64,000 bases of DNA from an uncultured Poribacteria bacterium (GTDB lineage Bacteria; Poribacteria; WGA-4E; WGA-3G), in NCBI GenBank assembly GCA_958296135.2, contig CATQHZ020000001.1:2688001-2752000 (forward strand). The letters are read 5' to 3'. The notes under the pieces were generated by a model that made no database searches, had not been told where the DNA came from, and saw only the letters and a list, made by a program, of their open reading frames with translations. The position numbers and the translations under genes are program-made. Position 1 is the first letter of the stretch, and every line of letters starts with the position of its first letter. Shown in pieces: positions 1 through 64,000 of this stretch.

Positions 1-337
1 CGCCCGCGACATGGCACCCCGGAATCGCGCAGCGCGCCTCAAGGATAGGTGAAATGTCGTCCTGAAACGAAACTTTTGGCTCTTCAACTACGGGTTCAAC
101 AACATCAGGCTCTTCAACGCCCGGCTCAACAGCAGGTTGGACAGGCGGCACCGGCACTGGCGGTGGCACTGACGGTGGCGGTGGCGTAACAGGCTGGACG
201 ATATCCGTCACACCGCCCGGTTCTTCCTCAGCCAACTCGCCTTCGTCACCGCAGCTGAGCATGAAAACGGCGAGGCAGAGGCAGAGCAGAACTCGCCAAA
301 CGGAACAAAATGGATAAGTTAAACGTGAATGAATCAC
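1..337 (-). CDS. Lipoprotein with Pro-rich linker and planctomycete-type cytochrome c domain (partial, runs off window start)
   Basis: Manual translation from GTG 337 (AAGGAG upstream): MIHSRLTY...VLLCLCLAVFMLSCGD (lipobox), a P/E-rich linker, then VSFQDDISPILEARCAIPGCH. Not in the supplied ORF track. Confidence 0.7.
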   Translation of the reverse strand, partial: MIHSRLTYPFCSVWRVLLCLCLAVFMLSCGDEGELAEEEPGGVTDIVQPVTPPPPSVPPPVPVPPVQPAVEPGVEEPDVVEPVVEEPKVSFQDDISPILEARCAIPGCHVAG

Positions 338-371
338 AAGTAGTGTTCTCCTTTTTTGTAGCACCAAACCG

Positions 372-431
372 GTAGGCGCGGTTTTCAACCGCGCGCTTCA
401 CGAAACGTGCACGCTTACAAGGCGCGCCTAC
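372..431. repeat. REP-like GTAG palindrome doublet, family A (GTAGGCGCGGTTTTCAACCGCGC...GCGCGCCTAC)
   Basis: GTAG-headed GC-rich hairpin with an inverted partner; related copies at 31969, 48428, 51283, 54291. Confidence 0.75.
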
Positions 432-506
432 CGACATTTATGGATTTTCAAGCGTGTTGTCAATTTGGTCTCATATAGTATACCACCAAACGGAGGAGAT
501 ATCCAG

Positions 507-1451
507 ATGAAAATTATGATTAACACCGAGATAACCTCGGAACACCAGCAGCAGATAGAGGCGGTTTCCGAGCAGCTGCACCTCGTGCATCCACAGAATG
601 GGGCAGAGGCACTCAGCGAAATTGGCGATACCGACATCGTCTTCGGCGGTTTCAACCGCACACTATTCGAGAATGCCAAGCAACTCAAATGGGTGCAGGT
701 GCTTTCCGCTGGCGTTGATGGCCTCCTGTTCCCCGAATTCGTCAAGAGCGACGTTATCTTAACGAGCGCAAAAGGGTTCGTCGGACCGCATCTGGCAGAC
801 CAGGCGTGGGCATTAATCCTCGGCTTGCTCCGGGGCATCGGACGCTCCGTGCGCGAACGGACATGGGACAACCGCATGGCCATCAGACTCGCAACATGGG
901 AACTGAGCGAACGCACCCTCGGTATCGTCGGACTCGGCGGCACAGGGATTGACGTTGCGCGCCGCGCGCAAGGGTTTGACATGCACGTCATCGCCGTAGA
1001 CCCGGAGACAGTCGAGGCACCCGCCTTTGTCCACGAAGTGTGGCAGATGGAGCGGTTCCATGAACTCCTCGCGCAATCGGATGTCGTCGCTATCTGCGCA
1101 CCGCTGACACCGGAGACGCACGGCATGTTTGACGACGCAGCATTCCAAGCGATGCAAGCGCACGCGCTGCTCGTCAACGTCACGCGCGGCAAGATTATCG
1201 ACGGACCGGCACTGCTCCGCGCGCTTAACAATGGAAGCATCGGCGGCGCGGGGTTGGATGTTACACCCGAAGAACCGCTGCCAGCGGATAGCCCGTTGTG
1301 GGATATGCCGAACGTGATTATCACGCCGCACGTCGCCGGTGGTTCGCCGATTCGGCTAGACCGGACGGTGGGACTTTTCTGTGACAACCTCGAACGGCTT
1401 TTGGTTGGGAAACCTCTCCTCAGCGTCATTGACAAGGAGAAGGGGTATTAA
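507..1451 (+). CDS. D-2-hydroxyacid dehydrogenase (NAD-binding)
   Basis: GIVGLGGTG Rossmann motif, NVTRG, LDV..EPL, TPHVAG; ATG 507 follows GGAGGAG. Confidence 0.9.
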   Translation: MKIMINTEITSEHQQQIEAVSEQLHLVHPQNGAEALSEIGDTDIVFGGFNRTLFENAKQLKWVQVLSAGVDGLLFPEFVKSDVILTSAKGFVGPHLADQAWALILGLLRGIGRSVRERTWDNRMAIRLATWELSERTLGIVGLGGTGIDVARRAQGFDMHVIAVDPETVEAPAFVHEVWQMERFHELLAQSDVVAICAPLTPETHGMFDDAAFQAMQAHALLVNVTRGKIIDGPALLRALNNGSIGGAGLDVTPEEPLPADSPLWDMPNVIITPHVAGGSPIRLDRTVGLFCDNLERLLVGKPLLSVIDKEKGY

Positions 1452-1460
1452 TGCCAACTG

Positions 1461-1624
1461 CAGCGCGAGGGTCTGGCCCTCGCGACTAAACCTTGAGTCT
1501 GTAACGCGAGGGACAACCCGGCGATCTCGAATCGCCGAGGGTTCCCCTCGCGAACCCTTCAGCCACGAAAACCGCAGCAGAAACAACTGTTAGGGTGCGT
1601 ATCACGCCACTGCCCTCGCCCTAC
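1461..1624. repeat. Intergenic cluster of REP-like family B (GTAGCGCGAGGG...CCCTCGC), including a long nested-hairpin variant
   Basis: Palindromes at 1461-1485, 1501-1553 and 1612-1624, between convergent genes. Confidence 0.7.
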
Positions 1625-1636
1625 GGGGTAATTTGC

Positions 1637-2647
1637 TTAACTCGGTTCAGCAATTTTCACTAACTGTTTGCCGATATTGCCGCCCTTTAGCATGCTAATA
1701 AACGCAGCCGGTGCCGCTTCAATTCCGCCTTCTTCAATCGTCTCGCGGTATTTCAGTTTGCCTTGCTGCACCCATTCGCCCATCTGGACGAGAGCCTCGG
1801 CGTGCCGGTCGGCGAATTCAAAGACGAGGAATCCCTCAATCCGCGCGCGCTTCGTGATAAGATGCCACAAGAAACGCGGCCCCATCTCCGAGTTCTCCAA
1901 GTTATATTGCGAAATCTGTCCGCAGATCACGACGCGGCCCTTAAGACGCAAATTCGGAAAAACAGCATCCGTGATGCGCCCGCCGACGTTGTCAAAATAG
2001 ACATCGATGCCATCGGGACAAAGCTCTTCCAGTTTCGCCCCATAATCGCTCACGTTTTTGTAGTTAAAAGCGGCATCAAAACCGAGTTCGTCAAGGATAT
2101 AGGCGACCTTCTCGTCGCTCCCTGCGGTGCCGATGACGCGGCAGCCCTTAATCTTCGCAATCTGCCCAACGACAGAACCTACCGCGCCTGCCGCACCGGA
2201 GACGAACACCGTCTCGCCATCTTGCAGTTTGCCGACTTCAAGCAGCCCGAAGTAGGCAGTCAAACCCGGCATGCCCAGAATGCCGACACCTGTTGAGATA
2301 GGCGCGAGGCTCGGGTCGATTTTGCGAAGAGCATCGCCGCTCGCGACACCGTATTCCTGCCAGCCAATGTGCGCGTTCACAATATCGCCAACCTGAAAAT
2401 CGGCATGCTTCGACTCAACGACTTCGGCGGCGACTCCGCCTACCATAACTTCGTTGAATGCCACGTTGGCGGCGTAAGAACGCGCTTGGTTCATCCGGCC
2501 CCTCATATAGGGGTCGACAGAAAGGTAAAGGGTTTTGACTAACACTTGTCCGTCTTCCGGCGTAGGAATCGGGGCTTCTACCAACTTAAAGTCAGATTCT
2601 TTCGGGTAGCCGACAGGACGTGCGGCTAAGGTAATTTGTCTATTCAT
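1637..2647 (-). CDS. NADP-dependent oxidoreductase (CurA/prostaglandin reductase-like MDR)
   Basis: YLSVDPYMRGRM, GMPGLTAYFGL, SGAAGAVG, YFDNVGG, GGNIGKQLV. Confidence 0.92.
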   Translation of the reverse strand: MNRQITLAARPVGYPKESDFKLVEAPIPTPEDGQVLVKTLYLSVDPYMRGRMNQARSYAANVAFNEVMVGGVAAEVVESKHADFQVGDIVNAHIGWQEYGVASGDALRKIDPSLAPISTGVGILGMPGLTAYFGLLEVGKLQDGETVFVSGAAGAVGSVVGQIAKIKGCRVIGTAGSDEKVAYILDELGFDAAFNYKNVSDYGAKLEELCPDGIDVYFDNVGGRITDAVFPNLRLKGRVVICGQISQYNLENSEMGPRFLWHLITKRARIEGFLVFEFADRHAEALVQMGEWVQQGKLKYRETIEEGGIEAAPAAFISMLKGGNIGKQLVKIAEPS

Positions 2648-2675
2648 ATTAGTCTCCTATAGACTGTTCATCAGC

Positions 2676-2935
2676 AACCGTAGGAGAGACCTCCCGGTCT
2701 CGATGCACGAACCGTAGGAGAGACCTCCTGTCTCAAACCGTAGGAGAGACCTCCTGGTCTCGATGCACACATAAACCGTAGGAGAGACCTCCCGTCTCAA
2801 ACCGTAGGAGAGACCTCCTGGTCTCGATGCACGCATGAACCGTAGGAGAGACCTCCTGGTCTCGATGCACGCATGAACCGTAGGAGAGACCTCCTGGTCT
2901 CGATGCACGCATGAACCGCAGGAGCTCGCTCCTAC
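2676..2935. repeat. Tandem array of 7 REP-like units (AACCGTAGGAGAGACCTCC(C/T)GGTCTCGA...) plus a terminal inverted unit
   Basis: Direct 26-38 bp units with a GAGACC/GGTCTC hairpin. Linkers are near-identical, so this is not CRISPR. Confidence 0.9.
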
Positions 2936-3654
2936 CGGGTGTTGAATTGAACGGCATCTTCGCCGTGGATGACGACGAGTTCGTGCAACGGCGCATCCCA
3001 CTCCAGCACTTTGACAATCGGGACGATGACGCGCACCGCCAAGCCGATGCGCCGTTTATCGGAACAATTCGCATCGGAATGATGCAGCGTCCGTTCGTTG
3101 AAGAGCACAAATTCGCCGGGTTGCATCTCCAGATTAACGCAACTGCTGGTGTCAATGAACCCCAAATCGCCCATCTGGTTGAATGCCATCTCGGATGTCG
3201 CCTTCACGTGCGGCACCACCTTGCGGTGTGAACCCGGGAGAATCTGGAGGCAACTATTTTCTAAGGTCGCGGCATCGATGGCAATCCACGCCGAGATGAT
3301 AATGGGCGGCTCAAGGGGCCAGTAGTTAAAGTCTTGGTGCCACGGAATTTCCTTCGCGCCCGGCTCCTTGACGAAGAAATTGGTGCGCCAGAGCAGCAGA
3401 TCTGGCCCGTAGAGGGCCGCCATCCGTGTGACAATAGCAGGATGCGTAGCAAACTCGTGAATCAACCGATGATCGAGATGGCGGTTATGTTCTCTCACTT
3501 TATGATCGGGTGCATCCGTTTTCAGCACCTTCTCAATTTCGGGTTGCATATTCCGCATCTCGTCAGGGCTGCAGAGGGTGTAAGGACCGAGGTAACCCTG
3601 CTTCCGAAACTGGTCCATCTCCGCGCAGCTTAACTGATAGTTTGTATGTGGCAT
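2932..3654 (-). CDS. Phytanoyl-CoA dioxygenase (PhyH) family Fe(II)/2OG oxygenase
   Basis: IPWHQD facial-triad motif, WIAID, LHHS..N...RR. Confidence 0.9.
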   Translation of the reverse strand: MPHTNYQLSCAEMDQFRKQGYLGPYTLCSPDEMRNMQPEIEKVLKTDAPDHKVREHNRHLDHRLIHEFATHPAIVTRMAALYGPDLLLWRTNFFVKEPGAKEIPWHQDFNYWPLEPPIIISAWIAIDAATLENSCLQILPGSHRKVVPHVKATSEMAFNQMGDLGFIDTSSCVNLEMQPGEFVLFNERTLHHSDANCSDKRRIGLAVRVIVPIVKVLEWDAPLHELVVIHGEDAVQFNTR

Positions 3655-3718
3655 AGCGTGTTATCCTCACTCATCTCTCGGGAGGCGCGCTTACAAAACG
3701 CAACGACTCCGTGGTTTC

Positions 3719-3747
3719 AGTATATCATTAAAACTATTACGTGTCAA
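3719..3747 (-). promoter_or_regulatory. Sigma70-like promoter of phyH
   Basis: Minus strand TTGACA-17-TATACT. Confidence 0.7.
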
Positions 3748-3759
3748 ATCAGCCGGAGC

Positions 3760-3868
3760 ACGGCGAGGGAAACCCTCGGCGATTCGTGATCGCCGGGCCC
3801 TCGCCCTACGTGCCGCGGACGGTTTTCGGGATGACCGGAGCACGGCGAGGGACAAGCCCTCGCCCTAC
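3760..3868. repeat. Two REP-like family B units in a tandem-duplicated context
   Basis: ccggagcacggcgaggga...ccctcgccctac occurs twice (ends at 3809 and 3868). Confidence 0.7.
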
Positions 3869-3881
3869 GGTTACGATGTGT

Positions 3882-4916
3882 CTACTGACAGACATGCACC
3901 TTAATCGCGCCAGAGGTTTTATCGGCGGAGACGCGGAACGCCTCCTCAATCTCATCAAGCCGGTAATGGTGCGTTACCAACTTTGTCGCATCAACCTTCC
4001 CCGAAGAGATGAGTTCGATCGCCGCCTCAAAGTCAGTCTCCATCCCACTATAGCCGTAGCAGTTCGAGCCGGTGATAAACGCCTCTGACCAGACGATAGT
4101 GGAGAGGTTCACCTCCAGCGGTTTGTAATACCCCGCGACGAGGACGACAGCCCCCTGCTTCCGCACGATAGTCGTGGCGATATTGAAGTTCTCCGCGCCG
4201 CCTACCGTCTCTATCACCGCGTCAAAACCGATACCGTCCGTGATGTCCTTGACATATTCGCGCACATCGGTGTTACCGACGTTAACAACGTGGTCCGCGC
4301 CGAGAGTCTTCGCTAATTCCGCCTGCTGTTCATATTTTACCGTGATCAACGTCTCCTTAATCCCCGCGGCGACTGCATCGGCTAGGCAAAATTGCCCGAT
4401 GGTGCCGCCGCCAATAATGGCGATGCTGTCGCGCGAATTCGCACCGGTACGCGCAACTGCACGGTGTGACACAGCCAACGGTTCAACCAGCGCGCCCTCC
4501 TCAAACGTCATCGTACCCGGCAGTTTAAACAGCCCAGAGTGGTGCGTCGCGGTGTATTCGGCGAAACCACCGTGCATATTCGGGGAGATCCACGCCCGGT
4601 TACCGCACAGATTATACTGCCCGGTCTCGCAATATTTGCACGTGCCGCAGTGCGAGAAACATTCCACCGCGACTTTGTCCCCGATTTCAAAATCGGTAAC
4701 GCCATCGCCGAGTTTCATGACTGTACCGCAGGTCTCGTGGCCAGCGGCGTGCTCATGCGACTGTCCCCAATGCCCAAAGTAACTGTGCAGGTCGCTGCCA
4801 CAAATGCCGGTCTGCCTGGTATCAACAAGCACATAGCCGGGAGGGGGTTCGTTCCGTTCGACTTCTCGAATCGCAATCTGCTCAATGCCGGTGTAGATAG
4901 CGGCTTTCATTTTCAT
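3882..4916 (-). CDS. Zn-dependent alcohol/polyol dehydrogenase (MDR)
   Basis: GICGSDLH, GHE, structural Zn C-x2-C-x2-C-x7-C, GGGTIG; ATG 4916 follows AGGAGG. Confidence 0.9.
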   Translation of the reverse strand: MKMKAAIYTGIEQIAIREVERNEPPPGYVLVDTRQTGICGSDLHSYFGHWGQSHEHAAGHETCGTVMKLGDGVTDFEIGDKVAVECFSHCGTCKYCETGQYNLCGNRAWISPNMHGGFAEYTATHHSGLFKLPGTMTFEEGALVEPLAVSHRAVARTGANSRDSIAIIGGGTIGQFCLADAVAAGIKETLITVKYEQQAELAKTLGADHVVNVGNTDVREYVKDITDGIGFDAVIETVGGAENFNIATTIVRKQGAVVLVAGYYKPLEVNLSTIVWSEAFITGSNCYGYSGMETDFEAAIELISSGKVDATKLVTHHYRLDEIEEAFRVSADKTSGAIKVHVCQ

Positions 4917-4969
4917 GAGCGGTTCCTCCTTTTTTGGCAGGCGCGCTTTCAAAGCGCGCTTACAAGGAT

Positions 4970-6625
4970 TTACGATAACTCTAAAACTCGTTTCCGGATC
5001 TCTCGCTTATCGGATTTTCCAACGCCGGTCTGCGGGATTTCATCAACAAAGATAAACCGGTCCGGGATCCAAAACTTCGGGAACTGTTTGGCGAGGCGCG
5101 CTTTCAATTGCGCAGGCTTGATTTCCGCTTCGTCCGGTTCACAGACAACAACGGCAACGGGACGCTCGCCCCACTTCTCGTCAGGAACACCAAGAACGGC
5201 GGCATTGAGAACCTGTGGATGCGCCATCAACGCAGTCTCCAGCGCGACGCTTGAAATAGACTCGCCGCCGCTCCGAATCAGTGCCTTTGCTCTATCAACA
5301 ATCTGCACATAACCCTCGGCATTGATAGTCGCAATGTCACCGGTGCGTAACCACCCATCTGCCGTGAAATGTTCCGCTGTCGGCTCTGTTTTGTAATAAC
5401 GACTCACTGTCCATGGACTTCTCACTTGCAGTTCGCCTATCGTCTCGCCATCCCAAGGTAGTTCCGCCGAGGAAGAATCAGCACTCACCGTAGGCGCGGT
5501 TTGCAACCCTGTTACTTCTGCAAGCCGAATCTCCACACCTGGCACCGGTCTGCCTTGCATCGCTTTTACCTTCCACTTTTCAGCTTCCGACAGGTTCTGG
5601 TGTGCACGGCGTAGCATTGATAGCGTCCCGGTGGGCGACATCTCTGTCATCCCCCAGGCGTGGCGCACCTCAACCCCAAGTTCCTGTTCGTAGGCCTCGA
5701 TGAGCCTCGGCGGCATCGCTTCGCCGCCAACGATAATTTGCCGCAGTGAGGCACTATCCTGCGCGCGGCTTCGCAATTCGGGATACGCTTGTCCCCAGAC
5801 AGCGGGCACCCCCGCCGCAACGGTTACCCCTGTTTCAGCGATGAGATGCGCAATCCGCGCAGGTTTGGCACCGCCAGGCAGCACCAGATCTGCGCCTGCA
5901 AATAGGGCGGCATACGGCACGCCCCACGCCATCGCGTGGAACATCGGAACAAACGGCATCACGACATCTGCCTCCGTGAATCCAAACACATCTGCCTGAT
6001 TGACTGCCATCGTGTGGAGGAACATGGAACGGTGCGTGTAGAGGACACCGCGCGGTTCACCACTCGTCCCGCTCGTGTAGCAGAGCCCCATCGCCCAGTT
6101 TTCGTCCCGAATATCCCACGCGTCAGTTTCATCTGCTGCAGCGATAAGTGCCTCATACTCGTCTGAATCGGATGCCTGCTCAGGCGAACCCGAGCCCCTA
6201 AAAAAGATACTGGGCAGGCAGCCGATTTCTTTCTGCAATCCTTCAAACCGCGAGGCAAATCTGCCATCCACAAAAATGAGTTTATCCTCCGCCTCGCGCA
6301 CAATCTCGGCGAGTTGGGCAGCGGCGAGACGCACATTGAGCGGATGAAGCACCGCGCCGATGCACGGAATCGCGTAATAGAGCTCTAGGTGCTGATATGT
6401 GTTCGCGGCGTAAGTCGCCACCCTGTCGCCCGGCCGGATGCCGAGTTGGACGAGAACGTTCGCCAACCGCCGGACGCGGCAATAAAACTCGGCGTAGGTA
6501 TAGCGATGTTTGGGCTCAGGCGAGCCCGAACTACACGCCGTCACGCCTTTATCACCGTGGATGCGGTGTGCATGTTCTAAAATCCGCGCGAGTGTCAATG
6601 GATAGTTCATCATCGAGCCGTGCAT
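4970..6625 (-). CDS. Fatty-acid--CoA ligase (AlkK/DmdB-like AMP-binding enzyme)
   Basis: YTSGTSGEPRG, PMFHAMAWG, AWGMTE, TGD, DRAKALIRSGGE; start MHGSMMNYPL at 6625 with RBS. Confidence 0.9.
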   Translation of the reverse strand: MHGSMMNYPLTLARILEHAHRIHGDKGVTACSSGSPEPKHRYTYAEFYCRVRRLANVLVQLGIRPGDRVATYAANTYQHLELYYAIPCIGAVLHPLNVRLAAAQLAEIVREAEDKLIFVDGRFASRFEGLQKEIGCLPSIFFRGSGSPEQASDSDEYEALIAAADETDAWDIRDENWAMGLCYTSGTSGEPRGVLYTHRSMFLHTMAVNQADVFGFTEADVVMPFVPMFHAMAWGVPYAALFAGADLVLPGGAKPARIAHLIAETGVTVAAGVPAVWGQAYPELRSRAQDSASLRQIIVGGEAMPPRLIEAYEQELGVEVRHAWGMTEMSPTGTLSMLRRAHQNLSEAEKWKVKAMQGRPVPGVEIRLAEVTGLQTAPTVSADSSSAELPWDGETIGELQVRSPWTVSRYYKTEPTAEHFTADGWLRTGDIATINAEGYVQIVDRAKALIRSGGESISSVALETALMAHPQVLNAAVLGVPDEKWGERPVAVVVCEPDEAEIKPAQLKARLAKQFPKFWIPDRFIFVDEIPQTGVGKSDKREIRKRVLELS

Positions 6626-6654
6626 GTCTCTCCTCGGACAAAAAAAATCAAAAT

Positions 6655-6683
6655 TTGACATTGGCACTTTTGCAAGGTATAAT
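6655..6683 (+). promoter_or_regulatory. Consensus sigma70 promoter of the TonB-dependent receptor
   Basis: TTGACA-17-TATAAT exact match. Confidence 0.85.
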
Positions 6684-6748
6684 TTATCATAACACAAAAC
6701 GATGATGATGTGTAACAAAAAATCGTTACCATCCTCATATCACCTGAT

Positions 6749-9559
6749 TTGAAACATGGAGGACATATTTTGGAAATACTCAATAAATGCCATTGGTGCG
6801 TTTTCGCCATTTTGTTGTTCGGACTCGCATCAGTAATGTCACCGACTGCCAGCGCAGATGCACTCAAGGTAGTCGTGCAAGACCAGGGTGGCAGTGCTAT
6901 CTCCGGCGCGAAAGTCACCGTAGGTTCCGAAACACAAACAACAGACGATGACGGTGCCGCGACGTTCAGCGACGTGCTCGGGGCACAGACATTGATGGTT
7001 ACCGCTGTTGGATTCTCCAGCGAGCGGCTTAACTTTGCCGCCGGACAGACTGAAGCAACAGTCAGGCTCTCGCCTATCCAGACTGTGCAATCGGTTGTCG
7101 TGGTAGGCACCCGGAGCATCGGGCGTCGCGCGTTGCAGGCACCCGTGCCGATTGATGTCGTGAACCGCGAGCAACTCAGCCTCACCGGCCAATCCGAAAC
7201 CGGCAGAATCCTGCAGATGTTAGTGCCTTCCTTTAACTTTTCCAGCTCAACTATCAGTGACGGCACGGACGCGTTGCGTCCTGCAACTTTGCGAGGCTTA
7301 GGCCCAGATCAGACGCTGGTCCTCATCAACGGCAAACGCCGCCACAAAAGCGCGCTGCTTCACGTCAACACGTCCGTAGGCCGCGGCACAGCGGGGACAG
7401 ATTTCAACGCTATTCCGGCATCCGCGATTGAGCGCATCGAGGTGCTACGCGACGGTGCAGCCGCACAATACGGCTCCGATGCCATTGCAGGTGTCATTAA
7501 CATCGTGCTGAAAGACGCGGTGGATACAGGCGATGCCAACGTCTACTGGGGACAAACTTATGAAAGCGACGGCGATACGTGGATCGGGAATGCCAACTAC
7601 GGCATGAAAGTCGGCGAATCCGGTTTCATCAATCTGACAGCAGAATGGCGCGATAGAGTCCGCACCAACCGCGCAGGCCTCACCGGCACGCAACAATACG
7701 ACTGGGTTGAAACCGACCCGGGCAGACCGGCAGACCACATGCTTGAAATCGAAAACGATGACGGCACCGTAACAGCAAAGCCGGTCTGGTTCGACTCGCG
7801 CGAATACACGTTTGAACGGCAGAACTTCCGCATCGGCGACGCGGATGCCTCACAGAAAGTCGGGTTTTACAACTTCGGACTGCCGCTGCTGGAAGGATTG
7901 GAGCTCTACTCGTTTGGTGGCTACTCCACCCGCCAAAACAATAGTGCAGGCTTCTATCGCCGAGCCAATCAAGCAAGCCGAACCGTCACGGAGATTTATC
8001 CAGACGGATTCCTGCCAGAGATTAACACGGATATTGAAGATGTCTCCGTCGCTTTAGGCATAGCATGGGAACACGAAGAGTCAAACTTGGGCGTAGACCT
8101 CAGTCTCAATCACGGGTTGAACACGTTTGACTTTTTCATCTCCAACTCGCTGAACGCCTCCTACGGGCCCGGCAGTCCGACTTCCGCTGAGGCAGGCGGT
8201 TTTAGCCTCTCCCAGACCGCGTTTAACTTGGATGTTACCTATCCGCTAGCGTATCAATCCTCGCTTGTTAATTTGGCCGGCGGTGTGGAATTCCGGCGCG
8301 AAGGGTACGGCATCCACGCGGGGGAACCGCTCTCGTGGATTAATGCCGGGCGCGGCGTTGATAGCGCGGCGAGCGGCATCCAGGTATTCCCCGGCTTCCG
8401 CCCTGATAACGAAGTCGATGAAAGCCGCACGAATATTGCCGGATACGCCGATTTTGAATCGTATCTCAGCGGTGTGCCAGGCACAGGCGTGCTTGTCGGC
8501 GCGGCAGTACGCGGTGAACAGTACAGCGACTTCGGCACTACCGTCACGGGTAAGGCAACCGCACGCTATGATATGACACAGCAAGTTGCCGTGCGCGCCG
8601 CGGGAAGCACCGGCTTCCGCGCGCCTTCACTGCAACAACTCTACTTCAACAACATTAGCACGCAGTTCAAGGTAGATGCCGATGATGTTGATGGCGATGG
8701 CAACACCGATGAGCTCATCGCGCTTGAAGTCGGCACGTTCCGTAACGACAGTGATGCAGCACGAGCCCTCGGCATCCCCGAACTCAAAGAGGAAACCGCG
8801 TTCAACGTCTCCGGCGGTGTCGTCTTAAAACCGGTTCAGAATCTGTGGGTAACTGTGGATGGCTTCCTGATTCAAATCGATGACCGGATTGTCATCAGTA
8901 GCAGTTTCAGCGCGGATAAGGTTCCCGCGCTAGCGGCCGCGGGGGCCAGCAGCGCGCAGGTTTTCACGAACGTCGCGCAAACCCGGACGACTGGCGTGGA
9001 CTTAGCCGCCGGCTACCTCTACGCTTTTGAAAATGAGAATCTGTTGAATCTGAAAATCGCCGCAACGTGGGCTGACACCCAAGTCATCGGTGACGTGGAT
9101 GCACCGCAAATTCTCGTTGGACTTGAGGATACGCTCTTTCCATCGCAGGAACGCTCCATGATAGAGGAATGGCAGCCGAACACGCGCATTAATCTCAGCG
9201 CGGATTACATCGTCGGCCCCCTCACAATTGGCACTGCATTGCGTTACTTCGGGAGTTACACTGTCCAAGAAGGAAGTGGCGATGACCCGGCCCGTCAAAC
9301 CTACGGCGGCAAATGGCTCACCGATATCCAGACGAACTACCGGTTGAACGAAGGCTTGTCGCTGACTATCGGTGCCAACAACCTGTTCGATCAGGTACCC
9401 GACTTGAACGAGATCGGTCAGTCGCGAGGTGGCACGTTAACGGACAGCACTGGGCATGTCATCGTTGATTCGCCGGGTGTGTTCACTTATTCGCGTCGTT
9501 CTGCGCCGTTCGGTTTCAACGGCGGGCTTTACTACGCGAAGTTGTCGTATAACTTCTAA
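6749..9559 (+). CDS. TonB-dependent outer membrane receptor
   Basis: Signal peptide, N-terminal extension, plug motifs (LRGLGPDQTLVLINGKR, IERIEVLRDGAAAQYGSDAIAGVINI), C-terminal Phe. Start may be TTG 6770. Confidence 0.93.
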   Translation: MKHGGHILEILNKCHWCVFAILLFGLASVMSPTASADALKVVVQDQGGSAISGAKVTVGSETQTTDDDGAATFSDVLGAQTLMVTAVGFSSERLNFAAGQTEATVRLSPIQTVQSVVVVGTRSIGRRALQAPVPIDVVNREQLSLTGQSETGRILQMLVPSFNFSSSTISDGTDALRPATLRGLGPDQTLVLINGKRRHKSALLHVNTSVGRGTAGTDFNAIPASAIERIEVLRDGAAAQYGSDAIAGVINIVLKDAVDTGDANVYWGQTYESDGDTWIGNANYGMKVGESGFINLTAEWRDRVRTNRAGLTGTQQYDWVETDPGRPADHMLEIENDDGTVTAKPVWFDSREYTFERQNFRIGDADASQKVGFYNFGLPLLEGLELYSFGGYSTRQNNSAGFYRRANQASRTVTEIYPDGFLPEINTDIEDVSVALGIAWEHEESNLGVDLSLNHGLNTFDFFISNSLNASYGPGSPTSAEAGGFSLSQTAFNLDVTYPLAYQSSLVNLAGGVEFRREGYGIHAGEPLSWINAGRGVDSAASGIQVFPGFRPDNEVDESRTNIAGYADFESYLSGVPGTGVLVGAAVRGEQYSDFGTTVTGKATARYDMTQQVAVRAAGSTGFRAPSLQQLYFNNISTQFKVDADDVDGDGNTDELIALEVGTFRNDSDAARALGIPELKEETAFNVSGGVVLKPVQNLWVTVDGFLIQIDDRIVISSSFSADKVPALAAAGASSAQVFTNVAQTRTTGVDLAAGYLYAFENENLLNLKIAATWADTQVIGDVDAPQILVGLEDTLFPSQERSMIEEWQPNTRINLSADYIVGPLTIGTALRYFGSYTVQEGSGDDPARQTYGGKWLTDIQTNYRLNEGLSLTIGANNLFDQVPDLNEIGQSRGGTLTDSTGHVIVDSPGVFTYSRRSAPFGFNGGLYYAKLSYNF

Positions 9560-9571
9560 AAAGTTTCTACG

Positions 9572-9612
9572 GCTATCCGGCCTGCTGGTGAGTGGGCCGG
9601 ATAGCTTCCTCT
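9572..9612 (+). terminator. Hairpin downstream of the TonB receptor (possible intrinsic terminator)
   Basis: GCTATCCGGCC/GGCCGGATAGC 11-bp stem followed by a pyrimidine tract. Confidence 0.5.
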
Positions 9613-9766
9613 TCCTGCTCACCAACTTCCCTATCTCACACCGTAGGGCGAGGGACTGTCCCTCGCCGAGTGCCGTTTTCCCAGAAACCGTTCCTCAGTC
9701 CGCAGATAGACTGCCATGAAATCGTAACTTTTGGTAGTCACGCTTTCAAGCGCGGCGCGCGTGCCG

Positions 9767-10033
9767 TTACAAAACGCGGACTTCTTCCGGAAGCACGCCG
9801 ATGGAGAGAAACACGTGCTTCCAGTCCGCCTGGGACAGATGCTTTTCCAATTCGTCCCAGATAATATCGCCCCGCCTCCAACGATTGTAGCCCGCAAACT
9901 TCCGGCTGACGACGACAATATGAACACTATCATCGCCAGAACCGTTGGAGACATCAACGTAGTCTTTTTCGTCGTTGAAGTATCCATCCTTGAGCGTCTC
10001 GTAAATGCGATGCTTTACCATTTCACAAGCCAT
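9767..10033 (-). CDS. Small BolA-like protein
   Basis: GSGDDSVHIVVVSRKFAG...R..IIWDEL resembles BolA HFxVxIVSxxFxG...R; GGAGG RBS. Confidence 0.6.
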   Translation of the reverse strand: MACEMVKHRIYETLKDGYFNDEKDYVDVSNGSGDDSVHIVVVSRKFAGYNRWRRGDIIWDELEKHLSQADWKHVFLSIGVLPEEVRVL

Positions 10034-10047
10034 CAATAAATCCTCCG

Positions 10048-10512
10048 CTAGATGTTATTGTCTATCCAGCGCATAACCTTGTCAACAGAATCAATAAACT
10101 CTGTTGCCTCGTCACGGGTCACTTGCCTGGGAGCGTAACGCCAAATTGGTGTCCACTTGTTGACCTTGTTGCTAAACAGACGACGCGTTTCACGATTTTG
10201 CATCAACCTGTCCCAGCCCGGTGCGAGTCTGAGCAAAAATTCCAATTGATGCGTAAAGACGGTACTGGCCTCTGGCAGGATAGCGCGTCGTTGAAGTTCC
10301 TCCTCCAACTCGCGTAAAGTTTGACACCGATAGATATGCATCAATTTTGTTTTTAAGAGGCACTCCACGGCGTAGCCTGCTATATACATCGCGCCCTGCC
10401 ACCGAGAGGCATCCAACAGGGCTCGCGCATCGGCGAAACGGTGCCGACTCGCCCGCGCAAGTTCGCTGATGCCATTGTGCAAATTGTTATTCATCTTTAT
10501 AGGGTACCACAT
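10048..10512 (-). CDS. HEPN-domain protein
   Basis: RFADARALL..., AMYIAGYAVECLLK, THQLEFLL, W..IWRY helical HEPN pattern. Start may be 10494. Confidence 0.75.
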   Translation of the reverse strand: MWYPIKMNNNLHNGISELARASRHRFADARALLDASRWQGAMYIAGYAVECLLKTKLMHIYRCQTLRELEEELQRRAILPEASTVFTHQLEFLLRLAPGWDRLMQNRETRRLFSNKVNKWTPIWRYAPRQVTRDEATEFIDSVDKVMRWIDNNI

Positions 10513-10518
10513 TTACAC

Positions 10519-10547
10519 TTGCATTGCAAATTGAATTCTGTTATCAT
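10519..10547 (+). promoter_or_regulatory. Sigma70-like promoter
   Basis: TTGCAT-17-TATCAT with extended -10 TG. Confidence 0.6.
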
Positions 10548-10619
10548 CAAAAGCGTTGAATTCTCCAGAGAAGTTGTCAGGGAAAATGATGCCACACACT
10601 AACGATAATCGAGCAACCG

Positions 10620-12548
10620 ATGGAATTTAAACCTGCTCCACAACAGCGAGCCCTCACATGGCGCGTCGTGCTACTCTTCGCTATCACCGCGCCTATCAAC
10701 TGCTATTTTCTCATCCAGATGGAATTGGTGCGCTATACCTTCCCGACGTGGGTGGTGCCGCTCTCCAACGTCATTTTCATCCTCACCGCAGTGATGCTGA
10801 TTAACGGGGTTATCCGCTTATTGAAAAGCAGCATCGCACTCGGACAAGGCGAACTGCTATTCCTCTATGTGACGCTCAGTCTCGCCACGACGCTAGCCGG
10901 ATGTGATGTCCTGCAAGCCATCTTGTCCGTGCTTGGACACAGCACGTGGTTCGCCACGGAAGAGAACGAATGGCGGACGCTGTTTTGGCACCATCTCCCA
11001 CAATGGCTCACCGTTTCAGATAGAGACGCGTTGCGCGGTTACTACCTCGGCGAGTCTAGTCTGTATCTACCGAAGCACTTGCGGGTATGGGGGCCGGTTG
11101 TTGCAGCGTGGATATTGCTATTCCTCGTCACAGCGTTCATCTTTCTCTGCCTCAATACGATTTTGCGCCGACAGTGGACAGAACGAGAACGCCTCACTTT
11201 CCCTATCATCCAACTGCCGCTCGCAATGGCAAATCCTACCTCCCGCTTCTTTCGGAATAAGCGGATGTGGATAGGGTTCGCAATCGCCGCCGGCATCAGC
11301 CTGTTTAACGGGCTAAGCCATCTTTACCCGGTGATTCCGCACATCCCGGTTACGCGCCGATTCTTCACGTTTCACGAACCGCCGCTTAGCCTCTACGGCA
11401 CGATTATCACAGCCTTCTATCCGTTCGCCATTGGCATCATGTTCCTCATGCCGTTAGATGTGCTGTTCTCAACCACCTTTTTCTATGTCCTCTATCGGAA
11501 CGAGGTCGCATTAGCAAAAGCAGTAGGGTGGCATAGCATCCCGAACTTCCCCTATCTCAACGAACAGACTATCGGCGCGTTTATCGGGTTATGCCTTTTC
11601 TTCGCGTGGACAGGCAAACGCCACTTTCGCGCAGTGTTGAGAAGCGCGCTGGCTTCTCGTGGACAGAGGGCTCACTCGGGAGCCCCCGATGAACCGATGT
11701 CGTATCGGATGGCAGTGTGGGGATTTGTGCTCGGTATCCTGCTGTTCGCATTCTTGCTCTACAAGGCAGGAATGGCGATGTGGCTCGCGCTCGTGTTCGC
11801 CGTGCTGTTCCTCATCACGCCGCTCGTCACGACACGCATCCGCGCAGAATCCGGCATCTTCGTTCACGCTTACCACTGGCAGGCCCCGCGATACATCTTA
11901 AACACCGTGTTAGGCACGCATCGCCTCGGCGCGCGGAACCTCACCGCACTCTCAGTCTGCTTTTTCAACCGAGACTATCGCCCGCAACAGATGCCGCATC
12001 AACTGGAGGCGTTCAAGATTGCCGAAGTCGCGCGCATCTCGCAACGGCGGATGCTCTGGACAATTCTTATTGCAACCGTATTCGGTGCACTCGTCGCCTT
12101 CTGGGTGCAGCTGCATTTCTATTACCAATTCGGCGCAGATTCCGGTTACTTCGGGCCCTGGTCACTCGGCTACGGCCGCGAGTATTTCGGGCGGTTGACG
12201 AATTGGATAACCTACCCACTTGATACAGACTGGATAGGCGTTATCTTCATCGGCATCGGGTTTACGGTGATGATGGCGTTGTCCTATCTGCGCGTGAAAT
12301 TCTTCTGGCTGCCGTTACATCCCCTCGGCTACGTCATGGCAAGCAACCAAGAGATGTCCGATCTCTGGATACCGCTCGTCATCGCCTTGTCGCTCAAATG
12401 GCTAATCTTGCGCCACGGCGGCATCCAGAGTTATCGGCGCATGATTCCGTTCTTTTTAGGGCTCGTCCTCGGCGATTACCTCATGGGCAGTATGTGGAGC
12501 TTGCTGAACGTCCTCTTGAATACGACGATGTATCAGTTTTATCCATAA
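10620..12548 (+). CDS. Polytopic membrane protein, DUF6785/DUF6784-like (putative transporter)
   Basis: Many TM segments; RRQW..RERLTFPI..LP, RIRAE, WLPLHPLGY, FFLGLVLGD motifs. Confidence 0.7.
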   Translation: MEFKPAPQQRALTWRVVLLFAITAPINCYFLIQMELVRYTFPTWVVPLSNVIFILTAVMLINGVIRLLKSSIALGQGELLFLYVTLSLATTLAGCDVLQAILSVLGHSTWFATEENEWRTLFWHHLPQWLTVSDRDALRGYYLGESSLYLPKHLRVWGPVVAAWILLFLVTAFIFLCLNTILRRQWTERERLTFPIIQLPLAMANPTSRFFRNKRMWIGFAIAAGISLFNGLSHLYPVIPHIPVTRRFFTFHEPPLSLYGTIITAFYPFAIGIMFLMPLDVLFSTTFFYVLYRNEVALAKAVGWHSIPNFPYLNEQTIGAFIGLCLFFAWTGKRHFRAVLRSALASRGQRAHSGAPDEPMSYRMAVWGFVLGILLFAFLLYKAGMAMWLALVFAVLFLITPLVTTRIRAESGIFVHAYHWQAPRYILNTVLGTHRLGARNLTALSVCFFNRDYRPQQMPHQLEAFKIAEVARISQRRMLWTILIATVFGALVAFWVQLHFYYQFGADSGYFGPWSLGYGREYFGRLTNWITYPLDTDWIGVIFIGIGFTVMMALSYLRVKFFWLPLHPLGYVMASNQEMSDLWIPLVIALSLKWLILRHGGIQSYRRMIPFFLGLVLGDYLMGSMWSLLNVLLNTTMYQFYP

Positions 12549-12559
12549 GCCCGCCGCGC

Positions 12560-13156
12560 TTACGGCGACACTTCCTGCAGCCGACTATCCACCATTTTAA
12601 AACGTATCTCTACCGCCTTGCTCGGGTCGTACACACCGTAGTCTCCCCGCGCAAGATAGGTGATAGCCACACTGTCGCTGCGAGGCGAAGCCAACGCAGC
12701 CTTTTGGACTCTCACCCGGTCACCTAGGTCAGCTTCACTGACGCTTTTGAGCGTGGCTTTATCCACCGCCGTCAGAAAGAAAAAAGTCCCTGAGCCGCCC
12801 CAATTATAGCCCACCGGCACGAAAAGGTAACGGTTCCCTTCCACAGCGTATTGGCTCAGGAGTGTGTACCGGAATCCGTGGGTTTCACCGCCACCGATAT
12901 CGTACATCCCTTCCCCTGTAAAGGCAGCCCCAACGACAACCTCAATGGGTGTGCCGCTCTCGTCACCGCTCATCTCTGGCACAATCAGCGTGACTTTCGC
13001 CAGCGCATCTTCCAGTGAAGTATTCAATTTCACAAACCCCGCGCCGGTTTTTTGAGTCGCAGTGCGCTGATTGCACCCCGCCGCGAAGACAATCGCAACA
13101 GAGAACAACGAGAACGCGAGGGTTCTCAAAATGCTTTCGACACTTGGACGTAACAT
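12560..13156 (-). CDS. Hypothetical lipoprotein
   Basis: Hydrophobic N-terminus ending FAAGC; GGAGG RBS; NWGGSGTF...LGDRV motif. Confidence 0.7.
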   Translation of the reverse strand: MLRPSVESILRTLAFSLFSVAIVFAAGCNQRTATQKTGAGFVKLNTSLEDALAKVTLIVPEMSGDESGTPIEVVVGAAFTGEGMYDIGGGETHGFRYTLLSQYAVEGNRYLFVPVGYNWGGSGTFFFLTAVDKATLKSVSEADLGDRVRVQKAALASPRSDSVAITYLARGDYGVYDPSKAVEIRFKMVDSRLQEVSP

Positions 13157-13254
13157 CTTTTCGTTCCTCCACCCTCTAAAATAGTTGCAAATTACTATTA
13201 TTATTGCATGAACTGTACCGACATGTCAAGGAAAACGCCCGTTCTGCAAAAAAC

Positions 13255-13283
13255 TTGACCTTAAATTCGAAATACGTTAAAAT
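13255..13283 (+). promoter_or_regulatory. Sigma70-like promoter
   Basis: TTGACC-17-TAAAAT. Confidence 0.65.
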
Positions 13284-13308
13284 AATACGAAACAGAGGAG
13301 AAAAACTT

Positions 13309-14466
13309 ATGAAAACCTATCGCGTTGCTATTTTAGGCTGCCGCAGCCGCGGCACATCGGCGGCGAAAGCATACCACGCACATCCACGCACAGAAATCGT
13401 CGCACTCTGTGATCTGGTGCAAGAACGTTTAGCCGCGCTCGGCAACATCGTGAACGTCTCCGCACATTTCACCGATTTAGATGAGATGATCCGGCAGACT
13501 TCTCCAGACATCGTCGCCATTCCGACAGCAACAGACGCGCACTACCCGCTCGCTATGCGCGTGCTAGAACACGGCGTGAACATCGAGGTAGAAAAACCTA
13601 TCTGCGGAGATCTGGTTGAAGCGGATGCAGTGCTGGCGAAAGCGAAGGAGAAAAACGCGCGCGTCGTCGTGCATCACCAACGGCGCGTTAGCCCCACGAT
13701 GCAGGCTGTCGCCAAAGTGCTCAACGAAGGCAAGATCGGCGAGCTCCGATATATTTACGCCAGCGGCAAAGGCTATTACGCCGGCTATGGGCTCATGAAC
13801 ATCGGCACGCATGTCATCAACAACATGCTCCGTTTCGGCGGGCATTGCCGAAGCGTTGTAACACAAGCGACAACCGGCGGACGCACCATCACGCCAGAGG
13901 ATGTGCTTCCCTCACCGAGTGGGATGGGCATCATCGCAGGCGAATACGTCACAGCAACGCTGCAATTCGATGGCCATATCACCGGCACGCTTCTCCAACA
14001 CCGGTGCCCGAAAGTGGATAGCGATGCCTATGCGATGGAACTCTACGGCACCGAGGGCCGACTCTTCTGGTCTGAACTGAGAGGCGCATGGCGGTTACCA
14101 ACACCGCATTTTGTGCCAGACGGCACACACGACAGATGGGAAAAACTCGCACCTATCTATCCGGTCCACTTTGAGGCCGCCAGCGGTGCGGATGCAGACG
14201 ACTATTGCGTCGTCGAGGAATATGTCAACGCGCTTGACGAAAACCGAGAGCATGAATGCAGCGGCGAAGAAGGACGACACGTGCTTGAGGTGCTCATGGG
14301 CATTTTCGAGTCAGCTGTCCGCGGCACCCGTGTCGCACTACCTCAGAAAAATCGCGAGCATCCGTTATTGCAGTGGCGCGCCGAAGCCGGTTTGGGGGAC
14401 ATGCCAGAAATGCCCCGCGACTACGGCACATGGCTAGCGAAAGAAACAGAACGCCTGAATTCCTAA
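13309..14466 (+). CDS. Gfo/Idh/MocA family oxidoreductase
   Basis: RVAILGC, VEKP, GKIGEL, GTH motifs; ATG 13309 follows GAGGAG. Confidence 0.9.
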   Translation: MKTYRVAILGCRSRGTSAAKAYHAHPRTEIVALCDLVQERLAALGNIVNVSAHFTDLDEMIRQTSPDIVAIPTATDAHYPLAMRVLEHGVNIEVEKPICGDLVEADAVLAKAKEKNARVVVHHQRRVSPTMQAVAKVLNEGKIGELRYIYASGKGYYAGYGLMNIGTHVINNMLRFGGHCRSVVTQATTGGRTITPEDVLPSPSGMGIIAGEYVTATLQFDGHITGTLLQHRCPKVDSDAYAMELYGTEGRLFWSELRGAWRLPTPHFVPDGTHDRWEKLAPIYPVHFEAASGADADDYCVVEEYVNALDENREHECSGEEGRHVLEVLMGIFESAVRGTRVALPQKNREHPLLQWRAEAGLGDMPEMPRDYGTWLAKETERLNS

Positions 14467-14513
14467 GGCAGAACCGGAAATCCACCGGCAAGTATCGCAA
14501 ATAGGAGAAACTT

Positions 14514-15320
14514 ATGCCAAACCCAACGACGAACGCGGACAACTTACCCCCGATGCCGCTGTCAGAGGAACAACGGTATCTCTTTGATACCCGCGGCTGG
14601 CTTCTGATACCGGCGGTGCTGAGTGAAATAGAAATTCAGGAGATGCGCGAGTTCTGTTACCAACTCAAGCAAGAACCATTAGCAATTCCAGAGCACCACC
14701 GTTCTTCAATCGGCGGCCCCTTGGAAACGCTCACCGATCATCCCGTTGTGCTCGGGTTCATGAACGAATTTTTGGCATCCGGATATGCTAACGAGAATTG
14801 CTACGGCTTTCGGTTGGAAGGCACGTTCCTCACGATTCGGGAGAACGGACATGATAACTTCCGGCCTCACGGCGGCCGCGGGATGCTTAACTTTCCCGGC
14901 AATTCACATACGTACCATCTGCATCATGACAAGGCGCACAGCGGGTTGACGCGTGTCGTTTGGGAACTGAATCCCGTGAAAAAAGGCGGCGGCGGCACCA
15001 TGTTCCTCACGGGAAGCCACAAAGGCGCATTCCCCGCACCGAAATCCACAGAGAACCGAGATTCGCCGCTGTGGGAGGACTACACCTGCCCAGCCGGCTC
15101 CGTGCTGATGTTCACGGAGGCGATTACGCATACCGGCGCGAGATGGACAGATGACAAGGCAGATCGCGTCGCAATTTTCCACTGCTACAATACGGTCGGT
15201 AACAAGTGGCACAAGTGGGAACCGCACCCACAGCATATCGCGGAGATGCCGTTTAAACGCCAGACACTCTTCCGACCGGTTTATTGTCAGGACAACGTCC
15301 CAACGCTGGCGGCAGTGTAG
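14514..15320 (+). CDS. PhyH-family Fe(II)/2OG enzyme, HxG variant
   Basis: EQRYLFDTRGW, PHGG in place of HxD, GGTMFLTGSHK, FTEAITH. Confidence 0.85.
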   Translation: MPNPTTNADNLPPMPLSEEQRYLFDTRGWLLIPAVLSEIEIQEMREFCYQLKQEPLAIPEHHRSSIGGPLETLTDHPVVLGFMNEFLASGYANENCYGFRLEGTFLTIRENGHDNFRPHGGRGMLNFPGNSHTYHLHHDKAHSGLTRVVWELNPVKKGGGGTMFLTGSHKGAFPAPKSTENRDSPLWEDYTCPAGSVLMFTEAITHTGARWTDDKADRVAIFHCYNTVGNKWHKWEPHPQHIAEMPFKRQTLFRPVYCQDNVPTLAAV

Positions 15321-15382
15321 GCGCGAACATTTGAAAAATGCCAAAGCGCACCCGGAAGCGGCCCAGTTGGAAACAACTTCGC

Positions 15383-15567
15383 AATTCGCGCCGAATGATT
15401 CAACAACTCAAACGGAAGGATGGTTTCAGCATCGCATTAAAGGATCTCACTATCAATTCAGACACACCGACAAGCCGGGCACAGTCTCTGTTCCACATCC
15501 AAACAAAGACATAGCGATAGGAACAGTGCGAAGTATCTATGAACAGGCCGAATGGGAGTGGAACTAA
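15383..15567 (+). pseudogene. hicA: HicA toxin, frameshifted
   Basis: EGW...KGSHYQFRH..KPGTVSVPHP.KDI..GT..SI in one frame. The N-terminal NSRRMIQQLK lies in another frame (shift near 15412). Confidence 0.75.
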
Positions 15568-15638
15568 AATAACTGATGAGAGCTCTCTACCAAATTGTCC
15601 ACCTTAAGACAAGAGGTTAGAAAATTGGAGTTGGATCC

Positions 15639-16367
15639 ATGAAAACTCTTATGCAATATCCTGTTGTGATTTTCAAAGATCCGGATAGCATCTACGGCAT
15701 CGTTGTCCCAGACTTACCCGGGTGTATTACCGCCGGAAACACCGTCGAGCATGTGCTGACGCAAGCCGTGGAAGCCATTAAATGTCATCTGAGTGGCATC
15801 TTGACTGATGGAGAACCGATTCCGGAACCCAAGGACATCGCCTACCATCAGAACGACCCGGAATATGCCGATGCACTTCAGTGGGACACCGTGACGATAA
15901 CGCTGCCCGAACTCCGCCACTATCCGGTCCTGATATCCCGAAAACGGCGGAAGCACTACCGGCTCATCGTCCCAGACTTGCCCGGCTGTGTCGTGCGCGG
16001 CAAGACAGCACGCAATGCACTCGCGAAAGCAGGACTCGCCATCGAACGCTATATGGAAGCAAGAGTCCTTAAGGACGAAACAATACCCGAACCCAAACCC
16101 CTCGCGCACCATCGCGATAACCCCGCGCAGCCGGCGGGACAATGGGACTCGGTGCCGATTATCGTGCCGGAAATCAAGCATCTCCTCATCGCGCGCCCGG
16201 GACGCATCTCCCGCTTTTTCCGAGGGCTCGGGTTCACACGCTTTCCGTGGGAAGCACGCCCGCACCCCTGGATTCGCGGCGCGCGACCGCCGGAATGGCA
16301 AGAGGACAACACGCAAACAAAAGCGGCAGCGTTGAAAACGACACCGCAATTCGCGCAAACTGATTAA
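15639..16367 (+). CDS. hicB: HicB-like antitoxin with two tandem HicB domains
   Basis: YPV.I...Y...VPDLPGC...G.T occurs twice, each followed by IPEPK. Confidence 0.85.
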   Translation: MKTLMQYPVVIFKDPDSIYGIVVPDLPGCITAGNTVEHVLTQAVEAIKCHLSGILTDGEPIPEPKDIAYHQNDPEYADALQWDTVTITLPELRHYPVLISRKRRKHYRLIVPDLPGCVVRGKTARNALAKAGLAIERYMEARVLKDETIPEPKPLAHHRDNPAQPAGQWDSVPIIVPEIKHLLIARPGRISRFFRGLGFTRFPWEARPHPWIRGARPPEWQEDNTQTKAAALKTTPQFAQTD

Positions 16368-16396
16368 ACCGTTAACTTTTATCGGGAGGAAAATTG

Positions 16397-17533
16397 ATGA
16401 AAATTACTAACGTCAAATCATTTGTATCGGCATCCGGACATTTCTTCGTCAAGGTAGAAACGGATGCCGGCATTTACGGAGTCGGTGAGGGCGGCCTAAG
16501 ACGACGCGCCCTCGCCCTCGCCGAAGTTGTCCGCTCGTTTGAACCATTCCTCATCGGCGCAGATCCCTTTCGGATCGAGCAACTATGGCAAGTCATGTTC
16601 CGCGGCGGCTTCTTCCCCGGCGGGGTTGTCCAATCCGCCGCTGTCAGTGCTGTCGATATCGCACTCTGGGACATCAAAGGCAAGGCTCTGAACGTCCCAG
16701 TCTATGAACTCCTCGGCGGCCGGACGCGCGACAAAGTCGTCTGCTATCCGCACAACGGCGGTGGCACAATCGAGGCACTCGTTGAAAGTTGCCGCAACAC
16801 TCATGCAGCTGGCTGGAAATTCGTCCGATGGGGCCTCGCCGATGACACCGGTGCCACAGGCAACTTTGAACCGCGACGCGCCGTGCAGCACGGACTCGCG
16901 CAGGCGCAAGCAGTACGGCAAGCACTCGGCGACGATGTGGAGATACTCATCGACGTGCATACGCGCCTCGACCCGGCGGATAGCCTCGAATTTTGCAACA
17001 AGGTGGAGCCTTACCACCCCTTTTTCATCGAAGACCCGCTCCGCAGCGAAAACCCTGCCAGCCTCAGGCGCATCCGACAGCAAACCTCGGTCCCGATTGC
17101 CGTCGGCGAACAATTTGACAGCAAATGGGCATTCCGAGAGGTAATTGAGGCAGACCTGCTGGATTACTGCCGCGTCGACGTGTGCATCGTCGGTGGGTTG
17201 ACAGAGGCGAAGAAAGTTGCGGGATGGTGCGAGACGCACTACATCCACCTCGCACCGCACAACCCGTTAGGACCGGTCTCCGCCGCGGCGTGCCTGCATC
17301 TCTGTCTGTCATCCTCACTCGTCGGCGTGCAGGAATTGCCGCGCGCACCGATGTCCGATCTCACCGATGTCTTCCCAGTGCAAGTACCGTTTGAATCGGG
17401 ACATCTCTTGCCGCCCGAAGTCCCCGGACTCGGCATTGAATTCAACGAAGACGCACTCACGAACGTCACAACCCAAGAATATGGACCGCCGCACGGCTAT
17501 CAACGCGACGACGGTGCCTATACCAATTGGTAG
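16397..17533 (+). CDS. Mandelate racemase/muconate lactonizing family (DgoD-like acid-sugar dehydratase)
   Basis: SAVDIALWDIKGK, DVH, IEDP, GE, APHNPLGP, PGLG. Confidence 0.9.
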   Translation: MKITNVKSFVSASGHFFVKVETDAGIYGVGEGGLRRRALALAEVVRSFEPFLIGADPFRIEQLWQVMFRGGFFPGGVVQSAAVSAVDIALWDIKGKALNVPVYELLGGRTRDKVVCYPHNGGGTIEALVESCRNTHAAGWKFVRWGLADDTGATGNFEPRRAVQHGLAQAQAVRQALGDDVEILIDVHTRLDPADSLEFCNKVEPYHPFFIEDPLRSENPASLRRIRQQTSVPIAVGEQFDSKWAFREVIEADLLDYCRVDVCIVGGLTEAKKVAGWCETHYIHLAPHNPLGPVSAAACLHLCLSSSLVGVQELPRAPMSDLTDVFPVQVPFESGHLLPPEVPGLGIEFNEDALTNVTTQEYGPPHGYQRDDGAYTNW

Positions 17534-17550
17534 AACTTAGCACATGTTTT

Positions 17551-17685
17551 GTAGGAGGGACCTCCCGGTCCCGAAGGAGAACCTGCTCGGCGTTCAATCT
17601 GTGTAGGAGGGACCTCCCGGTCCCGAAGGAGAACCTGCTCAGCATTCAATCTGTGTAGGAGGGACCTCCCGGTCCCGAAGGAGAA
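17551..17685. repeat. Tandem 52-bp repeat (about 2.6 copies) carrying REP unit GTAGGAGGGACCTCCCGGTCCCGA
   Basis: GTAG at 17551, 17603 and 17655; the last copy contains the AAGGAG upstream of argD. Confidence 0.9.
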
Positions 17686-17691
17686 ACTTTT

Positions 17692-18882
17692 ATGACAACC
17701 GCTGAAATTAAAACGATGGCGACAGAATACATTATTAACACCTACGGCGACAGAAACCTCGCCTTCGTCAAAGGCGAGGGACCTTATCTCTGGGATGCCG
17801 AAGGCAAGCAGTATCTTGACTTCCTCGGCGGGCTCGCTGTCAACGGACTCGGGCACTGCCATCCGAATGTCGTCGCCGCCATTCAGGAGCAGGCAGGCAA
17901 ACTGCTGCATACCTCTAACCTCTACTACATCCAACCGCAGGCAGAATTGGCGAAAATGTTGGTAGAGAATTCCGACATGGACCAGGCATTTTTCTGCAAC
18001 AGCGGCGCAGAGGCGAACGAAGCAGCCATTAAACTGGCGCGCAAGTTCACCAAAGACAGCGGCCGGCCGGATGCCTACGAAATCATCACGATGGACGATT
18101 CGTTCCACGGACGAACGATGGCAACCATCACCGCCACGGCGCAGACAAAATACCACGTCGGGTTTGAACCGATGCTGGAAGGCTTCACCTACGTGCCGTT
18201 TGATGATTTGCCTGCAACCGAAGCCGCCATCAACGAGCAGACCTGCGCGATTTTGGTAGAACCAATTCAATCCGAAGGCGGAGTCAACATCCCTAGCGAC
18301 GGCTACCTGCAGGGACTCCGCGCGCTGTGCGACAAACACAACCTGCTCCTCATTTTCGACGAGGTGCAAACGGCGATGGGGCGGCTCGGCACCTTCTTCG
18401 GCTATCAGAGTTACGGCGTTGTCCCCGATGTCATCACAATGGCGAAGGCACTCGGCAGCGGTGTGCCTATCGGTGCGATGCTCGCGAAGCGTGAGATAGC
18501 AGCGAGTTTCGTCCCCGGCACGCACGCGGCGACGTTCGGCGGAAACCCGCTCGTCACAGCAGCGGCCCGCGCAACCGTGAAAACTATCTTAGACGAAAAT
18601 CTCGCCGTGAACGCCGTTAAGATGGGGAATTATCTCGCCGGCGGGTTGATGGAACTCAAGGGCAAATATCCTATCAAAGAGGTGCGCGGGAAGGGCCTGC
18701 TCCGCGGGCTCGTGATGGATGTCGATGCCAAACCACTCGCCGCGAAGTGCATCGAAAACGGGCTCGTCACCATCTGCACCAACGATTATGTGCTCCGGTT
18801 TTTACCGCCGCTCAATATCAACACGGGACACGTTGAGGAGGCGGTGAACATCGTCGAAAAATCGATGGGCGAGGTTTTTTGA
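17692..18882 (+). CDS. argD: Acetylornithine aminotransferase (class III PLP)
   Basis: FFCNSGAEANEAAIKLAR, SFHGRT, EPIQSEGG, DEVQT, MAKALG, TFGGNPL. Confidence 0.92.
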   Translation: MTTAEIKTMATEYIINTYGDRNLAFVKGEGPYLWDAEGKQYLDFLGGLAVNGLGHCHPNVVAAIQEQAGKLLHTSNLYYIQPQAELAKMLVENSDMDQAFFCNSGAEANEAAIKLARKFTKDSGRPDAYEIITMDDSFHGRTMATITATAQTKYHVGFEPMLEGFTYVPFDDLPATEAAINEQTCAILVEPIQSEGGVNIPSDGYLQGLRALCDKHNLLLIFDEVQTAMGRLGTFFGYQSYGVVPDVITMAKALGSGVPIGAMLAKREIAASFVPGTHAATFGGNPLVTAAARATVKTILDENLAVNAVKMGNYLAGGLMELKGKYPIKEVRGKGLLRGLVMDVDAKPLAAKCIENGLVTICTNDYVLRFLPPLNINTGHVEEAVNIVEKSMGEVF

Positions 18883-18903
18883 CTGCAGATGGCCCTTTCG
18901 GCC

Positions 18904-19068
18904 GCAGCGCGAAGACCTGGCCCTAGATGCCCCTTACGTCCGTAGCGCGAGGGCCTGTCCCTCGCAAAGCATTGACTGTAGAAAACAGCGGGCAGCGCGA
19001 GGGCCTGTCCCTCGCCATGCATCAAGCAGCCACAATACCGTAGCGCGAGGACCTGGCCCCCGCGCTAC
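18904..19068. repeat. Cluster of about 4 REP-like family B units
   Basis: G(T/C)AGCGCGAGGGCCTGTCCCTCGC copies; 19040-19068 is a full GTAG...CTAC palindrome. Confidence 0.8.
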
Positions 19069-19103
19069 GGGCCACACAGCAGTTCTTATATTCACGATGT
19101 CAC

Positions 19104-19133
19104 TTGACTCAACATCCGCTTATTCTGTATAAT
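19104..19133 (+). promoter_or_regulatory. Sigma70 promoter of the MTase gene
   Basis: TTGACT-18-TATAAT. Confidence 0.7.
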
Positions 19134-19225
19134 GTGAAAAACCTTAAAGAAGCGTCAAGACAGTCTAGTCATTCACACCCACTGAAACCCAGAAGCCCTA
19201 ACCAAACGCTTCGAGAAAAACAAAA

Positions 19226-22200
19226 ATGCCGACACCCGAAAACACCGAACGCATCTTACACCTATTACAAAACCTCCGCGGCCTCGAACCCCTGCGCGAA
19301 CTCTTCTGGCGAGAACTCAACTATACCCGCATCGATGAGCCTATCGCCGAACTGCCCGATTCTCGCACCCAGTGCCTCGCTGAACCACCGCGCCGATTTG
19401 CCGCCGCCGGCAGAAACAACGATTTTCACATCCTCTACGCGCACCTCAACACCGAAAAACTTCGGAAAACCGATGAACGCCAACTCATCGCGCACCTGCA
19501 GACGCGATTCTCGCACGCGCTCTACATTTTTAGCAATGCTGCGCAAGACCACTGGCACTTCGTCAACGTCACACTCGTTCGAGAGGCACGCGAAAAACGC
19601 AAGGCCCGCCACCGCTACCGGCGCATCACTATCGCACCCGACGCAAGACTCCGCACCGCCGCCGAACGCATCGCAATGCTCAAGCTGGAAACACTCGGCA
19701 CCGATGGGCTCTTTGAAAACCTCGACCACCTGACACCGCTGGACATTTCCAACCAACACGAGGCCGCCTTTGATGTCGATGCAGTGACAGCGCAGTTTTT
19801 CGCCGACTACCAGCGCGTCTTCAAACGCCTCCACACCGAATTGGAAACGCAAACCGCTGATAAAAAGTGGGCGCACGATGCCGCGCAACAATTCCTCAGC
19901 CGCTGTCTCTTCCTCTACTTCCTCCAGCGAAAGCGGTGGTTGGGAGACAATCCGGACTTCCTCCGGACGTTTTGGGAAGCGTATCAACGCCATCGACACC
20001 GGGAGGGCTCTCCTACCGAAAAACATCAAAAACCGGCGGGCGCGACACCGGGAGAATTTGTCGACAAGTGGCTCAACGTCCTCTTCTTTGCCGCGTTTAA
20101 CAAGCGATTTCATGGCGGGTATCGCTATTTCCCACACGACATCCGTGACACACTGCAACACGCTCCCTATCTCAACGGCGGGTTGTTCCGAGAAAATGAA
20201 TGGGATACCGAGTATGCAACAACCATTCCTGATACCCTCTGGCTAGAGATATTCACCTTCTTTGAGGGATATAATTTCACCATCGCCGAGGATACACCCT
20301 TGGAACAGGAAGTCGCCGTAGACCCCGAGATGATCGGCAAAGTCTACGAGAGTCTCGTCAGTGTCTCCGCCGAAACCGATGAACGCGGCGATGCCGGCAT
20401 CTTCTACACGCCGCGCATTGAAATCGACTTGATGTGCCGCCTCGCGCTCGTGGATAACCTCACAAATCACATCGGTGAAGCACACAAGCATAAACTTTAC
20501 GCGGCACTCTTCACGTTTGACGAGACAGAGAAGGCAGCCGCCGATGCACAACTCGCCGAGCAGTGGGGCAACATCGCGGCGCATCTCAACCGCATCACTG
20601 TGTTGGATCCGGCGTGTGGGAGCGGTTCGTTCCTCGTCGGCATGCTCCACATTCTCGATGACCTGGGTGAACGCGCCGCGCGGCACCTCGGCGCGTCTGT
20701 CCCCTCCCGTTTTGAACGCCGCAAGGCCATCATCGGGAAGAATCTCTACGGCGTGGACGTGATGCCGTGGGCCTGCAAAGTCGCCGAGCTCCGCCTCTGG
20801 CTCGCGCTCATCATTGAGGCGGAGATTCGCGAGGCAGAACTGCAGATTCGCGAGGCACCGCTGCTCCCTGATTTTTCGTTTAACCTTCGGCACGGGGATA
20901 GTCTGGTGCAGGACATCGGCGGGATGAACCTCGCGCAGACGCGCGCATTGGGCAGTGGCGTGCCGAGTGCCATCAAACGGAAGATAACGACGCTGCAGAC
21001 AGAGAAACTCAAGTTTTATCACAACGAGCGCGAGCGGAAATATGCGGAGAAAGCGGATGTCCAACGCGCCGAGAACGCGCTCTTCCGAGAGATATTAACG
21101 GCTTACGAGATGCAGTTGCCGAGGCAGATCGACTCGGTCCAGGCGTTGCTGAAGGCTCTCACTGCGGAACAGTTGACGATTGCAGAGGTGGGCAAACCGG
21201 TGGACACGCGGCTTGACGCGCTGACGCAGCAGAAGCAGGCGGAATTAGCACGGCACGAGGCGAACCTCGCGCAGGTGAAGCGGGCCCTCGGTGCGTTGAA
21301 GTCTCACACTGCGCCGCCGTTTGTGTGGGACATTGCCTTCGTCGAGATTTTCAATCAATACGGTGGGTTTGACATTGTCATCGAAAACCCGCCTTACGTC
21401 GGGCAACAAAAAATTAGCAGCCCGATCCTTCCACGCGTAAAAGTGACACGAGCCAACAAGCAAGAATATAAGGCGAAGTTAGCGCGTGCCGCCTATCAAG
21501 CCTTTCCAGAATTTTTCGGTTACCAACTGCACAAAGACACCCAACCGGAAAAGCCTGCATCTGCTGTAGAGAGTCGGCTAGATTCCCAAAGCGACCTCTA
21601 CATCTACTTCTACTTTCACGGGCTCTCGTTGCTGAACCCAAAAGGCACTTTCTGCACCGTTACTTCTAACTCGTGGTTGGATGCAAGTTACGGAAGAAAT
21701 CTCAAGGAGTTTCTGCTCAAGCAGTGCCATCTCAAAATGATTTTGGACAACGCCGTGAAACGTTCTTTCAAGGATGTTGATGTGAATACCGTGATTTGTC
21801 TCATCTCAGCACCGGGTGAAAATCAAGAACCCGGTTTGCAACACACAGCGCGGTTTGTCAATTTCACTGAACCGTTTGAGGCAATTCTGGATCCGGTGAT
21901 TTTCTACGAGATCGATACCGCAACGGCGCGTGTCAGTACACCCGAGCACAAGATCTATCCTGTCACGCAGCAAACACTGCTCGCCAATGGAACAGAAAAG
22001 GCGAAATATGCTGGTGACAAATGGGGCGCAAAATATCTTCGTGCTCCCGATATCTACTGGACCGTTTTGGAAAAAGGATCGGATAAATTGGTGCGCTTGA
22101 AAGATGTCGCCAAGGTTCGGAGAGGATTCCGAACAGGCGCGGATAACTTCTTCGCACCTAATCGGGAGACAATCGCAAAGTGGAACATTGAAGACGAATT

Positions 22201-22877
22201 TCTTCGCGCGGTTGTCACCAATTCAGAAGACGTAAAGAGTCTTGTTATTGCCTCTGCACAACTACCACGTCAAGTCTTTTTTTGCTCAAAAGAGAAGGCA
22301 TCCTTGACTGGAACATCCGCGCTTGCCTACATTGAATGGGGTGAGGCGGAAGGTTTTGACCAGAGGTTAACATGCCGCAGGAGGAGTCCGTGGTATGCTA
22401 TGGGCGGAGATCGGCCCGCCCCATATCTCTGTTTTCCGCTCCTAATTTCTTCGACAACCGCGAAAACCCCCTATGCATCCGAAGGTTGCTACGGTGTCGG
22501 CAATTTCATGGAAATTGACACGTCCAAGGAGTTGGCATTACCGCTCTGTTTTTCCTTGAATTCTACCCTTTTTCAGTTGATGGTGAATGTGAACGGCCGT
22601 TTGAACCGCACGTGGACATTGGAAATCCAGCCAACTGATTTGTCTAATTTGTTATGTGTTAGTCCTGAGTTAACACAAATTAAGTGGAGGGGGGGGGCGG
22701 TTGGACGCATCCCTCCTCGCATCCGAAGAATGGGACGTTTTATCGCCTGCCCCGGCGCGCATCGCAATTGACAACGTCATCTTTGACATCTTGGAATTGA
22801 CGCAAGGCGAGCGCGATGGCGTTTACGAGGCGGTTAGAGACCTCGTCGAAACCCGTCTGAGGAAGGCGCGGAGTTGA
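19226..22877 (+). CDS. Large N6-adenine DNA methyltransferase (Eco57I/Type IIG-like, with TRD); frameshift at G9 tract 22689-22697
   Basis: YLNGGLF, DPEMIGKVYE, G.FYTP, motif I VLDPACGSG, motif IV NPPY, SDLYIYF. The supplied ORF stops at 22771; the family-like tail IDNVIFDILELTQGERDGVYEAV..LVETRLRKARS* is in the +1 frame and ends at 22877. Confidence 0.88.
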
Positions 22878-22933
22878 AAAACTAGGTTTTTGGCATGCAT
22901 TAGCCCGGCGGAGCATCAATTATAAAAAATTCC

Positions 22934-22963
22934 TTGCACGAACCCGTTGAAGTATGGTAAACT
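22934..22963 (+). promoter_or_regulatory. Sigma70-like promoter of the coiled-coil/helicase unit
   Basis: TTGCAC-18-TAAACT with extended -10 TG. Confidence 0.55.
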
Positions 22964-22996
22964 TATACATAGCAACAAATTTGAAAGGAAAAAACG

Positions 22997-25441
22997 ATGA
23001 AAACTACTGATAATCAACGTCATAATGATTCGGAGTCTACGCGTTCCGCTAACAATACTCGGTTGGATAGGATCGAGAAGTTACAAGAACGCGGTGCTGA
23101 ACTGCAAATAAAAACGGACACGCATCTTGCTGCGAGTGTTGAACGCGACGCTGCACACGCCGCTCGTTTGGACAGTATGGAGGAACTGCTCCCACACATT
23201 GTAGAACTCCAAGTGCAAACAAACGCGCGCCTCACCGCCAACGAGGCACTGGATGCCGAACGCGATGCCCGCTTAGATAGTTTTGACGAACTGTTTCGGC
23301 GGATAGGGGAGTTCCAAGCGAAGACAGAGGCACTTCTCGCCGCCAGTGCCGAACGCGACACCGCGCGCGAGACACGCCTAGAGAGCATCGAGGAATCGTT
23401 CCAACGTATCGGAGAATTCCAAGCTAAAACGGAAGCACTTCTCGCCGCAAATGCCGAACGCGACACCGCGCGCGAGACACGCCTAGAGAGCATCGAGGAA
23501 TCGTTCCAACGTATCGGAGAATTCCAAGCTAAAACGGAAGCACTCCTCGCCGCAAATGCCGAACGCGACACCGCGCGCGAGACACGCTTAGAGAGCATCG
23601 AGGAATCGTTCCAACGCATCGGAGAATTCCAAGCGAAGACAGAGGCACTTCTCGCCGCAAATGCTGAACGTGAGGCAGAACGCGAGACACGCTTAGAGAG
23701 CATCGAGGAATCGTTCCAACGCATCGGAGAATTCCAAGCGAAGACAGAGGCACTTCTCGCCGCAAATGCTGAACGTGAGGCAGAACGCGAGACACGCTTA
23801 GAGAGCATCGAGGAATCGTTCCAGCGCATCGGAGAATTCCAAGCCAAAACGGAAGCACTCCTCGCCGCCAGTGCTGAACGCGACACCGCGCGCGAGGCAC
23901 GCCTAGAGAGCATCGAGGAATCGTTCCAGCGTATCGGAAAATTCCAAGCCAAAACGGAAGCACTCCTCGCCGCCAGTGCTGAACGCGACACCGCGCGCGA
24001 GGCACGCCTAGAGAGCATCGAGGAATCGTTCCAGCGTATCGGAGAATTCCAAGCCAAAACGGAAGCACTCCTCGCCGCCAGTGCTGAACGCGACACCGCG
24101 CGCGAGGCACGCCTAGAGAGCATCGAGGAATCGTTCCAGCGTATCGGAAAATTCCAAGCCAAAACGGAAGCACTCCTCGCCGCCAGTGCTGAACGCGACA
24201 CCGCGCGCGAGGCACGCCTAGAGAGCATCGAGGAATCGTTCCAGCGTATCGGAGAATTCCAAGCGAAGACAGAGGCACTTCTCGCCGCCAGTGCCGAACG
24301 TGAGGCAGAACGCGAGGCACGCCTAGAGAGCCTCACGAACGTGCAATCCAAGATGGAGGCCCTTCTCGCTGCCAATGCGGCGCGCGATACTGAACGCGAG
24401 ACACGCTTGGAAAACCTGGAGGACCTGTTCCAACAGATTGGCGCGTTCCAATCAAGGACAGAGACACTCTTCGCCGCTAGTGCCGAACGGGACGCAGCAC
24501 GCGAGACACGCTTGGAGAATATTGAAGCATGGCATCAGCAGACAGCTGAGTTCCAATCAAAGACAGAGGCACTCTTCGCCGCTAGTGCCGAACGGGACGC
24601 AGCACGCGAGACACGCTTGGAGAATATTGAAGCATGGCATCAGCAGACAGCTGAGTTCCAATCAAAGACAGAGGCACTTCTCGCCGCCAGTGCTGAACGG
24701 GACGCAGCACGCGAGACACGCCTAGAGAGCATTGAGGAATCGCTCCGCCGCATCGGAGAATTCCAAGCCAAAACGGAAACCCTCCTTGCCGCCAGTGCTG
24801 AACGCGATGCAAAACGCGATGCACACTTGGAAAGCATTGCAGCGTTCCAAGCCAAAACAGAGGCGCACTTTGCCATGAGTGCCGAACGAGACGCAGCACG
24901 CGAGACACGCCTAGTGAGCATCGAGGAATCGCTCCGCCGTATCGGAGAATTCCAAGCCAAAACGGAAGCACTCCTCGCCGCTAGTGCCGAACGTGATGCT
25001 GAACGCGATGCACGCTTGGATAGTATTGCAGCGTTCCAAGCCAAAACGGAAGCACTCCTCGCCGCTAGTGCCGAACGTGATGCTGAACGCGATGCACGCT
25101 TGGATAGTATTGCAGCGTTCCAAGCCAAAACGGAAGCACTCCTCGCCGCTAGTGCCGAACGTGATGCCGAACGCGATGCACGCTTGGATAGTATTGCAGC
25201 GTTCCAAGCCAAAACGGAAGCACTCCTCGCCGCTAGTGCCGAACGCGATGCCAAACGGGATAAGCAGCTGGAGGGTATGAATGAAAAGGTGGCGAACACT
25301 GAAAAATCCGTTGAGGCATTGAAGGGCGCGCTGACCCCCTGGAAACTTGTCCTCGGCGGAATCGTTAGTATCATCTTTGCCATGGTTTTGTCTGTGCTCG
25401 GCGCAAAAGGCATGGAGGTACTCCTAGACCTCTTCAAATAA
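22997..25441 (+). CDS. Long coiled-coil repeat protein with C-terminal transmembrane anchor
   Basis: About 22 repeats of 35 or 28 aa; hydrophobic tail LVLGGIVSIIFAMVLSVLG; AAGGA RBS. Confidence 0.85.
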   Translation: MKTTDNQRHNDSESTRSANNTRLDRIEKLQERGAELQIKTDTHLAASVERDAAHAARLDSMEELLPHIVELQVQTNARLTANEALDAERDARLDSFDELFRRIGEFQAKTEALLAASAERDTARETRLESIEESFQRIGEFQAKTEALLAANAERDTARETRLESIEESFQRIGEFQAKTEALLAANAERDTARETRLESIEESFQRIGEFQAKTEALLAANAEREAERETRLESIEESFQRIGEFQAKTEALLAANAEREAERETRLESIEESFQRIGEFQAKTEALLAASAERDTAREARLESIEESFQRIGKFQAKTEALLAASAERDTAREARLESIEESFQRIGEFQAKTEALLAASAERDTAREARLESIEESFQRIGKFQAKTEALLAASAERDTAREARLESIEESFQRIGEFQAKTEALLAASAEREAEREARLESLTNVQSKMEALLAANAARDTERETRLENLEDLFQQIGAFQSRTETLFAASAERDAARETRLENIEAWHQQTAEFQSKTEALFAASAERDAARETRLENIEAWHQQTAEFQSKTEALLAASAERDAARETRLESIEESLRRIGEFQAKTETLLAASAERDAKRDAHLESIAAFQAKTEAHFAMSAERDAARETRLVSIEESLRRIGEFQAKTEALLAASAERDAERDARLDSIAAFQAKTEALLAASAERDAERDARLDSIAAFQAKTEALLAASAERDAERDARLDSIAAFQAKTEALLAASAERDAKRDKQLEGMNEKVANTEKSVEALKGALTPWKLVLGGIVSIIFAMVLSVLGAKGMEVLLDLFK
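23275..25270. repeat. Intragenic tandem repeat, 105-bp and 84-bp units
   Basis: Unit spacing of 105 bp (e.g. 23378 to 23483); near-identical copies. Confidence 0.95.
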
Positions 25442-25451
25442 AGGAGGACAC

Positions 25452-28400
25452 ATGCCTCAAGATATCATTGACAACCGCAACGAAAAACTCATTGACAATG
25501 TCAATCTCATCTTGGATGAGACAGAGCGGGCCCGCTTCGCTGTCGGCTACTTCTTCCTCTCCGGGTTTACCGGCATCGCCGAGGCACTGCAAAACGTCAC
25601 TGAGCTCTGTCTCCTCATCGGGAACACGAGCACACGCGAGACTATTGAGCAGCTCGCCGCAGGGTATCAGCAGCTGGAATCTGTAGCGGAGATTCACTCG
25701 GCACACCGCTATTCACGAGACGTTGAACGCAGGGCACGCGCTCGTGAAACCGCGCAGAACCTCCGCGCGTGCATTGAATTCATGCCTCAGACAAATGCCT
25801 CGGAGCAGCTCATCAGAACCCTCGTTGAGATGATTGCCCGCGGACAGTTGAAAGTGAAGCTCTATACGAAGGAGCGTCTCCACGCAAAAGCCTACATTTT
25901 TGATTACGAGCAAAATGCGCGGTTTGAATCCGGCATCTCTATCGTCGGCTCATCTAATCTCACCTTGGCAGGGTTAACGAGCAATACCGAATTGAACGTC
26001 GTGGTTCACGGCAATGCCAATCAGGAGCAACTCCGCGACTGGTTTGACGCGCTGTGGGAAGAGGCAGAAGATTTTGACAAGGCCTTGATGGAAGAGATGC
26101 AAACCTCCTGGGCCCTCGCGCCTGTCCGGCCTTACGATGTCTACATGAAAACGCTCTACGAGTTGGTAAGCGACAGAGTGGCGGCGGATGAAAGCCGCAT
26201 CGCTCCAGCAGACGAGTTGACAACCCAACTCGCGGATTTCCAACAAGTTGCGGTTTCCCAAGCAATTCGGATTATTGATGCATACGGCGGTGTCTTCATT
26301 TCCGATGTCGTCGGTTTAGGCAAGAGTTACATCGGTTCGGCGATTGTCAAGCACTTTGAGCGGGGTGAACAGGCGCGCCCGCTCATTCTCTGTCCGCCTG
26401 CGTTGATGGCAATGTGGGAGCATTACAACGCCGCCTATCAACTCCACGCGCAGGTTCTCTCCACGGGGCTTTTAAGTAGCGGTGAAGCGAACGCGAGAGA
26501 GCTGCTCTTTGAAGACGTTCGCTATCGGCACTGCGATTTTGTCCTCGTTGACGAAAGCCACAACTTCCGCAATGCGAATACGCAACGCTACCGGGTTTTG
26601 CAGGAATTTCTCATGGCGGGAGAGAAAAAATGCTGTTTCCTCACGGCGACACCGCGCAACAAAAGCGCGTGGGATATCTACCACCAACTCAAACTCTTTC
26701 ATCTCAACGATGATACGCAGCTGCCCTTGGACGCGCCAGATCTGCGCGAATATTTCCGCATGATTGAAAACGGTGAACGCAGCCTCCCCGCGCTTTTACA
26801 ACACATTCTTATCCGTCGAACGCGGAACCACATCCTGCGCTGGTACGGCTACGATGCAGAAACAGATGAACCGGTAGATGCGACGCAATTCGCCGATTAT
26901 CTGAGTCGCAACCGCCGCGCTTACGTTCGCGTCGGCGATACCAAGCAGTTCTTTCCAAAGCGAACCCTCAAGACGATTGAATACAGCATTGAAGAAACCT
27001 ATCAAGGGCTCTACGCGCAGATTCGCGATTGCCTCGGTAAATCGCAATCCGCCGCGCAGTTGACTTATGCCCGTTATGGCCTCTGGCACTATGTGAAGGA
27101 GGAGAGACAGGATGTCCATCCGTATCAGGAGCTGCAGAGCGCGGGCAGAAACCTCCGCGGGCTGATTCGCATCCTGCTATTCAAACGTTTTGAATCCAGC
27201 GTGCATGCTTTCAAAATGACTATCTCTCGGTTTCACAGCGTCCATGTCGATTTCCTTTACGCGCTAGAAAATGGCATTGTGCCAGCAGGCGACGATGCAC
27301 AGAAAATCCTCTATGAGACAACCACCGCCGACCAAACCGATATCAGCCCAGAGGAACGAGACATCGGGCTGTTTCTGGAGGAACTGCGGCGTGCCTCCGA
27401 GCAATATAACATCCTAGACTTCAACGTCCCTGAACTTCGCGATGCAATTCAGCACGACATTGACATCCTGAAGCAGATTTTAGATATGGTTCAGAATATC
27501 ACCCCGGCACAGGATGCAAAACTTCAGCGGCTGCAAAGACTGCTGGAATTGCCACCTTTACACGGCAAAAAACGGCTCATCTTTACGCAGTATATTGACA
27601 CGGCAAGTTATCTCTACGAAAACCTGCAGGCGGAGGATACCGAGGTTATCCATAGCCACGGCAGCGACAGGAAACAGCATGTCGTCGGTAGGTTTGCGCC
27701 AAACGCGAATCAATACCGCTTGAAACCGGGGGAGACAGAGATAGAGACGCTCATCGCGACTGATGTCCTCGCCGAGGGGTTGAACCTGCAAGACTGCGGC
27801 CTGCTCATCAACTACGATTTGCATTGGAATCCGGTGCGTCTCATTCAACGCTTCGGGCGCATTGACAGGATTGGCAGTCAATTTGACGAAATCCACGGGT
27901 TCAACTTTCTGCCGGAGTTGGGGATTGAGCGCAACCTCGGTTTACGCGAGAAACTCCGACACCGCATTCAGGAAATCCACGATACCATCGGCGAAGATGC
28001 AGCCATTCTGGATAACTCCGAACAACTGAATGAAAGCGCGATGTATGCCATTTATGAGCAGCACGGTGAACAGCTCAGCCTTTTGGAAGAAAGCGAGGCG
28101 CCGAGTTTCGGATTAAGCGAGGCGGAGGAGTTGTTGCGGCAATTGAAACGGCAAAACCCGCAGGAATATCAACGCATCGCCGAGCTAAGAGACGGCATCC
28201 GTACCGGCATCCCCGCCGAAGTGGAGGGCACCTACGTTTTCTGTCGCGACGAACGTAACCGGCAGCTCGTCCTGCTTAATGAAAACGGAACTGAAAAGAC
28301 TACGGATATTGCCGAGATCCTTCGGCTACTTCAAAGCAATGCTGAATTGCGCGGCAAACCTGTTTCGCCTGAGCACAACGCCCGCGTCACTGAAGTGCAG

Positions 28401-28754
28401 GAAAAGTTTGCAGGACAAATCAGAGGCGTGCAAAACGCATTTCCCAAACCGAATTTGTCCCGCGCGCAAAGATACATCTTGCAGGAGTTAAGAATGCTGT
28501 CTAGCACTTCGTCAGACAGTGTGCTAGGGCAGCTTGAGCAGGCGTTCCGCGGCCGCTTGACAGAGAGCCTCAAGCGAGAAATCACTCGTCTCCAGCGCGA
28601 GAAAATCGCGGGCGAAGCACTGTCAACGGCGTTGAAAAATCTCTATCACCGCTACAATCTGGCGGCGTTAGGCAGCGGCGAGGCACAGCCAGATAAGCCG
28701 GTCCGCGCGCCGATTAAGGTGATTTGCAGCGCGGCGTTTGTTAAATTTGCATGA
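25452..28754 (+). CDS. PLD-nuclease / SNF2-family helicase fusion
   Basis: FAVGYF, LHAKAYIFD and GSSNLT (PLD); DVVGLGKS, DESH, LTATP, TDVLAEGLNLQ, WNPVRLIQRFGRIDRIG; AAGGAGG RBS directly after the upstream stop. Confidence 0.92.
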   Translation: MPQDIIDNRNEKLIDNVNLILDETERARFAVGYFFLSGFTGIAEALQNVTELCLLIGNTSTRETIEQLAAGYQQLESVAEIHSAHRYSRDVERRARARETAQNLRACIEFMPQTNASEQLIRTLVEMIARGQLKVKLYTKERLHAKAYIFDYEQNARFESGISIVGSSNLTLAGLTSNTELNVVVHGNANQEQLRDWFDALWEEAEDFDKALMEEMQTSWALAPVRPYDVYMKTLYELVSDRVAADESRIAPADELTTQLADFQQVAVSQAIRIIDAYGGVFISDVVGLGKSYIGSAIVKHFERGEQARPLILCPPALMAMWEHYNAAYQLHAQVLSTGLLSSGEANARELLFEDVRYRHCDFVLVDESHNFRNANTQRYRVLQEFLMAGEKKCCFLTATPRNKSAWDIYHQLKLFHLNDDTQLPLDAPDLREYFRMIENGERSLPALLQHILIRRTRNHILRWYGYDAETDEPVDATQFADYLSRNRRAYVRVGDTKQFFPKRTLKTIEYSIEETYQGLYAQIRDCLGKSQSAAQLTYARYGLWHYVKEERQDVHPYQELQSAGRNLRGLIRILLFKRFESSVHAFKMTISRFHSVHVDFLYALENGIVPAGDDAQKILYETTTADQTDISPEERDIGLFLEELRRASEQYNILDFNVPELRDAIQHDIDILKQILDMVQNITPAQDAKLQRLQRLLELPPLHGKKRLIFTQYIDTASYLYENLQAEDTEVIHSHGSDRKQHVVGRFAPNANQYRLKPGETEIETLIATDVLAEGLNLQDCGLLINYDLHWNPVRLIQRFGRIDRIGSQFDEIHGFNFLPELGIERNLGLREKLRHRIQEIHDTIGEDAAILDNSEQLNESAMYAIYEQHGEQLSLLEESEAPSFGLSEAEELLRQLKRQNPQEYQRIAELRDGIRTGIPAEVEGTYVFCRDERNRQLVLLNENGTEKTTDIAEILRLLQSNAELRGKPVSPEHNARVTEVQEKFAGQIRGVQNAFPKPNLSRAQRYILQELRMLSSTSSDSVLGQLEQAFRGRLTESLKREITRLQREKIAGEALSTALKNLYHRYNLAALGSGEAQPDKPVRAPIKVICSAAFVKFA

Positions 28755-28775
28755 AACTTGCATTTGTGGTATTAT
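28747..28775 (+). promoter_or_regulatory. Sigma70-like promoter of the TGT-ArcS fusion gene
   Basis: TTGCAT-17-TATTAT with extended -10 TG. Confidence 0.6.
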
Positions 28776-28820
28776 ATCTCTATCTACCGAATAAAGACAG
28801 ATGGGAATTAGAAAATAACT

Positions 28821-30752
28821 ATGCACACACACGAGAACGCTCGCGACACAAAAACCGACAGCGCGCCCACTATCTTCCGCACCGTCACTGCCACGGAGCA
28901 TGGACGGATCGGTGAATTGCACTTTCGCGCGGGAAACAGAAAATTGGAAACGCCGGTTCTCTACCCGGTCATCAATTTCCTCACCGGGACAAGCGCGCGC
29001 GGCGGCGGCGTTTGGAAATACATCCTCCGCAATTTCATGCAACACGATACCCCAACGCTATCCCAGGTCTTGCACTTTCTAGATTTCAACTTCACTGGGA
29101 AGTATCTCGCAAATTGGCGAAAAAAGTCGATGCGGGAGCATTACCTCGAACAGAACGGCGATTACCAAGGCGTGCTCTTTTTGGATTCGGGCGGCTTCAA
29201 ACTCCTTTACAACACGGGGTTGGATTTATCCGAATTTGGCATCCACAAAGAAACAGAGGCGGACGATATTCTCGCCATACAACTCGATTTTGATGGCGAT
29301 ATCGTCGCGTCGTTAGACTATCCTATCCCGCCGAATTTGGCGCGCGCTGAAGCAATACAACGGATGGAGAAGAGTTTTGCCAACGCCCGCCGCGTTGCGC
29401 AACAGTTGAGCGGCAAAACGGATATGCCCTACTTTTACGTTTGTTGTCACGGGCAATCCGGGCGAGATATTCAAGGCTACGTCCACAATGTCTTTGAGCA
29501 GATTGGCGAGTTGCTGCCCTCTTTTGGGTTGGCGGTCGGTTCTCTTGTCCCGTTGCGCGGCAAAAACGATTGGGCCGTCATGGAACTTCTCAACGGCGTA
29601 GTGGAGACACTCCCCGCGGCCCGGCGAGATAGCACACCGATTCACGCGTTCGGCGTGTCCGGTATGCTGACGCCTATCCTCGCTTATATCGGGGTGGACA
29701 GTTTTGACAGTTCGTCTTACGTCCAAGCCTCGCGAAGCCTCGCCTATTCGCACCCTGAAACGCTCAAGAAACTGAAGATTATGGAGATGGACGCGCTCAC
29801 TTGTGAGTGTTACATCTGCCAAGCTATCACGCTTGATGAAATCCAGCAGGGGTTCATGGAGGAGAAGAGTTATCAAGCCACCTCAACCGGCAAGTTTAAA
29901 AGCGAATACTACGCACTCCTCTCACTCCACAATTTTGAAATGGAGACGCGGCTGCTAACAGCCATGCGCGAGGCAATTCAGGCTGACGACGCGATTGAGG
30001 GGTTAACGCGACATATCGGAAAATTCCAACGCAACCGCGGCATCCGGGATGCCGTAGAATGGCTTTCCGCGAAAGATTTTGACGTGGCCACCCGGCTGAC
30101 CCGGACCTTGGTGCACATACCGATGGCCGCTGAGAAGTCAACTCGGAACCCAAATCAGTTGGAACTTTTCCCTTATGATACCTCGGAAAGTTCAACGACA
30201 CTCCTCCATGAGGACGAAACGCCGACTATCTCGCTTAACTATACGCCAGAAGATTTTCGCGTGCCAGCGGATTATCAGCCTCCGGCGGGAGTAGACATGC
30301 TGTTGGTAATCCCGTGCGCCGGACAGAAGCCGTATTCGCTTTCACGCACCCACACGTTGATGGCGAAAAAACTGCAGGAGGCATTCCCTGAAAAACATCA
30401 GCGGATTCACAAAGTCACGCTCTCCGGACTCTACGGCCCCGTCCCCGAAGAGTTTGAGGAAGAGGAAGCACTCGTTCGCTACGATTTCCAACTCGCAGCG
30501 CAGAACACCGCGCAGATACAACTCTGTGCGACGCGCCTCATTGACTATCTCCAAAAATATGGAGAGCAGTACGTCTTTACTGTCGGATATGCCACGAGCA
30601 AGGCTTACCGTGAAGTGCTTGCTATCGCCGAAAGCCGGTGCTCAAACTTCGTTTTGATGCCGAAAGTGCTCAAGCAGAAACGCTTGTCTGAATTCTTTCG
30701 GCACGTGCATTTAAACGCCTTGGTTGAGGAAGTCCAGAAAAAATTGGAATAG
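28821..30752 (+). CDS. TGT-superfamily transglycosylase fused to an ArcS-type (DUF5591-like) domain
   Basis: RIGEL...ETP, FLDSGGF, SLDYP, AVGSLVP, IHAFG, GVDSFDSSSY, Zn site CECYIC...HN; C-terminal PCAGQKPYSLSRTH and GPVPEEFE. Confidence 0.85.
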   Translation: MHTHENARDTKTDSAPTIFRTVTATEHGRIGELHFRAGNRKLETPVLYPVINFLTGTSARGGGVWKYILRNFMQHDTPTLSQVLHFLDFNFTGKYLANWRKKSMREHYLEQNGDYQGVLFLDSGGFKLLYNTGLDLSEFGIHKETEADDILAIQLDFDGDIVASLDYPIPPNLARAEAIQRMEKSFANARRVAQQLSGKTDMPYFYVCCHGQSGRDIQGYVHNVFEQIGELLPSFGLAVGSLVPLRGKNDWAVMELLNGVVETLPAARRDSTPIHAFGVSGMLTPILAYIGVDSFDSSSYVQASRSLAYSHPETLKKLKIMEMDALTCECYICQAITLDEIQQGFMEEKSYQATSTGKFKSEYYALLSLHNFEMETRLLTAMREAIQADDAIEGLTRHIGKFQRNRGIRDAVEWLSAKDFDVATRLTRTLVHIPMAAEKSTRNPNQLELFPYDTSESSTTLLHEDETPTISLNYTPEDFRVPADYQPPAGVDMLLVIPCAGQKPYSLSRTHTLMAKKLQEAFPEKHQRIHKVTLSGLYGPVPEEFEEEEALVRYDFQLAAQNTAQIQLCATRLIDYLQKYGEQYVFTVGYATSKAYREVLAIAESRCSNFVLMPKVLKQKRLSEFFRHVHLNALVEEVQKKLE

Positions 30753-30759
30753 GAAAAGC

Positions 30760-31929
30760 ATGAATAGCTACTTTTTACCGCCACGCATTGAATGTGGCAA
30801 CGGGGCAATCAAAGACTTGGCGGCGCATGTTGAACACCTCGGCGGGCGAAAACCGCTCGTGGTGAGCGATGCCGGTGTCCGCAGCGCGGGCATCCTCGCG
30901 AGAGCCATCGCGCCGTTGGAAGATGCCAATATCCCTTATGCCGACTATACTGAAATCGAACCGAATCCGACAGACATCAGCACGGAAAAAGGCGCAGCGT
31001 TGTGGCAAACGGCGGAATGCGATGTCATCGTCGCCATCGGCGGCGGCAGTGTGATGGATGCAGCGAAAGCCATCCGCATCTTGACGACGCATGAACCGCC
31101 GTTGGAGCCTTACTACGTCGATGTCGGCGGCAGGGAACGCATCCGCGATGACATGCCGCCCCTGATTTGTGTCCCGACGACAGCTGGCACTGGCAGCGAA
31201 GTCTCGCAAGGCGCAATTATCACCGATACATCGCAAAACACGACGGATAGATGGCGAAAGCGCGCAATCGTCACGCCGCTGAATATGTCGAACATCGCGC
31301 TCCTCGACCCGAGGTTAACGGTAGGAATGCCGATGCCGCTCACCGCCGCCACCGGCATGGATGCCATCACGCACGGGATTGAAGCGTATGTTGCCACGAG
31401 ATACCACCCTATCTCCGAAGGTGTCGCATTGCAGGCACTGAAGATGCTCGGCGCAAATATCCGACAAGCGTATCACCACGGCGACGATGTCGCAGCGAGA
31501 GGCGAAATGTTGCTCGGCGCAAGCATGGGCGCGTTTGCCTTTCAGAAAGGACTCGGGGCTGTCCACTCAATCGCGCATCAGTTGTCCACTGAAGCACCCA
31601 TACCGCACGGTGTCGCCAACGCGATACTGTTGCCACCGGTGATGGAATTTAACTTCTCTCATGCCGTGGACAAATACGCCGAGGTTGCCGATGTGTTAGG
31701 CGTAGACACTACCGGCATGTCTATAGAAGCAGCGGCGCGCGCCGCTATTGATGACATCCGCGCACTGAACGAGGAATTACGGATGCCAGCAGGGCTCGGT
31801 GCCTGCGGTTTAGCACGCGAAATGCTCCCCAAACTCGCCGCTGATTCTATGCTGGACCACTGCTACAAATCCAATCCGCGCCCCTGCACCGAAGACGATA
31901 TGTTGGCGTTGCTGGAAGCAGCGTTCTAA
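30760..31929 (+). CDS. Iron-containing alcohol dehydrogenase
   Basis: GGGSVMDAAK, PTTAGTGSE, GMDAITHGIEAY, HSIAH, HGVAN. Confidence 0.92.
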   Translation: MNSYFLPPRIECGNGAIKDLAAHVEHLGGRKPLVVSDAGVRSAGILARAIAPLEDANIPYADYTEIEPNPTDISTEKGAALWQTAECDVIVAIGGGSVMDAAKAIRILTTHEPPLEPYYVDVGGRERIRDDMPPLICVPTTAGTGSEVSQGAIITDTSQNTTDRWRKRAIVTPLNMSNIALLDPRLTVGMPMPLTAATGMDAITHGIEAYVATRYHPISEGVALQALKMLGANIRQAYHHGDDVAARGEMLLGASMGAFAFQKGLGAVHSIAHQLSTEAPIPHGVANAILLPPVMEFNFSHAVDKYAEVADVLGVDTTGMSIEAAARAAIDDIRALNEELRMPAGLGACGLAREMLPKLAADSMLDHCYKSNPRPCTEDDMLALLEAAF

Positions 31930-31935
31930 TAAAAC

Positions 31936-32018
31936 AGGCCTTACGCAAACTCCTAAAACACCTGGCCGGTAGACGCATTTTGTAAGCGCGTCTACGGGAT
32001 TTGTTCCGTGTAAGGCCT
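31936..32018. repeat. Nested inverted repeat: AGGCCTTAC/GTAAGGCCT flanking a family A REP palindrome (31969-31995)
   Basis: Read directly from the sequence. Confidence 0.65.
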
Positions 32019-32031
32019 ATTAAAAAAAGGG

Positions 32032-32060
32032 TTGCTTTTTTAGCGATTTTGCGGTATAAT
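32032..32060 (+). promoter_or_regulatory. Sigma70 promoter upstream of the glnD-like gene
   Basis: TTGCTT-17-TATAAT. Confidence 0.7.
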
Positions 32061-32238
32061 AATTGTGTTCATGACAGACCCAAAATCCGCTAGAGGCCGC
32101 TAGAGGCAGTTGCAGCAAACTGGGTATAACCCGCCGCTTGCGACACCGTAGCGCGAGGGAACGAGAAGACCTGGCCCTCGCAAAGTTTCATCGTCATCAG
32201 AACCACTTATTGGAAATCCTGCAAACCCGTGATTGAAA

Positions 32239-34971
32239 ATGGAAAACCGAATTAACTCATACGTTCCAGACTTGAACGTCCCTTTTAACGAGTTGCAAAA
32301 ACAACTTACCGCTTTCATCCAAGACGAACGGGCGCAGCTCAAAACCTGCATCCTCAAAGGTGAAAGCGGGCTTGCCGCATGTACCCAGCATACGCAGATG
32401 TGGGACATGGTCCTCCAGAAAGTTTACAACGGCGCCTTTCATCAAATCCAGACCGAGTTTGTTAACCAGATCGAAGAGCTCGCCAAACTCGGCGATAGCG
32501 AGATAGCCGAACTGCTGTCAGATCTGACGGGGCCTTGGACCCCTGATATTGCTCTATACGCTGTCGGCAGCTACGGACGGCAGGAACTCTGCTACTATTC
32601 AGATCTGGACGTTGTCTACACTTCCGCCGTAGACCTCGAGGAAGTCTACGATGAACGAACGCTGGAGCTCATCCGCTGGTTCTACGATTTCTTTGATAGC
32701 CTCCACTCTGTCATTCCGGGATTTGAATTTAGTTTCATCTACCGGCCGATAAGCGAAATTCATCAGTGGAACTATCAGGACATGACCGCGCTCATCGATA
32801 TGCGGTTCATCGCCGGGGACGCTATTCTCACCGACCGGTTTAAGCAAGCGGTGCAGGAAGAAAAATGTGACATTTCTCTTGTCCTTGACCTGCTGAAATC
32901 GCGGGAGAGCACATTGCAGACAGCCGATGACACGATTTACCTGAACCAGCCGAACATCAAGACAGGACGCGGCGGATTGCGAACCCTCCAGTATGCACTT
33001 TGGATGTATGGCCTCGCTGGATTCACGCCGATCACCGAACTCTATAAACGTTTTCATGATGACGAACTGGAGCCCGCGCTCGATTTTGTCCTGAAAGCGC
33101 GGAACCTGCTCCACGTTTTTGCCAATGAAGAGCACGATGTACTGTCCTATGAACCCGAAACCGGCGACCGGATGCAAGCCCGGGTCGCCGCTGCGTTAGG
33201 ATATGCTGGCGAAATAGCAGCAGACCCGGACGAACCCCCCGATGAATGTCGGTACGCATTTATGGCAGATTACTACGCGAAAGCAAAGTATTTGCACTTC
33301 AAAGCGGAACTGTTGATTCGGCGGCTCCTCGCCAACGGCATTCCGTTCTCGGAAGTCCTCGGCGTTCGCAGAGATCTACTTTACTGCATCGATAATAACT
33401 TCGGCGAATTGGATATCGACGAACTGTTTGAGTTGTTCGCCTACTTCCAGCAATATGATTTTGAAATTGATGCCTCGCTTTCCAGCTTCATTTTCTCCTA
33501 CATTGCCGCGTTTGACCTGGACCGGTTCCGGAACCGGATGGCAGAGTTGATGAACCTGCCGGGCGATGTGGAAAAGAGTTTAACCCGGTTGCACCGGCTC
33601 GGCATTCTCGCGCGGCTTGGGGAAGGCGGGAAACGGTTTGAACAGGCGATGCTCACGCGCAGCGAACGCAGTCAAGACCCTTACACTGTCGGCAAGCACA
33701 CGCTTGTTGCGATAGGGTATCTCGATGAAATCCGCCAAACGGAGACGAGTAGCCCCTTTGGTGGCGCGCGCCAAGGGTGGGCAGCACCAGGCCCATCGGC
33801 ATCGCCCGCGAACACTGAGTTAGAGGAACTGAACACCGTTTTCAAGTCACTCTCGGACGCAGGTCTGCTTTACATGGCACTCTTTCTGCACGATATTGAT
33901 AAACCCGATCCGCGGCATCCGGAAACAGGCGCGGAGAAGGCGAAACGTATCGCCCCCGAATTCGGGTTCAACGCGCAGCAGACAGATGAAATCTGCTTCC
34001 TCATTCGGGAACACCTTGCTATGATTTCCCTCGCGCGCTATCATCAGTGGGAGGAAAGCACCATCGCCGAGTTTTGCCAAAAGGTCAACACGCTGGAGCG
34101 TTTGTCCGCGCTCTATCTGCTCACTTACTGCGATTCTAAAGCGAACGGGCCGCAAAACTTCAACAATCTCGTCAAGCATAACCTGAAGCGGTTGTATGAA
34201 GTCGTCCGGAGCCGCTATGTGGGACAAGAGGAGGCGCAGTGGGGTGCCTACGCGCCGCCGGAAGAGTTCCAGCAGTTCTTGCAGCAGATGCCTGTCTCCT
34301 ATCGCATCAGTCTCGCCCCCGAAGAGATTGCGATGCACATGAAGATGGTGGCACAGGCAGAATCAGGTAAGACACCGGAGTCGGAAACGGACGCGAGCAC
34401 CGCTATCATCCAATTTGTCGATGAGCCCGGCTTTACGGAGTTGCATCTATGTGGGAGGAAGCGCATCGGCAGGTTGTACACGGTGAGTGGGCTGTTTTTT
34501 GCGAATAACATTGATGTCCGCGACGCACGCGTCTACCCCAAACAAGACACGGCGATAGAATTGGAAATCTACCGGCTGGTGCATCAGCCGCCGCATCTGC
34601 GCGGGGAACCGATGCCGCTGGATGAGGAAATGAAGCGCAACCTCGATTTTGACATCCGAACCCTCTTGGCACAGGAAGTCACGCTGGAGCAGATTTTCGA
34701 GCGGCACTACGTGAGCCCAACTGGCACGTGGCGGGTTGACGATGTGCGCGTGGAAATGGCGCGAAGTTACACCGAAATCGTCGTCAAAGCCGAGGAAAAG
34801 TTGGGATTTCTCCACTATTTTAGCGGCATCCTCGCAAAACTGGGGCTGAATGTTGATATGTGCAAGTGCTCCGCCCTCGGTGGGCAAGCCGTTGATCGGT
34901 TTTACGTTCAACCGGTCGCGGATACCCGCACCCTGCACGAGCAAATCCTTGCGGAATTACAAGAGGAATAA
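32239..34971 (+). CDS. glnD: GlnD-like PII uridylyltransferase/uridylyl-removing enzyme (divergent)
   Basis: AVGSYGR.EL..YSDLDV NTase motif, PNIKTGRGGLR, HD domain (YTVGKH...LHDI), two ACT-like C-terminal domains. Confidence 0.8.
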   Translation: MENRINSYVPDLNVPFNELQKQLTAFIQDERAQLKTCILKGESGLAACTQHTQMWDMVLQKVYNGAFHQIQTEFVNQIEELAKLGDSEIAELLSDLTGPWTPDIALYAVGSYGRQELCYYSDLDVVYTSAVDLEEVYDERTLELIRWFYDFFDSLHSVIPGFEFSFIYRPISEIHQWNYQDMTALIDMRFIAGDAILTDRFKQAVQEEKCDISLVLDLLKSRESTLQTADDTIYLNQPNIKTGRGGLRTLQYALWMYGLAGFTPITELYKRFHDDELEPALDFVLKARNLLHVFANEEHDVLSYEPETGDRMQARVAAALGYAGEIAADPDEPPDECRYAFMADYYAKAKYLHFKAELLIRRLLANGIPFSEVLGVRRDLLYCIDNNFGELDIDELFELFAYFQQYDFEIDASLSSFIFSYIAAFDLDRFRNRMAELMNLPGDVEKSLTRLHRLGILARLGEGGKRFEQAMLTRSERSQDPYTVGKHTLVAIGYLDEIRQTETSSPFGGARQGWAAPGPSASPANTELEELNTVFKSLSDAGLLYMALFLHDIDKPDPRHPETGAEKAKRIAPEFGFNAQQTDEICFLIREHLAMISLARYHQWEESTIAEFCQKVNTLERLSALYLLTYCDSKANGPQNFNNLVKHNLKRLYEVVRSRYVGQEEAQWGAYAPPEEFQQFLQQMPVSYRISLAPEEIAMHMKMVAQAESGKTPESETDASTAIIQFVDEPGFTELHLCGRKRIGRLYTVSGLFFANNIDVRDARVYPKQDTAIELEIYRLVHQPPHLRGEPMPLDEEMKRNLDFDIRTLLAQEVTLEQIFERHYVSPTGTWRVDDVRVEMARSYTEIVVKAEEKLGFLHYFSGILAKLGLNVDMCKCSALGGQAVDRFYVQPVADTRTLHEQILAELQEE

Positions 34972-34974
34972 GAA

Positions 34975-35556
34975 ATGAATGCACTTGAAACTTCGCAATT
35001 CGTTCCAGAAAAACTTCCGCCTAGCCTGCCAGGCGAAAATGTCACCATGACGTTGGAGGAATTCCTTGCCAGCGATTTAGAAGGATACGAATACGTTAAA
35101 GGAGAATTAGTCCCAATGCCACCCACTTCAATGGAACATGGCGAGATTAGCACCAACGTTGATTGGTACCTGCAATCGCATGTGCGTGCGAATCAGTTGG
35201 GGCGTATCTATACCTCCGACACGGCGTTTCAAGTAGGCGAACGCATGCTAATCCCCGATGTGGCGTTTTTGTCAAATGCAAAAATGCCCGATGACCTGAG
35301 CAAGGCGTTCCCGATTCCGCCGAACCTCGCGGTTGAAGTGGCTTCTCCATCGGACGTGCTGGCACGCGTCGCCGAAAAAGCACTCACCTACTTGCAGGCA
35401 GGCACGCAACTCGTCTGGGTGATTGAACCGGTCGCGCAAATGGTGCTAGTTTACCGCTCCGAAACAGATATCAAGGTGCTCACGCGCAACGACACCCTCA
35501 CCGGTGAGGATGTCGTTGAAGGTTTCGCTTGTAAGGTGGCGCAACTTTTTGAATAG
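34975..35556 (+). CDS. Uma2 (DUF820) family endonuclease
   Basis: YEYVKGELV, PDVAF, P.LAVEVASPSD, YLQAGTQLVWVIEP. Confidence 0.9.
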   Translation: MNALETSQFVPEKLPPSLPGENVTMTLEEFLASDLEGYEYVKGELVPMPPTSMEHGEISTNVDWYLQSHVRANQLGRIYTSDTAFQVGERMLIPDVAFLSNAKMPDDLSKAFPIPPNLAVEVASPSDVLARVAEKALTYLQAGTQLVWVIEPVAQMVLVYRSETDIKVLTRNDTLTGEDVVEGFACKVAQLFE

Positions 35557-35569
35557 CAGGGTAGAAATT

Positions 35570-36331
35570 ATGAAGCAACGTGTCCTCATCACAGGCGCAG
35601 CCGGCAAAGTTGGCTCCGCGCTCTGGCAAGCATGGGAAAGACAGGATACCTACACGCTCACTTTGATGGACATCAACCCGATTGAAGGAGCGATGTCCCG
35701 CGTGGAACAGGCAGATATGCGTGACTACGTCGCCATGAAGAAATTGTGCCAAGCACAAGATGTCCTCGTGCATCTCGCTTATGTGCGCCAAGAGTCACTT
35801 GGAAAGGTGCCGTGTGAAGTCAGCGACATCGGTGCATCGATGACGTTGTTTGAAGCGGCGCGAGAGGGCGGCGTTCAGAAAATCGTCTACGCCAGCACCA
35901 ATCATGTCTCCGGCTGGAATGAGCGGTTGAGTTCGCCGCCGAGGTTCTCCACCGGTGCCCAGTTTCGCCCGGATGGCTGGTATGGCGCAATGAAAGGCAT
36001 GGCGGAAATCGCCGGCCGCTACCTCGTTGACGCGCACGGGATGCGGTTCATTAGCATCCGCATCGGCAGTTTTAACGGCACTTCGGAACCGAGCGGTATC
36101 CGCCACTGCAGCACCCTCCTCACACCGCGTGATTGTGTGCAACTCTTCGGGCTCGCAGTGGATTACGAAGGTCCGGTGAAATACCTGATTACCTACGGCC
36201 GCTCCGCGAATTCGGATGGGTATCAGCAGAGTTATCTTGATATCAGCGGCGCAGTTGAGGTGTTAGGCTATCAGCCGCAAGACAACCTAGTCAAGACGCA
36301 TCTGCACAAGTTTTTGAACAGCGAATTATGA
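35570..36331 (+). CDS. NAD-dependent epimerase/dehydratase (uronate dehydrogenase-like SDR)
   Basis: LITGAAGKVG, YASTNH, YGAMK, IRIGS. Confidence 0.85.
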   Translation: MKQRVLITGAAGKVGSALWQAWERQDTYTLTLMDINPIEGAMSRVEQADMRDYVAMKKLCQAQDVLVHLAYVRQESLGKVPCEVSDIGASMTLFEAAREGGVQKIVYASTNHVSGWNERLSSPPRFSTGAQFRPDGWYGAMKGMAEIAGRYLVDAHGMRFISIRIGSFNGTSEPSGIRHCSTLLTPRDCVQLFGLAVDYEGPVKYLITYGRSANSDGYQQSYLDISGAVEVLGYQPQDNLVKTHLHKFLNSEL

Positions 36332-37098
36332 ACGAAGAACCGCGCTACAACCACATCTATTATCAATCCACGACGGTTCACTCTCAACTCATTGACATCG
36401 TCGGTGAGACAGCAACCGCGCTCAGCGAGGTGCAAGCCCCGATTGACTGGCACGCACTTTTCGGGAACGCGTGCCCGGTAGAAATTGAGATTGGCAGCGG
36501 CAAAGGGAGGTTCCTCCTAGAGGTATCAAAGCAGCACCCTGCGATTAACTACATCGGCATCGAACGCGCGCAAAAATATGTGGAACTGACGCGGGAACGG
36601 TTCCAGAAATACATGCGGCATAATGAGGCATCCTTGCATTTAGCCAAGGCACCCCCCGCGCCAGCCAATACGCAGCCAAACACACCCTGCCAGCGAACAC
36701 TGGGTGCCGATACCCCAAAATTCACGAATGTCCGCCTCGTATGGACAGATGCCACTTACTTTTTAACACGGTATGTGCCAACCGAATCTGTGCAGGCATA
36801 TCACATTTATTTTCCAGACCCGTGGCCGAAAAAGCGGCAACGAAAACGGCGAATTTTTCGGAATCAGGATTTCCTAGCTGCGCTGGCACGAACCTTGAGT
36901 GCAGGTGGCAAACTCTACGTTGTGACAGATTACGCGGAATATTTCGCCGAACTCCAAGAACGGATTTCACAACAATCGCCGTTGCAACGTGTAACGCTGG
37001 AGCTGCCGCCTGAGGAACACCACATTCCTACCAACTTTGAACTGAAGTATCTCGCGGAAGGCAGACAGATTTATCGGGCGGTTTACGAGAAGAGGTGA
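36328..37098 (+). CDS. trmB: tRNA (guanine-N7)-methyltransferase
   Basis: EIEIGSGKGRF, YFPDPWPKKR..KRR, TD, TNFELKY. Confidence 0.92.
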   Translation: MNEEPRYNHIYYQSTTVHSQLIDIVGETATALSEVQAPIDWHALFGNACPVEIEIGSGKGRFLLEVSKQHPAINYIGIERAQKYVELTRERFQKYMRHNEASLHLAKAPPAPANTQPNTPCQRTLGADTPKFTNVRLVWTDATYFLTRYVPTESVQAYHIYFPDPWPKKRQRKRRIFRNQDFLAALARTLSAGGKLYVVTDYAEYFAELQERISQQSPLQRVTLELPPEEHHIPTNFELKYLAEGRQIYRAVYEKR

Positions 37099-37102
37099 GC
37101 AG

Positions 37103-38926
37103 ATGGGCACTCAAGCGAAACTGTGGCAATCCCTCCCGGACGCGCCGGGGATTTATCTGATGAAAGCCTCTGATGGCACCGTCATCTATGTCGGTAAGGC
37201 ACTGCGCTTGCAGCAACGGGTGCGCTCCTATTATCAACGAAAGGGGACTTCGCTACCCACGACTGTGCAACTCATGCGATACGTCACGGAGATTGATTGT
37301 ATCGTGACAGAGACAGAAATTGATGCACTCATTCTGGAAAGCAACCTGATTAAGGCGCATCAGCCGCGCTACAACGTGAAACTGAAGGATGACAAGCGTT
37401 ATCCGTATCTGCGGGTGACGGTGAATGAGCCGTTCCCACGGATTCACATCACGCGCAATGCCGAAAACGATGGCACGCGGTATTTCGGTCCGTTCGTGCG
37501 CGTCCGCTCCACACGCCAGACGATGAAACAGTTGACGAAAATCTTCCCCATCCGCACGTGCAACCTGCCCCTTGCGGAGATAGGCAACCGATACCGGGTC
37601 TGCTTAGATTACCACATTGGGCGGTGTCCGGGGCCCTGCGCTGATAGAATCAGCGGGCAGGATTACAGCGAGATAGTTCAGAAAGTGTGCCAGTTCCTCG
37701 GTGGCAAGACAGATGCTGTCGTTAACCAATTGAAACAGCAGATGCAAGCCGCCGCCGCAGCACTCGATTTTGAGACAGCGGCAAAATATCGAGATACGCT
37801 CAACGACGTGCAACAGGCGATTACGACGCAGAGTCTGGATAACGTATCAGCAACAGATGAGGATGTCCTCGGGATTGCAGCGAAAAACGATGTCGCTTGT
37901 GTGCAGATATTGCGGGTGCGCGATGGAAAACTTCTTGAACGCGAGCATTACTACCTCAACGATGCGAACCCTGATTCACCCGCCGCTGCATTAGCCGCTT
38001 TCGTTAAGCAGTATTATCAGAACGCGGTCTTCGTGCCAAAGACAATTGCCTTGCCAACGCCGATTGAATCTGTGGAACTTATTGAGAAGTGGCTTACTGA
38101 AAAACGCGGCAACCGGGTCACGCTGCATGTGCCGAAAGCCGGGCGACTGCGACGCTTAGTGGCGATGGCGATGAAAAATGCCGACATTATCGTGACGCAA
38201 CACGAACAAAACGTGGTGTATAGCAGCGGCACGCATCCCGCGCTCGCCGAATTACAAGAACTGCTTGACTTGCCACAGCCGCTGCGGCGCATTGAAGCAT
38301 TTGACATCTCCAATCTCGGAGACCGGTTTGCCGTGGGTTCCATGGTAGTCATGGAGGATGGCGAGCCAGCTTCGGCGGAGTATCGGCGGTTTAAGATTCG
38401 CACCGTCAAGGGCCAGAACGATTTCGCGATGCTGAATGAAATGCTGACTCGCCGACTCCACCGAGCCGTCACACAAGACGAAAAATTTAGCAAATTGCCA
38501 GACCTGATGTTAATTGATGGTGGAAAAGGGCAGCTGAGTGCCGCGCAAGCCGCCATGCGTGCTTATGAAGCGCGCTTACCGCAAAAGATACCGATGATTG
38601 CACTTGCCAAACGGATTGAGGAGATTTTTGTGCCGGGGAAACCAGAACCGATAGTCCTGCGCAAGGATAACCCAACCCTGCATCTCATCCAGCGGTTACG
38701 AGATGAAGCGCATCGGTTCGCCGTGACGTATCATCGTAAACTCCGACAGAAGGCACTCAGCAAGTCGGTGTTAGACGAAATTCCAGACATCGGCCCGAAG
38801 CGGAAGCAGGCATTGCTCCAGCATTTCGGCTCGGTTGATGCGATTCGGGAGGCGAGTTTAGATGAACTTCTGTCTGTAAAAGGCATTCCGCGCCGCGTCG
38901 CCGAAAGACTCCGAAAGCATCTCTAG
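37103..38926 (+). CDS. uvrC: Excinuclease ABC subunit C
   Basis: PGIY..IYVGKA GIY-YIG, KDDKRYPY, UVR domain, RIEAFDIS, LIDGGKGQ, RDEAHRFA, HhH. Confidence 0.97.
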   Translation: MGTQAKLWQSLPDAPGIYLMKASDGTVIYVGKALRLQQRVRSYYQRKGTSLPTTVQLMRYVTEIDCIVTETEIDALILESNLIKAHQPRYNVKLKDDKRYPYLRVTVNEPFPRIHITRNAENDGTRYFGPFVRVRSTRQTMKQLTKIFPIRTCNLPLAEIGNRYRVCLDYHIGRCPGPCADRISGQDYSEIVQKVCQFLGGKTDAVVNQLKQQMQAAAAALDFETAAKYRDTLNDVQQAITTQSLDNVSATDEDVLGIAAKNDVACVQILRVRDGKLLEREHYYLNDANPDSPAAALAAFVKQYYQNAVFVPKTIALPTPIESVELIEKWLTEKRGNRVTLHVPKAGRLRRLVAMAMKNADIIVTQHEQNVVYSSGTHPALAELQELLDLPQPLRRIEAFDISNLGDRFAVGSMVVMEDGEPASAEYRRFKIRTVKGQNDFAMLNEMLTRRLHRAVTQDEKFSKLPDLMLIDGGKGQLSAAQAAMRAYEARLPQKIPMIALAKRIEEIFVPGKPEPIVLRKDNPTLHLIQRLRDEAHRFAVTYHRKLRQKALSKSVLDEIPDIGPKRKQALLQHFGSVDAIREASLDELLSVKGIPRRVAERLRKHL

Positions 38927-39232
38927 GAACAATGAAGCTGCCCGTGAACAATACCGTAGCGCGAGGGAAAACCTGTCCCTCGTAATCTTTCAGTCAAAAC
39001 ATGACAGATTGCGATGGATACAATATGTTCACGTTTGCCGCAAAACTTTTTGCCCCAATTTGTGCTCTCGCACCCGGCGTTTTGCACGTAATTGTGCATC
39101 TGAAACTGAAAATGAGCACAAGCGCGCCGTTTTTGTTGGCACCTTTCTTGCAACTTACAAAAAATAAGAACCAAAAACGTAGTCATCGACAACGTCGATG
39201 ACAGATATACGGAAAGAGAGGTTATTGCCCCA

Positions 39233-41902
39233 ATGATGCTAATTGAACGCTTTGCGTCAATACGAAACATCAAAATCATCAGTATTCTGCTCATCCTGCT
39301 CAGCGTTGCCGTGTTGCATGTCAAACTCTATCGGTTCGCCGAGGTGACACACGACGGTGTCTTGCAGGTACTCGTCTGCCTCGGCCGCGTCGTTGCGATA
39401 GACACCAGCGACGAGGCAGACCAGGTTTTAACGTTCCGCATCCTCTCCGGGCAGTTTCGCGGCGAGACGGTCGCGGTAAATAACATCTGGACCGGGCGCG
39501 CCTTCGGAGATCGCGTGCTCAGCCGCGGCGATGTGCTGTTCCTCGATATCCCTCTCCGCGACCCGAGCAACCCCACGCTTGACAACGTCCGGATGCGCGA
39601 ATACTTCCGTACCCCGTTCCTGCTTTATCTCGCTGGCGCGCTCGGCGTGCTGATGCTCCTCGTTGCAGGCATGAAAGGGGTGCGCGCGATTTTGACGCTT
39701 TTTGTCACCGCACTCGCCGTGCTTTACCTGCTCGTTCCGTTGACTATCGCTGGTTATAACCCTATCGCCATCGCGCTCGGCATCGCCGCCTTGCTGACAT
39801 TGACGACGTTCGTCCTGATTACTGGTTTCAGCTTCAAAGTGGTCTCCGGTGTACTCGGCACACTTGGAGGCTTGGCAGCGGTGGGCGTGCTGTCTGTGCT
39901 CAGCCAACATGCGATGGTGCTGACTGGACTCGCGCAAGAATTCGGCTTCCTAGAGCTCGGCATCGCACTGTGGCGGACACCGGAATCGCATCACTGGAAT
40001 TTCACCGGCATCCTTTCCGCCGGCATCATCCTCGGTGCTGTCGGCGCAATGATGGATGTCAGCATGTCCATCTCCTCAAGTGTGCATGAAGTCAAACAGG
40101 TAAACCCAAACATCACCGTGCGGCAATCCATCCGTGCGGGGTTGAACGTCGGCCGCGATATTATGGGAACGATGGCGGATACGCTCATCTTCGCCTACCT
40201 CGGGGCGCACATGATGACGATGCTCCTCCCGCGCATCGATTTCCCAGAGGCGGGTGTCCTCTACCCCTTCCTCAGGCTTGTCAACGACGAAGCCACCGCG
40301 GTCGCCATCATCCAAGCCGTCGTTGGCACAATTGGATTGGTGCTAACAGTGCCGATTGCGGCGACGATAGCCGGATTCCTCACCCAATACGCGAAAGTAG
40401 ACAAAACCGATATTCACGAAGACCTGCCTTCAGAAGAGGAGTTAGAGGAACTTTTCCGTGCCGATAACCCGCGCAGCGCATCTCGCATCGCCGTGCCGAT
40501 TGCGATGGTGCTGGTGCTAGTCGGCACGACTTTTGTTTACCATCGCGTCCAACGGAATTCCGCCACGATTCGCGAACAACGCGACGAACAGGGAGGCATC
40601 CTCACGCAGTCGGAGTATGCGAAGGGCAAAGTTATCCGATTGCTGGAATCTAGTGGCGATTTCCTTTTTACCGTATCGGATGAGAATGTCACCGCCAATC
40701 TGGACAACCGCGTCTTTTCACCTGCTTTGCGAGAGGCGTTTGAAAAGCACAACATCCCTATTTCCAATGAGGTCACGGTTTCCATCAAGCCGTGGAAAGA
40801 CAGCCGCTGGCTTCTCTCCGATGAAAAATACGAGCAAACCTATAGTGTTCGCGCGCCCCCCTATTTCCCCAACACCGTAGCGCGAGGGCCTGTCTCTGGC
40901 GAACCCTCGGTCTCGCAATTGCATGTCTACGATACCAAGATCGAGCATCATATCCTTGAAGTTGAGATGCTAAGCGGCATGTATGAAGAACAACGCATCG
41001 TCCTCCGAAACATCGTCAATCATAACATGCCGTTGCTGAGCATCCCTGCGGAGCCGGGAGATATCGTGCTGTGCCGCGTTGGCGGAGACCCCGAGCGCAT
41101 CGGGCTTGTCAACATCGTCCAAGAATATGGACGCGATGGATTTTTGGTATGGATGGTAGGCGGGATGTTGCTGCTCATCATCCTCGTCGGTAGAATTGAG
41201 GGTATCCGCACAGCGGGTGCCATGCTGATTTCGGCAACGGTTATTTACTTTTTTATGCTGCCGCTCATCTCGCAAGGCGCGAACGCCGTGTTTATCGTGA
41301 CGCTCACCTCCGGCGCGATTGCGTTCGTATCGCTCGTGTTCGTCATCGGTCCGAGCCGGAAGACGTTTTCCGCGGTGCTCGGCACGATGGGCGGCATCCT
41401 CGTCGCTGGGCTCATCGTCCTCTTCGCGCAACAGCACCTCCATTTTTCTGGGTTAGAAAACGCCATTTCAGCGGACATCGTCGAAGCGACGCGCACGCCG
41501 CCGTTTGACTTCGTGCAAATTTTGCTGGCAGGGATGTTGATGGGGGTATTAGGCGTAGCCGTTGATGGTGCGATTGAAGTCGCATCCAGCATGGAAGAAA
41601 TCCGGCGCGCGAATCCGAACATGCCGACGTGGCGGCTCATCGCCTCTGGGCTCAACGTCGGCACCGATATCCTCGGCACGATGGTAAACACATTAGTGTT
41701 TGCGTATCTCGGCGTAGAGTTGCTGCTCGTCATCACGATAGCTGCGCCGAACCTAGACTTTTTCAAGTCGCCGCCGGCGCAGTTATTGAGCATCGGCGTA
41801 GTGTCAGCGGAGATTGTGCGGTTGTTGGCAGGGACGTTGGGATTGGTGTTGGCCATTCCGATCACGGCGATGATCTGCGCGTTTTGGAATCCGAAGCGGT
41901 AG
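39233..41902 (+). CDS. YibE/F family membrane protein with two tandem YibE/F units
   Basis: GAMMDV...GLNVGRDIMGTM..TL.FAYLG and GLNVGTDILGTMVNTLVFAYLG; both end IGLVL..PI-like. Confidence 0.85.
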   Translation: MMLIERFASIRNIKIISILLILLSVAVLHVKLYRFAEVTHDGVLQVLVCLGRVVAIDTSDEADQVLTFRILSGQFRGETVAVNNIWTGRAFGDRVLSRGDVLFLDIPLRDPSNPTLDNVRMREYFRTPFLLYLAGALGVLMLLVAGMKGVRAILTLFVTALAVLYLLVPLTIAGYNPIAIALGIAALLTLTTFVLITGFSFKVVSGVLGTLGGLAAVGVLSVLSQHAMVLTGLAQEFGFLELGIALWRTPESHHWNFTGILSAGIILGAVGAMMDVSMSISSSVHEVKQVNPNITVRQSIRAGLNVGRDIMGTMADTLIFAYLGAHMMTMLLPRIDFPEAGVLYPFLRLVNDEATAVAIIQAVVGTIGLVLTVPIAATIAGFLTQYAKVDKTDIHEDLPSEEELEELFRADNPRSASRIAVPIAMVLVLVGTTFVYHRVQRNSATIREQRDEQGGILTQSEYAKGKVIRLLESSGDFLFTVSDENVTANLDNRVFSPALREAFEKHNIPISNEVTVSIKPWKDSRWLLSDEKYEQTYSVRAPPYFPNTVARGPVSGEPSVSQLHVYDTKIEHHILEVEMLSGMYEEQRIVLRNIVNHNMPLLSIPAEPGDIVLCRVGGDPERIGLVNIVQEYGRDGFLVWMVGGMLLLIILVGRIEGIRTAGAMLISATVIYFFMLPLISQGANAVFIVTLTSGAIAFVSLVFVIGPSRKTFSAVLGTMGGILVAGLIVLFAQQHLHFSGLENAISADIVEATRTPPFDFVQILLAGMLMGVLGVAVDGAIEVASSMEEIRRANPNMPTWRLIASGLNVGTDILGTMVNTLVFAYLGVELLLVITIAAPNLDFFKSPPAQLLSIGVVSAEIVRLLAGTLGLVLAIPITAMICAFWNPKR

Positions 41903-41952
41903 AGGCGGTTTCCGCAGCGGAGGCTGCTCATCCGCTGCGGAAATGTGAAGGG

Positions 41953-44900
41953 CTAGAACTCTCTTTCTTCGCCAATCTTGGCATGTTCAATGCCCCCATC
42001 CAGTTCTTCCACGTATTCATCAATCCATCGTTTGACATTTGCATCACCTTCAGTCTCTCTGATGCGAAGCAGCTTCTCTCTTTTCCGATCAAAGTGCAAG
42101 CTGCGATCCCCAGTCCAAGATTCCGTGGAATAATTTGCGCGCAGGTTCCTGCGGACATCTTCCCGTTCGCCATAACGAACGAGCGTTGCCCGCGCGAAAG
42201 AATTTGGCCATTCTTCGACAGAAAGGGTGTGGGGAACGAGTCTGTATGCGAAATACCACGCCCGGTTTTCCACGTCCTGATTAACCCATTCCCAAATTTT
42301 TTCGCGTGGGATGAAGGATAACGTTCCTCCTTCTTCCTCGATTGACGATGAATAGCTCCCCGTGAGCCAACTTTCTAGGGACGAAAAGCAGTTTTCCGGT
42401 CCCAAGTGTTTGCTCACGAGCCCCCACACGACTGCAGGGTAGCGTTTCGTGATCTCAGTAAGCACCGATTCAGCATCGGTATTGATTCCGCCAACGATGG
42501 TGCCCCTCTCACCGAAGTGAGCAACCATTAACGCTACAAGCTCCAAACTCTTTTCTGGCCAGCGATTTAGGAACGTTTTCCCAATTTCCGCCCAGAAGTG
42601 GTATGTCATTGCAATATTAAAAGGGGCTCCATCCGATTCTTCAAATAGCACCGGATGAGCAAGCAATCGGTACGCCAATTCAAGCCGCAAGGCTCGGTTT
42701 TCCCGCTCGTGAATATAGTAGAAATAATACAACGGGATTGCAATTGAGATAGCTAACTTATCCGAGCAAGTCAGCAAGAACTCAATCCATGCTGTGAACG
42801 TTTCGTCGGACAAGTTGTCAATAATCTTGCCAGCGACAAAAAGTCCGAAGGCATTGGTACCAATAACCCCCTTTTTGGCAAGAGTGAGGAGGCGCGAACC
42901 AGCGCGATCTGTCAGGCCTGAATATTGCGTCAGTTCTGGAACCAACACATTCAAAGTGGTATCTTCACTTAACGTATCAAGTTGTTCTTCCCACTGTGCC
43001 ACGTCACTCTCAAACATCGTGCGGAAATAGCAGCCGAGAAAAAAGCCGCTTGCATCTTCTCCCGCGTTGCGTTGGGCATCCAGGAGAATTGGCAGCAGGG
43101 AAAAACCGTCGTCCCTATTCCCGAGCGCATATCCAAAGGTTCCCGCATTCTGTGCCGCCGTCGTGACGAGCCACGGCAGTTCTGTTCGTAAAAGAGATGG
43201 ATTCTCAATAGCTTGCTGCGCGAGGTTATGGACTTGCGGATGGCCGTGTTCAAGGTAATTTTTGTTTTCGTCAAACAGGTCCTCCTGCAAGGCCATCCCA
43301 ACATACCGGCGCATGAGGGACTGAAAATCATCTGGAACTAAGCTATCCCTGAGTTGCTCCCAGTGTTTTCGGGTTCCGTCAGGCAAGTCTTCGGCGGCAC
43401 CGCGAAGAAAGTCAACAACGGTTTTGATGAGTTGCTTTTCATCAACCAACGCCTCTTCCGCGAGCATCCGAAGCGTCTCCACAATCATATCGCTCAGATT
43501 CGCTATCTGTCCGAGTCCGTGGGCTTGCACAAGCAGAATGTTTGCGCCGTTTTTTTGTTCCTCCTCTGGCAAACGAGGCAATTGTTCGGCCAGAAGGTGC
43601 CAGACACGGCGGTAGGCATCAAAAAATTCGCCGCATGTCTGCGGATTCCAAAGTTGAGGTTCCTTGCGCAAGCCTTGATATTCTGGCCCCGCCATCCGCG
43701 AAAAACGCCTGGATTCTAACGCTACATCGCAAGCTTTCAACGCCAGCGCGCGTCTCTCCTTTGAACCCGATTCAAACGCCTCTTTCAAGATAGGAAACCG
43801 TTCTTCTGGAGAAGCCTCAGTAGGCGCGACTGGGCCGTATCCCGGCGAAAAGAGCCCCGCGAATACGCCGCTGGCGTTGTTTCTGCAAGTTTCATTCTCT
43901 GCTTCGCCGAGGGCGAGGAGCAACCGCGCTGCATCCGCAAACTGCTCACGCCACATGGCAATCTTTTCAAGAGCCCAGATCACATGCCTTCGTCCCTCTG
44001 TGAATTGCAACAGCGTCTCTTTATCCCAGGTGCCCAGCGTTCGTGTCAGGCACCTTAAGGCAGATTTCGGATCCGCTTCAGTCAGTGCCGAAAAAAAACG
44101 GCTACCCAACCTTGTGTTCAGATACGCATCATCCTGAAATGGCCCATCCGGACTGAGGAGGTCTTTGACGATTCTTGACGCAGCATCCGACTCGGCGGCG
44201 TACTGAAACATCTCATAGAACCACTCAACCAACTCCGATTTTAAGCCTTGGGTGAATTCCTCAAGATTGAAGAGCCGCCCATAAGTGTCCCACCACTCTG
44301 TCCATAACTTGATATGGAGTGCCTTTGGGGTGATGTAAAGCGTAAACTCGCCTTGCAGGATTTTGCGGTCTCTTAGCTCTTTAACAATTTCCTGAAAGTC
44401 TATCCAGGGAACCTTCGCCTTTTTGGCGATAGATTGGGCTTCAGCGATAACCGATCGCTCAAAACCGAACCGTTTAAAGAGCGCAAGGTGTCGAAGCACT
44501 CGCTGACGCTGTTTGACTTTTTGGCTGGCTGGATCGTCGTTCCCGGCAACGTAACGTCCCCAAATATCGACCGTGCTCGGCGTTTTTAGCACGTCATCTG
44601 GATGCCTCACCAAGTTCCCCGCGATGACATGCGCGACTCTCGGAGAGCCGCTACAGAGTTCAGCCCAACGATCGGCTTGGAAATCCAAAATAGGCATATA
44701 GTTCTGGATGATTCGGCGAATTTGCTCGTTATCAAGCGGCGGTATGTCATGGTAGATGATACCCCCGGACCTCGCCTCGTAATCATTAGAGATAGTAACC
44801 AATTTGATCCGCGCACCGCGATATTTGAGTTTATTCCAGATATCAAAACTGCGACCCGAATCGCACTCGTCAATCACCAAAATGGCGGTGAATGGGTTAT

Positions 44901-45747
44901 CGTCCCGGACGAGTTCATTCATCAAAACGCTATTCCGAAACTGAGCCGCGGTGCAATAGACAACCAGCGGCACTAAATCTTCTGCAGCCCGTGTGGCCTC
45001 AAAAACCAGCCTCGTTTTGCCGATGCCGGGTTCCCCCAACACACGCACATGAACCGTATCATCGTTCTGCCGCAGTTCATTTTGGATTTGTGAAATCAAC
45101 TCGTTCTGTGCTTGCCCTGGGACAAATTCAACACGCATGTCTGCATTTTGCGACCAGCTCTGATGCGTCTGAAACTGCGCATGACTGCGTCCATTAACTT
45201 GCAGTGCCAACGATGGAAACTCGTTAAGAAAACCGATTAAAGTGTTCTGGCCCCACACCTCAATCTTGGGATTTTGATAACCACATCTTTCGTTTAGAAG
45301 GGACTTGATGTGACAGAGAGCCTTGCTACGCTGGCTAGCAGAAAGTTCAATACCGGTGCAAACCAAAACGTAAGTGCCATTATCATCAAGACAGGCCTTG
45401 ATGCTTTCTCCAAGTTTTTTTGGCCGGCTTTTTGTGCCGAAGAATTCCTTAAGGATTTCGGATTTTTGCGACGGTTTGAACTCACCGGCTTTAATTTGGT
45501 AACTGGTCTTCCCGGGCTTAATTAGCCCGTTTTCCTCGGTGATTTGAGCATCATCAACGGTAGCATCAACCCCACCATCTTGGACATTAACCCAACTGGG
45601 ACCGGGGACGTTAATCTTATTGATTCCTAGCCCGATCTTGTGGGCTTCGGCCCAAAGCAACTGCTGAAAGAAATCAACCGCTGCCCGATCATTAAGCCGG
45701 CCGAGGTCTTCATTTGTTACGGTGAAAATGTTATGGTGATTCATCAC
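41953..45747 (-). CDS. Putative defence NTPase: PD-(D/E)xK-like nuclease + STAND-like P-loop + long helical C-terminus
   Basis: DGGVDA...YQIKAG; Walker A GEPGIGKT; Walker B ILVIDEC; GSP motif; 1264 aa. Confidence 0.7.
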   Translation of the reverse strand: MMNHHNIFTVTNEDLGRLNDRAAVDFFQQLLWAEAHKIGLGINKINVPGPSWVNVQDGGVDATVDDAQITEENGLIKPGKTSYQIKAGEFKPSQKSEILKEFFGTKSRPKKLGESIKACLDDNGTYVLVCTGIELSASQRSKALCHIKSLLNERCGYQNPKIEVWGQNTLIGFLNEFPSLALQVNGRSHAQFQTHQSWSQNADMRVEFVPGQAQNELISQIQNELRQNDDTVHVRVLGEPGIGKTRLVFEATRAAEDLVPLVVYCTAAQFRNSVLMNELVRDDNPFTAILVIDECDSGRSFDIWNKLKYRGARIKLVTISNDYEARSGGIIYHDIPPLDNEQIRRIIQNYMPILDFQADRWAELCSGSPRVAHVIAGNLVRHPDDVLKTPSTVDIWGRYVAGNDDPASQKVKQRQRVLRHLALFKRFGFERSVIAEAQSIAKKAKVPWIDFQEIVKELRDRKILQGEFTLYITPKALHIKLWTEWWDTYGRLFNLEEFTQGLKSELVEWFYEMFQYAAESDAASRIVKDLLSPDGPFQDDAYLNTRLGSRFFSALTEADPKSALRCLTRTLGTWDKETLLQFTEGRRHVIWALEKIAMWREQFADAARLLLALGEAENETCRNNASGVFAGLFSPGYGPVAPTEASPEERFPILKEAFESGSKERRALALKACDVALESRRFSRMAGPEYQGLRKEPQLWNPQTCGEFFDAYRRVWHLLAEQLPRLPEEEQKNGANILLVQAHGLGQIANLSDMIVETLRMLAEEALVDEKQLIKTVVDFLRGAAEDLPDGTRKHWEQLRDSLVPDDFQSLMRRYVGMALQEDLFDENKNYLEHGHPQVHNLAQQAIENPSLLRTELPWLVTTAAQNAGTFGYALGNRDDGFSLLPILLDAQRNAGEDASGFFLGCYFRTMFESDVAQWEEQLDTLSEDTTLNVLVPELTQYSGLTDRAGSRLLTLAKKGVIGTNAFGLFVAGKIIDNLSDETFTAWIEFLLTCSDKLAISIAIPLYYFYYIHERENRALRLELAYRLLAHPVLFEESDGAPFNIAMTYHFWAEIGKTFLNRWPEKSLELVALMVAHFGERGTIVGGINTDAESVLTEITKRYPAVVWGLVSKHLGPENCFSSLESWLTGSYSSSIEEEGGTLSFIPREKIWEWVNQDVENRAWYFAYRLVPHTLSVEEWPNSFARATLVRYGEREDVRRNLRANYSTESWTGDRSLHFDRKREKLLRIRETEGDANVKRWIDEYVEELDGGIEHAKIGEEREF

Positions 45748-45775
45748 TTCACTCCAAAAGATTTAGGATATAAAT

Positions 45776-45805
45776 AGGATACCACATTTCGCGCTTCCAT
45801 GTCAA
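45776..45805 (-). promoter_or_regulatory. Sigma70-like promoter of the NTPase gene
   Basis: Minus strand TTGACA-18-TATCCT with extended -10 TG. Confidence 0.55.
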
Positions 45806-45844
45806 ATTAATTTCAACGCAGTGTTTTTGCGCGATAAAATTTGA

Positions 45845-47410
45845 CTATTCAAGAAGCCGAAGAGTTCGCTGAATGCTGGCTTTAAGGCTCTCATCGCCAG
45901 TCTTTTCCGCGAGCCTCAATGCAGTCCACAAATCCTGCTTCGCTTCCCAAGTCCGACCTAGCAAAGCCTTCGCGAGTCCCCGACTGTAATAGGCAAGGAC
46001 AAAATCGGGTTTGAGGCGAATCGCTTGGGTGTAATCAGAGATGGATGCCTCATATTGCTCCAGATTAGCCTTCGCACTTCCCCGATTGTTGTAGGCAGCG
46101 GCATTATCGGGTTTGAGGTGAATCGCCATATCATAGTCGGAGATAGCAGGAAAGTATTGCTCCAGATTAGCCTTCGCATTTCCCCGATTGTAGTAGGCAG
46201 CGGCATCATCGGGTTTCAGACGAATTGCTATATCGTAATCAGAGATGGCGGCAAAGTATTGCTCCAGATTAGCCTTCGCACTTCCCCGATTGTTGTAGGC
46301 AGCGGCATTATCGGGTTTGAGGTGAATCGCCATATCATAGTCGGAGATAGCAGGAAAGTATTGCTCCAGATTAGCCTTCGCATTTCCCCGATTGTAGTAG
46401 GCAGCGGCATCATCGGGTTTCAGACGAATTGCTATATCGTAATCAGAGATGGCGGCAAAGTATTGCTTCAGACTATACTTCGCGACTCCCCGATTGTAGT
46501 AGGCAGCGGCATCATCAGGTTTAAGGCGAATCGCCATATCATAATCAGCAATGGCAGCAGCATATTGCTCCAGATTATACTTCGCACCTCCCCGATTGTA
46601 GTAGGCTACAGCATCATCGGGTTTGAGGCGAATCGCCATATCATAATCAGCAATGGCGGCATGATACAGTCCCAACTCATATTTCGCATGTCCCCAACTG
46701 AAGTAAGTCTCCGCAGATATGGATCGGCTATTCTGCAACAAAGGTTTCGCAGGACGCGCCTTCGCAAGCAATGCCTTCAAATAGTTTGATGGAATCGCAA
46801 AATTCAGATTCTGCGCGTCAAGCGCACGATGAACCGAAACCGAAATCCCGATAACCTCTCCCTCGCTATTCAGCACAGGTCCGCCGCTACTGCCCGGTGA
46901 AATGGGTGCTGTCATCTGAAGCCGCTTTTTCGGATAGCTTTCTCGGCGGCTGATGATGCCGTTGGAGAAGGTGCCTTCCAACCCTTTCGGGTTGCCAGCG
47001 ACGTAGACTGTCGCTCCGATATTCACGGTATCGCTGTCGCCGAGGGGTAACGGGGTGACTCCATACGCGGTGACTTTCAGAACAGCGAGATCGTTGTCCT
47101 TATCGGTGGCGACGATGCCTTCAATTTTATACCGCGTGTATTTGCCGACTAACTTAGCGGTGCCTTGTGCTGCGCCTTCAATAACGTGGAAGTTGGTGGC
47201 AATCTGGTTCGGTTTGACGAAGAAGCCGCTGCCAAAACCGAGCGTCTTGCCGGTGCTGTCTTTCATCTCTAAATAGACGGTGGCGGCTAACGCTTTCTGG
47301 GCAATCTGCTCGGTGGTTAAGGCGGATGCGCCAGTTGTTATGGAGAAGAAAAGCAGTGCCGCGATGATGTAAGGGAGTCGTCTCCACAAGAATTCGGTTT
47401 TGTAGTTCAC
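45845..47410 (-). CDS. Secreted trypsin-like serine protease with about 8 TPR repeats
   Basis: Signal peptide; GSGF, TNFHV, DLAVL, ISPGSSGGP triad; TPRs with an exact 68-aa (204-bp) duplication. Confidence 0.92.
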   Translation of the reverse strand: MNYKTEFLWRRLPYIIAALLFFSITTGASALTTEQIAQKALAATVYLEMKDSTGKTLGFGSGFFVKPNQIATNFHVIEGAAQGTAKLVGKYTRYKIEGIVATDKDNDLAVLKVTAYGVTPLPLGDSDTVNIGATVYVAGNPKGLEGTFSNGIISRRESYPKKRLQMTAPISPGSSGGPVLNSEGEVIGISVSVHRALDAQNLNFAIPSNYLKALLAKARPAKPLLQNSRSISAETYFSWGHAKYELGLYHAAIADYDMAIRLKPDDAVAYYNRGGAKYNLEQYAAAIADYDMAIRLKPDDAAAYYNRGVAKYSLKQYFAAISDYDIAIRLKPDDAAAYYNRGNAKANLEQYFPAISDYDMAIHLKPDNAAAYNNRGSAKANLEQYFAAISDYDIAIRLKPDDAAAYYNRGNAKANLEQYFPAISDYDMAIHLKPDNAAAYNNRGSAKANLEQYEASISDYTQAIRLKPDFVLAYYSRGLAKALLGRTWEAKQDLWTALRLAEKTGDESLKASIQRTLRLLE

Positions 47411-47437
47411 CTGGGTCTCCTTTTTGGATCGGGAGAT

Positions 47438-47504
47438 TGCGAGGGACAGGTTTTCCCTCGCGCCACGGGTTAATACGGTTCCGGCTCAGGCGAGCCAGAA
47501 CTAC
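47438..47504. repeat. REP-like family B unit plus family D unit (GTAGTTCTGGCTCGCCTGAGCCGG, minus strand)
   Basis: Palindromes at 47438-47466 and 47481-47504. Confidence 0.7.
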
Positions 47505-47522
47505 AGACGGTGATGCTACCTC

Positions 47523-48374
47523 TTAACCAAGTGCAGCGAGATTTTGCCGAAGAGCTGCGATAACCCTCGGGTCTCCGCCTTCGGCGAGTTTCAACGCCTT
47601 TTGGATATCCTGCTTCGCCTCCGTGATGCGGCCGAGCATCGCCTTTGCGAGGCCGCGTCCGCCATACGCGCCCAGATCATCGGGATTCCGGCGGAGGACC
47701 TCGTCGAAATCTTCAATCGCGGCTTCCGTTTGTCCGAGGGCCGCCTTTGCAAACCCGCGTTTGCTATAGGTGTCAACCACGGCGGGTGCCAAGCGGATAG
47801 CGATGTCGTAATCGTCAACAGCGGCTTGGAATTGTCCGAGGTTCGCCCGCTCGAATCCGCGATTGCTGTAGGAGATAGCTTGCTCCGGGTTGAATCGGAT
47901 TGCCTCGGTGAAGTCCGAGATTGCCGCTTCAGATTTCCCGAATTTTGCCATCACAACGCCGCGGTTATGGTATGCCTCGGCATAATCGGGGTTTAATCGG
48001 ATTGCCTCGTCGAAGTCTTCAACAGCCTCATCGAATCTGCTCAAGATCATCTTCGCGTTACCGCGACTGCGGTAGGCTTGCGCCGCGCTCGGCATGAGGC
48101 GGATCGCGGTGTCGTAGTCTTCAATGGCAGCTTGGTAATCATCCCATAGCTGTGCCTTTAACACACCGCGGTTGTGGTATGCCTCGGCGTAATCCGGGAA
48201 GAGGCGGATCGCCTCCTCAAATTCCGCAAGGGCGGCTTCCTGTTGCCCGAGCTCCACTTTCGCATTGCCCTCGTCAAAATGCTTGAGTGCCGCCGCTAAC
48301 ACTTCGTTTGGATATTGCGACATCCGGGCGAATTGCACTTCCTGTTCCTCTGAGACATTGCCGTTATCTTTCAT
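47523..48374 (-). CDS. TPR repeat protein
   Basis: About 7 TPRs (AEAYHNRG...AI.DFDEAIRLNP). Confidence 0.9.
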   Translation of the reverse strand: MKDNGNVSEEQEVQFARMSQYPNEVLAAALKHFDEGNAKVELGQQEAALAEFEEAIRLFPDYAEAYHNRGVLKAQLWDDYQAAIEDYDTAIRLMPSAAQAYRSRGNAKMILSRFDEAVEDFDEAIRLNPDYAEAYHNRGVVMAKFGKSEAAISDFTEAIRFNPEQAISYSNRGFERANLGQFQAAVDDYDIAIRLAPAVVDTYSKRGFAKAALGQTEAAIEDFDEVLRRNPDDLGAYGGRGLAKAMLGRITEAKQDIQKALKLAEGGDPRVIAALRQNLAALG

Positions 48375-48480
48375 TGAGTCGTCGTTCTCCTTTTTATAGA
48401 ATCTACGCGGAAACGAATGCCGTGGGCTCGCTTACAAAGCGCGCCTACCGGCACATAAAGGCAGATATAGAAATCCGCCC

Positions 48481-49188
48481 TTACAGCGGGCACCAGGCTA
48501 TGACGGTGCCGAAACTGGCAAACGCGCTGTTTTCACCGCTGGTCAGGATACGCGAGCCTTGGACGACGATGCGCGCGTCGCAGCTCGTGATTTTGTAACT
48601 GACCGGCGCGTCTTTGGCGATGAGCGGTTTGCCATCTTCGCCTTTCAGTTTATCTATGCGATAATGCACGGAACGGTGCGCCGGCACCTCAAACTCGCAA
48701 GAGACGTTCTCCATCGACGTATCCTCATAAAGCACCTCTAACAGACACCGGGTCCCCCGGTCTGACGTGTTGGAGATGCAGATGGATTCGTGCGAGAAAT
48801 AGCCCCCGCCATCTCGTTCCCATTTCTGTTCTGTCGTGGTTAACGCCGCCATGTAACCGTCCGGGATGAGCCAGACATACGCACCGTCGCCATCGGAATC
48901 ATAGTGCGTGAGTGCCGCCGCGATTTCCTCGGGTCCCGTAATTTTATGCACGGAAGCAATGAGAAAGCGTTGGTAGAACTCGATTCCCTCAATCGGTGCG
49001 GCGTTTTGAAGTTGTCCTGTCACGTTGAGACAGAGCCGGTTTTCCGGTAGCATCGCGAGGTGACTGATGCCTTGTGATGCCAGCCAGTCGCCGAACGTAT
49101 CGTTCAAAAGAGAGTTTAAAGTATCAAAATTCGGGATCTGTGCCTGTTGGTATTCTTGGATCGTTGTCAATAGGGTTTCAAAGTTCAT
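48481..49188 (-). CDS. Sensory rhodopsin transducer (ASRT)-like domain protein with N-terminal extension
   Basis: WLIPDGY...SHESICISNT...YED...VPAHRSVH.R...IVVQGSR pattern. Confidence 0.7.
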   Translation of the reverse strand: MNFETLLTTIQEYQQAQIPNFDTLNSLLNDTFGDWLASQGISHLAMLPENRLCLNVTGQLQNAAPIEGIEFYQRFLIASVHKITGPEEIAAALTHYDSDGDGAYVWLIPDGYMAALTTTEQKWERDGGGYFSHESICISNTSDRGTRCLLEVLYEDTSMENVSCEFEVPAHRSVHYRIDKLKGEDGKPLIAKDAPVSYKITSCDARIVVQGSRILTSGENSAFASFGTVIAWCPL

Positions 49189-49211
49189 CGTGTGTCTCGG
49201 TTTTTTTCTCC

Positions 49212-49643
49212 TTACACCATCCATCGTTCGCCGATGCCGAGGGCGGCGGTTAACGCCTGCAGCAGCACTATTTCTGGCGAGGCACCGACAAATCGGCGAT
49301 GCGCGTCAATGTAGGTGCCGTAATCTGCCGCCCATTCGCGAAGACAGGTCTGGTATTCCCATCCATAGACGGTTTGACGGAATACGGCGGTTTCTGGATA
49401 CGGAAGCTTCTCCGCCAAGAGCGCGAGGAGTTGGGCGCGCGTGGGGAGCCATAAGTTTTCCGGTTCCTCCGGTTCTGCCAGTAGAGCGCGAGGGACAGGC
49501 CCTCGCACTACGGGTTGGGCTGATTCTGCCAGGCACTCGCGAGAGACAGGCCCTCGCACTACGGGTTGGGGACATTTTTCCGGGCGCAGTGCCTGAATTT
49601 CGGGGTGGCGGCACATCGCGACGTATTCTTGCGGCAGGTTCAT
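49212..49643 (-). CDS. Hypothetical protein containing two in-frame REP-derived segments
   Basis: YVAMC..PEIQAL...WLPT..QLL; PQPVVRGPV-like segment twice; lies within a co-directional run. Confidence 0.65.
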   Translation of the reverse strand: MNLPQEYVAMCRHPEIQALRPEKCPQPVVRGPVSRECLAESAQPVVRGPVPRALLAEPEEPENLWLPTRAQLLALLAEKLPYPETAVFRQTVYGWEYQTCLREWAADYGTYIDAHRRFVGASPEIVLLQALTAALGIGERWMV

Positions 49644-49649
49644 CGGTTT

Positions 49650-50426
49650 TCACGACTGTGGTTGCGTTACCAATGCAGCGATGTCTTGCGGCAAACTCTC
49701 GCCGGTTTCCTCCTCAAATGCCGCGAGGCTTTCGTAATGCTTATGGAACTCCGCGCTCAGGGCCGCCTTCGCTTCAGCATAATCGGATTTGAGGCTGATT
49801 GCATCGCTATAATTCTCAATAGCGAATTCGTAGTAGCCTTTGTCCCGATAGGCGTTACCGCGGTAGTAATACGCCTCGGCAAACCGCGGTCTGAATTTTA
49901 TCGCCCTGCTGAAGTCTTTGATGGCACGCATCAGCGCGCCTTGCTCGTAATAAGCGGTGCCGCGGTTGATACAAGCATCCACAAAATTGTATCGACATTT
50001 TATGGCAGTGGAGTATTCTTCAATCGCTCGCGTCACATCGCCTTGAGCGTAGTAAATTTCGCCGAGCCGGTTGTATGCTTCGGCCAAATCAGACTGGCAT
50101 GTTATGGCGGTGTTATATTCCTCAATCGCTCGCGCCACATCGCCCTGAGCACGGTAGAGTTCGCCGAGATTGTAATAGGCGTAAGGATACCTCGGGTCAA
50201 GTTTCCTTGTAGTGTTAAAGTCCTCACCCGCCAAATCGTATTCGCCTTTAGCCAGATAAGCTAGGCCGCGATAACTATGTGCGTGCACTTGACCCGGTTT
50301 TAACTCAAGTGACTTATTAAAGTCCTCGATTGCCGGGTCGTATTCGTCAGCAGCCAACCTGAAACTGCCACGGATTAAATAGTGCGAGTGGAGGCTAACC
50401 CCGTTAATGACTCTATCTTCGCTCAT
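49650..50426 (-). CDS. TPR repeat protein
   Basis: About 6 TPRs; ATG 50426 overlaps the TGA of the FRG C-terminal frame (ATGA). Confidence 0.85.
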   Translation of the reverse strand: MSEDRVINGVSLHSHYLIRGSFRLAADEYDPAIEDFNKSLELKPGQVHAHSYRGLAYLAKGEYDLAGEDFNTTRKLDPRYPYAYYNLGELYRAQGDVARAIEEYNTAITCQSDLAEAYNRLGEIYYAQGDVTRAIEEYSTAIKCRYNFVDACINRGTAYYEQGALMRAIKDFSRAIKFRPRFAEAYYYRGNAYRDKGYYEFAIENYSDAISLKSDYAEAKAALSAEFHKHYESLAAFEEETGESLPQDIAALVTQPQS

Positions 50427-51182
50427 AGGATTTCTCCATAGTAAGGTTTGATGAGATCCATGTCGTAATAGTGCTGTGACGTGTTCCTCTCCCAAAAACC
50501 GGGCGGATCGGCAAAGAGGGTTTCCTCCGAGATTCCCACATTTGCCAATTCGGTTCTCAGCACCGCTTTGTGGGCATGAGGAATGACGATTTCGTTGGAG
50601 ATCATTTCGTTGCGCACTTCGGAGAAACACGGAATATTGCCGGGTGATGCGTTGGGTGTCTACCAATCGGCTATCCAACGCCGGGGCCCAAAGATGCCAT
50701 TTGCTTCCAGCGGGGCCAAAAAAATTTTCTAACCCACTTTCAAGCTCTTTTATTGACTTTATCGCACAAATCTTATCACTGTCGTTTTCCAAAACAATGA
50801 CTTTGCCGCTTGCTTGCTTTTCTGCCACCGCACAGGCAAACCACAAGGCGACAAGCGGATTAAACGTAAAATCGATCAGCCCGGTCGCGACACCGTTATG
50901 TTGCAAGTGTGCCAGACACTCCAACGGAGACAGGCTGCGGTAGATCGAAGGGTATTCAAGTTGAACTTCATCTACGAGTTGAAGAAGATAACCCCAGCAC
51001 AGCGAGGGGAGTAACTGCGTCCGTCCCTTATAAACGCTTAACAAACGGCGAAGGACACCGCTTGTCACGTCCCACTCTGCGTCTTCCTGCCCGCGATACA
51101 GATGACTCTTCTCTGATGTTGCGAAATCGCCGATGTGGTTGAGGTAGTCTTCCAAACGCGAAATCTCAATAGGTGAATTCAT
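50423..51182 (-). pseudogene. FRG-domain protein, frameshifted near 50622
   Basis: LYRGQ, LQHNGVATGLIDFTFNPLVALWFA, RITRQYSVF. The expected tail EIVIP..HK...ELANVGISEETLFAD is in another frame (50423..50617). Confidence 0.8.
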
Positions 51183-51282
51183 ACGCCGCTACTTCTATAC
51201 TCTTCGGAGTTCATATTATGATAACCTATTCGGTTGACAAATGTCAATCAAATTTCAGAGGATTTGCACAGAAATGGCCCCG

Positions 51283-51309
51283 GTAGGCGCGGTTACAGAC
51301 CGCGCCTAC
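51283..51309. repeat. REP-like family A palindrome
   Basis: GTAGGCGCGGTTACAGACCGCGCCTAC. Confidence 0.85.
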
Positions 51310-51326
51310 CGAATGGGCACGCCTAT

Positions 51327-52529
51327 TTACGCAATCTCACCGATAGGAATCCGACGCTCATCCAAGGATAGCGAACGACGCGGCAGATCGCCGAAGAGGG
51401 GACGGAAATACCCTGCACCCGCCGCTGACATCTGATACCGCGCCGCATCGTAAAACCGCAGGTCCAGGCTGCGACGGATGACATGTCCCGTAGCATCGCG
51501 CTTCAGCACTTGCTCTAATGGCAACAACGTCGGCTCGATACCGGTATCGGTTCGCGTAATCGTTGCGACACCGTTCACCATGCCATCTGCAAGTGCGCGC
51601 ACCGCGAGCGAGCCCGCCTTAATCGCAGTGTCTCTATCCAAAGCGGTTGGGCTCCCACACCGTTGGAGATAGCCGAGTATCAAAGCCCGGAACGCTGAAC
51701 CTGAAATATGAGGGAGCCGATTCTTCATCGCTTCAACGATGATTTCGGAGCATCCACCCGGTTTGGTGTGCCCGAACGCATCCAATTCTGCCTGCGAGGT
51801 TATCATCAATTCGCCTGCATCGTTTCGGATGCCCTCCGAGACGACAACAATCACGTCACCGCGTTCGGCGTGTTTCTCGCGAATCGCTTCCGCCAGCCGG
51901 TCTGGTTGATACGGCACTTCCGGCACAACGATAAGGTCGGCGTGGCCATAAGCAGACGCAAGCGTCAACCACCCTGCATCCCTACCCATCGCCTCCACGA
52001 CGATAACCCTGTCGTGTGAATAGGCGGTGGTGCGCAAGTCGCGGACAGCACTGATAATGCGACTCGCCGCTGTCGGGAACCCGGGGCAGAAATAGTTCAC
52101 CATTTTGGAGTAATCCACAGCATCCCCTTCCGGTGGATTAATGCCAACATCGTTGTCAATTGTTTTTGTGACAAACACGGTTGTGAATTGCTCGGAGAGC
52201 GCGGCACCAACTGTCAGCGTATCGTCACCGCCAATCGGGATGAGGCCGCTGATATCCAATTTTTTTAGGTTCTGAATCGCCTCGTCCAATTTGTGCATCG
52301 CGATGAGGTTGGTACGCGAGCTTTTCAGCAGCGTGCCACCGTAATTTTCGTCAATCAAATCAGGGGTGAGGGCGAAGTAGCGTCCGCCTTTCAGAACGCC
52401 TTTCCACCCTTCCATGAATCCAACGAGTTCAAAACCGAGCTCCTCGGCTTTCAAAGCGATTCCTTTGAGGGTAGCGTTGAGCGCGCTTGTGTCGCCGCCT
52501 CCTGTTAAAACACCGATTTTTTTAGGCAT
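51327..52529 (-). CDS. pfkA: 6-phosphofructokinase family, probably PPi-dependent
   Basis: IGVLTGGGD, GGTLLKSSR, GGDDT, KTIDND, MGR.AGW, LGYLQR. Confidence 0.88.
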   Translation of the reverse strand: MPKKIGVLTGGGDTSALNATLKGIALKAEELGFELVGFMEGWKGVLKGGRYFALTPDLIDENYGGTLLKSSRTNLIAMHKLDEAIQNLKKLDISGLIPIGGDDTLTVGAALSEQFTTVFVTKTIDNDVGINPPEGDAVDYSKMVNYFCPGFPTAASRIISAVRDLRTTAYSHDRVIVVEAMGRDAGWLTLASAYGHADLIVVPEVPYQPDRLAEAIREKHAERGDVIVVVSEGIRNDAGELMITSQAELDAFGHTKPGGCSEIIVEAMKNRLPHISGSAFRALILGYLQRCGSPTALDRDTAIKAGSLAVRALADGMVNGVATITRTDTGIEPTLLPLEQVLKRDATGHVIRRSLDLRFYDAARYQMSAAGAGYFRPLFGDLPRRSLSLDERRIPIGEIA

Positions 52530-52670
52530 ATTTAAAATTCCTTTCGGGATTTGGGAATCCCACCGACATTATTAACCCGTAGTGCGAGGGCCCGTCCCGC
52601 GCAATTCACCAATCCAACAGGACCAGGAGTCCCTTCTACTAGAGCCATTAAGCTCCTAAAGGGGCTTTTC

Positions 52671-54230
52671 CTACTTGACAACTTCAACGACGACCGGCTT
52701 CTCCAAAGCGAGTGCCTTTTCAAGCGTCGGTTTAAAATCGCCCAGGTCTTCGACGCGCAGCCCGATTGCGCCGAACGATTCAGCGAATTGCACGAAGTCG
52801 GGGTTCACCAACTCAACCCCAATGCGCTTGCCGAAACGGCGCAGCTGCCCTCGCTCAATAGAGGTATACTGGTTATCGTTCATCACAAGCGTGACAACAG
52901 GAAGGTTATACATCACTGCTGTCGCCAGATCTGGGCTTGTCATGAGGAAGCCACCATCACCGCTGAGCGCGACAACCTTCCGGTCCGGATACGCGACCTG
53001 CGCACCGATGGCACCTGTCAACCCGATGCCCATGGCGACAGAGATGCCGGAGAAGATGAAACTTCCAGGAGAATACACCGGGAAATGCGGAAGCGCGCCG
53101 TAGCCAGTGATGTTGACATCCACTGATAAGATAGCATCGCGAGGCAAAACATCGCGCATCTCTCGCAAGATTTGCGGCACTTCAATTGCGGTGAATTGGC
53201 TCCGCAATTGCCGCACGCCTCCGCCCCATCCATCTGTCCGTTTCTCACTGTGCAGCGCGGCATTCAGCTGTTGCAAGACAAACTTCGGAGCGGCACCGAT
53301 ACCGACGGTCGCGGGGTATTCCTTGTGAATCTCGTCTACATCAGCCTCAATGTGCAACAGGGGTTTATCGATTCTCAGCGTCCAATTGCCGGTATCCCGA
53401 TAGGTAAATCGGGTTCCGATAGCAATGATCAAGTCGGATGCTTCCAATGCCGCTTGCGCAACGCTGTCTCGGAAGATGCCAATGGAGTAGGGCGAGTCTT
53501 CGGGGATAGAGCCTTTGCCCATGCTCGTCATCGCTATCGGCGCATTGAGGGCGCGCGCGAACGCCAGCAGTTCCTCGGTTGCACGGGAATGACTAACGCC
53601 GCTACCGGAGAGAATGAACGGCCGTTCCGCAGCGCAGATAAGTCTCACCGCCGCCGCAATATCTGCATTGCTTGCTGCGGTGCAGATGCCGTTATTTCGC
53701 GGCGGGATAGGCAGCGCGGCAACTGCTTGTAGGGCATCGGTTGCCAATTCAATCAATACAGGCCCAGGCCTGCCTGAGCGCATCGCGCCGAACGCTCTGT
53801 TGACAGCACCCGGAATCTGCGCCACGCGATGCACAATCTCAATGTGTTTTGTCATTGAGGAAAAGGCGGCACGCTGATCTAAGCCGTGAAAACTCTTCCT
53901 CGGGTCTTTCTGTGCAAGGCCCGCTGGATTCTGCCCGGTTATCCACAGCACCGGTGAGCATGCAGTGTATGCCTCGCAAATCCCAATAGAGGCGTTGTTA
54001 GAGCCGGGCCCAGGAACAGTCATGCAGACACCGACATCGCCAGTGGCTCGGGCATAGCCATCAGCCATAAACGCCGTGCCGCCCTCGTGCCGCGTGACGT
54101 AGTGTCGGATGCTCTCTTGGTTGTGATACAACGCCTCATAAACGGTGTCAAGATGGTTCCCCGGCAATCCGAAGATTACCTCAACACCCTGTTCTTTCAA
54201 ACATTCAACGAAGATATGGCCTCCAGTCAT
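52671..54230 (-). CDS. Thiamine-pyrophosphate enzyme (acetolactate synthase large subunit-like)
   Basis: IFGLPG, RHE, ADGYAR, PGPG, GDGGF...N, NPDF. Confidence 0.9.
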   Translation of the reverse strand: MTGGHIFVECLKEQGVEVIFGLPGNHLDTVYEALYHNQESIRHYVTRHEGGTAFMADGYARATGDVGVCMTVPGPGSNNASIGICEAYTACSPVLWITGQNPAGLAQKDPRKSFHGLDQRAAFSSMTKHIEIVHRVAQIPGAVNRAFGAMRSGRPGPVLIELATDALQAVAALPIPPRNNGICTAASNADIAAAVRLICAAERPFILSGSGVSHSRATEELLAFARALNAPIAMTSMGKGSIPEDSPYSIGIFRDSVAQAALEASDLIIAIGTRFTYRDTGNWTLRIDKPLLHIEADVDEIHKEYPATVGIGAAPKFVLQQLNAALHSEKRTDGWGGGVRQLRSQFTAIEVPQILREMRDVLPRDAILSVDVNITGYGALPHFPVYSPGSFIFSGISVAMGIGLTGAIGAQVAYPDRKVVALSGDGGFLMTSPDLATAVMYNLPVVTLVMNDNQYTSIERGQLRRFGKRIGVELVNPDFVQFAESFGAIGLRVEDLGDFKPTLEKALALEKPVVVEVVK

Positions 54231-54250
54231 TGTCCCATCCTTTTGTATGC

Positions 54251-54317
54251 AGGCGGACATGGAAATCCGCCCTTACAATTCTGATGTCCGGTAGGCGCGC
54301 TTTGAAAGCACGCCTAC
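54251..54317. repeat. GTAA-headed REP-like unit (54251-54277) and family A palindrome (54291-54317)
   Basis: GGCGGACATGGAAATCCGCCCTTAC (related copy at 48460-48485) and GTAGGCGCGCTTTGAAAGCACGCCTAC. Confidence 0.75.
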
Positions 54318-56185
54318 GGGCTCCTATTTCTACGGGCAAAAAGCCGCCCTTGTTCATGCGCAAACGCGGTATTTAGATACGTTTTTCCATCTGCATGCCA
54401 AAAATCGACAGCGGTTTTCGTGCCTTCCAGCAGACAAAATTCCTCCACACTTTCCGACTTGCCGCGTATCTCAACCAAGACATCGATCGGTGCACTCTCC
54501 GCGTTGTAGAGATAGAACATGTCGGCATCTTCAGTCACTCGGTGCTGGAACTGGAGTGCGAGCGTCGGTTCATTCACCGGCTTCGCATACACCGAAATGG
54601 CTGGGGTTATCCATTTTCGGAGATACTTTTTCAGTGCGGCCTCCCGTTCGCCCAATGGGCCTCGGAGGATAGTTGTCCGCCGCCCATAGATGAGTTGTTC
54701 CAGTGGATACGGTTTTAATCCGATCCGTCCATTGAGCAGATATGGCACTGGTTCGTTCACTATCAATTTACCTTTCGCCTTCGTCAATGCACGCAGGCAG
54801 TTCACTGTCTCTTCCTGCAGTGAGAGGCAACTCGGCAGTAGCACAACGCGATAAACCTCTGCGCCAGGCGCGCTTTGCTCCGCTGGATTGGCAAAACAGA
54901 GACAGCGACGTTTCCTATCTATCGTGGCAAAACGCAGTTCTCGTTCGGAAACAATCCGAAAGTCGTAACCCAACTGCGATACCGTTTGGCACAGCCACCC
55001 CCACGCTTTCGTCAGATAGTTCCACTGCTTCTCATCAGGTTTTGTCCAGAGACTCTGCGTCGGCGCAACCATCAGCAGTTGCCGCTTTGGATGTCCAACC
55101 GCCAACAGGTTCTCACAAAACGACGGTGGACTTCCAGAAACCCACACGTTAAAGCCAAGGGCAACATCTTGAAGCGACTGCTTTAGTTGATGTGAACCTT
55201 TCCGCGAAATCCCCGCGTAGCGTGCATTGCCAGAAACCCATTTGGAGACGACGCACCGTCTAGCCGTCCCTCCTACGGGAGGCGCGCGTTGCAAGCGCGC
55301 TTTTCCCGCGTCAGACACAGTGAGAATCGGGCAATCTACCTCTGCCAGCATCGCACCCAATTCAAATTCCAACGCTCTTGCACTTTCAGGAATACTCACA
55401 GCGAACTGTAGTCCCTCCTGATGACAGAAATCACGCACGCCGGCGAGAAAGCAATTCGCGAATTGCGTCGTCACCGCTCGCCAAAACGCGTTCCGAACTG
55501 CCGCCGAGTCGTAGGTATCATAAAAGATGAGCGGTAAGTATGCCTGAACCGTGTCTTTCAGCGTCCGACTCCACGGAACCGAATCGGCATCTGATTCTAA
55601 GATAGATAAAAATCGCGGCAATTCGCAGGCGAAACCGATGAGGGATGCTTTCCCGTGAGCGTTGAGGGAACCCATCAGCACTTGTTCTATGAATACCGAA
55701 ACGCCGTTCTCACTCAGCAAATCTGGTAGTCCTTGCGCTGCGGTTTGACGGAGGTGCAGCACGGTTCGCCCGCGCAACCGTGCTGCAATTGCGAGCTCCC
55801 CTGCCACACATCGCTGCACATACTCGCTAATATGATAGCAGGGGGCATCCGCATGCGGCTGTGCAATCAGATAGTGTCGGTGAAATTCGCGATGCTGCTC
55901 CCACTGCCGAAGCACCGCCTGAATGGCTATCGCCCCCTCTGCTTCGCCGAAGGTTCGGCCTACCGCATTTAATCGATAGCGCGTTTGCAGCAAGGCAGAA
56001 GGCAGTTGTATCCACGCGTGCACGCCCCGTGGCACCGTCGATTTTTGTGTGCCTAGCCACGGAAGCAAGACACCACTTGCGATATGTGAGCGATTTGTGT
56101 CCACGAGCCATCCGCCTCTGATTCCATGGTTTCCGATAGGCGCGCTTTGGCAATGCGCAGTTTCAAACCGCGTCTGCCGGGGCAA
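54314..56185 (-). CDS. Hypothetical protein, possibly a degenerate GH106-like glycoside hydrolase
   Basis: Long ORF; C-terminal YDFRIVSE..L / YRVVLLP / MFYLYN pattern. Start uncertain. Confidence 0.5.
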   Translation of the reverse strand: MPRQTRFETAHCQSAPIGNHGIRGGWLVDTNRSHIASGVLLPWLGTQKSTVPRGVHAWIQLPSALLQTRYRLNAVGRTFGEAEGAIAIQAVLRQWEQHREFHRHYLIAQPHADAPCYHISEYVQRCVAGELAIAARLRGRTVLHLRQTAAQGLPDLLSENGVSVFIEQVLMGSLNAHGKASLIGFACELPRFLSILESDADSVPWSRTLKDTVQAYLPLIFYDTYDSAAVRNAFWRAVTTQFANCFLAGVRDFCHQEGLQFAVSIPESARALEFELGAMLAEVDCPILTVSDAGKARLQRAPPVGGTARRCVVSKWVSGNARYAGISRKGSHQLKQSLQDVALGFNVWVSGSPPSFCENLLAVGHPKRQLLMVAPTQSLWTKPDEKQWNYLTKAWGWLCQTVSQLGYDFRIVSERELRFATIDRKRRCLCFANPAEQSAPGAEVYRVVLLPSCLSLQEETVNCLRALTKAKGKLIVNEPVPYLLNGRIGLKPYPLEQLIYGRRTTILRGPLGEREAALKKYLRKWITPAISVYAKPVNEPTLALQFQHRVTEDADMFYLYNAESAPIDVLVEIRGKSESVEEFCLLEGTKTAVDFWHADGKTYLNTAFAHEQGRLFARRNRSP

Positions 56186-56198
56186 AAATTAAAAAACC

Positions 56199-56227
56199 TT
56201 GCAGTGTTAAAAATTTAATGGTATACT
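56199..56227 (+). promoter_or_regulatory. Sigma70-like promoter
   Basis: TTGCAG-17-TATACT with extended -10 TG. Confidence 0.65.
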
Positions 56228-56309
56228 ATCATTATAATGTCAATTCGCGAGGGCGCGTCTTATATAGTTTAGCACACCTCGTGAATTCATGCAAGGGAAA
56301 TAAGAAAAT

Positions 56310-57542
56310 ATGAAACTCCTAGAAAATTTTATCTCGGCGTTTTCCGTGCTCCGTGCAAGCAAACTTCGCACTATCCTAACTCTTCTAGGGATTATGATCG
56401 GGATTGCCGGTGTGATTGCAATGATGTCTGTCGGCGCAGGCGCAGAAAAACTCCTCATGTCGGAGATCGAGAAAATCGGGGGGCCCAGCATGTTCGGGGT
56501 TTACCGACCCGGGTGGATTGAGGCCAACGGACGTTGGCGACGCAATACGAGCCCGCATAAACTTGAGATGCGCGACCTGCGCGCAATTCAGGAAGAATGT
56601 CCATCCGTCGAATTTGCCACCGTGGAGACAAGTTACTCCATCGATTTCAAAGTTGATGGGCGACATAGGCGGACCTACATGCGGGCGACAACACGTGAAT
56701 ACCAAGAGGTTCGCCAATGGAAAACCCGATACGGTAGATTCCTCGCCGATACGGACATGAGTTTCTGGTCGAAAGTCTGTGTCATCGGCTCGAAAGTCTG
56801 GGAGGAGCAGTTTAAAGGCGCGGACCCGCTCGGCAAGGAGGTCGCGATTAATGGCAGACGCTTTACTGTCATCGGTGTTATGGAGAGCCGCGGGGACGGG
56901 TTAGAGGCCGGGAGAAGTGACGACAACATGATCTTCATTCCGATTACCACAGCGCAGAACCGTTTTTGGGGCAGCAAAAACGTCGGTGCTATCATGGCAC
57001 GCGCCAAAAGTCCGATGGTTGTCGAACAGGCACTCAAAGAGGTTAAAACCATTCTGAGACGTAACCACAGCGGCGATGACACGTTTTTCCGGACCTGGTC
57101 AGCGAAGCAGGGGATCAAGTCGGCAAAACAGACGATTTTCATCATCGAGATGGTGCTTGTTATCATTGCCTCTGTCTCGTTGATTGTCGCCGGCATCGGC
57201 ATCCTGAACATCATGCTCGTCTCGGTTACCGAGCGGATTCCAGAAATCGGACTGCGGAAAGCTGTCGGTGCGAAAGCGTTTGACATCCGGATTCAGTTTC
57301 TCACGGAATCGGTACTGTTGTGTCTGATTGGCGGTGTGCTAGGTATCGCGCTAGGCGCAATTGTCGGGCAAGGCTTCGCGTGGATAATTGGGAAAATCTT
57401 CGGACACTGGCCCTCTGTCATTACGTTAAAGTCGGTGCTGACTTCGGTTGGAGCGGCGGGTGCGGTGGGTATCTTTTTCGGATTTTACCCGGCGAGTCAA
57501 GCAGCGAAGATGGCTCCGATTGAGGCACTTCGGCATACGTAA
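56310..57542 (+). CDS. MacB/FtsX-like ABC transporter permease
   Basis: KLRTILTLLGIMIG, GIGILNIMLVSVTER..EIGLRKAVGA, QFLTES, PIEALR. Confidence 0.93.
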   Translation: MKLLENFISAFSVLRASKLRTILTLLGIMIGIAGVIAMMSVGAGAEKLLMSEIEKIGGPSMFGVYRPGWIEANGRWRRNTSPHKLEMRDLRAIQEECPSVEFATVETSYSIDFKVDGRHRRTYMRATTREYQEVRQWKTRYGRFLADTDMSFWSKVCVIGSKVWEEQFKGADPLGKEVAINGRRFTVIGVMESRGDGLEAGRSDDNMIFIPITTAQNRFWGSKNVGAIMARAKSPMVVEQALKEVKTILRRNHSGDDTFFRTWSAKQGIKSAKQTIFIIEMVLVIIASVSLIVAGIGILNIMLVSVTERIPEIGLRKAVGAKAFDIRIQFLTESVLLCLIGGVLGIALGAIVGQGFAWIIGKIFGHWPSVITLKSVLTSVGAAGAVGIFFGFYPASQAAKMAPIEALRHT

Positions 57543-57725
57543 TCTGAAGCAGGATTAGCAGGATTTTCTGGATTAGGGGTATCCTCCTTTCATCGTGCTG
57601 CTGTTTTTTTGATAAAAACCGCACGCCGACCACGGCACTAGATGCGCCAGCAACACAGGATTTCCCACGGAAAAAACGGCAGGTTGACAAGGGGCTCTTC
57701 CTAATCTTGTCCATCCTGATTCAGA
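57543..57725. repeat. Intergenic element with imperfect terminal inverted repeats (MITE-like)
   Basis: TCTGAAGCAGGATTAGCAGGATT at left; the right end reads TCTGAATCAGGATGGACAAGATT on the minus strand; 9-bp GGATT periodicity. Confidence 0.5.
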
Positions 57726-57784
57726 CAAATGCAAATGGCGGGAACCTATGCTCCCGCCTAACGACATTGATGCCGACAACACGC

Positions 57785-58828
57785 TTAACGGCTAATCCGC
57801 ACGCTCCCTGCCTGCATCGCTTTCTCTGCCTCTTCGGCTGTTGCCCAGTTGAAATCGCCGGGGAAGGTGTGCGCTAAGGCGGAATAGCCCCCCGCGAAAT
57901 CGACTGCTTCCTGCGGTGGTTTTCCATTCAGCAGACTGTAAATTAACCCTGCCGAGAAACTATCGCCGCCGCCAACCCGGTCTACCAATTCCAAATCTTC
58001 GTAGATGCGCGAGAGATAGAATTCCTCACCATCGAAAAGCAGGGTGCGCCAATCGTTGAGCCAGCCGGTTTTGGCATCGCGCAGTGTCGTGCCGATCATC
58101 TCAATGTTCGGGAACGCGTCTTTGACGCGCTGCGCGACCTCTTTGTAACTGTCGGGTTCAAGTTTGCTGTATGCCTCCGTTGTGCCTTCCGCAGCGAAGC
58201 CGAGGGATTTCTCAAAATCTTCCTCGTTGCCGATGAGGACAGAGACATGCGCCATCATCGGCCGGTTTGCCGCCTGCGCCTGTTCCGCACTCCACAATTT
58301 GGAACGGAAGTTCAGATCGTAACTCGTCTTGACTCCGGATGCGCGCGCCGCTTGCAGTGCCTCCGCCGAGACTGCCGCAGCGGACGCTGATAACGCCGGC
58401 GTTATCCCACTGAGATGAAACCAACTTGCCCCGCTGAAAATGGAGGCCCAATCGAGCTCGCCCGGCTGCACTTTGGAAATCGCCGAATGAGCCCTGTCAT
58501 ACGTGACGCTGCTGGCGCGCGGACCCGCACCTAATTCAAGGTGATAAAACCCGTTCCGCTCCAACCCAACGCCATCGAAATCCACCCAGACGATGTTGGA
58601 CATATCCACGCCCAGTTCACGGCCCTTGTTGCGGATATAGCGGCCAGACCAGTTGTCGACAAGTCGTGAGACCCAGGCGGTTTTCAAGCCGAGTTGTGCG
58701 GCGTTCACGGCAACGTTCATCTCAGCACCGCCAGCGGTAATTGCGAGGGATGTCGCCTGCTCTAGGCGCATAAACTCTGGGGCAGTGAGACGAATCATCG
58801 CTTCGCCAAACGTGACTAAATCATACAT
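57785..58828 (-). CDS. PfkB sugar kinase (2-keto-3-deoxygluconate kinase-like)
   Basis: FGEAMIRL, GGAEMNVA, SGIT, DLNFR..LW, GNEED, DRVGGGDSF. Confidence 0.9.
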   Translation of the reverse strand: MYDLVTFGEAMIRLTAPEFMRLEQATSLAITAGGAEMNVAVNAAQLGLKTAWVSRLVDNWSGRYIRNKGRELGVDMSNIVWVDFDGVGLERNGFYHLELGAGPRASSVTYDRAHSAISKVQPGELDWASIFSGASWFHLSGITPALSASAAAVSAEALQAARASGVKTSYDLNFRSKLWSAEQAQAANRPMMAHVSVLIGNEEDFEKSLGFAAEGTTEAYSKLEPDSYKEVAQRVKDAFPNIEMIGTTLRDAKTGWLNDWRTLLFDGEEFYLSRIYEDLELVDRVGGGDSFSAGLIYSLLNGKPPQEAVDFAGGYSALAHTFPGDFNWATAEEAEKAMQAGSVRISR

Positions 58829-58837
58829 AAAAGACTC

Positions 58838-59119
58838 CTATGCTTTTTCTGTGTGTTCGGGCGGCACGCTGTGAGCGCGCGTCTCTTGATATTCGCGGTT
58901 CAAATTCTCAATGCATTGCCCACAGAAGCAATAGACTCTGCCGTAGCCGCCAACCTCTTTTTCAAGCAGCTGTTCCATCGGAAATTCGTTTTGGCAGAGC
59001 GCGCACACCTCCATCGGGACTTTCAGGCGCGCTTCGTCATCCGCCTCGCGCCGGGATATGAAATGCAAAATCAGCCAAACCGCAATCGGGATGAGGACGA
59101 CAAAAAAAATAAATAGCAT
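58838..59119 (-). CDS. Small membrane-anchored protein with a Cys4 zinc-finger-like motif
   Basis: N-terminal TM; CALC...CFCGQC. Confidence 0.7.
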   Translation of the reverse strand: MLFIFFVVLIPIAVWLILHFISRREADDEARLKVPMEVCALCQNEFPMEQLLEKEVGGYGRVYCFCGQCIENLNREYQETRAHSVPPEHTEKA

Positions 59120-59207
59120 CGCGAGCGTTCCTCGTCAATAGAATTCAGGATAGTTTACCTGAAAACGGAGAAGAGATCAAGGAAATTTTGCGGCGGAGAC
59201 AATTTTG

Positions 59208-59237
59208 TTGACACGCTATCGGTTTTGGTGGTATAAT
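59208..59237 (+). promoter_or_regulatory. Sigma70 promoter
   Basis: TTGACA-18-TATAAT. Confidence 0.8.
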
Positions 59238-59265
59238 TGATAAAAAGTTTGATAAGGAGCGCACG

Positions 59266-60129
59266 ATGACACAAATCAAACCCTTTACCGTTTCCAATCC
59301 GCTGATAGACGATGCCGAGAAACTGCGCGAGCAAGCGCGACAAGATGGCTACCTCTACTTTCGCGGCCTCATTGATGCCGAGTCTATCCTCAATTTGCGG
59401 CGAGATTTTCTGGTGCTCTGCCATCGCCACGGATGGGTGGAAGGCGGGGAAAACCTGATGGATGCTATCCGCACAAGCACGCCTTTCATGGAAGGCGATG
59501 ACGGATATTGGCCCGTTTTAGACGAATTCCAACGGCTTGAATCCTTCCACGCGTTCGCGCATCATCCAGCGATTTTGGACGTATGCGATAAATTGTTCGG
59601 CGAGAAGACGCTCGTGCATCCGCGGAATATTGGAAGAATTATGTTCCCTGAAAACACTAAATACACAACGCCTGCGCATCAGGATTACATCCACATTCGC
59701 GGCACCGAGGACACCTACACAGGGTGGATTCCGCTCGGCGCGTGCTCTGAAGAGTTGGGTGGGTTGTCCGTGCTTGCCGGTTCGCATCGGTTTGGCATAT
59801 TTCCGGTGAAGCCCGCGCTCGGCGCAGGAGGACTCGGTATTGATACCGCGCCGTTGGAGGCAGACGGCCTCGGCTGGGTGGCGGGAGATTACGCCCTCGG
59901 CGACGCGCTTTTCTTTCACAGTCACACCGTGCATAAAGCACTGCCGAATCAGACCACGGATCGGATTCGTCTCTCGGTGGATTATCGGTATCAGGGAGGC
60001 TCCAAGCCTGTCACGGAGGGCTCGCTGCTGCCACATTTCAATCGGATGGGTTGGGACGAAATTTATGACGGATGGCACGCCACGAAATATCAATACTATT
60101 GGAACGATTTTGACTTGAACCGGGTGTGA
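59266..60129 (+). CDS. PhyH-family dioxygenase
   Basis: DGYLYFRG, TPAHQD, WIPLG, GSHR, VHKALPN, RLSVDYRYQ. Confidence 0.9.
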   Translation: MTQIKPFTVSNPLIDDAEKLREQARQDGYLYFRGLIDAESILNLRRDFLVLCHRHGWVEGGENLMDAIRTSTPFMEGDDGYWPVLDEFQRLESFHAFAHHPAILDVCDKLFGEKTLVHPRNIGRIMFPENTKYTTPAHQDYIHIRGTEDTYTGWIPLGACSEELGGLSVLAGSHRFGIFPVKPALGAGGLGIDTAPLEADGLGWVAGDYALGDALFFHSHTVHKALPNQTTDRIRLSVDYRYQGGSKPVTEGSLLPHFNRMGWDEIYDGWHATKYQYYWNDFDLNRV

Positions 60130-60132
60130 TTC

Positions 60133-60954
60133 ATGAAGAAAGCATGCATGTTTCTCCTCATTGGCACGCTCTGCCTTACAATTAGCGGAAACTGTGAGAA
60201 AGAACTCGCTGACATGGCACTCATTCCCGCCAGCGAATTTCTAATGGGCAGCACCCACGGTGATGCCGACGAAAAGCCCGTGCATACCGTTTACCTTGAC
60301 GCGTTCTACATTGACACGTACGAAGTAACAGTCGGCGAATACAAGCGGTTTGTCGAAGCCACCGGCCATCGGGCGTTACCTGAGTGGGTTGTGCAGTGTT
60401 CTCCAACCGACCGGCATCCTGTCGTAGGCGTGAGTTGGCATGACGCGATGGCCTACGCGCAGTGGGCCGGCAAACGTTTGCCGACAGAAGCAGAATGGGA
60501 AAAGGCGGCGAGAAGCGGATTGAAGGAACAGAAATACCCCTGGGGCAATACGCTTGATGCCAGCAAGGCAAACTATGGAAAGGGCAAGAAGACAAAATCC
60601 CAAACGCAGGCTGAAAAAACAACGCCTGTTGGCACGTATCCTGCCAACCGCTATGGACTCTATGACATGGCGGGGAACGTCTTGGAATGGTGCCTTGATG
60701 CGTATCAGAAGCAGTTTTACGCCAACTCGCCGCGCCGAAACCCTGTTGCAGGAACAATAAACGGGACCTCGGGAGCCGAAGGTATTCATCAGATTATCGA
60801 GAACTCCGCTCAAAAAAAGGAACGGCGTGTGACGCGAGGGGGCTCTTGGAGTTTCAGTCCCGAGGGAGTGCGCGTGGCGAACCGCTTCAGAGAAAAACCT
60901 TCACTGCTGAGTAGCGACATCGGATTTCGCTGTGTGAAGGATATTGAACCCTAA
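60133..60954 (+). CDS. Formylglycine-generating enzyme (SUMF1/FGE-sulfatase) domain protein
   Basis: FLMGS, EKPVH, RLPTEAEWEKAAR, GLYDMAGNV.EW, RGGSW, GFRC. Confidence 0.92.
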   Translation: MKKACMFLLIGTLCLTISGNCEKELADMALIPASEFLMGSTHGDADEKPVHTVYLDAFYIDTYEVTVGEYKRFVEATGHRALPEWVVQCSPTDRHPVVGVSWHDAMAYAQWAGKRLPTEAEWEKAARSGLKEQKYPWGNTLDASKANYGKGKKTKSQTQAEKTTPVGTYPANRYGLYDMAGNVLEWCLDAYQKQFYANSPRRNPVAGTINGTSGAEGIHQIIENSAQKKERRVTRGGSWSFSPEGVRVANRFREKPSLLSSDIGFRCVKDIEP

Positions 60955-60998
60955 ATGCACAGGACAGAACCTACGGGGTTTGTTCTGCGTCCGTCCTA

Positions 60999-62141
60999 AT
61001 GCCAAAAACTGGAAGGATACAAAAATCATTGGCTAAAAAGATTCTGCTGCTGATCGGCTGGAGTTGCATCGCCGTTTTGGCGGCATCAGCGGAAAACTAC
61101 ACCGGGGATTTTTTGACGAACGGCGTTGGCGGGCGCGCCCTCGGACTCGGCGGTGCCTACGTCAGCATCGCAGACGATGCCACCGCGACCTACTGGAATC
61201 CCGCCGGTATCGCAAGCATCGCGCGCGGACAAACAGCCGAAGAGGAAGGGCACGCCGCCGCCGCTAATCAACTCTGTTTGATGCACGCCGCGCGGCGCTC
61301 GGGATTAGGCGCGTTCAATTACGTCAGCGGCATTCGGCAAATCGTCCCGAACCTCGCGGTTGGGCTTTCGTGGATTCGCGCCGGAATTGACGATATTCCG
61401 ATTTACCCAACCATTCCCGCGTTCGATGAGAATATCAGCGCGGACGCACGGAAAAACATTGAGAGACTGCGCCCGAAGGAGAAAGATTTCGTCCCTACGG
61501 GTTACCTCAGCGATAGCGAAAACGCGTATATCCTCACCCTCGCGAAGCGGTTCGTTGTCAGTCAATCGTGGTGGGACAACTTCGGGAGAGATTCATTGCC
61601 ACCGGAGCTCCTCATCGGACTCAATGCAAAGTGGCTCTCGCAACGCATCAACGGCGGCGGGAGTCTGGACGAGGCATCCGCCGCAATCTACAATTACGGC
61701 AGCCGCGGTTACGGCTTTGATGCAGGCATGCTCATCCGCCTCCCTGACCTGAACGCGCTTTTTGGTTTGCAAATCGGTAGTTTCGCGCTCGGTATCAATT
61801 GGCAAGACATCTCGCAGACAACACTAACATGGAACACGCCGTTCGCGAGTTATAAAGAGTCCATCCCGGCTAATGTGAATATCGGGCTGGCGTATTCCAA
61901 CCGGCGCGTTTTCAATCGGGAACTCATCGTCTCCTATCAGTGGCAGGGACGCTACGGTGGACAAACGCACCTCGGTATGGAATATCATCTCAGCGCACCG
62001 TTGGCACTCCGAGTTGGGTATCGCAACGGCAGCCTCACGAGCGGCGTTGGCGTTCAGTTGCAACAGTTCCGTCTCGACTACGCGCTCCTCCTCGGCGACA
62101 TTATCAATACGCATTTTCTAAGTCTGCTCTGGCGTTTCTGA
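60999..62141 (+). CDS. PorV/UPF0164-like outer membrane beta-barrel
   Basis: Signal peptide, FLTNGVGGRALGLGGA...DATATYWNPAG, C-terminal Phe. Confidence 0.8.
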   Translation: MPKTGRIQKSLAKKILLLIGWSCIAVLAASAENYTGDFLTNGVGGRALGLGGAYVSIADDATATYWNPAGIASIARGQTAEEEGHAAAANQLCLMHAARRSGLGAFNYVSGIRQIVPNLAVGLSWIRAGIDDIPIYPTIPAFDENISADARKNIERLRPKEKDFVPTGYLSDSENAYILTLAKRFVVSQSWWDNFGRDSLPPELLIGLNAKWLSQRINGGGSLDEASAAIYNYGSRGYGFDAGMLIRLPDLNALFGLQIGSFALGINWQDISQTTLTWNTPFASYKESIPANVNIGLAYSNRRVFNRELIVSYQWQGRYGGQTHLGMEYHLSAPLALRVGYRNGSLTSGVGVQLQQFRLDYALLLGDIINTHFLSLLWRF

Positions 62142-62178
62142 TTGCTCAACGAACATCGCGTTTCACATTGCTCCACCT

Positions 62179-62231
62179 GTAGCGCGAGGGAAAACCCGGC
62201 GAGCGCGAATCGCCGAGGGTGCCCCTCGCGA
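62179..62231. repeat. Long nested-hairpin REP-like family B unit
   Basis: GTAGCGCGAGGGAAAACCCGGCGA...TCGCCGAGGGTGCCCCTCGCG; similar to 1501-1553. Confidence 0.75.
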
Positions 62232-62244
62232 ACTCTTCATCCCC

Positions 62245-63438
62245 TTATTTCGGTGCCTTTGACAAATCCGGCAGGTCGCGGAGGATAAGCAGCAGCGGTG
62301 CCATCAACAACGGCAACATCACCAATCCGTCCAACACGATAGGCAAACCGAACAGGTCTCCCAATACACCGACGAGTTTATTCAACAGTCCGCCGACACC
62401 CCACGCCGCGCCCATCATCAGGCTAGACGCAATGTTTTCACGTCCCCGCAGCATCATCTGTGCAAGCACGATGTTAATCGTGATCGAACTCGCGAGGATA
62501 ACGTTGCCTAAAAAGAGGAAGACGAGGAAAGGCAGCCCTTCCGTGTGAAGCGACGCGTAGAGCAGGGGCGGCGCGCCGAGTAGCGAAAATAGCAACAGAA
62601 CATAGGTATTCACCCGGTCGGAGATCCAACCGCCGCCCATGATGCCCACCGAACCGGCAAAGATAAAGAGCGCGAGGATGAAAGAGCGGATCTGGTTCGG
62701 ATAGTCCCGGTTATCAAGATAGATAGACAAGAAACTTTCTAGGCCGACAGCCGTAACCGTCCGAAACGCGGCGATGATGAACAGCACGATGAGCGGTAAA
62801 AAGATGCCGCGCCGTAGCGGCGGCAGCGGCGATCCAACGTCTCTATCTCCATCAATAGAAACATTAAAATGGCGCGCGTCGCGAAACACCCACGGCACGC
62901 ACAACGCCACGATAACGCCCGGTACCATCCCCCACGCCAGTGAGGCCAGCCCGAAACGGTACGGCATCGCCATCAGTGCCAGCGGCCCGAGGGCGCGGCC
63001 GACGTTGCCGCCGGTGAGAAAAATCGAGGTGCCTAACCCTCTCCCTTCCGCGGCGAGCGCACCAGCATAAGTCGTCGCCTGCGGATGAAAGGCGGCGACT
63101 CCGAGCCCGCCAACAGCGAGGAGTAGATACACAATCAACTTGGAAGGCGCCAGCCCTAACAGACTCAGACAGACTGCAGTGAGTAAAACGCCGAAGGTCA
63201 GGAAATGCACCGTCCGCACCCGGTCTGACAGCCATCCGAAAAGAATTTGCCCCAACGAACTGAAGACGCTGTAGAGAGATACGAGTGTGCCAGCGAAACT
63301 ATTCCGCGCCGCTGTTGCAACAAGTTTCGTCAGCAGTAGCGGCAGCAAGTGCGATAATAGCGTCGCGTAAGAGTCCAACACCGTGTGCGTGAAGGTGAGG
63401 AAGTAGAATTGTTTGCGGGTGGATGGGGTGTTTTGCAT
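62245..63438 (-). CDS. MFS transporter (Fsr-like)
   Basis: H...D.Y, Q..FGWLSDR, G.AAFHP, GGNVG.ALGP, GGWISDR. Confidence 0.9.
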   Translation of the reverse strand: MQNTPSTRKQFYFLTFTHTVLDSYATLLSHLLPLLLTKLVATAARNSFAGTLVSLYSVFSSLGQILFGWLSDRVRTVHFLTFGVLLTAVCLSLLGLAPSKLIVYLLLAVGGLGVAAFHPQATTYAGALAAEGRGLGTSIFLTGGNVGRALGPLALMAMPYRFGLASLAWGMVPGVIVALCVPWVFRDARHFNVSIDGDRDVGSPLPPLRRGIFLPLIVLFIIAAFRTVTAVGLESFLSIYLDNRDYPNQIRSFILALFIFAGSVGIMGGGWISDRVNTYVLLLFSLLGAPPLLYASLHTEGLPFLVFLFLGNVILASSITINIVLAQMMLRGRENIASSLMMGAAWGVGGLLNKLVGVLGDLFGLPIVLDGLVMLPLLMAPLLLILRDLPDLSKAPK

Positions 63439-63475
63439 ACCGGGGCTCGCCCGTTACTTTTGTGCGGTATAGCAC

Positions 63476-64000
63476 CTAGGGATTCAATTGCAACTGCTTT
63501 ATCCCAAATGAAATCCGTCTATCTGGATTAGAGACTTCAAGCACCACGGCATCAACCTTTTCGCCAATTTGAACGACTTCAGACGGATAAGCCATATTGG
63601 ATTTATGAATGAGCCCTGAAACACCCGCTTCTACCTCAAGGAACGCGCCATAACTCGCCTTGTTAACAACCGTGCCTTGAACTATTGAACCGATCGGATA
63701 TTTCTCCTCGGCATCTATCCACGGATCCTGCGTCATCTGTTTCAAACTCAACGAGATTTCCTGATCTTCTCTGTCAACTCTGATGACCAGGGCTTCAACC
63801 TCATCTCCGATTGAAATGACTTCGGACGGATGCTCAATGCGTTTCCAATTCCAGGCCAATTCAGACTTGGGGACTAACCCCTCAACCCCGCCGAGGTTCA
63901 CAAACGCGCCAAAAGGCAGCAGCCTTTTCACGACACCTCGCACAGGAGTCCCGTTGTGATAAGCAGCGGAAATGGTTTCCCAATCCAGTGCCCGTTCGGC
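63476..64000 (-). CDS. S1 RNA-binding domain protein (partial; two RpsA-like S1 domains visible)
   Basis: FGAFVNLGGVEGLVPKSELAW and YGAFLEV...SGLIH.S; frame open to the window end. Confidence 0.8.
   Translation of the reverse strand, partial: AERALDWETISAAYHNGTPVRGVVKRLLPFGAFVNLGGVEGLVPKSELAWNWKRIEHPSEVISIGDEVEALVIRVDREDQEISLSLKQMTQDPWIDAEEKYPIGSIVQGTVVNKASYGAFLEVEAGVSGLIHKSNMAYPSEVVQIGEKVDAVVLEVSNPDRRISFGIKQLQLNP

Follow-up and report, generated by a model that had tools for sequence, protein, structure and literature searches.

The window, a 64,000-nucleotide stretch of DNA from an uncultured Poribacteria bacterium, contains four co-oriented genes between argD and an Fe-dependent alcohol dehydrogenase (Fe-ADH) gene (Table 1), all on the plus strand and positioned as in a preliminary description made from the sequence alone. 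They encode an N6-adenine methylase (P0001), a tandem-repeat coiled-coil protein (P0002), an HKD/PLD nuclease-SNF2 ATPase fusion (P0003, the helicase) and a guanine transglycosylase-archaeosine synthase fusion (P0004, TGT-ArcS). An AGGAGG ribosome-binding site abuts the stop of the repeat gene ahead of the helicase ATG, and 66 bp separate the helicase and TGT-ArcS genes, both as first reported. Of the promoter-like motifs described at 19104, 22934 and 28747, the first and the last (here at 28746) were recovered and no site was listed at 22934; the region holds 13 such sites, compared with 6.9 ± 3.0 in shuffled sequence.

Table 1. Features of the four-gene stretch and its flanks, in window coordinates.
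Feature	Position	Strand	Basis or remark
argD	17692-18882		Profile match TIGR00707, 1.9e-144; flanks the stretch on the methylase side
Promoter-like site before methylase, TTGACT-18-TATAAT	19104-19133	+	11/12, strong; consensus match only
N6-adenine methylase P0001, 1181 aa, with C-terminal target-recognition region	19226-22771	+	ORF, domains, motifs
G9 homopolymer tract; point at which the conserved methylase frame is lost	22689-22697	+	Orthologue comparison
Out-of-frame remnant of methylase C-terminal tail (...RLRKARS, stop 22875-22877)	22698-22877	+	Frame-0 translation
Tail-anchored tandem-repeat coiled-coil protein P0002, 814 aa	22997-25441	+	ORF, repeats, hydrophobicity
HKD/PLD nuclease-SNF2 ATPase fusion P0003, 1100 aa	25452-28754	+	Pfam, PADLOC, motifs
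Promoter-like site before TGT-ArcS gene	28746-28775	+	9/12 with TG, modest; consensus match only
TGT-DUF5591 fusion P0004 (TGT-ArcS), 643 aa	28821-30752	+	Pfam, structure, invariant residues
Fe-ADH	30724-31929	+	Domain match; 3' neighbour of the fusion

P0001 is a large gamma-class methylase and provides the specificity and modification half of a pair with P0003. Pfam recognised Eco57I (2.4e-28), MmeI_Mtase, N6_Mtase and M_Eco57I_C domains, and the motifs DPACGSG (residues 461-467) and NPPY (721-724) are present, in agreement with its earlier assignment as an m6A methyltransferase (MTase) with a target-recognition domain (TRD). Residues 139-410 fold like the spacer and N-terminal MTase part of MmeI (Z 8.5), and PglX was also matched (Z 6.6). 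Restriction, the other half, is assigned to P0003. Its Pfam domains, PLDc_2 (122-202), SNF2-rel_dom and Helicase_C, and its catalytic motifs, HxKxxxxD (144-151), GLGKS, DESH and QRFGRIDR, are those of the PLD nuclease-SNF2 helicase originally proposed.

Orthologues of P0003 at ≥56% identity were found in 38 genomes of the phylum, and 33 of these also have a same-strand P0001 orthologue no more than 20 kb away, upstream in every case (33/33); the relatives behind these and the following counts are kin, not independent samples. The gap between the two genes ranges from 189 to 15,962 bp in the paired genomes, and four of the five exceptions to pairing lie where a contig ends or the assembly is fragmented. 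Where the two genes are tightly adjacent, their flanks vary by genus (trpF, DegT aminotransferase, dehydroquinase, ABC permease), and thus the pair is regarded as a mobile module. Full-length helicase homologues (~30% identity) are also carried by plasmids of Anabaena, Halorussus and Rhodococcus, each beside a 'DNA methyltransferase' of 921-1313 aa (3/3 plasmid pairs inspected, from cyanobacteria, actinobacteria and haloarchaea). G000 has two further helicase/methylase-like pairs, and orthologues contain internal stops in several genomes. Judged by sequence, the methylase and the PLD/HKD-SNF2 protein are a conserved, mobile and putatively restriction-like pair, and their recurrence in 33/38 genomes and on all three plasmids supports the restriction-modification (R-M)-like defence role suggested for them at the outset.

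The two genes could also divide the work differently, with the methylase as a self-contained Type IIL/IIG enzyme possessing an N-terminal nuclease and the HKD-SNF2 protein as a separate SauUSI-like modification-dependent enzyme that travels along. The best PADLOC matches of P0001 are Type IIG REase-MTase models (7.5e-48), and MtsD, the counterpart of P0003 in MANTIS, is likened to SauUSI in the available text of a preprint (10.64898/2026.09.23.753747). Furthermore, residues 1-150 form a confident alpha/beta domain in the predicted structure, and residues 6-167 show weak fold likeness to DrdV (Z 5.4) and BpuSI (Z 4.9), in each case to the N-terminal domain, and to a putative restriction-endonuclease domain (9Y1L; Z 4.8), values in the range in which, according to the fold tool, no more than a shared arrangement may be involved. 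However, a Foldseek search returned no match at E ≤ 0.001, and when 16 methylase orthologues were aligned, the columns invariant in the N-terminus contained no conserved D...(D/E)xK set. Gene order, strand and co-inheritance are constant in 33/38 genomes, which argues for one unit; overall, this division of work is considered very unlikely.

As a two-gene unit, the pair may operate as follows. The methylase, which has the sole target-recognition region, would hemi- or fully methylate adenine in its site and would also direct its HKD-SNF2 partner. The model for the partner is taken from MtsD of MANTIS, BfiI and Type ISP enzymes: it may dimerise to build one PLD active site, translocate in an ATP-driven manner and cut unmethylated incoming DNA.

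The preliminary description missed a G9 tract at which the conserved frame of the methylase is lost, with the conserved C-terminal tail continuing in another frame. The frame-0 translation of this remnant corresponds to the tails of the orthologues in G111, G105, G163 and G022, which are in frame there. The same tract is found as G9 in the G000 paralogue, G066 and G069 and as G10 in G068, and it is missing in G111 and G105, where the methylase tails are in frame. The tail is in frame +1 in the window, the G000 paralogue and G066 and in frame +2 in G069; in G068 the methylase ORF continues to 1215 aa, and the tail-motif check gave no match there. Assembled contigs from four runs of one sample all have G9 without difference, although contigs cannot reveal minor tract-length variants. 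In all three copies from the window's genus (g1) the methylase loses its frame at G9, and therefore the module may be switched off or in decay, the locus being a remnant or a phase-OFF state that has lost its methylase tail. The out-of-frame tails in four gene copies, the internal stops in other orthologues and the concordant contigs agree with such a loss. On the other hand, both large ORFs are otherwise whole with all catalytic motifs kept, the tract sits at one site in five gene copies, and with G10 in G068, and a homopolymer miscall common to the assemblies may explain G9; that the pair is switched off or decaying here is considered unlikely. A reversible switch fits better than decay, given that the tract recurs at the same site and that G10 accompanies a longer ORF in G068. 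Since specificity would reside in the methylase, the tract, close to the 3' end of the methylase gene, could act as a joint switch for modification and restriction.

Among described systems, MANTIS/Gao_RL (MtsA-D) comes nearest to the pair; it is related to BREX, of Type 2 and centred on DUF499. As far as the available text of its sources goes (PMC12839542; 10.64898/2026.09.23.753747), the two share an N6-adenine methylase bearing target recognition, an effector that joins an HKD/PLD nuclease, at its N-terminus, to an SF2/SNF2-type ATPase, and an R-M-like logic. In contrast, no DUF499 AAA+ ATPase (MtsA) was found in the pair locus or in 17 related loci examined, and no small DUF3780/DUF3870 partner (MtsB) was recognised there. 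No DUF499 match was found in the four proteins or in 61+37 neighbouring ORFs of related loci, and the only matches in the host's own genome (C1:1957931, 3692217, 4209348) are far from the window. For MtsB, a PF12635 (DUF3780) search of the genome gave no match, with the control also silent, and no Pfam match was seen at the locus; the domain is given as DUF3870 in the accessible part of the preprint. P0003 also favours the PADLOC model C3a139 'HKD+Snf2' (best match, 9.6e-80) over HmaA (1.5e-23). The same part of the preprint describes the MANTIS methylase as inactive without MtsA and MtsB; that no such partners were recognised at the locus is a point against the pair as an R-M module.

Class 1 DISARM (DrmMI, DrmD, DrmC, DrmA, DrmB) shares the adenine methylase, SNF2 helicase and PLD nuclease, the latter two being fused here, and PADLOC matches were obtained to DrmD (2.4e-34), DrmMI (2.9e-20) and DrmC (1.8e-7). 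This candidate was rejected: none of the four genes is like DrmA or DrmB (DUF1998) beyond generic helicase similarity, and the score against NCBIfam DrmD (NF038317) is 145.3 bits (cut-off 610). The DpdE similarity of P0003 is also generic (70 bits, cut-off 500). Across domain, PADLOC and NCBIfam profile searches no DrmA/B, DpdB/C, QueC or CD-NTase was found among the four genes, as initially stated. Type IIL/IIG and Type ISP enzymes (MmeI, DrdV, BpuSI, LlaBIII) share the helical spacer, gamma-class MTase and TRD, and functionally the pair resembles a Type ISP enzyme split over two genes. It differs from them in that its nuclease and motor, of PLD/SNF2 type, are on their own polypeptide and its methylase N-terminus shows no conserved PD-(D/E)xK residues.

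P0002 is a genus-specific passenger in a variable slot between methylase and helicase. Tandem repeats of 105 bp extend across 23312-25251, and the sole strongly hydrophobic segments, 16 windows of 19 residues with a mean Kyte-Doolittle value above 1.6, are all C-terminal from residue 777 (peak 784-802), in agreement with the TM-anchored repeat protein first described. Among 17 pair loci, a homologue in the slot was found in G066 only. No gene occupies the slot in G069, G111, G110, G163, G157 and G135, and elsewhere in Poribacteria it is either empty or carries TIR, Schlafen/AlbA_2, CBASS, HD, AAA_21 or transposase genes. All seven loci with a gap ≥4.7 kb carry at least one domain that we label as typical of known defence systems (ThsB_TIR, TIR_2, SLFN_AlbA_2, SMODS+SAVED+ThiF, HD, AAA_21, Nuc_deoxyrib_tr), and several of these wide slots also carry transposases.

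P0004 comprises an archaeal-type guanine transglycosylase domain and an archaeosine-synthase C1 core (Pfam TGT, 3.1e-19; DUF5591, 1.8e-13). The catalytic residues of the transglycosylase are all retained, as is the C1 motif of ArcS: the TIM-barrel, three catalytic Asp and CxCxxC...H zinc site are all present (family-invariant residues D122, D166, D296, C330, C333, H370), and PCx3KPYx2Sx2H, as the motif is worded in the available text of PMC10516641 and PMC5699537, lies at 498-511, with K503, P504 and Y505 invariant or nearly so in 27 aligned sequences. P0004 matches 1IQ8 (E 2.5e-20), aligned across the three catalytic Asp, and bacterial TGT (TM ~0.8). Archaeal ArcS and arcTGT (TgtA) share the TGT barrel, Zn site and C1 motif, whereas P0004 has no PUA or C2 domain by Pfam, its structural model stopping after the C1-like domain, scores far under the NCBIfam cut-offs (TgtA, 87 against 350; ArcS, NF040592, 78.7 bits against 440) and belongs to a bacterial host with its own canonical Tgt. 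Vibrio phage nt-1 DpdA2 + ArcS2 and bacterial Dpd share, in the portions available of PMC10516641 and PMC12839542, a transglycosylase with a DUF5591 (ArcS C1) module bearing the same motif; they differ in that both modules are fused in P0004 and its TGT domain is nearer arcTGT than DpdA. Dpd membership was rejected, with no PADLOC DpdA match for P0004 (only the 'TGT' model, E 0.007) and no DpdB/C or DpdD-K restriction genes at the window locus. The host genome has the preQ0 genes QueC and QueD. The fusion probably handles 7-deazaguanine bases; it would swap guanine for host-made preQ0 and then convert this to an archaeosine-type base.

The fusion is an independent, vertically inherited unit with its own promoter-like site. 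Of the 38 helicase genomes, three, all of genus g1, have it no further than 20 kb from the helicase; in 20 it is at a distance of ≥69 kb or on a different contig, and in 15 it was not found. It is present in 54 of 176 genomes (0/40 in genus g5, 12/65 in g6), the copies in G031, G070 and G151 being broken, and in the fusion tree the Poribacteria clade is monophyletic and agrees with taxonomy. Fe-ADH follows the fusion in 9/9 loci of the window's family (f1) and is its conserved genomic neighbour there; f1 flanks, where Pfam named them, are non-defence genes (GNAT, ComEC, 3-keto-disaccharide hydrolase, PhyH). Vertical inheritance and such housekeeping surroundings, seen also in the nearest outgroup lineage, are compatible with a housekeeping RNA enzyme that makes an archaeosine-like base in tRNA, unrelated to defence, as are the top sequence and fold matches (arcTGT and TGT) and the absent DpdA match. 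However, the PUA/C2 RNA-binding domains are missing, the distribution is patchy with three genomes holding broken copies, and a stand-alone phage DUF5591 protein together with DpdA2 gave dG+ in DNA, according to the available text of PMC10516641.

The wider family also argues against the tRNA role. Outside Poribacteria, the neighbours of the fusion include deazaguanine genes and/or helicase, HerA, GHKL or DpdA-like genes in 27 of 32 informative lineages, contexts that tie the family functionally to nuclease-helicases in general. Distant relatives adjoin DpdA-, DpdC-, DpdJ- and DpdH-like genes and QueC/D/E, and 415-aa paralogues beside them do match PADLOC DpdA; because these relatives sit in Dpd-like deazaguanine islands, the family is probably related to DNA modification. 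In families f2/f3, another R-M unit (PF01555 methylase, in some with a MutH-like endonuclease) lies directly upstream of the fusion in six loci, and recurrent R-M adjacency could therefore exceed chance. On balance, DNA, at a little under even chances, is a somewhat likelier target than tRNA, which is a possible but doubtful one.

The preliminary description had proposed a single four-gene system: m6A and a deazaguanine doubly mark self DNA, HKD-SNF2 restricts DNA missing either, and the coiled-coil protein serves as membrane tether or sensor. The tight, co-oriented spacing, the same arrangement in G066 and in part in G065 (where the contig ends), and the Dpd-like islands with helicases around distant relatives are in its favour. 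However, 35 of the 38 helicase genomes have the pair without an adjoining TGT-ArcS gene, and 31 genomes with the fusion have no listed helicase orthologue (≥56% identity). Furthermore, the coiled-coil homologue in the slot is confined to the sister genome G066, within one genus, a promoter-like site precedes the separately inherited fusion with its own conserved neighbours, and the helicase-fusion spacer is not constant (66, 148 and 694 bp in the three g1 genomes). One system is consequently highly improbable, and the caveat first attached to it, that independent genes accreted at a single site, is preferred: the stretch is very likely a composite of three independent units, namely the methylase/HKD-SNF2 pair, the repeat gene and the TGT-ArcS fusion. 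Of the two grounds for refutation given at the outset, one applies: by its distribution the pair exists without TGT-ArcS. The other does not, TGT-ArcS relatives elsewhere adjoining helicase or R-M genes, though other ones than this pair. Points against three independent units are the general tie of the fusion family to nuclease-helicases, the R-M units directly upstream of the fusion in f2/f3 and the helicase-TGT adjacency retained in all three g1 genomes.

The four co-oriented genes that the preliminary description placed between argD and an Fe-ADH gene were borne out in both their open reading frames and their flanks, and domain matches and motifs agree with its domain calls for all four proteins (table below). 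The methylase P0001 carries motif I at residues 461-467, NPPY at 721-724 and an Eco57I-type C-terminal region, and the helicase P0003 has a single HxKxxxxD PLD motif at 144-151 with a complete SNF2-type motor. The proposal that these genes form a single system, self-marking by m6A and a deazaguanine with the helicase-nuclease as restriction arm, is not supported: the distribution of the helicase, methylase and TGT-ArcS genes across the phylum speaks against it, and one four-gene system was rejected on that ground. What the locus holds is a mobile module of two genes, restriction-like and carrying a passenger, next to a deazaguanine enzyme that is independent of it. The main value of the finding as originally written is negative, the attractive dual-mark system being an accident of neighbourhood.

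Features of the locus in coordinates of the window (G000:C1:2688001-2752000) and the second methylase copy in the source genome G000 (assembly of 5.19 Mb, 4 contigs)
Feature	Position	Strand	Length	Remark
argD	17692-18882			upstream flank of the four-gene run
P0001, gamma-class N6-adenine methylase, Eco57I/Type IIG kind	19226-22771	+	1181 aa	
P0002, repeat coiled-coil protein	22997-25441	+	814 aa	
P0003, PLD nuclease and SNF2-type motor	25452-28754	+	1100 aa	
P0004, TGT domain and DUF5591 (TGT-ArcS fusion)	28821-30752	+	643 aa	
Fe-ADH	30724-31929			downstream flank of the four-gene run
Second methylase copy	G000:C1:1539101-1542637 (L047 9084-12638)	-		inverted relative to the window copy

A total of 176 phylum genomes were searched with each of the four proteins. 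Orthologues of P0003 (at least 56% identity, full length or nearly so) were found in 38 of them, and 33 of these 38 also have a P0001 orthologue on the same strand no more than 20 kb away, in every case upstream. Four of the five exceptions (G065, G080, G008 and G115) are loci cut by contig ends or fragmented, which leaves G030, a genome with 15% contamination, as the sole one of the 38 in which the methylase and helicase genes are far apart. The flanks of the touching pairs (G069, G111, G110 and G163) vary by genus and include trpF, a DegT aminotransferase, a dehydroquinase and an ABC permease; the pair therefore moves as a unit. Full-length homologues of P0003 with about 30% identity occur on plasmids of cyanobacteria, actinobacteria and haloarchaea, and a ‘DNA methyltransferase’ of 921-1313 aa adjoins the homologue in all three plasmid loci inspected. 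Furthermore, the source genome holds two further HKD-SNF2-like genes (C1:1632393-1637137 and C1:2981639-2988367), each with a P0001-like methylase gene nearby, and thus at least three modules of this general kind. In the predicted structure of P0001, the N-terminal 150 residues form an alpha/beta domain weakly like Type IIL/IIG nuclease domains (Z 4.8-5.4), and residues 139-410 adopt a fold like that of MmeI (Z 8.5) and Type I M-subunit N-domains. No conserved nuclease triad was seen in the N-terminus, and Foldseek returned no match to the N-terminal model at E <= 0.001.

Among described systems, the pair most resembles part of MANTIS, which comprises MtsA (a DUF499 AAA+ protein), MtsB (a small DUF protein), MtsC (a methylase) and MtsD (a PLD nuclease with an SF2 ATPase); MtsA and MtsB are described as required for methylation, and MtsD as a dimer with one PLD site (PMC12839542; preprint 10.64898/2026.09.23.753747). 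The window has a methylase of the MtsC kind and a PLD-helicase of the MtsD kind, but only these two; no DUF499 protein occurs in the window locus or the related loci examined, and the three DUF499 matches in the source genome all lie far from it. The locus differs from DISARM in having no DrmA/B, and its score is also too low. Membership of MANTIS, DISARM and Dpd was rejected in each case, with at least one defining feature missing. The PADLOC model that best matches P0003, C3a139, takes its name ‘HKD+Snf2’ from a table of type III CRISPR neighbours (PMC6546367); PADLOC was used here as HMMs only, without its system rules. A literature search found no paper naming a two-gene methylase/PLD-SNF2 form, although the supplements of PMC12839542 and two preprints may list such loci. 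If the pair is active, the two loader proteins required in the studied system are dispensable for a MANTIS-like methylase and PLD-helicase, which would have a direct bearing on the control of such methylases.

The distance between the methylase and helicase genes ranges from 189 bp to 15,962 bp, and the interval serves as a cargo slot. Ten pair loci, with 61 gap ORFs in all, were annotated with Pfam, and domains that we ourselves label defence-typical turned up in all seven gaps of at least 4.7 kb. The cargo includes ThsB-type and other TIR domains, Schlafen/AlbA_2-HATPase_c_4 proteins, AAA_21/AAA_15 ATPases, HD proteins, nucleoside deoxyribosyltransferases, PIN and 8xMP domains, and IS630 and DDE transposases. 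In G035 (L045 8177-12678), the methylase and helicase orthologues are separated by a full CBASS-type set of SAVED protein, SMODS cyclase and ThiF/E1-like protein. Acting as a place where other defence genes accumulate, the gap offers an easy starting point for the discovery of further ones in sponge symbionts. In the window it is occupied by P0002, which consists of about twenty 35-residue repeats (105-bp period, 23312-25251) followed by a single C-terminal hydrophobic segment at 784-802. Searches of P0002 against Pfam, PADLOC and NCBIfam gave only low-complexity noise. As tblastn against 17 pair loci found a homologue in the slot only in the sister genome G066, a role as core partner was rejected, and P0002 is regarded as a passenger.

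An Arg/Gly/Pro-rich tail closes the methylase ORF. A G9 run lies at 22689-22697; downstream of it, in another frame and ending at 22877, the DNA encodes the tail that is conserved in the orthologues (...EEWDVL...ILELTQGERDGVYEAV...). The second copy of the source genome, G066 and G069 likewise have G9 in this tract, G068 has G10 and an ORF that runs on to 1215 aa, and G110 has a C48 run at the same position. In G111 and G105 the tract is absent and the tails are in frame. A homopolymer miscall common to the assemblies or a fixed truncation of P0001 could each possibly account for the G9 reading; the assembled contigs of four runs, all from a single sample, carry G9 without an indel, and contigs cannot reveal minor variants. 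Phase variation at the tract, a possible switch, is a reasonable reading of the sequence. Between the two methylase copies of the source genome, identity is 96-100% over residues 1-550 and falls to 36-60% over 900-1150, the recognition region; this is a recognition-domain swap. Together, the poly-G tract and the second copy with its swapped recognition region suggest switchable specificity. The inverted copies are also a likely substrate for a 1.17-Mb inversion. The second copy is preceded by a GNAT gene and a gene for a 189-aa protein, orthologues (68-69%) of the two genes that precede TGT-ArcS in G069. This orthology points to a history in which the module inserted beside an older GNAT-189-TGT-FeADH block and the inverted methylase copies later took part in a rearrangement.

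The TGT-ArcS gene is independent of the pair. It is present in 54 of the 176 genomes with a patchy distribution (none of 40 in genus g5, 12 of 65 in g6), and a few copies are broken. Among the 38 genomes with a helicase orthologue, it lies within 20 kb of that gene in only three (G000, G065 and G066, all of genus g1), while in 20 it is on a different contig or separated by 69 kb or more; it was not found at E <= 1e-20 in the remaining 15. The spacer between the two genes differs among the three g1 genomes (66, 148 and 694 bp), and that of the window contains a promoter-like site. In family f1, Fe-ADH follows TGT-ArcS in 9/9 loci and the other flanks are non-defence where Pfam named them. In families f2 and f3, a PF01555 DNA methylase is directly upstream in six loci, three of which (L059, L062 and L064, from G031, G055 and G022) also carry a MutH-like endonuclease, both genes being co-oriented with TGT-ArcS. 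The PF01555 methylase is upstream of TGT-ArcS in G035 and missing at the same place in its congener G033. QueD precedes the extra TGT-ArcS copies of G055 and G045 and the single copy of G018. In a quick IQ-TREE maximum-likelihood tree of 55 rows, from which Poribacteria sequences outside 600-700 aa, metagenome sequences below 540 aa and those without two short motifs had been dropped (L004 among them), the Poribacteria copies form one clade (support 100) split by family, and their sister is a solitary metagenome lineage.

The fusion belongs to a small family, with 97 clusters at E <= 1e-30 among 1.84 billion representatives. Residues D122, S123, G125, D166, D296, C330, C333 and H370 are invariant in a 27-member alignment reaching down to 30% identity, and the same holds, or nearly holds, for KPY in the ArcS C1 motif. 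HMMER aligns the three Asp of P0004, which are the catalytic residues, to the stretches DSG, LD and FDS in arcTGT of P. horikoshii. The predicted structure is of high confidence (pLDDT 86.6, pTM 0.86); it matches arcTGT (E 2.5e-20) and bacterial or eukaryotic TGTs (TM about 0.8), and neither the domain search nor the model revealed a PUA or C2 domain. PMC10516641 states the ArcS C1 motif and reports that phage nt-1 DpdA2, together with a stand-alone DUF5591 protein, yielded dG+ in plasmid DNA.

Metagenome context was assembled from 71 loci, equal to 37 lineages at 70% identity, of which 32 have at least three flanking ORFs. Deazaguanine genes (QueC, QueD, QueE-like radical SAM, YhhQ) and/or Dpd-like neighbours accompany the fusion in 27 of these 32, with neighbour sets picked after recurring clusters had been seen and each cluster named from one representative. 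The neighbours counted are a second, DpdA-like TGT, DUF6884, a GHKL ATPase, helicases of DpdJ-like or YprA-like type, a weak DpdH-like ATPase and HerA with NurA. DUF6884 is a relative of YaaA/DUF328 (PMC11701544), and DpdC belongs to that family (PMC12839542). These contexts assign the family as a whole to Dpd-like DNA-modification islands. In the Poribacteria branch and its nearest outgroup the gene stands alone. The host has QueC, QueD and a canonical Tgt, and the solitary enzyme may act on DNA or on tRNA. It is conceivable, though we lean somewhat against it, that the solitary fusion uses host preQ0 to write an archaeosine-type base, dG+ or preQ0-derived, into the sponge-symbiont chromosome as an orphan epigenetic or anti-restriction mark, and that the site just upstream is a docking place for unrelated restriction modules (the HKD-SNF2 pair here, a MutH-like restriction-modification unit in the sister families). 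A viral origin of the fusion was rejected, as a viral-contig scan with the family alignment gave three weak TGT-only matches (24-25% identity) and no fusion. The literature search found no paper on a bacterial TGT-DUF5591 fusion, and the main text of the YprA/BRIGADE preprint contains no ArcS, archaeosine, DpdA, transglycosylase, DUF6884 or GHKL. In the accessible parts of PMC10516641 and PMC5699537, archaeosine-type bases in DNA are shown only for viruses, and the fusion is a testable candidate for such bases in bacterial DNA.

Several further features were observed in the window and genome. A dispersed REP-like palindromic element of the GCGAGGGCC...GGCCCTCGC type has 12 matches in the window against 0.01 expected, four of them between argD and the methylase (18906-19070). 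A 242-aa protein (15639-16367), upstream of a mandelate-racemase-like gene, contains two HicB-like antitoxin stretches. Elsewhere in the genome (G000:C1:950516-955582; L080 7517-12583, - strand), a third TGT-family gene of 348 aa with a weak PADLOC DpdA match is co-oriented with genes for a HerA-type ATPase, an MNT/HepT fusion and a protein of 530 aa that belongs to no known family, a run that resembles HerA-centred systems with TGT (PMC12839542). Contig C2 (143,886 bp; e.g., L081 and L082) has no PF01702 match and looks like a large phage genome with many small co-oriented genes, among them QueC, GTP cyclohydrolase I, a double QueD, thymidylate synthase and kinase, RNA ligase, an NrS-1-like polymerase domain, a sigma factor and a DNA methylase.

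Follow-up and report, generated by a model that had tools for sequence, protein, structure and literature searches.

The protein encoded by gene P0001, in a 64,000-nucleotide stretch of DNA (hereafter the window) from a sponge-symbiont genome of Candidatus Poribacteria, is, as judged from its sequence, an intact arcTGT-like catalytic domain joined to the ArcS C1 core, with neither a C2 nor a PUA domain. We consider it likely that P0001 performs two-step 7-deazaguanine chemistry, and tentatively propose that it may be a self-contained modifier of nucleic acid, acting most likely on DNA.

Domain architecture

The initial annotation had described P0001 as a fusion of a TGT with the ArcS motif that carries no PUA domain. 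The Pfam scan agreed on all of these points. TGT (PF01702) matched residues 28–392 (E 3.1e-19, 69.7 bits; cut-off 26.3) and DUF5591 (PF17884) matched residues 480–606 (E 1.8e-13, 51 bits; cut-off 26), both above their cut-offs, and every motif named in that annotation was located at the base given there. No further family was found at E ≤ 1, PF14810 (TGT_C2) and PF01472 (PUA) both being absent, and the chain ends 37 residues past DUF5591. The same two domains and no others were found in 120 of 120 relatives of P0001, and PUA PF01472 was additionally present in 120 of 120 relatives of ArcS, in each case among the matches listed. The novelty ascribed to the fusion holds in part. The pairing of TGT and DUF5591 already exists in canonical ArcS; what is new in P0001, on the sequence comparison, is an N-domain with the catalytic and pocket residues still in place, where those of ArcS have gone, in a chain without C2 and PUA.

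The features of the gene and its surroundings are collected in Table 1. The promoter-like site is weak evidence, since the region holds 5 such sites compared with 3.1 ± 1.7 in shuffled sequences. PADLOC returned for P0001 only a sub-threshold match to a TGT model (E 0.007), in which no stretch passed alone.

Table 1. Features of P0001 and of its neighbours (window coordinates; invariance and conservation refer to the family alignment)
Feature	Residues	Coordinates	Strand	Basis
P0001 gene	643 aa	28821..30752	+	ATG-start open ORF; Pfam/NCBIfam domains
TGT catalytic domain (TIM-barrel + Zn subdomain)	28–392	28902..29996	+	PF01702; 1iq8 alignment
DSGGF, first catalytic Asp	D122–F126	29184..29198	+	D122/S123/G125 invariant; aligns with 1iq8 DSGSF
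SLDYP, base-binding Asp D166	S164–P168	29310..29324	+	D166/P168 invariant; aligns with 1iq8 LDIP
H-G, at the Gln-Gly position of tRNA TGTs	H210–G211	29448..29453	+	kept in at least 90% of members
GSLVP pocket loop	G240–P244	29538..29552	+	G240/S241/V243/P244 each in at least 90%
HAFG	H275–G278		+	translation
DSFDS; D296 corresponds to the arcTGT nucleophile Asp	D293–S297	29697..29711	+	D296 invariant; aligns with 1iq8 GVDLFDSASY
Zn site, C-x-C-x2-C...H	C328, C330, C333, H370	29802..29930	+	C330/C333/H370 invariant, C328 in at least 90%; aligns with 1iq8 CSCPVC
Helical region and variable linker	396–479	30006..30257	+	lowest ortholog identity, 0.40–0.76; gappy in family alignment
DUF5591/ArcS C1-type domain	480–606	30258..30638	+	PF17884; hhalign to ArcS C1
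PCAGQKPYSLSRTH	P498–H511	30312..30353	+	exact PC-x3-KPY-x2-S-x2-H fit
LSGLYGPVP, second conserved C-domain motif		30420..30446	+	G539/P542 invariant
R-M-like three-gene island 5' of P0001		19226..28754	+	Pfam and PADLOC matches
Eco57I/type IIG-like MTase		19226–22771	+	Pfam/PADLOC
Unknown 814-aa protein		22997–25441	+	Pfam sub-threshold only; Atlas recognition 1305, best score 0.84
HKD(PLD)-SNF2 helicase		25452–28754	+	Pfam/PADLOC
Promoter-like TTTGCA-18-TATTAT with TG extension		28746..28775	+	consensus scan; 46 nt 5' of P0001 ATG; overlaps end of upstream helicase gene
Fe-dependent alcohol dehydrogenase gene		30760..31929	+	Pfam Fe-ADH; ATG 7 nt past P0001 stop

Active-site residues of the TGT domain

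Conservation was assessed in an alignment of 32 diverse family members sharing 28–68% identity, in which every catalytic, pocket and Zn residue of the TGT domain is either invariant or shared by no fewer than 90% of the members. The position of H210-G211 is occupied by Q-G in the P. horikoshii arcTGT (1iq8) and in the bTGT of the same genome, and by H-G in DpdA-like short TGTs. The active-site residues of DpdA include H181 and G182 (PMC10164549); the order and spacing of the motifs, rather than a residue-by-residue alignment, suggest that these correspond to H210-G211. The pocket loop reads VGSLVPL in P0001, IGGVVPL in 1iq8 and AIGGLSV in the genome's own bTGT. The archaeal-like pocket that had been claimed for P0001 is thus borne out, GSLVP being nearer to GGVVP than to GGLSV; GSLVP is also identical to the loop of the short TGTs (ALGSLVP).

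The DUF5591 domain

The segment PCAGQKPYSLSRTH fits exactly the ArcS motif PC-x3-KPY-x2-S-x2-H, as defined in two reports (PMC10516641, PMC5699537), and the same motif was found in 14 ArcS sequences. Among the 32 family members, P504 and Y505 never vary, and 90% or more keep C499, K503 and S508. Residues 480–607 match positions 284–405 of the ArcS profile NF040592, and the hhalign comparison of the C-domain with ArcS C1 gave a probability of 99.7% (E 3e-25). Together with the PF17884 match, this contradicts a lack of ArcS/DUF5591 homology, one of the findings that the initial annotation had named as fatal to its claim. Against the DUF6884 cluster, hhalign gave a probability of 89.7% (E 1.9e-6), with C-x3-K and LSGxxG aligned; the motifs of DUF6884 are CxxxK and LSAxxG (PMC11701544). 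The ArcS counterpart of LSGLYGPVP is ITSPLGIVP, and hhalign pairs the P0001 motif with LSAxxG of DUF6884.

A family distinct from known TGT relatives

By sequence, P0001 is a member of an uncharacterised conserved family distinct from arcTGT, ArcS, bTGT and DpdA. It scored 87.3 bits against TIGR00432 (TgtA; cut-off 350), 78.7 against NF040592 (ArcS; cut-off 440), 37.8 against TIGR00430 (bTGT; cut-off 306.75) and 13 against NF041059 (DpdA; E 0.033, cut-off 200), and exceeded the cut-off of TIGR00449 (tgt_general; 74.2 bits, cut-off 47.6). A true ArcS used as a control (P0266) reached 443.5 bits on NF040592. When the family profile was compared with the PDB, the matches were to arcTGT 1iq8 (E 1.4e-32; E 5e-17 with P0001 as a single sequence) and to the C-terminal part of a split ArcS, 2q07 (E 2.8e-13), followed by the weaker matches to bTGT (about 1e-11), Cap10 9ntn (1.7e-5) and DpdA 7ui4 (7.3e-5).

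In a FastTree tree that contained no arcTGT, DpdA or Cap10 sequences, and from which the ArcS N-domains were left off because they are too degenerate, the TGT domains of the family formed one clade (SH-like support 98). The members found in Dpd-like contexts formed a separate subclade (26 rows, support 99) apart from the Poribacteria clade. The dN/dS of P0001 against orthologs of the same genus was 0.09–0.11, indicating strong purifying selection; the two domains are equally constrained (0.07–0.09, compared with 0.19–0.23 in the linker), and the values peak in the helical region and linker (0.13–0.25 over the comparisons). No prior description of the family was found in the literature searched, which covers few subscription journals, and neither tblastn against 50,697 phage records nor a scan of IMG/VR revealed a relative.

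Host pathway and distribution in Poribacteria

The claim of the initial annotation would fail if P0001 grouped with the housekeeping queuine TGTs and were the only tgt of the genome. P0001 is not the housekeeping copy: a canonical tgt was found elsewhere in the genome, at G000:C1:4111780 (PF01702 E 1e-160), and the bTGT score of P0001 is far below the cut-off. The genes for precursor supply that the annotation had proposed to look for are also present: folE, a queD-like gene, queE, queC and queF all lie on the main contig, C1. Contig C2 carries further copies of queC, queE and folE, which were discounted; this contig may be foreign, given its GC content of 36.8% versus 54.4% in C1. No DpdA gene was found in the genome. 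The radical-SAM family TIGR01210, which we take to be that of RaSEA, the radical-SAM partner of ArcS, had no match in this genome (94.7% complete), and its cut-off was passed in 3 of 14 control genomes.

The distribution of P0001 orthologs in Poribacteria is patchy. They occur in 54 of 176 genomes, including 12 of 65 in one genus (g6) and none of 40 in another (g5), and some genomes have two paralogs. The identities follow taxonomy, being 89% between members of the genus and falling to 50% at the level of the class, and the history looks like vertical descent with losses; such a history would be compatible also with a dispensable tRNA enzyme. A free-standing DUF6884 protein was considered as a co-varying partner and rejected, since it is present in 88 of the 176 genomes, including 21 of the 40 genomes of g5.

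Genomic neighbourhood

The R-M-like neighbours in the window had been taken as a hint of a DNA substrate, which proved weak. The trio of MTase, 814-aa protein and PLD-SNF2 helicase was rejected as a partner system, since the helicase adjoins P0001 orthologs only in the window's own genus (g1). Helicase orthologs are present in 136 of 176 genomes (E ≤ 1e-30), and in other genomes the full-length ones (57–86% identity) lie far from P0001 orthologs; locus L003, whose ortholog is 72% identical to P0001, has no R-M-like island. The Fe-ADH gene downstream is retained at the same locus in relatives without P0001 (L155 and L156).

Other lineages appear to offer better support for a connection with DNA or defence than the R-M genes of the window do. 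In two other families of Poribacteria (f2 and f3), the P0001 ortholog has an N6_N4 DNA MTase as its neighbour, accompanied in some cases by a MutH-like nuclease, in 16 of the 16 genomes having both ortholog and MTase. This adjacency persists although the flanking genes vary between genera, and the MTase differs from that of the window. In genus g6, the P0001 ortholog and an R-M cassette with an N6_N4 MTase use the same variable spot 5' of the Fe-ADH gene. No R-M gene was found next to the orthologs of g6 or next to the second type of paralog. The Pfam scans of the neighbours in the window found no CD-NTase, Cap9-like or other CBASS domains, and no dpdB, dpdC or dpdD–K genes were found in the window.

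Relatives outside Poribacteria

Fifty-three loci from metagenomes or plasmids, each 8 kb or longer, were compared; these loci are related to one another and include near-duplicates, so that the counts overstate the independent support. A queC, queD or queE gene adjoins the family member in 18 of the 53. In 33 of the 53, the family member, a DpdA-like short TGT and a GHKL ATPase form one gene string, which includes a DUF6884/DpdC-like protein in 32 cases and a helicase matching DpdJ (E 4e-51) in 21. At loci of the haloarchaeal type, the relatives lie inside Dpd-like islands with queCDE, the DpdA-like TGT, the DpdC-like DUF6884 protein and the DpdJ-like helicase. Full-length members are also carried by Natrinema and Haladaptatus megaplasmids, amid helicase and PLD genes. 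At three loci (L081, L085, and L089), the gene immediately 5' of the family member encodes a queuosine-precursor transporter, and this transporter gene shares 67% identity with an annotated one of Thermomicrobium; the large neighbours at L081 (936 aa and 1334 aa) had no PADLOC or PDB match. The closest relatives outside Poribacteria (L078–L080) have housekeeping neighbours, namely genes for an ABC exporter and Lon.

Proposed function and alternatives

The conserved residues suggest a first step in which the TGT domain would flip out a guanine and swap it for preQ0. D122 would serve as the general acid/base and D296 as the nucleophile, and D166, H210-G211 and the GSLVP loop would form the base pocket, with preQ0 presumably supplied by the cell's own FolE/QueD/QueE/QueC pathway. 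In a second step, suggested by the homology to ArcS C1 and to DUF6884/DpdC, the DUF5591 domain would attack the nitrile of the installed preQ0 using C499, K503 and LSGLYGPVP, which would yield either an archaeosine-like or preQ0-Lys-like amidine or else an amide. P0001 would then be an accessory gene for self-marking or of a defence island, not a housekeeping tRNA enzyme. The earlier idea that one protein could both insert and modify the base is, as a function proposed from sequence, compatible with all the findings.

The link to 7-deazaguanine is drawn from the que genes at 18 of the 53 loci, the precursor transporter and the folE/que set of the host. DNA as the target, which we put forward with some hesitation, is favoured by the Dpd-like islands, the megaplasmids, the constant MTase adjacency in f2 and f3, the spot shared with the R-M cassette in g6, the patchiness, the GSLVP and H-G elements common to DpdA-like short TGTs, and the missing C2 and PUA. 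Several observations argue against a DNA writer. The N-domain profile appears nearest to the tRNA enzyme arcTGT and far from DpdA; the Dpd-like contexts lie in another subclade and already hold a full DpdA/DpdC/ATPase-like set beside the family member; the R-M genes of the window are not conserved with P0001; no R-M gene adjoins the orthologs of g6 or the second type of paralog, and L078–L080 have housekeeping neighbours; the pattern in Poribacteria looks like vertical descent; P0001 is not recognised by PADLOC and had no relative in the phage collections; and the DpdA of S. Montevideo requires the DpdB ATPase, whereas no ATPase partner adjoins P0001. A wider reading is possible, though doubtful: P0001 could represent a new and ancient class of single-chain writers, of an origin separate from DpdA, that place archaeosine-like or related 7-deazaguanines into bacterial and haloarchaeal chromosomal DNA. 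Among bacteria, this class would be shared by Poribacteria and probably by Chloroflexota and others. The dG+-type marks would then have a source in cells, apart from phages, and the enzymes would work either by themselves or as a layer on top of methylation-based R-M and Dpd-like systems.

The serious rival is a tRNA substrate, rather unlikely though we consider it. P0001 would be a minimal one-chain arcTGT plus ArcS, bacterial and also borne on archaeal plasmids, that installs preQ0 in tRNA or other RNA and there turns it into an archaeosine-like base, a modification the cell could do without. The closeness of the N-domain to arcTGT (87 bits; E 1.4e-32) and of the C-domain to ArcS C1 is what this explanation would predict, as are the seemingly vertical inheritance in Poribacteria, the strong constraint and the frequent housekeeping surroundings. 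It is, however, difficult to reconcile with the patchy occurrence and the two paralogs of some genomes, with the members on plasmids and in Dpd-like islands, whose hosts would already own tRNA enzymes, with the MTase adjacency in f2 and f3, and with H-G and GSLVP, which are shared with DpdA-like short TGTs and not with arcTGT or bTGT. Archaeosine is also not known from the tRNA of bacteria. The missing PUA would not speak against RNA, since the ArcS of T. kodakarensis accepts the bare preQ0 nucleoside or 5'-monophosphate (PMC11298593), so that the C1 domain may need no PUA; bTGT, too, functions without one.

The recurrence of P0001 relatives by R-M modules and in defence-type islands would also be explained if the enzyme reverts or traps 7-deazaguanine in phage DNA, the C-domain helping by binding the nitrile, and thereby resensitises that DNA to neighbouring restriction systems. 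Base exchange by TGTs is reversible for preQ-type bases. Dag glycosylases, which have other folds, are known as a defence against 7-deazaguanine-modified phage DNA (bioRxiv 10.1101/2025.10.29.685425). We regard this explanation as improbable: the adjacent queCDE and precursor transporter genes indicate that preQ0 is provided to be inserted rather than removed, and erasure needs no conserved nitrile-converting domain. Least probable is a substrate other than a nucleic acid, either a protein to be deazaguanylated or free nucleosides or nucleotides, for which Cap10, the action of ArcS on preQ0 nucleoside and 5'-monophosphate, and the (near) co-transcription with oxidoreductase genes in several lineages could be cited; the 9ntn match is far weaker than that to arcTGT, the window neighbours include no CD-NTase or Cap9-like partner by Pfam, and the Fe-ADH neighbour persists where P0001 is absent.

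Significance

The makers of 7-deazaguanine marks in DNA are currently held to be DpdA-type enzymes, encoded by phages or in Dpd islands, and archaeosine chemistry is regarded as archaeal tRNA biology, save in a few phages. If our proposal is true, a third lineage of 7-deazaguanine writers would be added; DUF5591, DUF6884 and DpdC domains would be recognised as a single toolkit, joined to TGTs on more than one occasion; and P0001 would be a one-gene tool for tests in E. coli. If the substrate is tRNA, P0001 would represent the first archaeosine-type pathway in bacteria, which is also noteworthy. Cultured carriers exist, with family members on plasmids of Natrinema sp. SYSU A 869 and Haladaptatus sp. 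YSMS36, and the proposed chemistry can be read by LC-MS.

Comparison with known systems

ArcS (TgtA2, NF040592) has in common with P0001 the domain order, TGT-like and then DUF5591/C1, and the exact C1 motif. Canonical ArcS consists of TGT-like, DUF5591, TGT_C2 and PUA domains, whereas P0001 has no TGT_C2 or PUA. In 14 canonical ArcS sequences, DSGGF is absent or degenerate, LDYP is changed to an LPHQ-type sequence, and the H-G position and GSLVP are lost, whereas P0001 retains all four; the Zn motif and the equivalents of D293 and D296 are retained in both. The second C-domain motifs (ITSPLGIVP and LSGLYGPVP) also differ.

The best solved relative of the N-domain is arcTGT (TgtA, TIGR00432; 1iq8), which shares the catalytic Asps, the base-binding Asp, the CxCxxC...H Zn site and V-P in the pocket. 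It differs in having a C1-C2-PUA tRNA-binding tail, Gln in place of H210, and GGVVP in place of GSLVP, and P0001 has in addition the fused, putatively nitrile-converting domain. The bTGT (TIGR00430) of the genome differs in its pocket, GGLSV.

The Dpd system (DpdA 7ui4, DpdC with DUF328/YaaA, and the DpdB ATPase) would be analogous in its logic, preQ0 being inserted and its nitrile then converted. DpdA and P0001 share the Asp/Asp/His-Gly/Asp set and the Zn site; the initial annotation was wrong to deny DpdA a Zn site, since the enzyme of S. Montevideo has a conserved CXCX2CX22H (PMC10164549). The converting domain is DUF328 in a separate protein in Dpd and DUF5591 within the same chain in P0001, and no DpdB-like ATPase adjoins P0001 in the window. 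DUF6884-TGT fusions (about 590 aa; an Atlas cluster automatically named 'DpdA') likewise combine a C-x3-K 'cantaloupe-fold' domain with a TGT, but in the reverse order, DUF6884 first, and with different neighbours. Their TGT part matches the P0001 profile at 131–331 only, with no DSGGF by motif screen, and they occur also in Poribacteria without P0001.

Cap10 (9ntn) is a TGT-family enzyme of type IV CBASS that is reported to conjugate a 7-deazapurine to protein (bioRxiv 10.1101/2025.04.06.647259). It shares with P0001 the TGT fold and serves a defence system that uses a 7-deazapurine; the similarity is weak (profile E 1.7e-5), and Cap10 sits in CBASS and modifies protein, whereas no CBASS genes lie near P0001.

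The nearest functional precedent, by analogy, may be the DpdA2 and ArcS2 of Vibrio phage nt-1, the latter consisting of DUF5591 only. In E. coli, this pair gave plasmid DNA first dPreQ0 and, from it, dG+ (PMC10516641). Like P0001, it combines a transglycosylase with a bare DUF5591 core without PUA; the phage system is made of two separate proteins, whereas P0001 is one cellular chain with an arcTGT-like TGT domain.

Architecture and catalytic residues of T

As the initial annotation had proposed, T (P0001), the 643-aa TGT-DUF5591 protein, joins a TGT to the ArcS motif and has no PUA domain. Pfam located TGT (PF01702, E 3.1e-19) at residues 28–392 and DUF5591 (PF17884, E 1.8e-13) at residues 480–606, and all of the listed motifs, including PC-x3-KPY-x2-S-x2-H as defined in the available text of PMC10516641 and PMC5699537, lie at the bases where they had been read. 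No third Pfam family was found on the whole protein at E ≤ 1, and the chain stops 37 residues past DUF5591, so that there is no room for C2 and PUA domains. A promoter-like site with a weak consensus match lies 46 nt 5' of T.

Features of the T locus, its host genome (G000; main contig, C1) and the compared loci (L numbers)
Feature	Coordinates	Strand	Remarks
T gene	28821-30752	+	single open frame, 643 codons
DSGGF	from 29184 (D122)	+	T translation
Zn motif C328-x-C330-xx-C333	from 29802	+	H370, fourth ligand position
PCAGQKPYSLSRTH	30312-30353	+	exact fit to PC-x3-KPY-x2-S-x2-H
Eco57I/type IIG-like MTase, 1181 aa	in trio 19226-28754	+	upstream of T
814-aa protein	in trio 19226-28754	+	no family, low Atlas recognition
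HKD(PLD)-SNF2 helicase, 1100 aa	in trio 19226-28754	+	DrmD-like; PADLOC C3a139 'HKD+Snf2' E 1e-79
Fe-ADH gene			start 7 nt past T stop codon
HicB-like antitoxin-domain protein	15639-16367	+	242 aa, two HicB stretches
Class-III aminotransferase	17692-18882	+	just upstream of R-M island plus T
Uma2-family putative endonuclease	34975-35556	+	PADLOC PDC-S03 E 2e-18
1264-aa protein	41953-45747	-	PADLOC PD-Lambda-4_A E 1e-35
Canonical tgt	G000 C1:4111780		PF01702 E 1e-160
Third TGT paralog string	G000:C1:950516-955582 (L010 7516-12582)		outside window
Broken second T copy	L063 (G031:C1:1273170-1274897)		in-frame TAG
Aminotransferase, same ortholog group	L051 11675-12865		7 similar loci
DUF6884-TGT fusions	L168 8139-9908; L169 9719-11545; L170 8001-9761; L171 9912-11690	-; +; -; +	N-terminal DUF6884 with C-x3-K
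Haloarchaeal-type Dpd-like module	L102 7626-15002		also L117, L118, ~30 more metagenome loci; plasmid L073, L074
Queuosine-precursor transporter	L081 198-908; L089 564-1271; L085 258-863		67% identity to annotated 'queuosine precursor transporter' on plasmid, YhhQ-type by annotation

The ArcS/DUF5591 homology of the C-terminal domain was confirmed by hhalign, which matched it to ArcS C1 with a probability of 99.7% (E 3e-25). The claim of a fusion stood insofar as a TGT and an ArcS-type domain share one chain, but the pairing itself is not new, since canonical ArcS already has the architecture TGT-like, DUF5591, TGT_C2 and PUA. DUF5591 was accompanied by PUA in 120 of the 120 listed relatives of P0266, a true ArcS control that scored 443.5 bits against the 440-bit cut-off. 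The difference lies in the N-domain. In an alignment of 12 T-family members and 14 ArcS sequences, the ArcS N-domains lack DSGGF, the LDYP Asp, the HG position, the GSLVP loop and H275; of these catalytic features, just the Zn motif and the Asp residues equivalent to D293 and D296 remain in them, whereas T keeps all. Because T keeps every residue that the ArcS N-domain lost, we regard it as a transglycosylase that looks active, fused to the catalytic core of ArcS.

With the NCBIfam models, T scored below the cut-offs for TgtA (87 vs 350 bits), ArcS (79 vs 440), bTGT (38 vs 307) and DpdA (13 vs 200), and exceeded the cut-off solely for the superfamily model (74 vs 47.6). Against the PDB, the family profile matched arcTGT 1iq8 (E 1.4e-32), the C-part of a split ArcS, 2q07 (E 2.8e-13), bacterial and eukaryotic TGTs (about 1e-11), Cap10 9ntn (E 1.7e-5) and DpdA 7ui4 (E 7.3e-5). 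The GSLVP pocket loop and an H-G pair are common to T and the short TGTs (~415 aa, DpdA-like), whereas arcTGT 1iq8 and the bTGT of G000 have Q-G in place of H-G. [quoted passage not shown] The same source describes the Zn site of that DpdA as conserved, which corrects the earlier statement that DpdA lacks one. The C-domain of T also matched DUF6884 proteins, more weakly (hhalign probability 89.7%, E 1.9e-6), with C-x3-K and (L/I)S(G/A)xxG aligned; the Pfam curators relate DUF6884 to YaaA and ascribe to it a cleft that binds DNA and the motifs CxxxK and LSAxxG (PMC11701544), and DpdC is assigned to the YaaA/DUF328 family (PMC12839542).

Extent and conservation of the family

A word-indexed search found more than 120 proteins with 55–88% identity to T; all the relatives listed (~600–660 aa) carry only PF01702 and PF17884. 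When 1.84 billion cluster representatives were searched exhaustively, 553 matched at E ≤ 0.001, of which 97 reached E ≤ 1e-30; most matches were full-length two-domain proteins, down to ~30% identity. The nearest protein Atlas clusters, taken as a lead only, were DUF5591+TGT proteins, largely from bacteria and, by phylum, most often from Chloroflexota. Automatic annotation names the family members tRNA-guanine transglycosylases; the literature searched yielded no description of the family, and DUF5591 appeared there by name in one phage study only.

Among 32 diverse members, D122, S123, G125, D166, P168, H275, G278, D296, C330, C333, H370 and N371 in the TGT part and P504, Y505, G539, P542 and R597 in the C-terminal part are invariant, and C328, H210, G211, G240, S241, V243, P244, C499, K503 and S508 are kept in at least 90%. 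Between same-genus orthologs (dS about 0.57), dN/dS was 0.09–0.11 overall, 0.08 in the TGT domain, 0.07–0.09 in the C-domain and 0.19–0.23 in the linker. The low values in both domains argue that both halves of T are functional.

In a FastTree of TGT domains (113 rows, 54 of 167 having been dropped as at least 85% identical), built without arcTGT, DpdA and Cap10 sequences, every two-domain protein fell into one clade (support 98) and the short TGTs formed a separate clade (support 99). The two-domain clade, and T with it, stands apart from the third paralog of G000 and from its bTGT, the housekeeping queuine enzyme. The single clade argues that the TGT-DUF5591 fusion is old and arose once.

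The preQ0 supply and other TGT genes of the host genome

The genomic loci nearest to that of T are from Candidatus Poribacteria MAGs. G000 (5.19 Mb, 94.7% complete) possesses three TGT-family genes, namely a canonical tgt, T and a 348-aa paralog. T is not the sole tgt, and Q-tRNA is predicted to be served by its own dedicated enzyme. C1 carries queC, queE, a tandem PTPS/QueD-like gene, queF and folE, from which T's own cell is predicted to make preQ0 and preQ1. DUF5591 occurs in G000 in the T gene only and, among 14 control genomes, in only three archaea. G000 has no gene of TIGR01210, which we take to be the RaSEA family.

The second contig (C2, 143.9 kb) has folE, queC, queE, PTPS, DUF6884 and thymidylate kinase genes within ~40 kb and no TGT detectable with PF01702; its housekeeping-like genes are ~53% identical to their C1 counterparts. 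We regard it as a probable foreign or mis-binned replicon that brings its own set of 7-deazaguanine genes; the second copies of preQ0-pathway genes that it carries were discounted because of the GC content of the contig (36.8% vs 54.4% for C1). The 348-aa paralog (PF01702 E 3e-16, under every equivalog cut-off) is encoded in one co-oriented run of genes together with a HepT/Polbeta-type protein, an unknown protein of 530 aa whose C-terminus weakly resembles PIN/HARP, and a HerA/DUF87 ATPase. The arrangement is reminiscent of the 'BRC' systems of PMC12839542, which centre on HerA and include a TGT.

Neighbours of T in the window and across Poribacteria

The R-M-like trio upstream of T had been taken, with the missing PUA domain, as a sign of DNA or another non-canonical substrate, for which it is weak evidence. 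The trio is present at the locus of the 88% ortholog, a GNAT gene stands in its place at that of the 72% ortholog, and elsewhere megabases can separate T from full-length helicase orthologs (57–86% identity), as in G069 (helicase at 1.88 Mb, T at 3.22 Mb). On these grounds the trio was rejected as T's partner. At E ≤ 1e-30, helicase orthologs occur in 136 of 176 Poribacteria genomes; helicase and MTase homologs are also found in two haloarchaeal-type loci (L118 and L129).

Elsewhere in the window are HicB-like and Uma2-family genes, and the 1264-aa protein, followed on the same strand by a trypsin-like/TPR protein and a TPR protein, may be another defence gene. The ortholog group of the class-III aminotransferase recurs directly downstream of a second T paralog type in genus g15, which may be remnant synteny or chance. 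This paralog type (610–618 aa, 8 loci) lies among aminotransferase, cyclophilin and KamA-like genes.

T was found in 54 of 176 Poribacteria genomes (44 of the 133 of good quality) with a patchy distribution (0/40 in g5, 12/65 in g6, 16/20 in g15) and two copies in some genomes. Forty T loci were compared by simple ORF calling and BLAST clustering; the Poribacteria locus counts represent related genomes, not independent events. In family f1, T lies directly upstream of the Fe-ADH gene. The g6 genomes without T retain this gene and the upstream genes, and N6_N4 MTase genes, with or without MutH-like genes, occupy T's usual spot in L155 and L156, which marks this site as variable in g6. In families f2 and f3, the N6_N4 MTase gene (PF01555) directly precedes T, in the same orientation, at 14 of the 40 loci, six of which also have a MutH/Sau3AI-like gene (PF02976). 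By coordinates, the MTase adjoins T in all 16 f2/f3 genomes with both, and the outer flanks vary between genera; 46 f1 genomes have the MTase, 44 of them without T, and the two genes are non-adjacent in the remaining two.

The broken second T copy, split into fragments of 448 and 162 aa, appears to be a paralog in decay. Some T-less Poribacteria genomes have DUF6884-first fusions (~590 aa) with a C-terminal TGT-like domain bearing CxCxxC, each adjoining conserved genes of ~650 and ~550 aa. The 12 fusion genomes and the 54 T carriers do not overlap; within g6 (10 fusion vs 12 T genomes of 65) the exclusion is not significant.

Relatives outside the phylum

Full-length members (33% identity) occur on megaplasmids of the cultured strains Natrinema sp. 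SYSU A 869 and Haladaptatus sp. YSMS36 beside DEAD-box helicase, PLD, DUF6884, short-TGT and ATPase genes. From a metagenome scan 80 of 239 relatives were kept; counting both plasmids as well, 53 loci were 8 kb or longer. These contained a short TGT (PADLOC DpdA E 2e-6) and a GHKL ATPase (33 loci), a 153-aa DUF6884 protein (PADLOC PDC-M57A E 1e-12; DpdC E 4e-5; 32 loci), a helicase matching DpdJ (E 4e-51; 21 loci), queC, queD or queE, typically divergent from T (18 loci), and a small PLD protein (12 loci). T and the short-TGT module form one gene string with gaps of 75–100 nt, and these Dpd-like contexts fall within the T subclade that holds both haloarchaeal plasmids. The module runs queC-queE-queD, divergent from the long TGT-DUF5591 gene, then DUF6884 (DpdC-like), short TGT (DpdA-like) and GHKL ATPase, with a DpdJ-like 1370-aa helicase, the small PLD protein and a 970-aa ATPase as frequent extras. 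Each such island has two TGTs; no description of this module was found in the literature searched.

The seven loci without any of these Dpd-like or que genes are those closest to Poribacteria. ABC exporter and Lon genes stand beside T in L078–L080. In L081, L089 and the short locus L085, the membrane protein annotated as a queuosine-precursor transporter is encoded 19 nt upstream of T, co-directionally, and is followed, downstream of the T-family gene, by conserved unknowns of 936, 304, 251 and 1334 aa, the large ones without a match in PADLOC or the PDB. Genes for the synthesis or import of preQ0 thus recur in genetic linkage with the T family, which in two separate lineages is also linked to DNA-directed defence modules.

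Proposed reaction and comparison with known systems

We propose that the TGT domain of T would exchange guanine for preQ0 by the Asp-mediated covalent mechanism, which is established for TGTs and DpdA (PMC10164549), and that the DUF5591 domain would then convert the nitrile of the installed preQ0. As G000 has no TIGR01210 gene, the end product could be a lysine adduct; alternatively, an amidine could form directly, as it does with nt-1 ArcS2 in E. coli.

Our tentative assignment of the target is DNA: the family occurs in defence-type contexts, T has an H-G like that of DpdA and a pocket like that of the short TGTs, RNA-binding domains are missing, and the distribution is patchy and in part plasmid-borne. 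Action on tRNA or other RNA is less likely but a serious rival; in its favour, the catalytic domain is arcTGT-like by profile, descent within Poribacteria looks vertical and several T contexts are housekeeping. Smaller chances attach to the erasure of phage 7-deazaguanines and to the modification of a protein or small molecule in the manner of Cap10.

The proposed order of exchange and conversion, with DNA as the tentative target, has counterparts among characterized enzymes: ArcS converts the nitrile on preQ0-tRNA (PMC5699537) or preQ0 nucleoside (PMC11298593), and phage nt-1 ArcS2 converts that of preQ0 on DNA (PMC10516641). The single-chain, PUA-less and, judged from its residues, catalytically complete form and its distribution appear to be new, being without description in the literature searched; as a kind of system, 7-deazaguanine exchange followed by nitrile conversion is known already.
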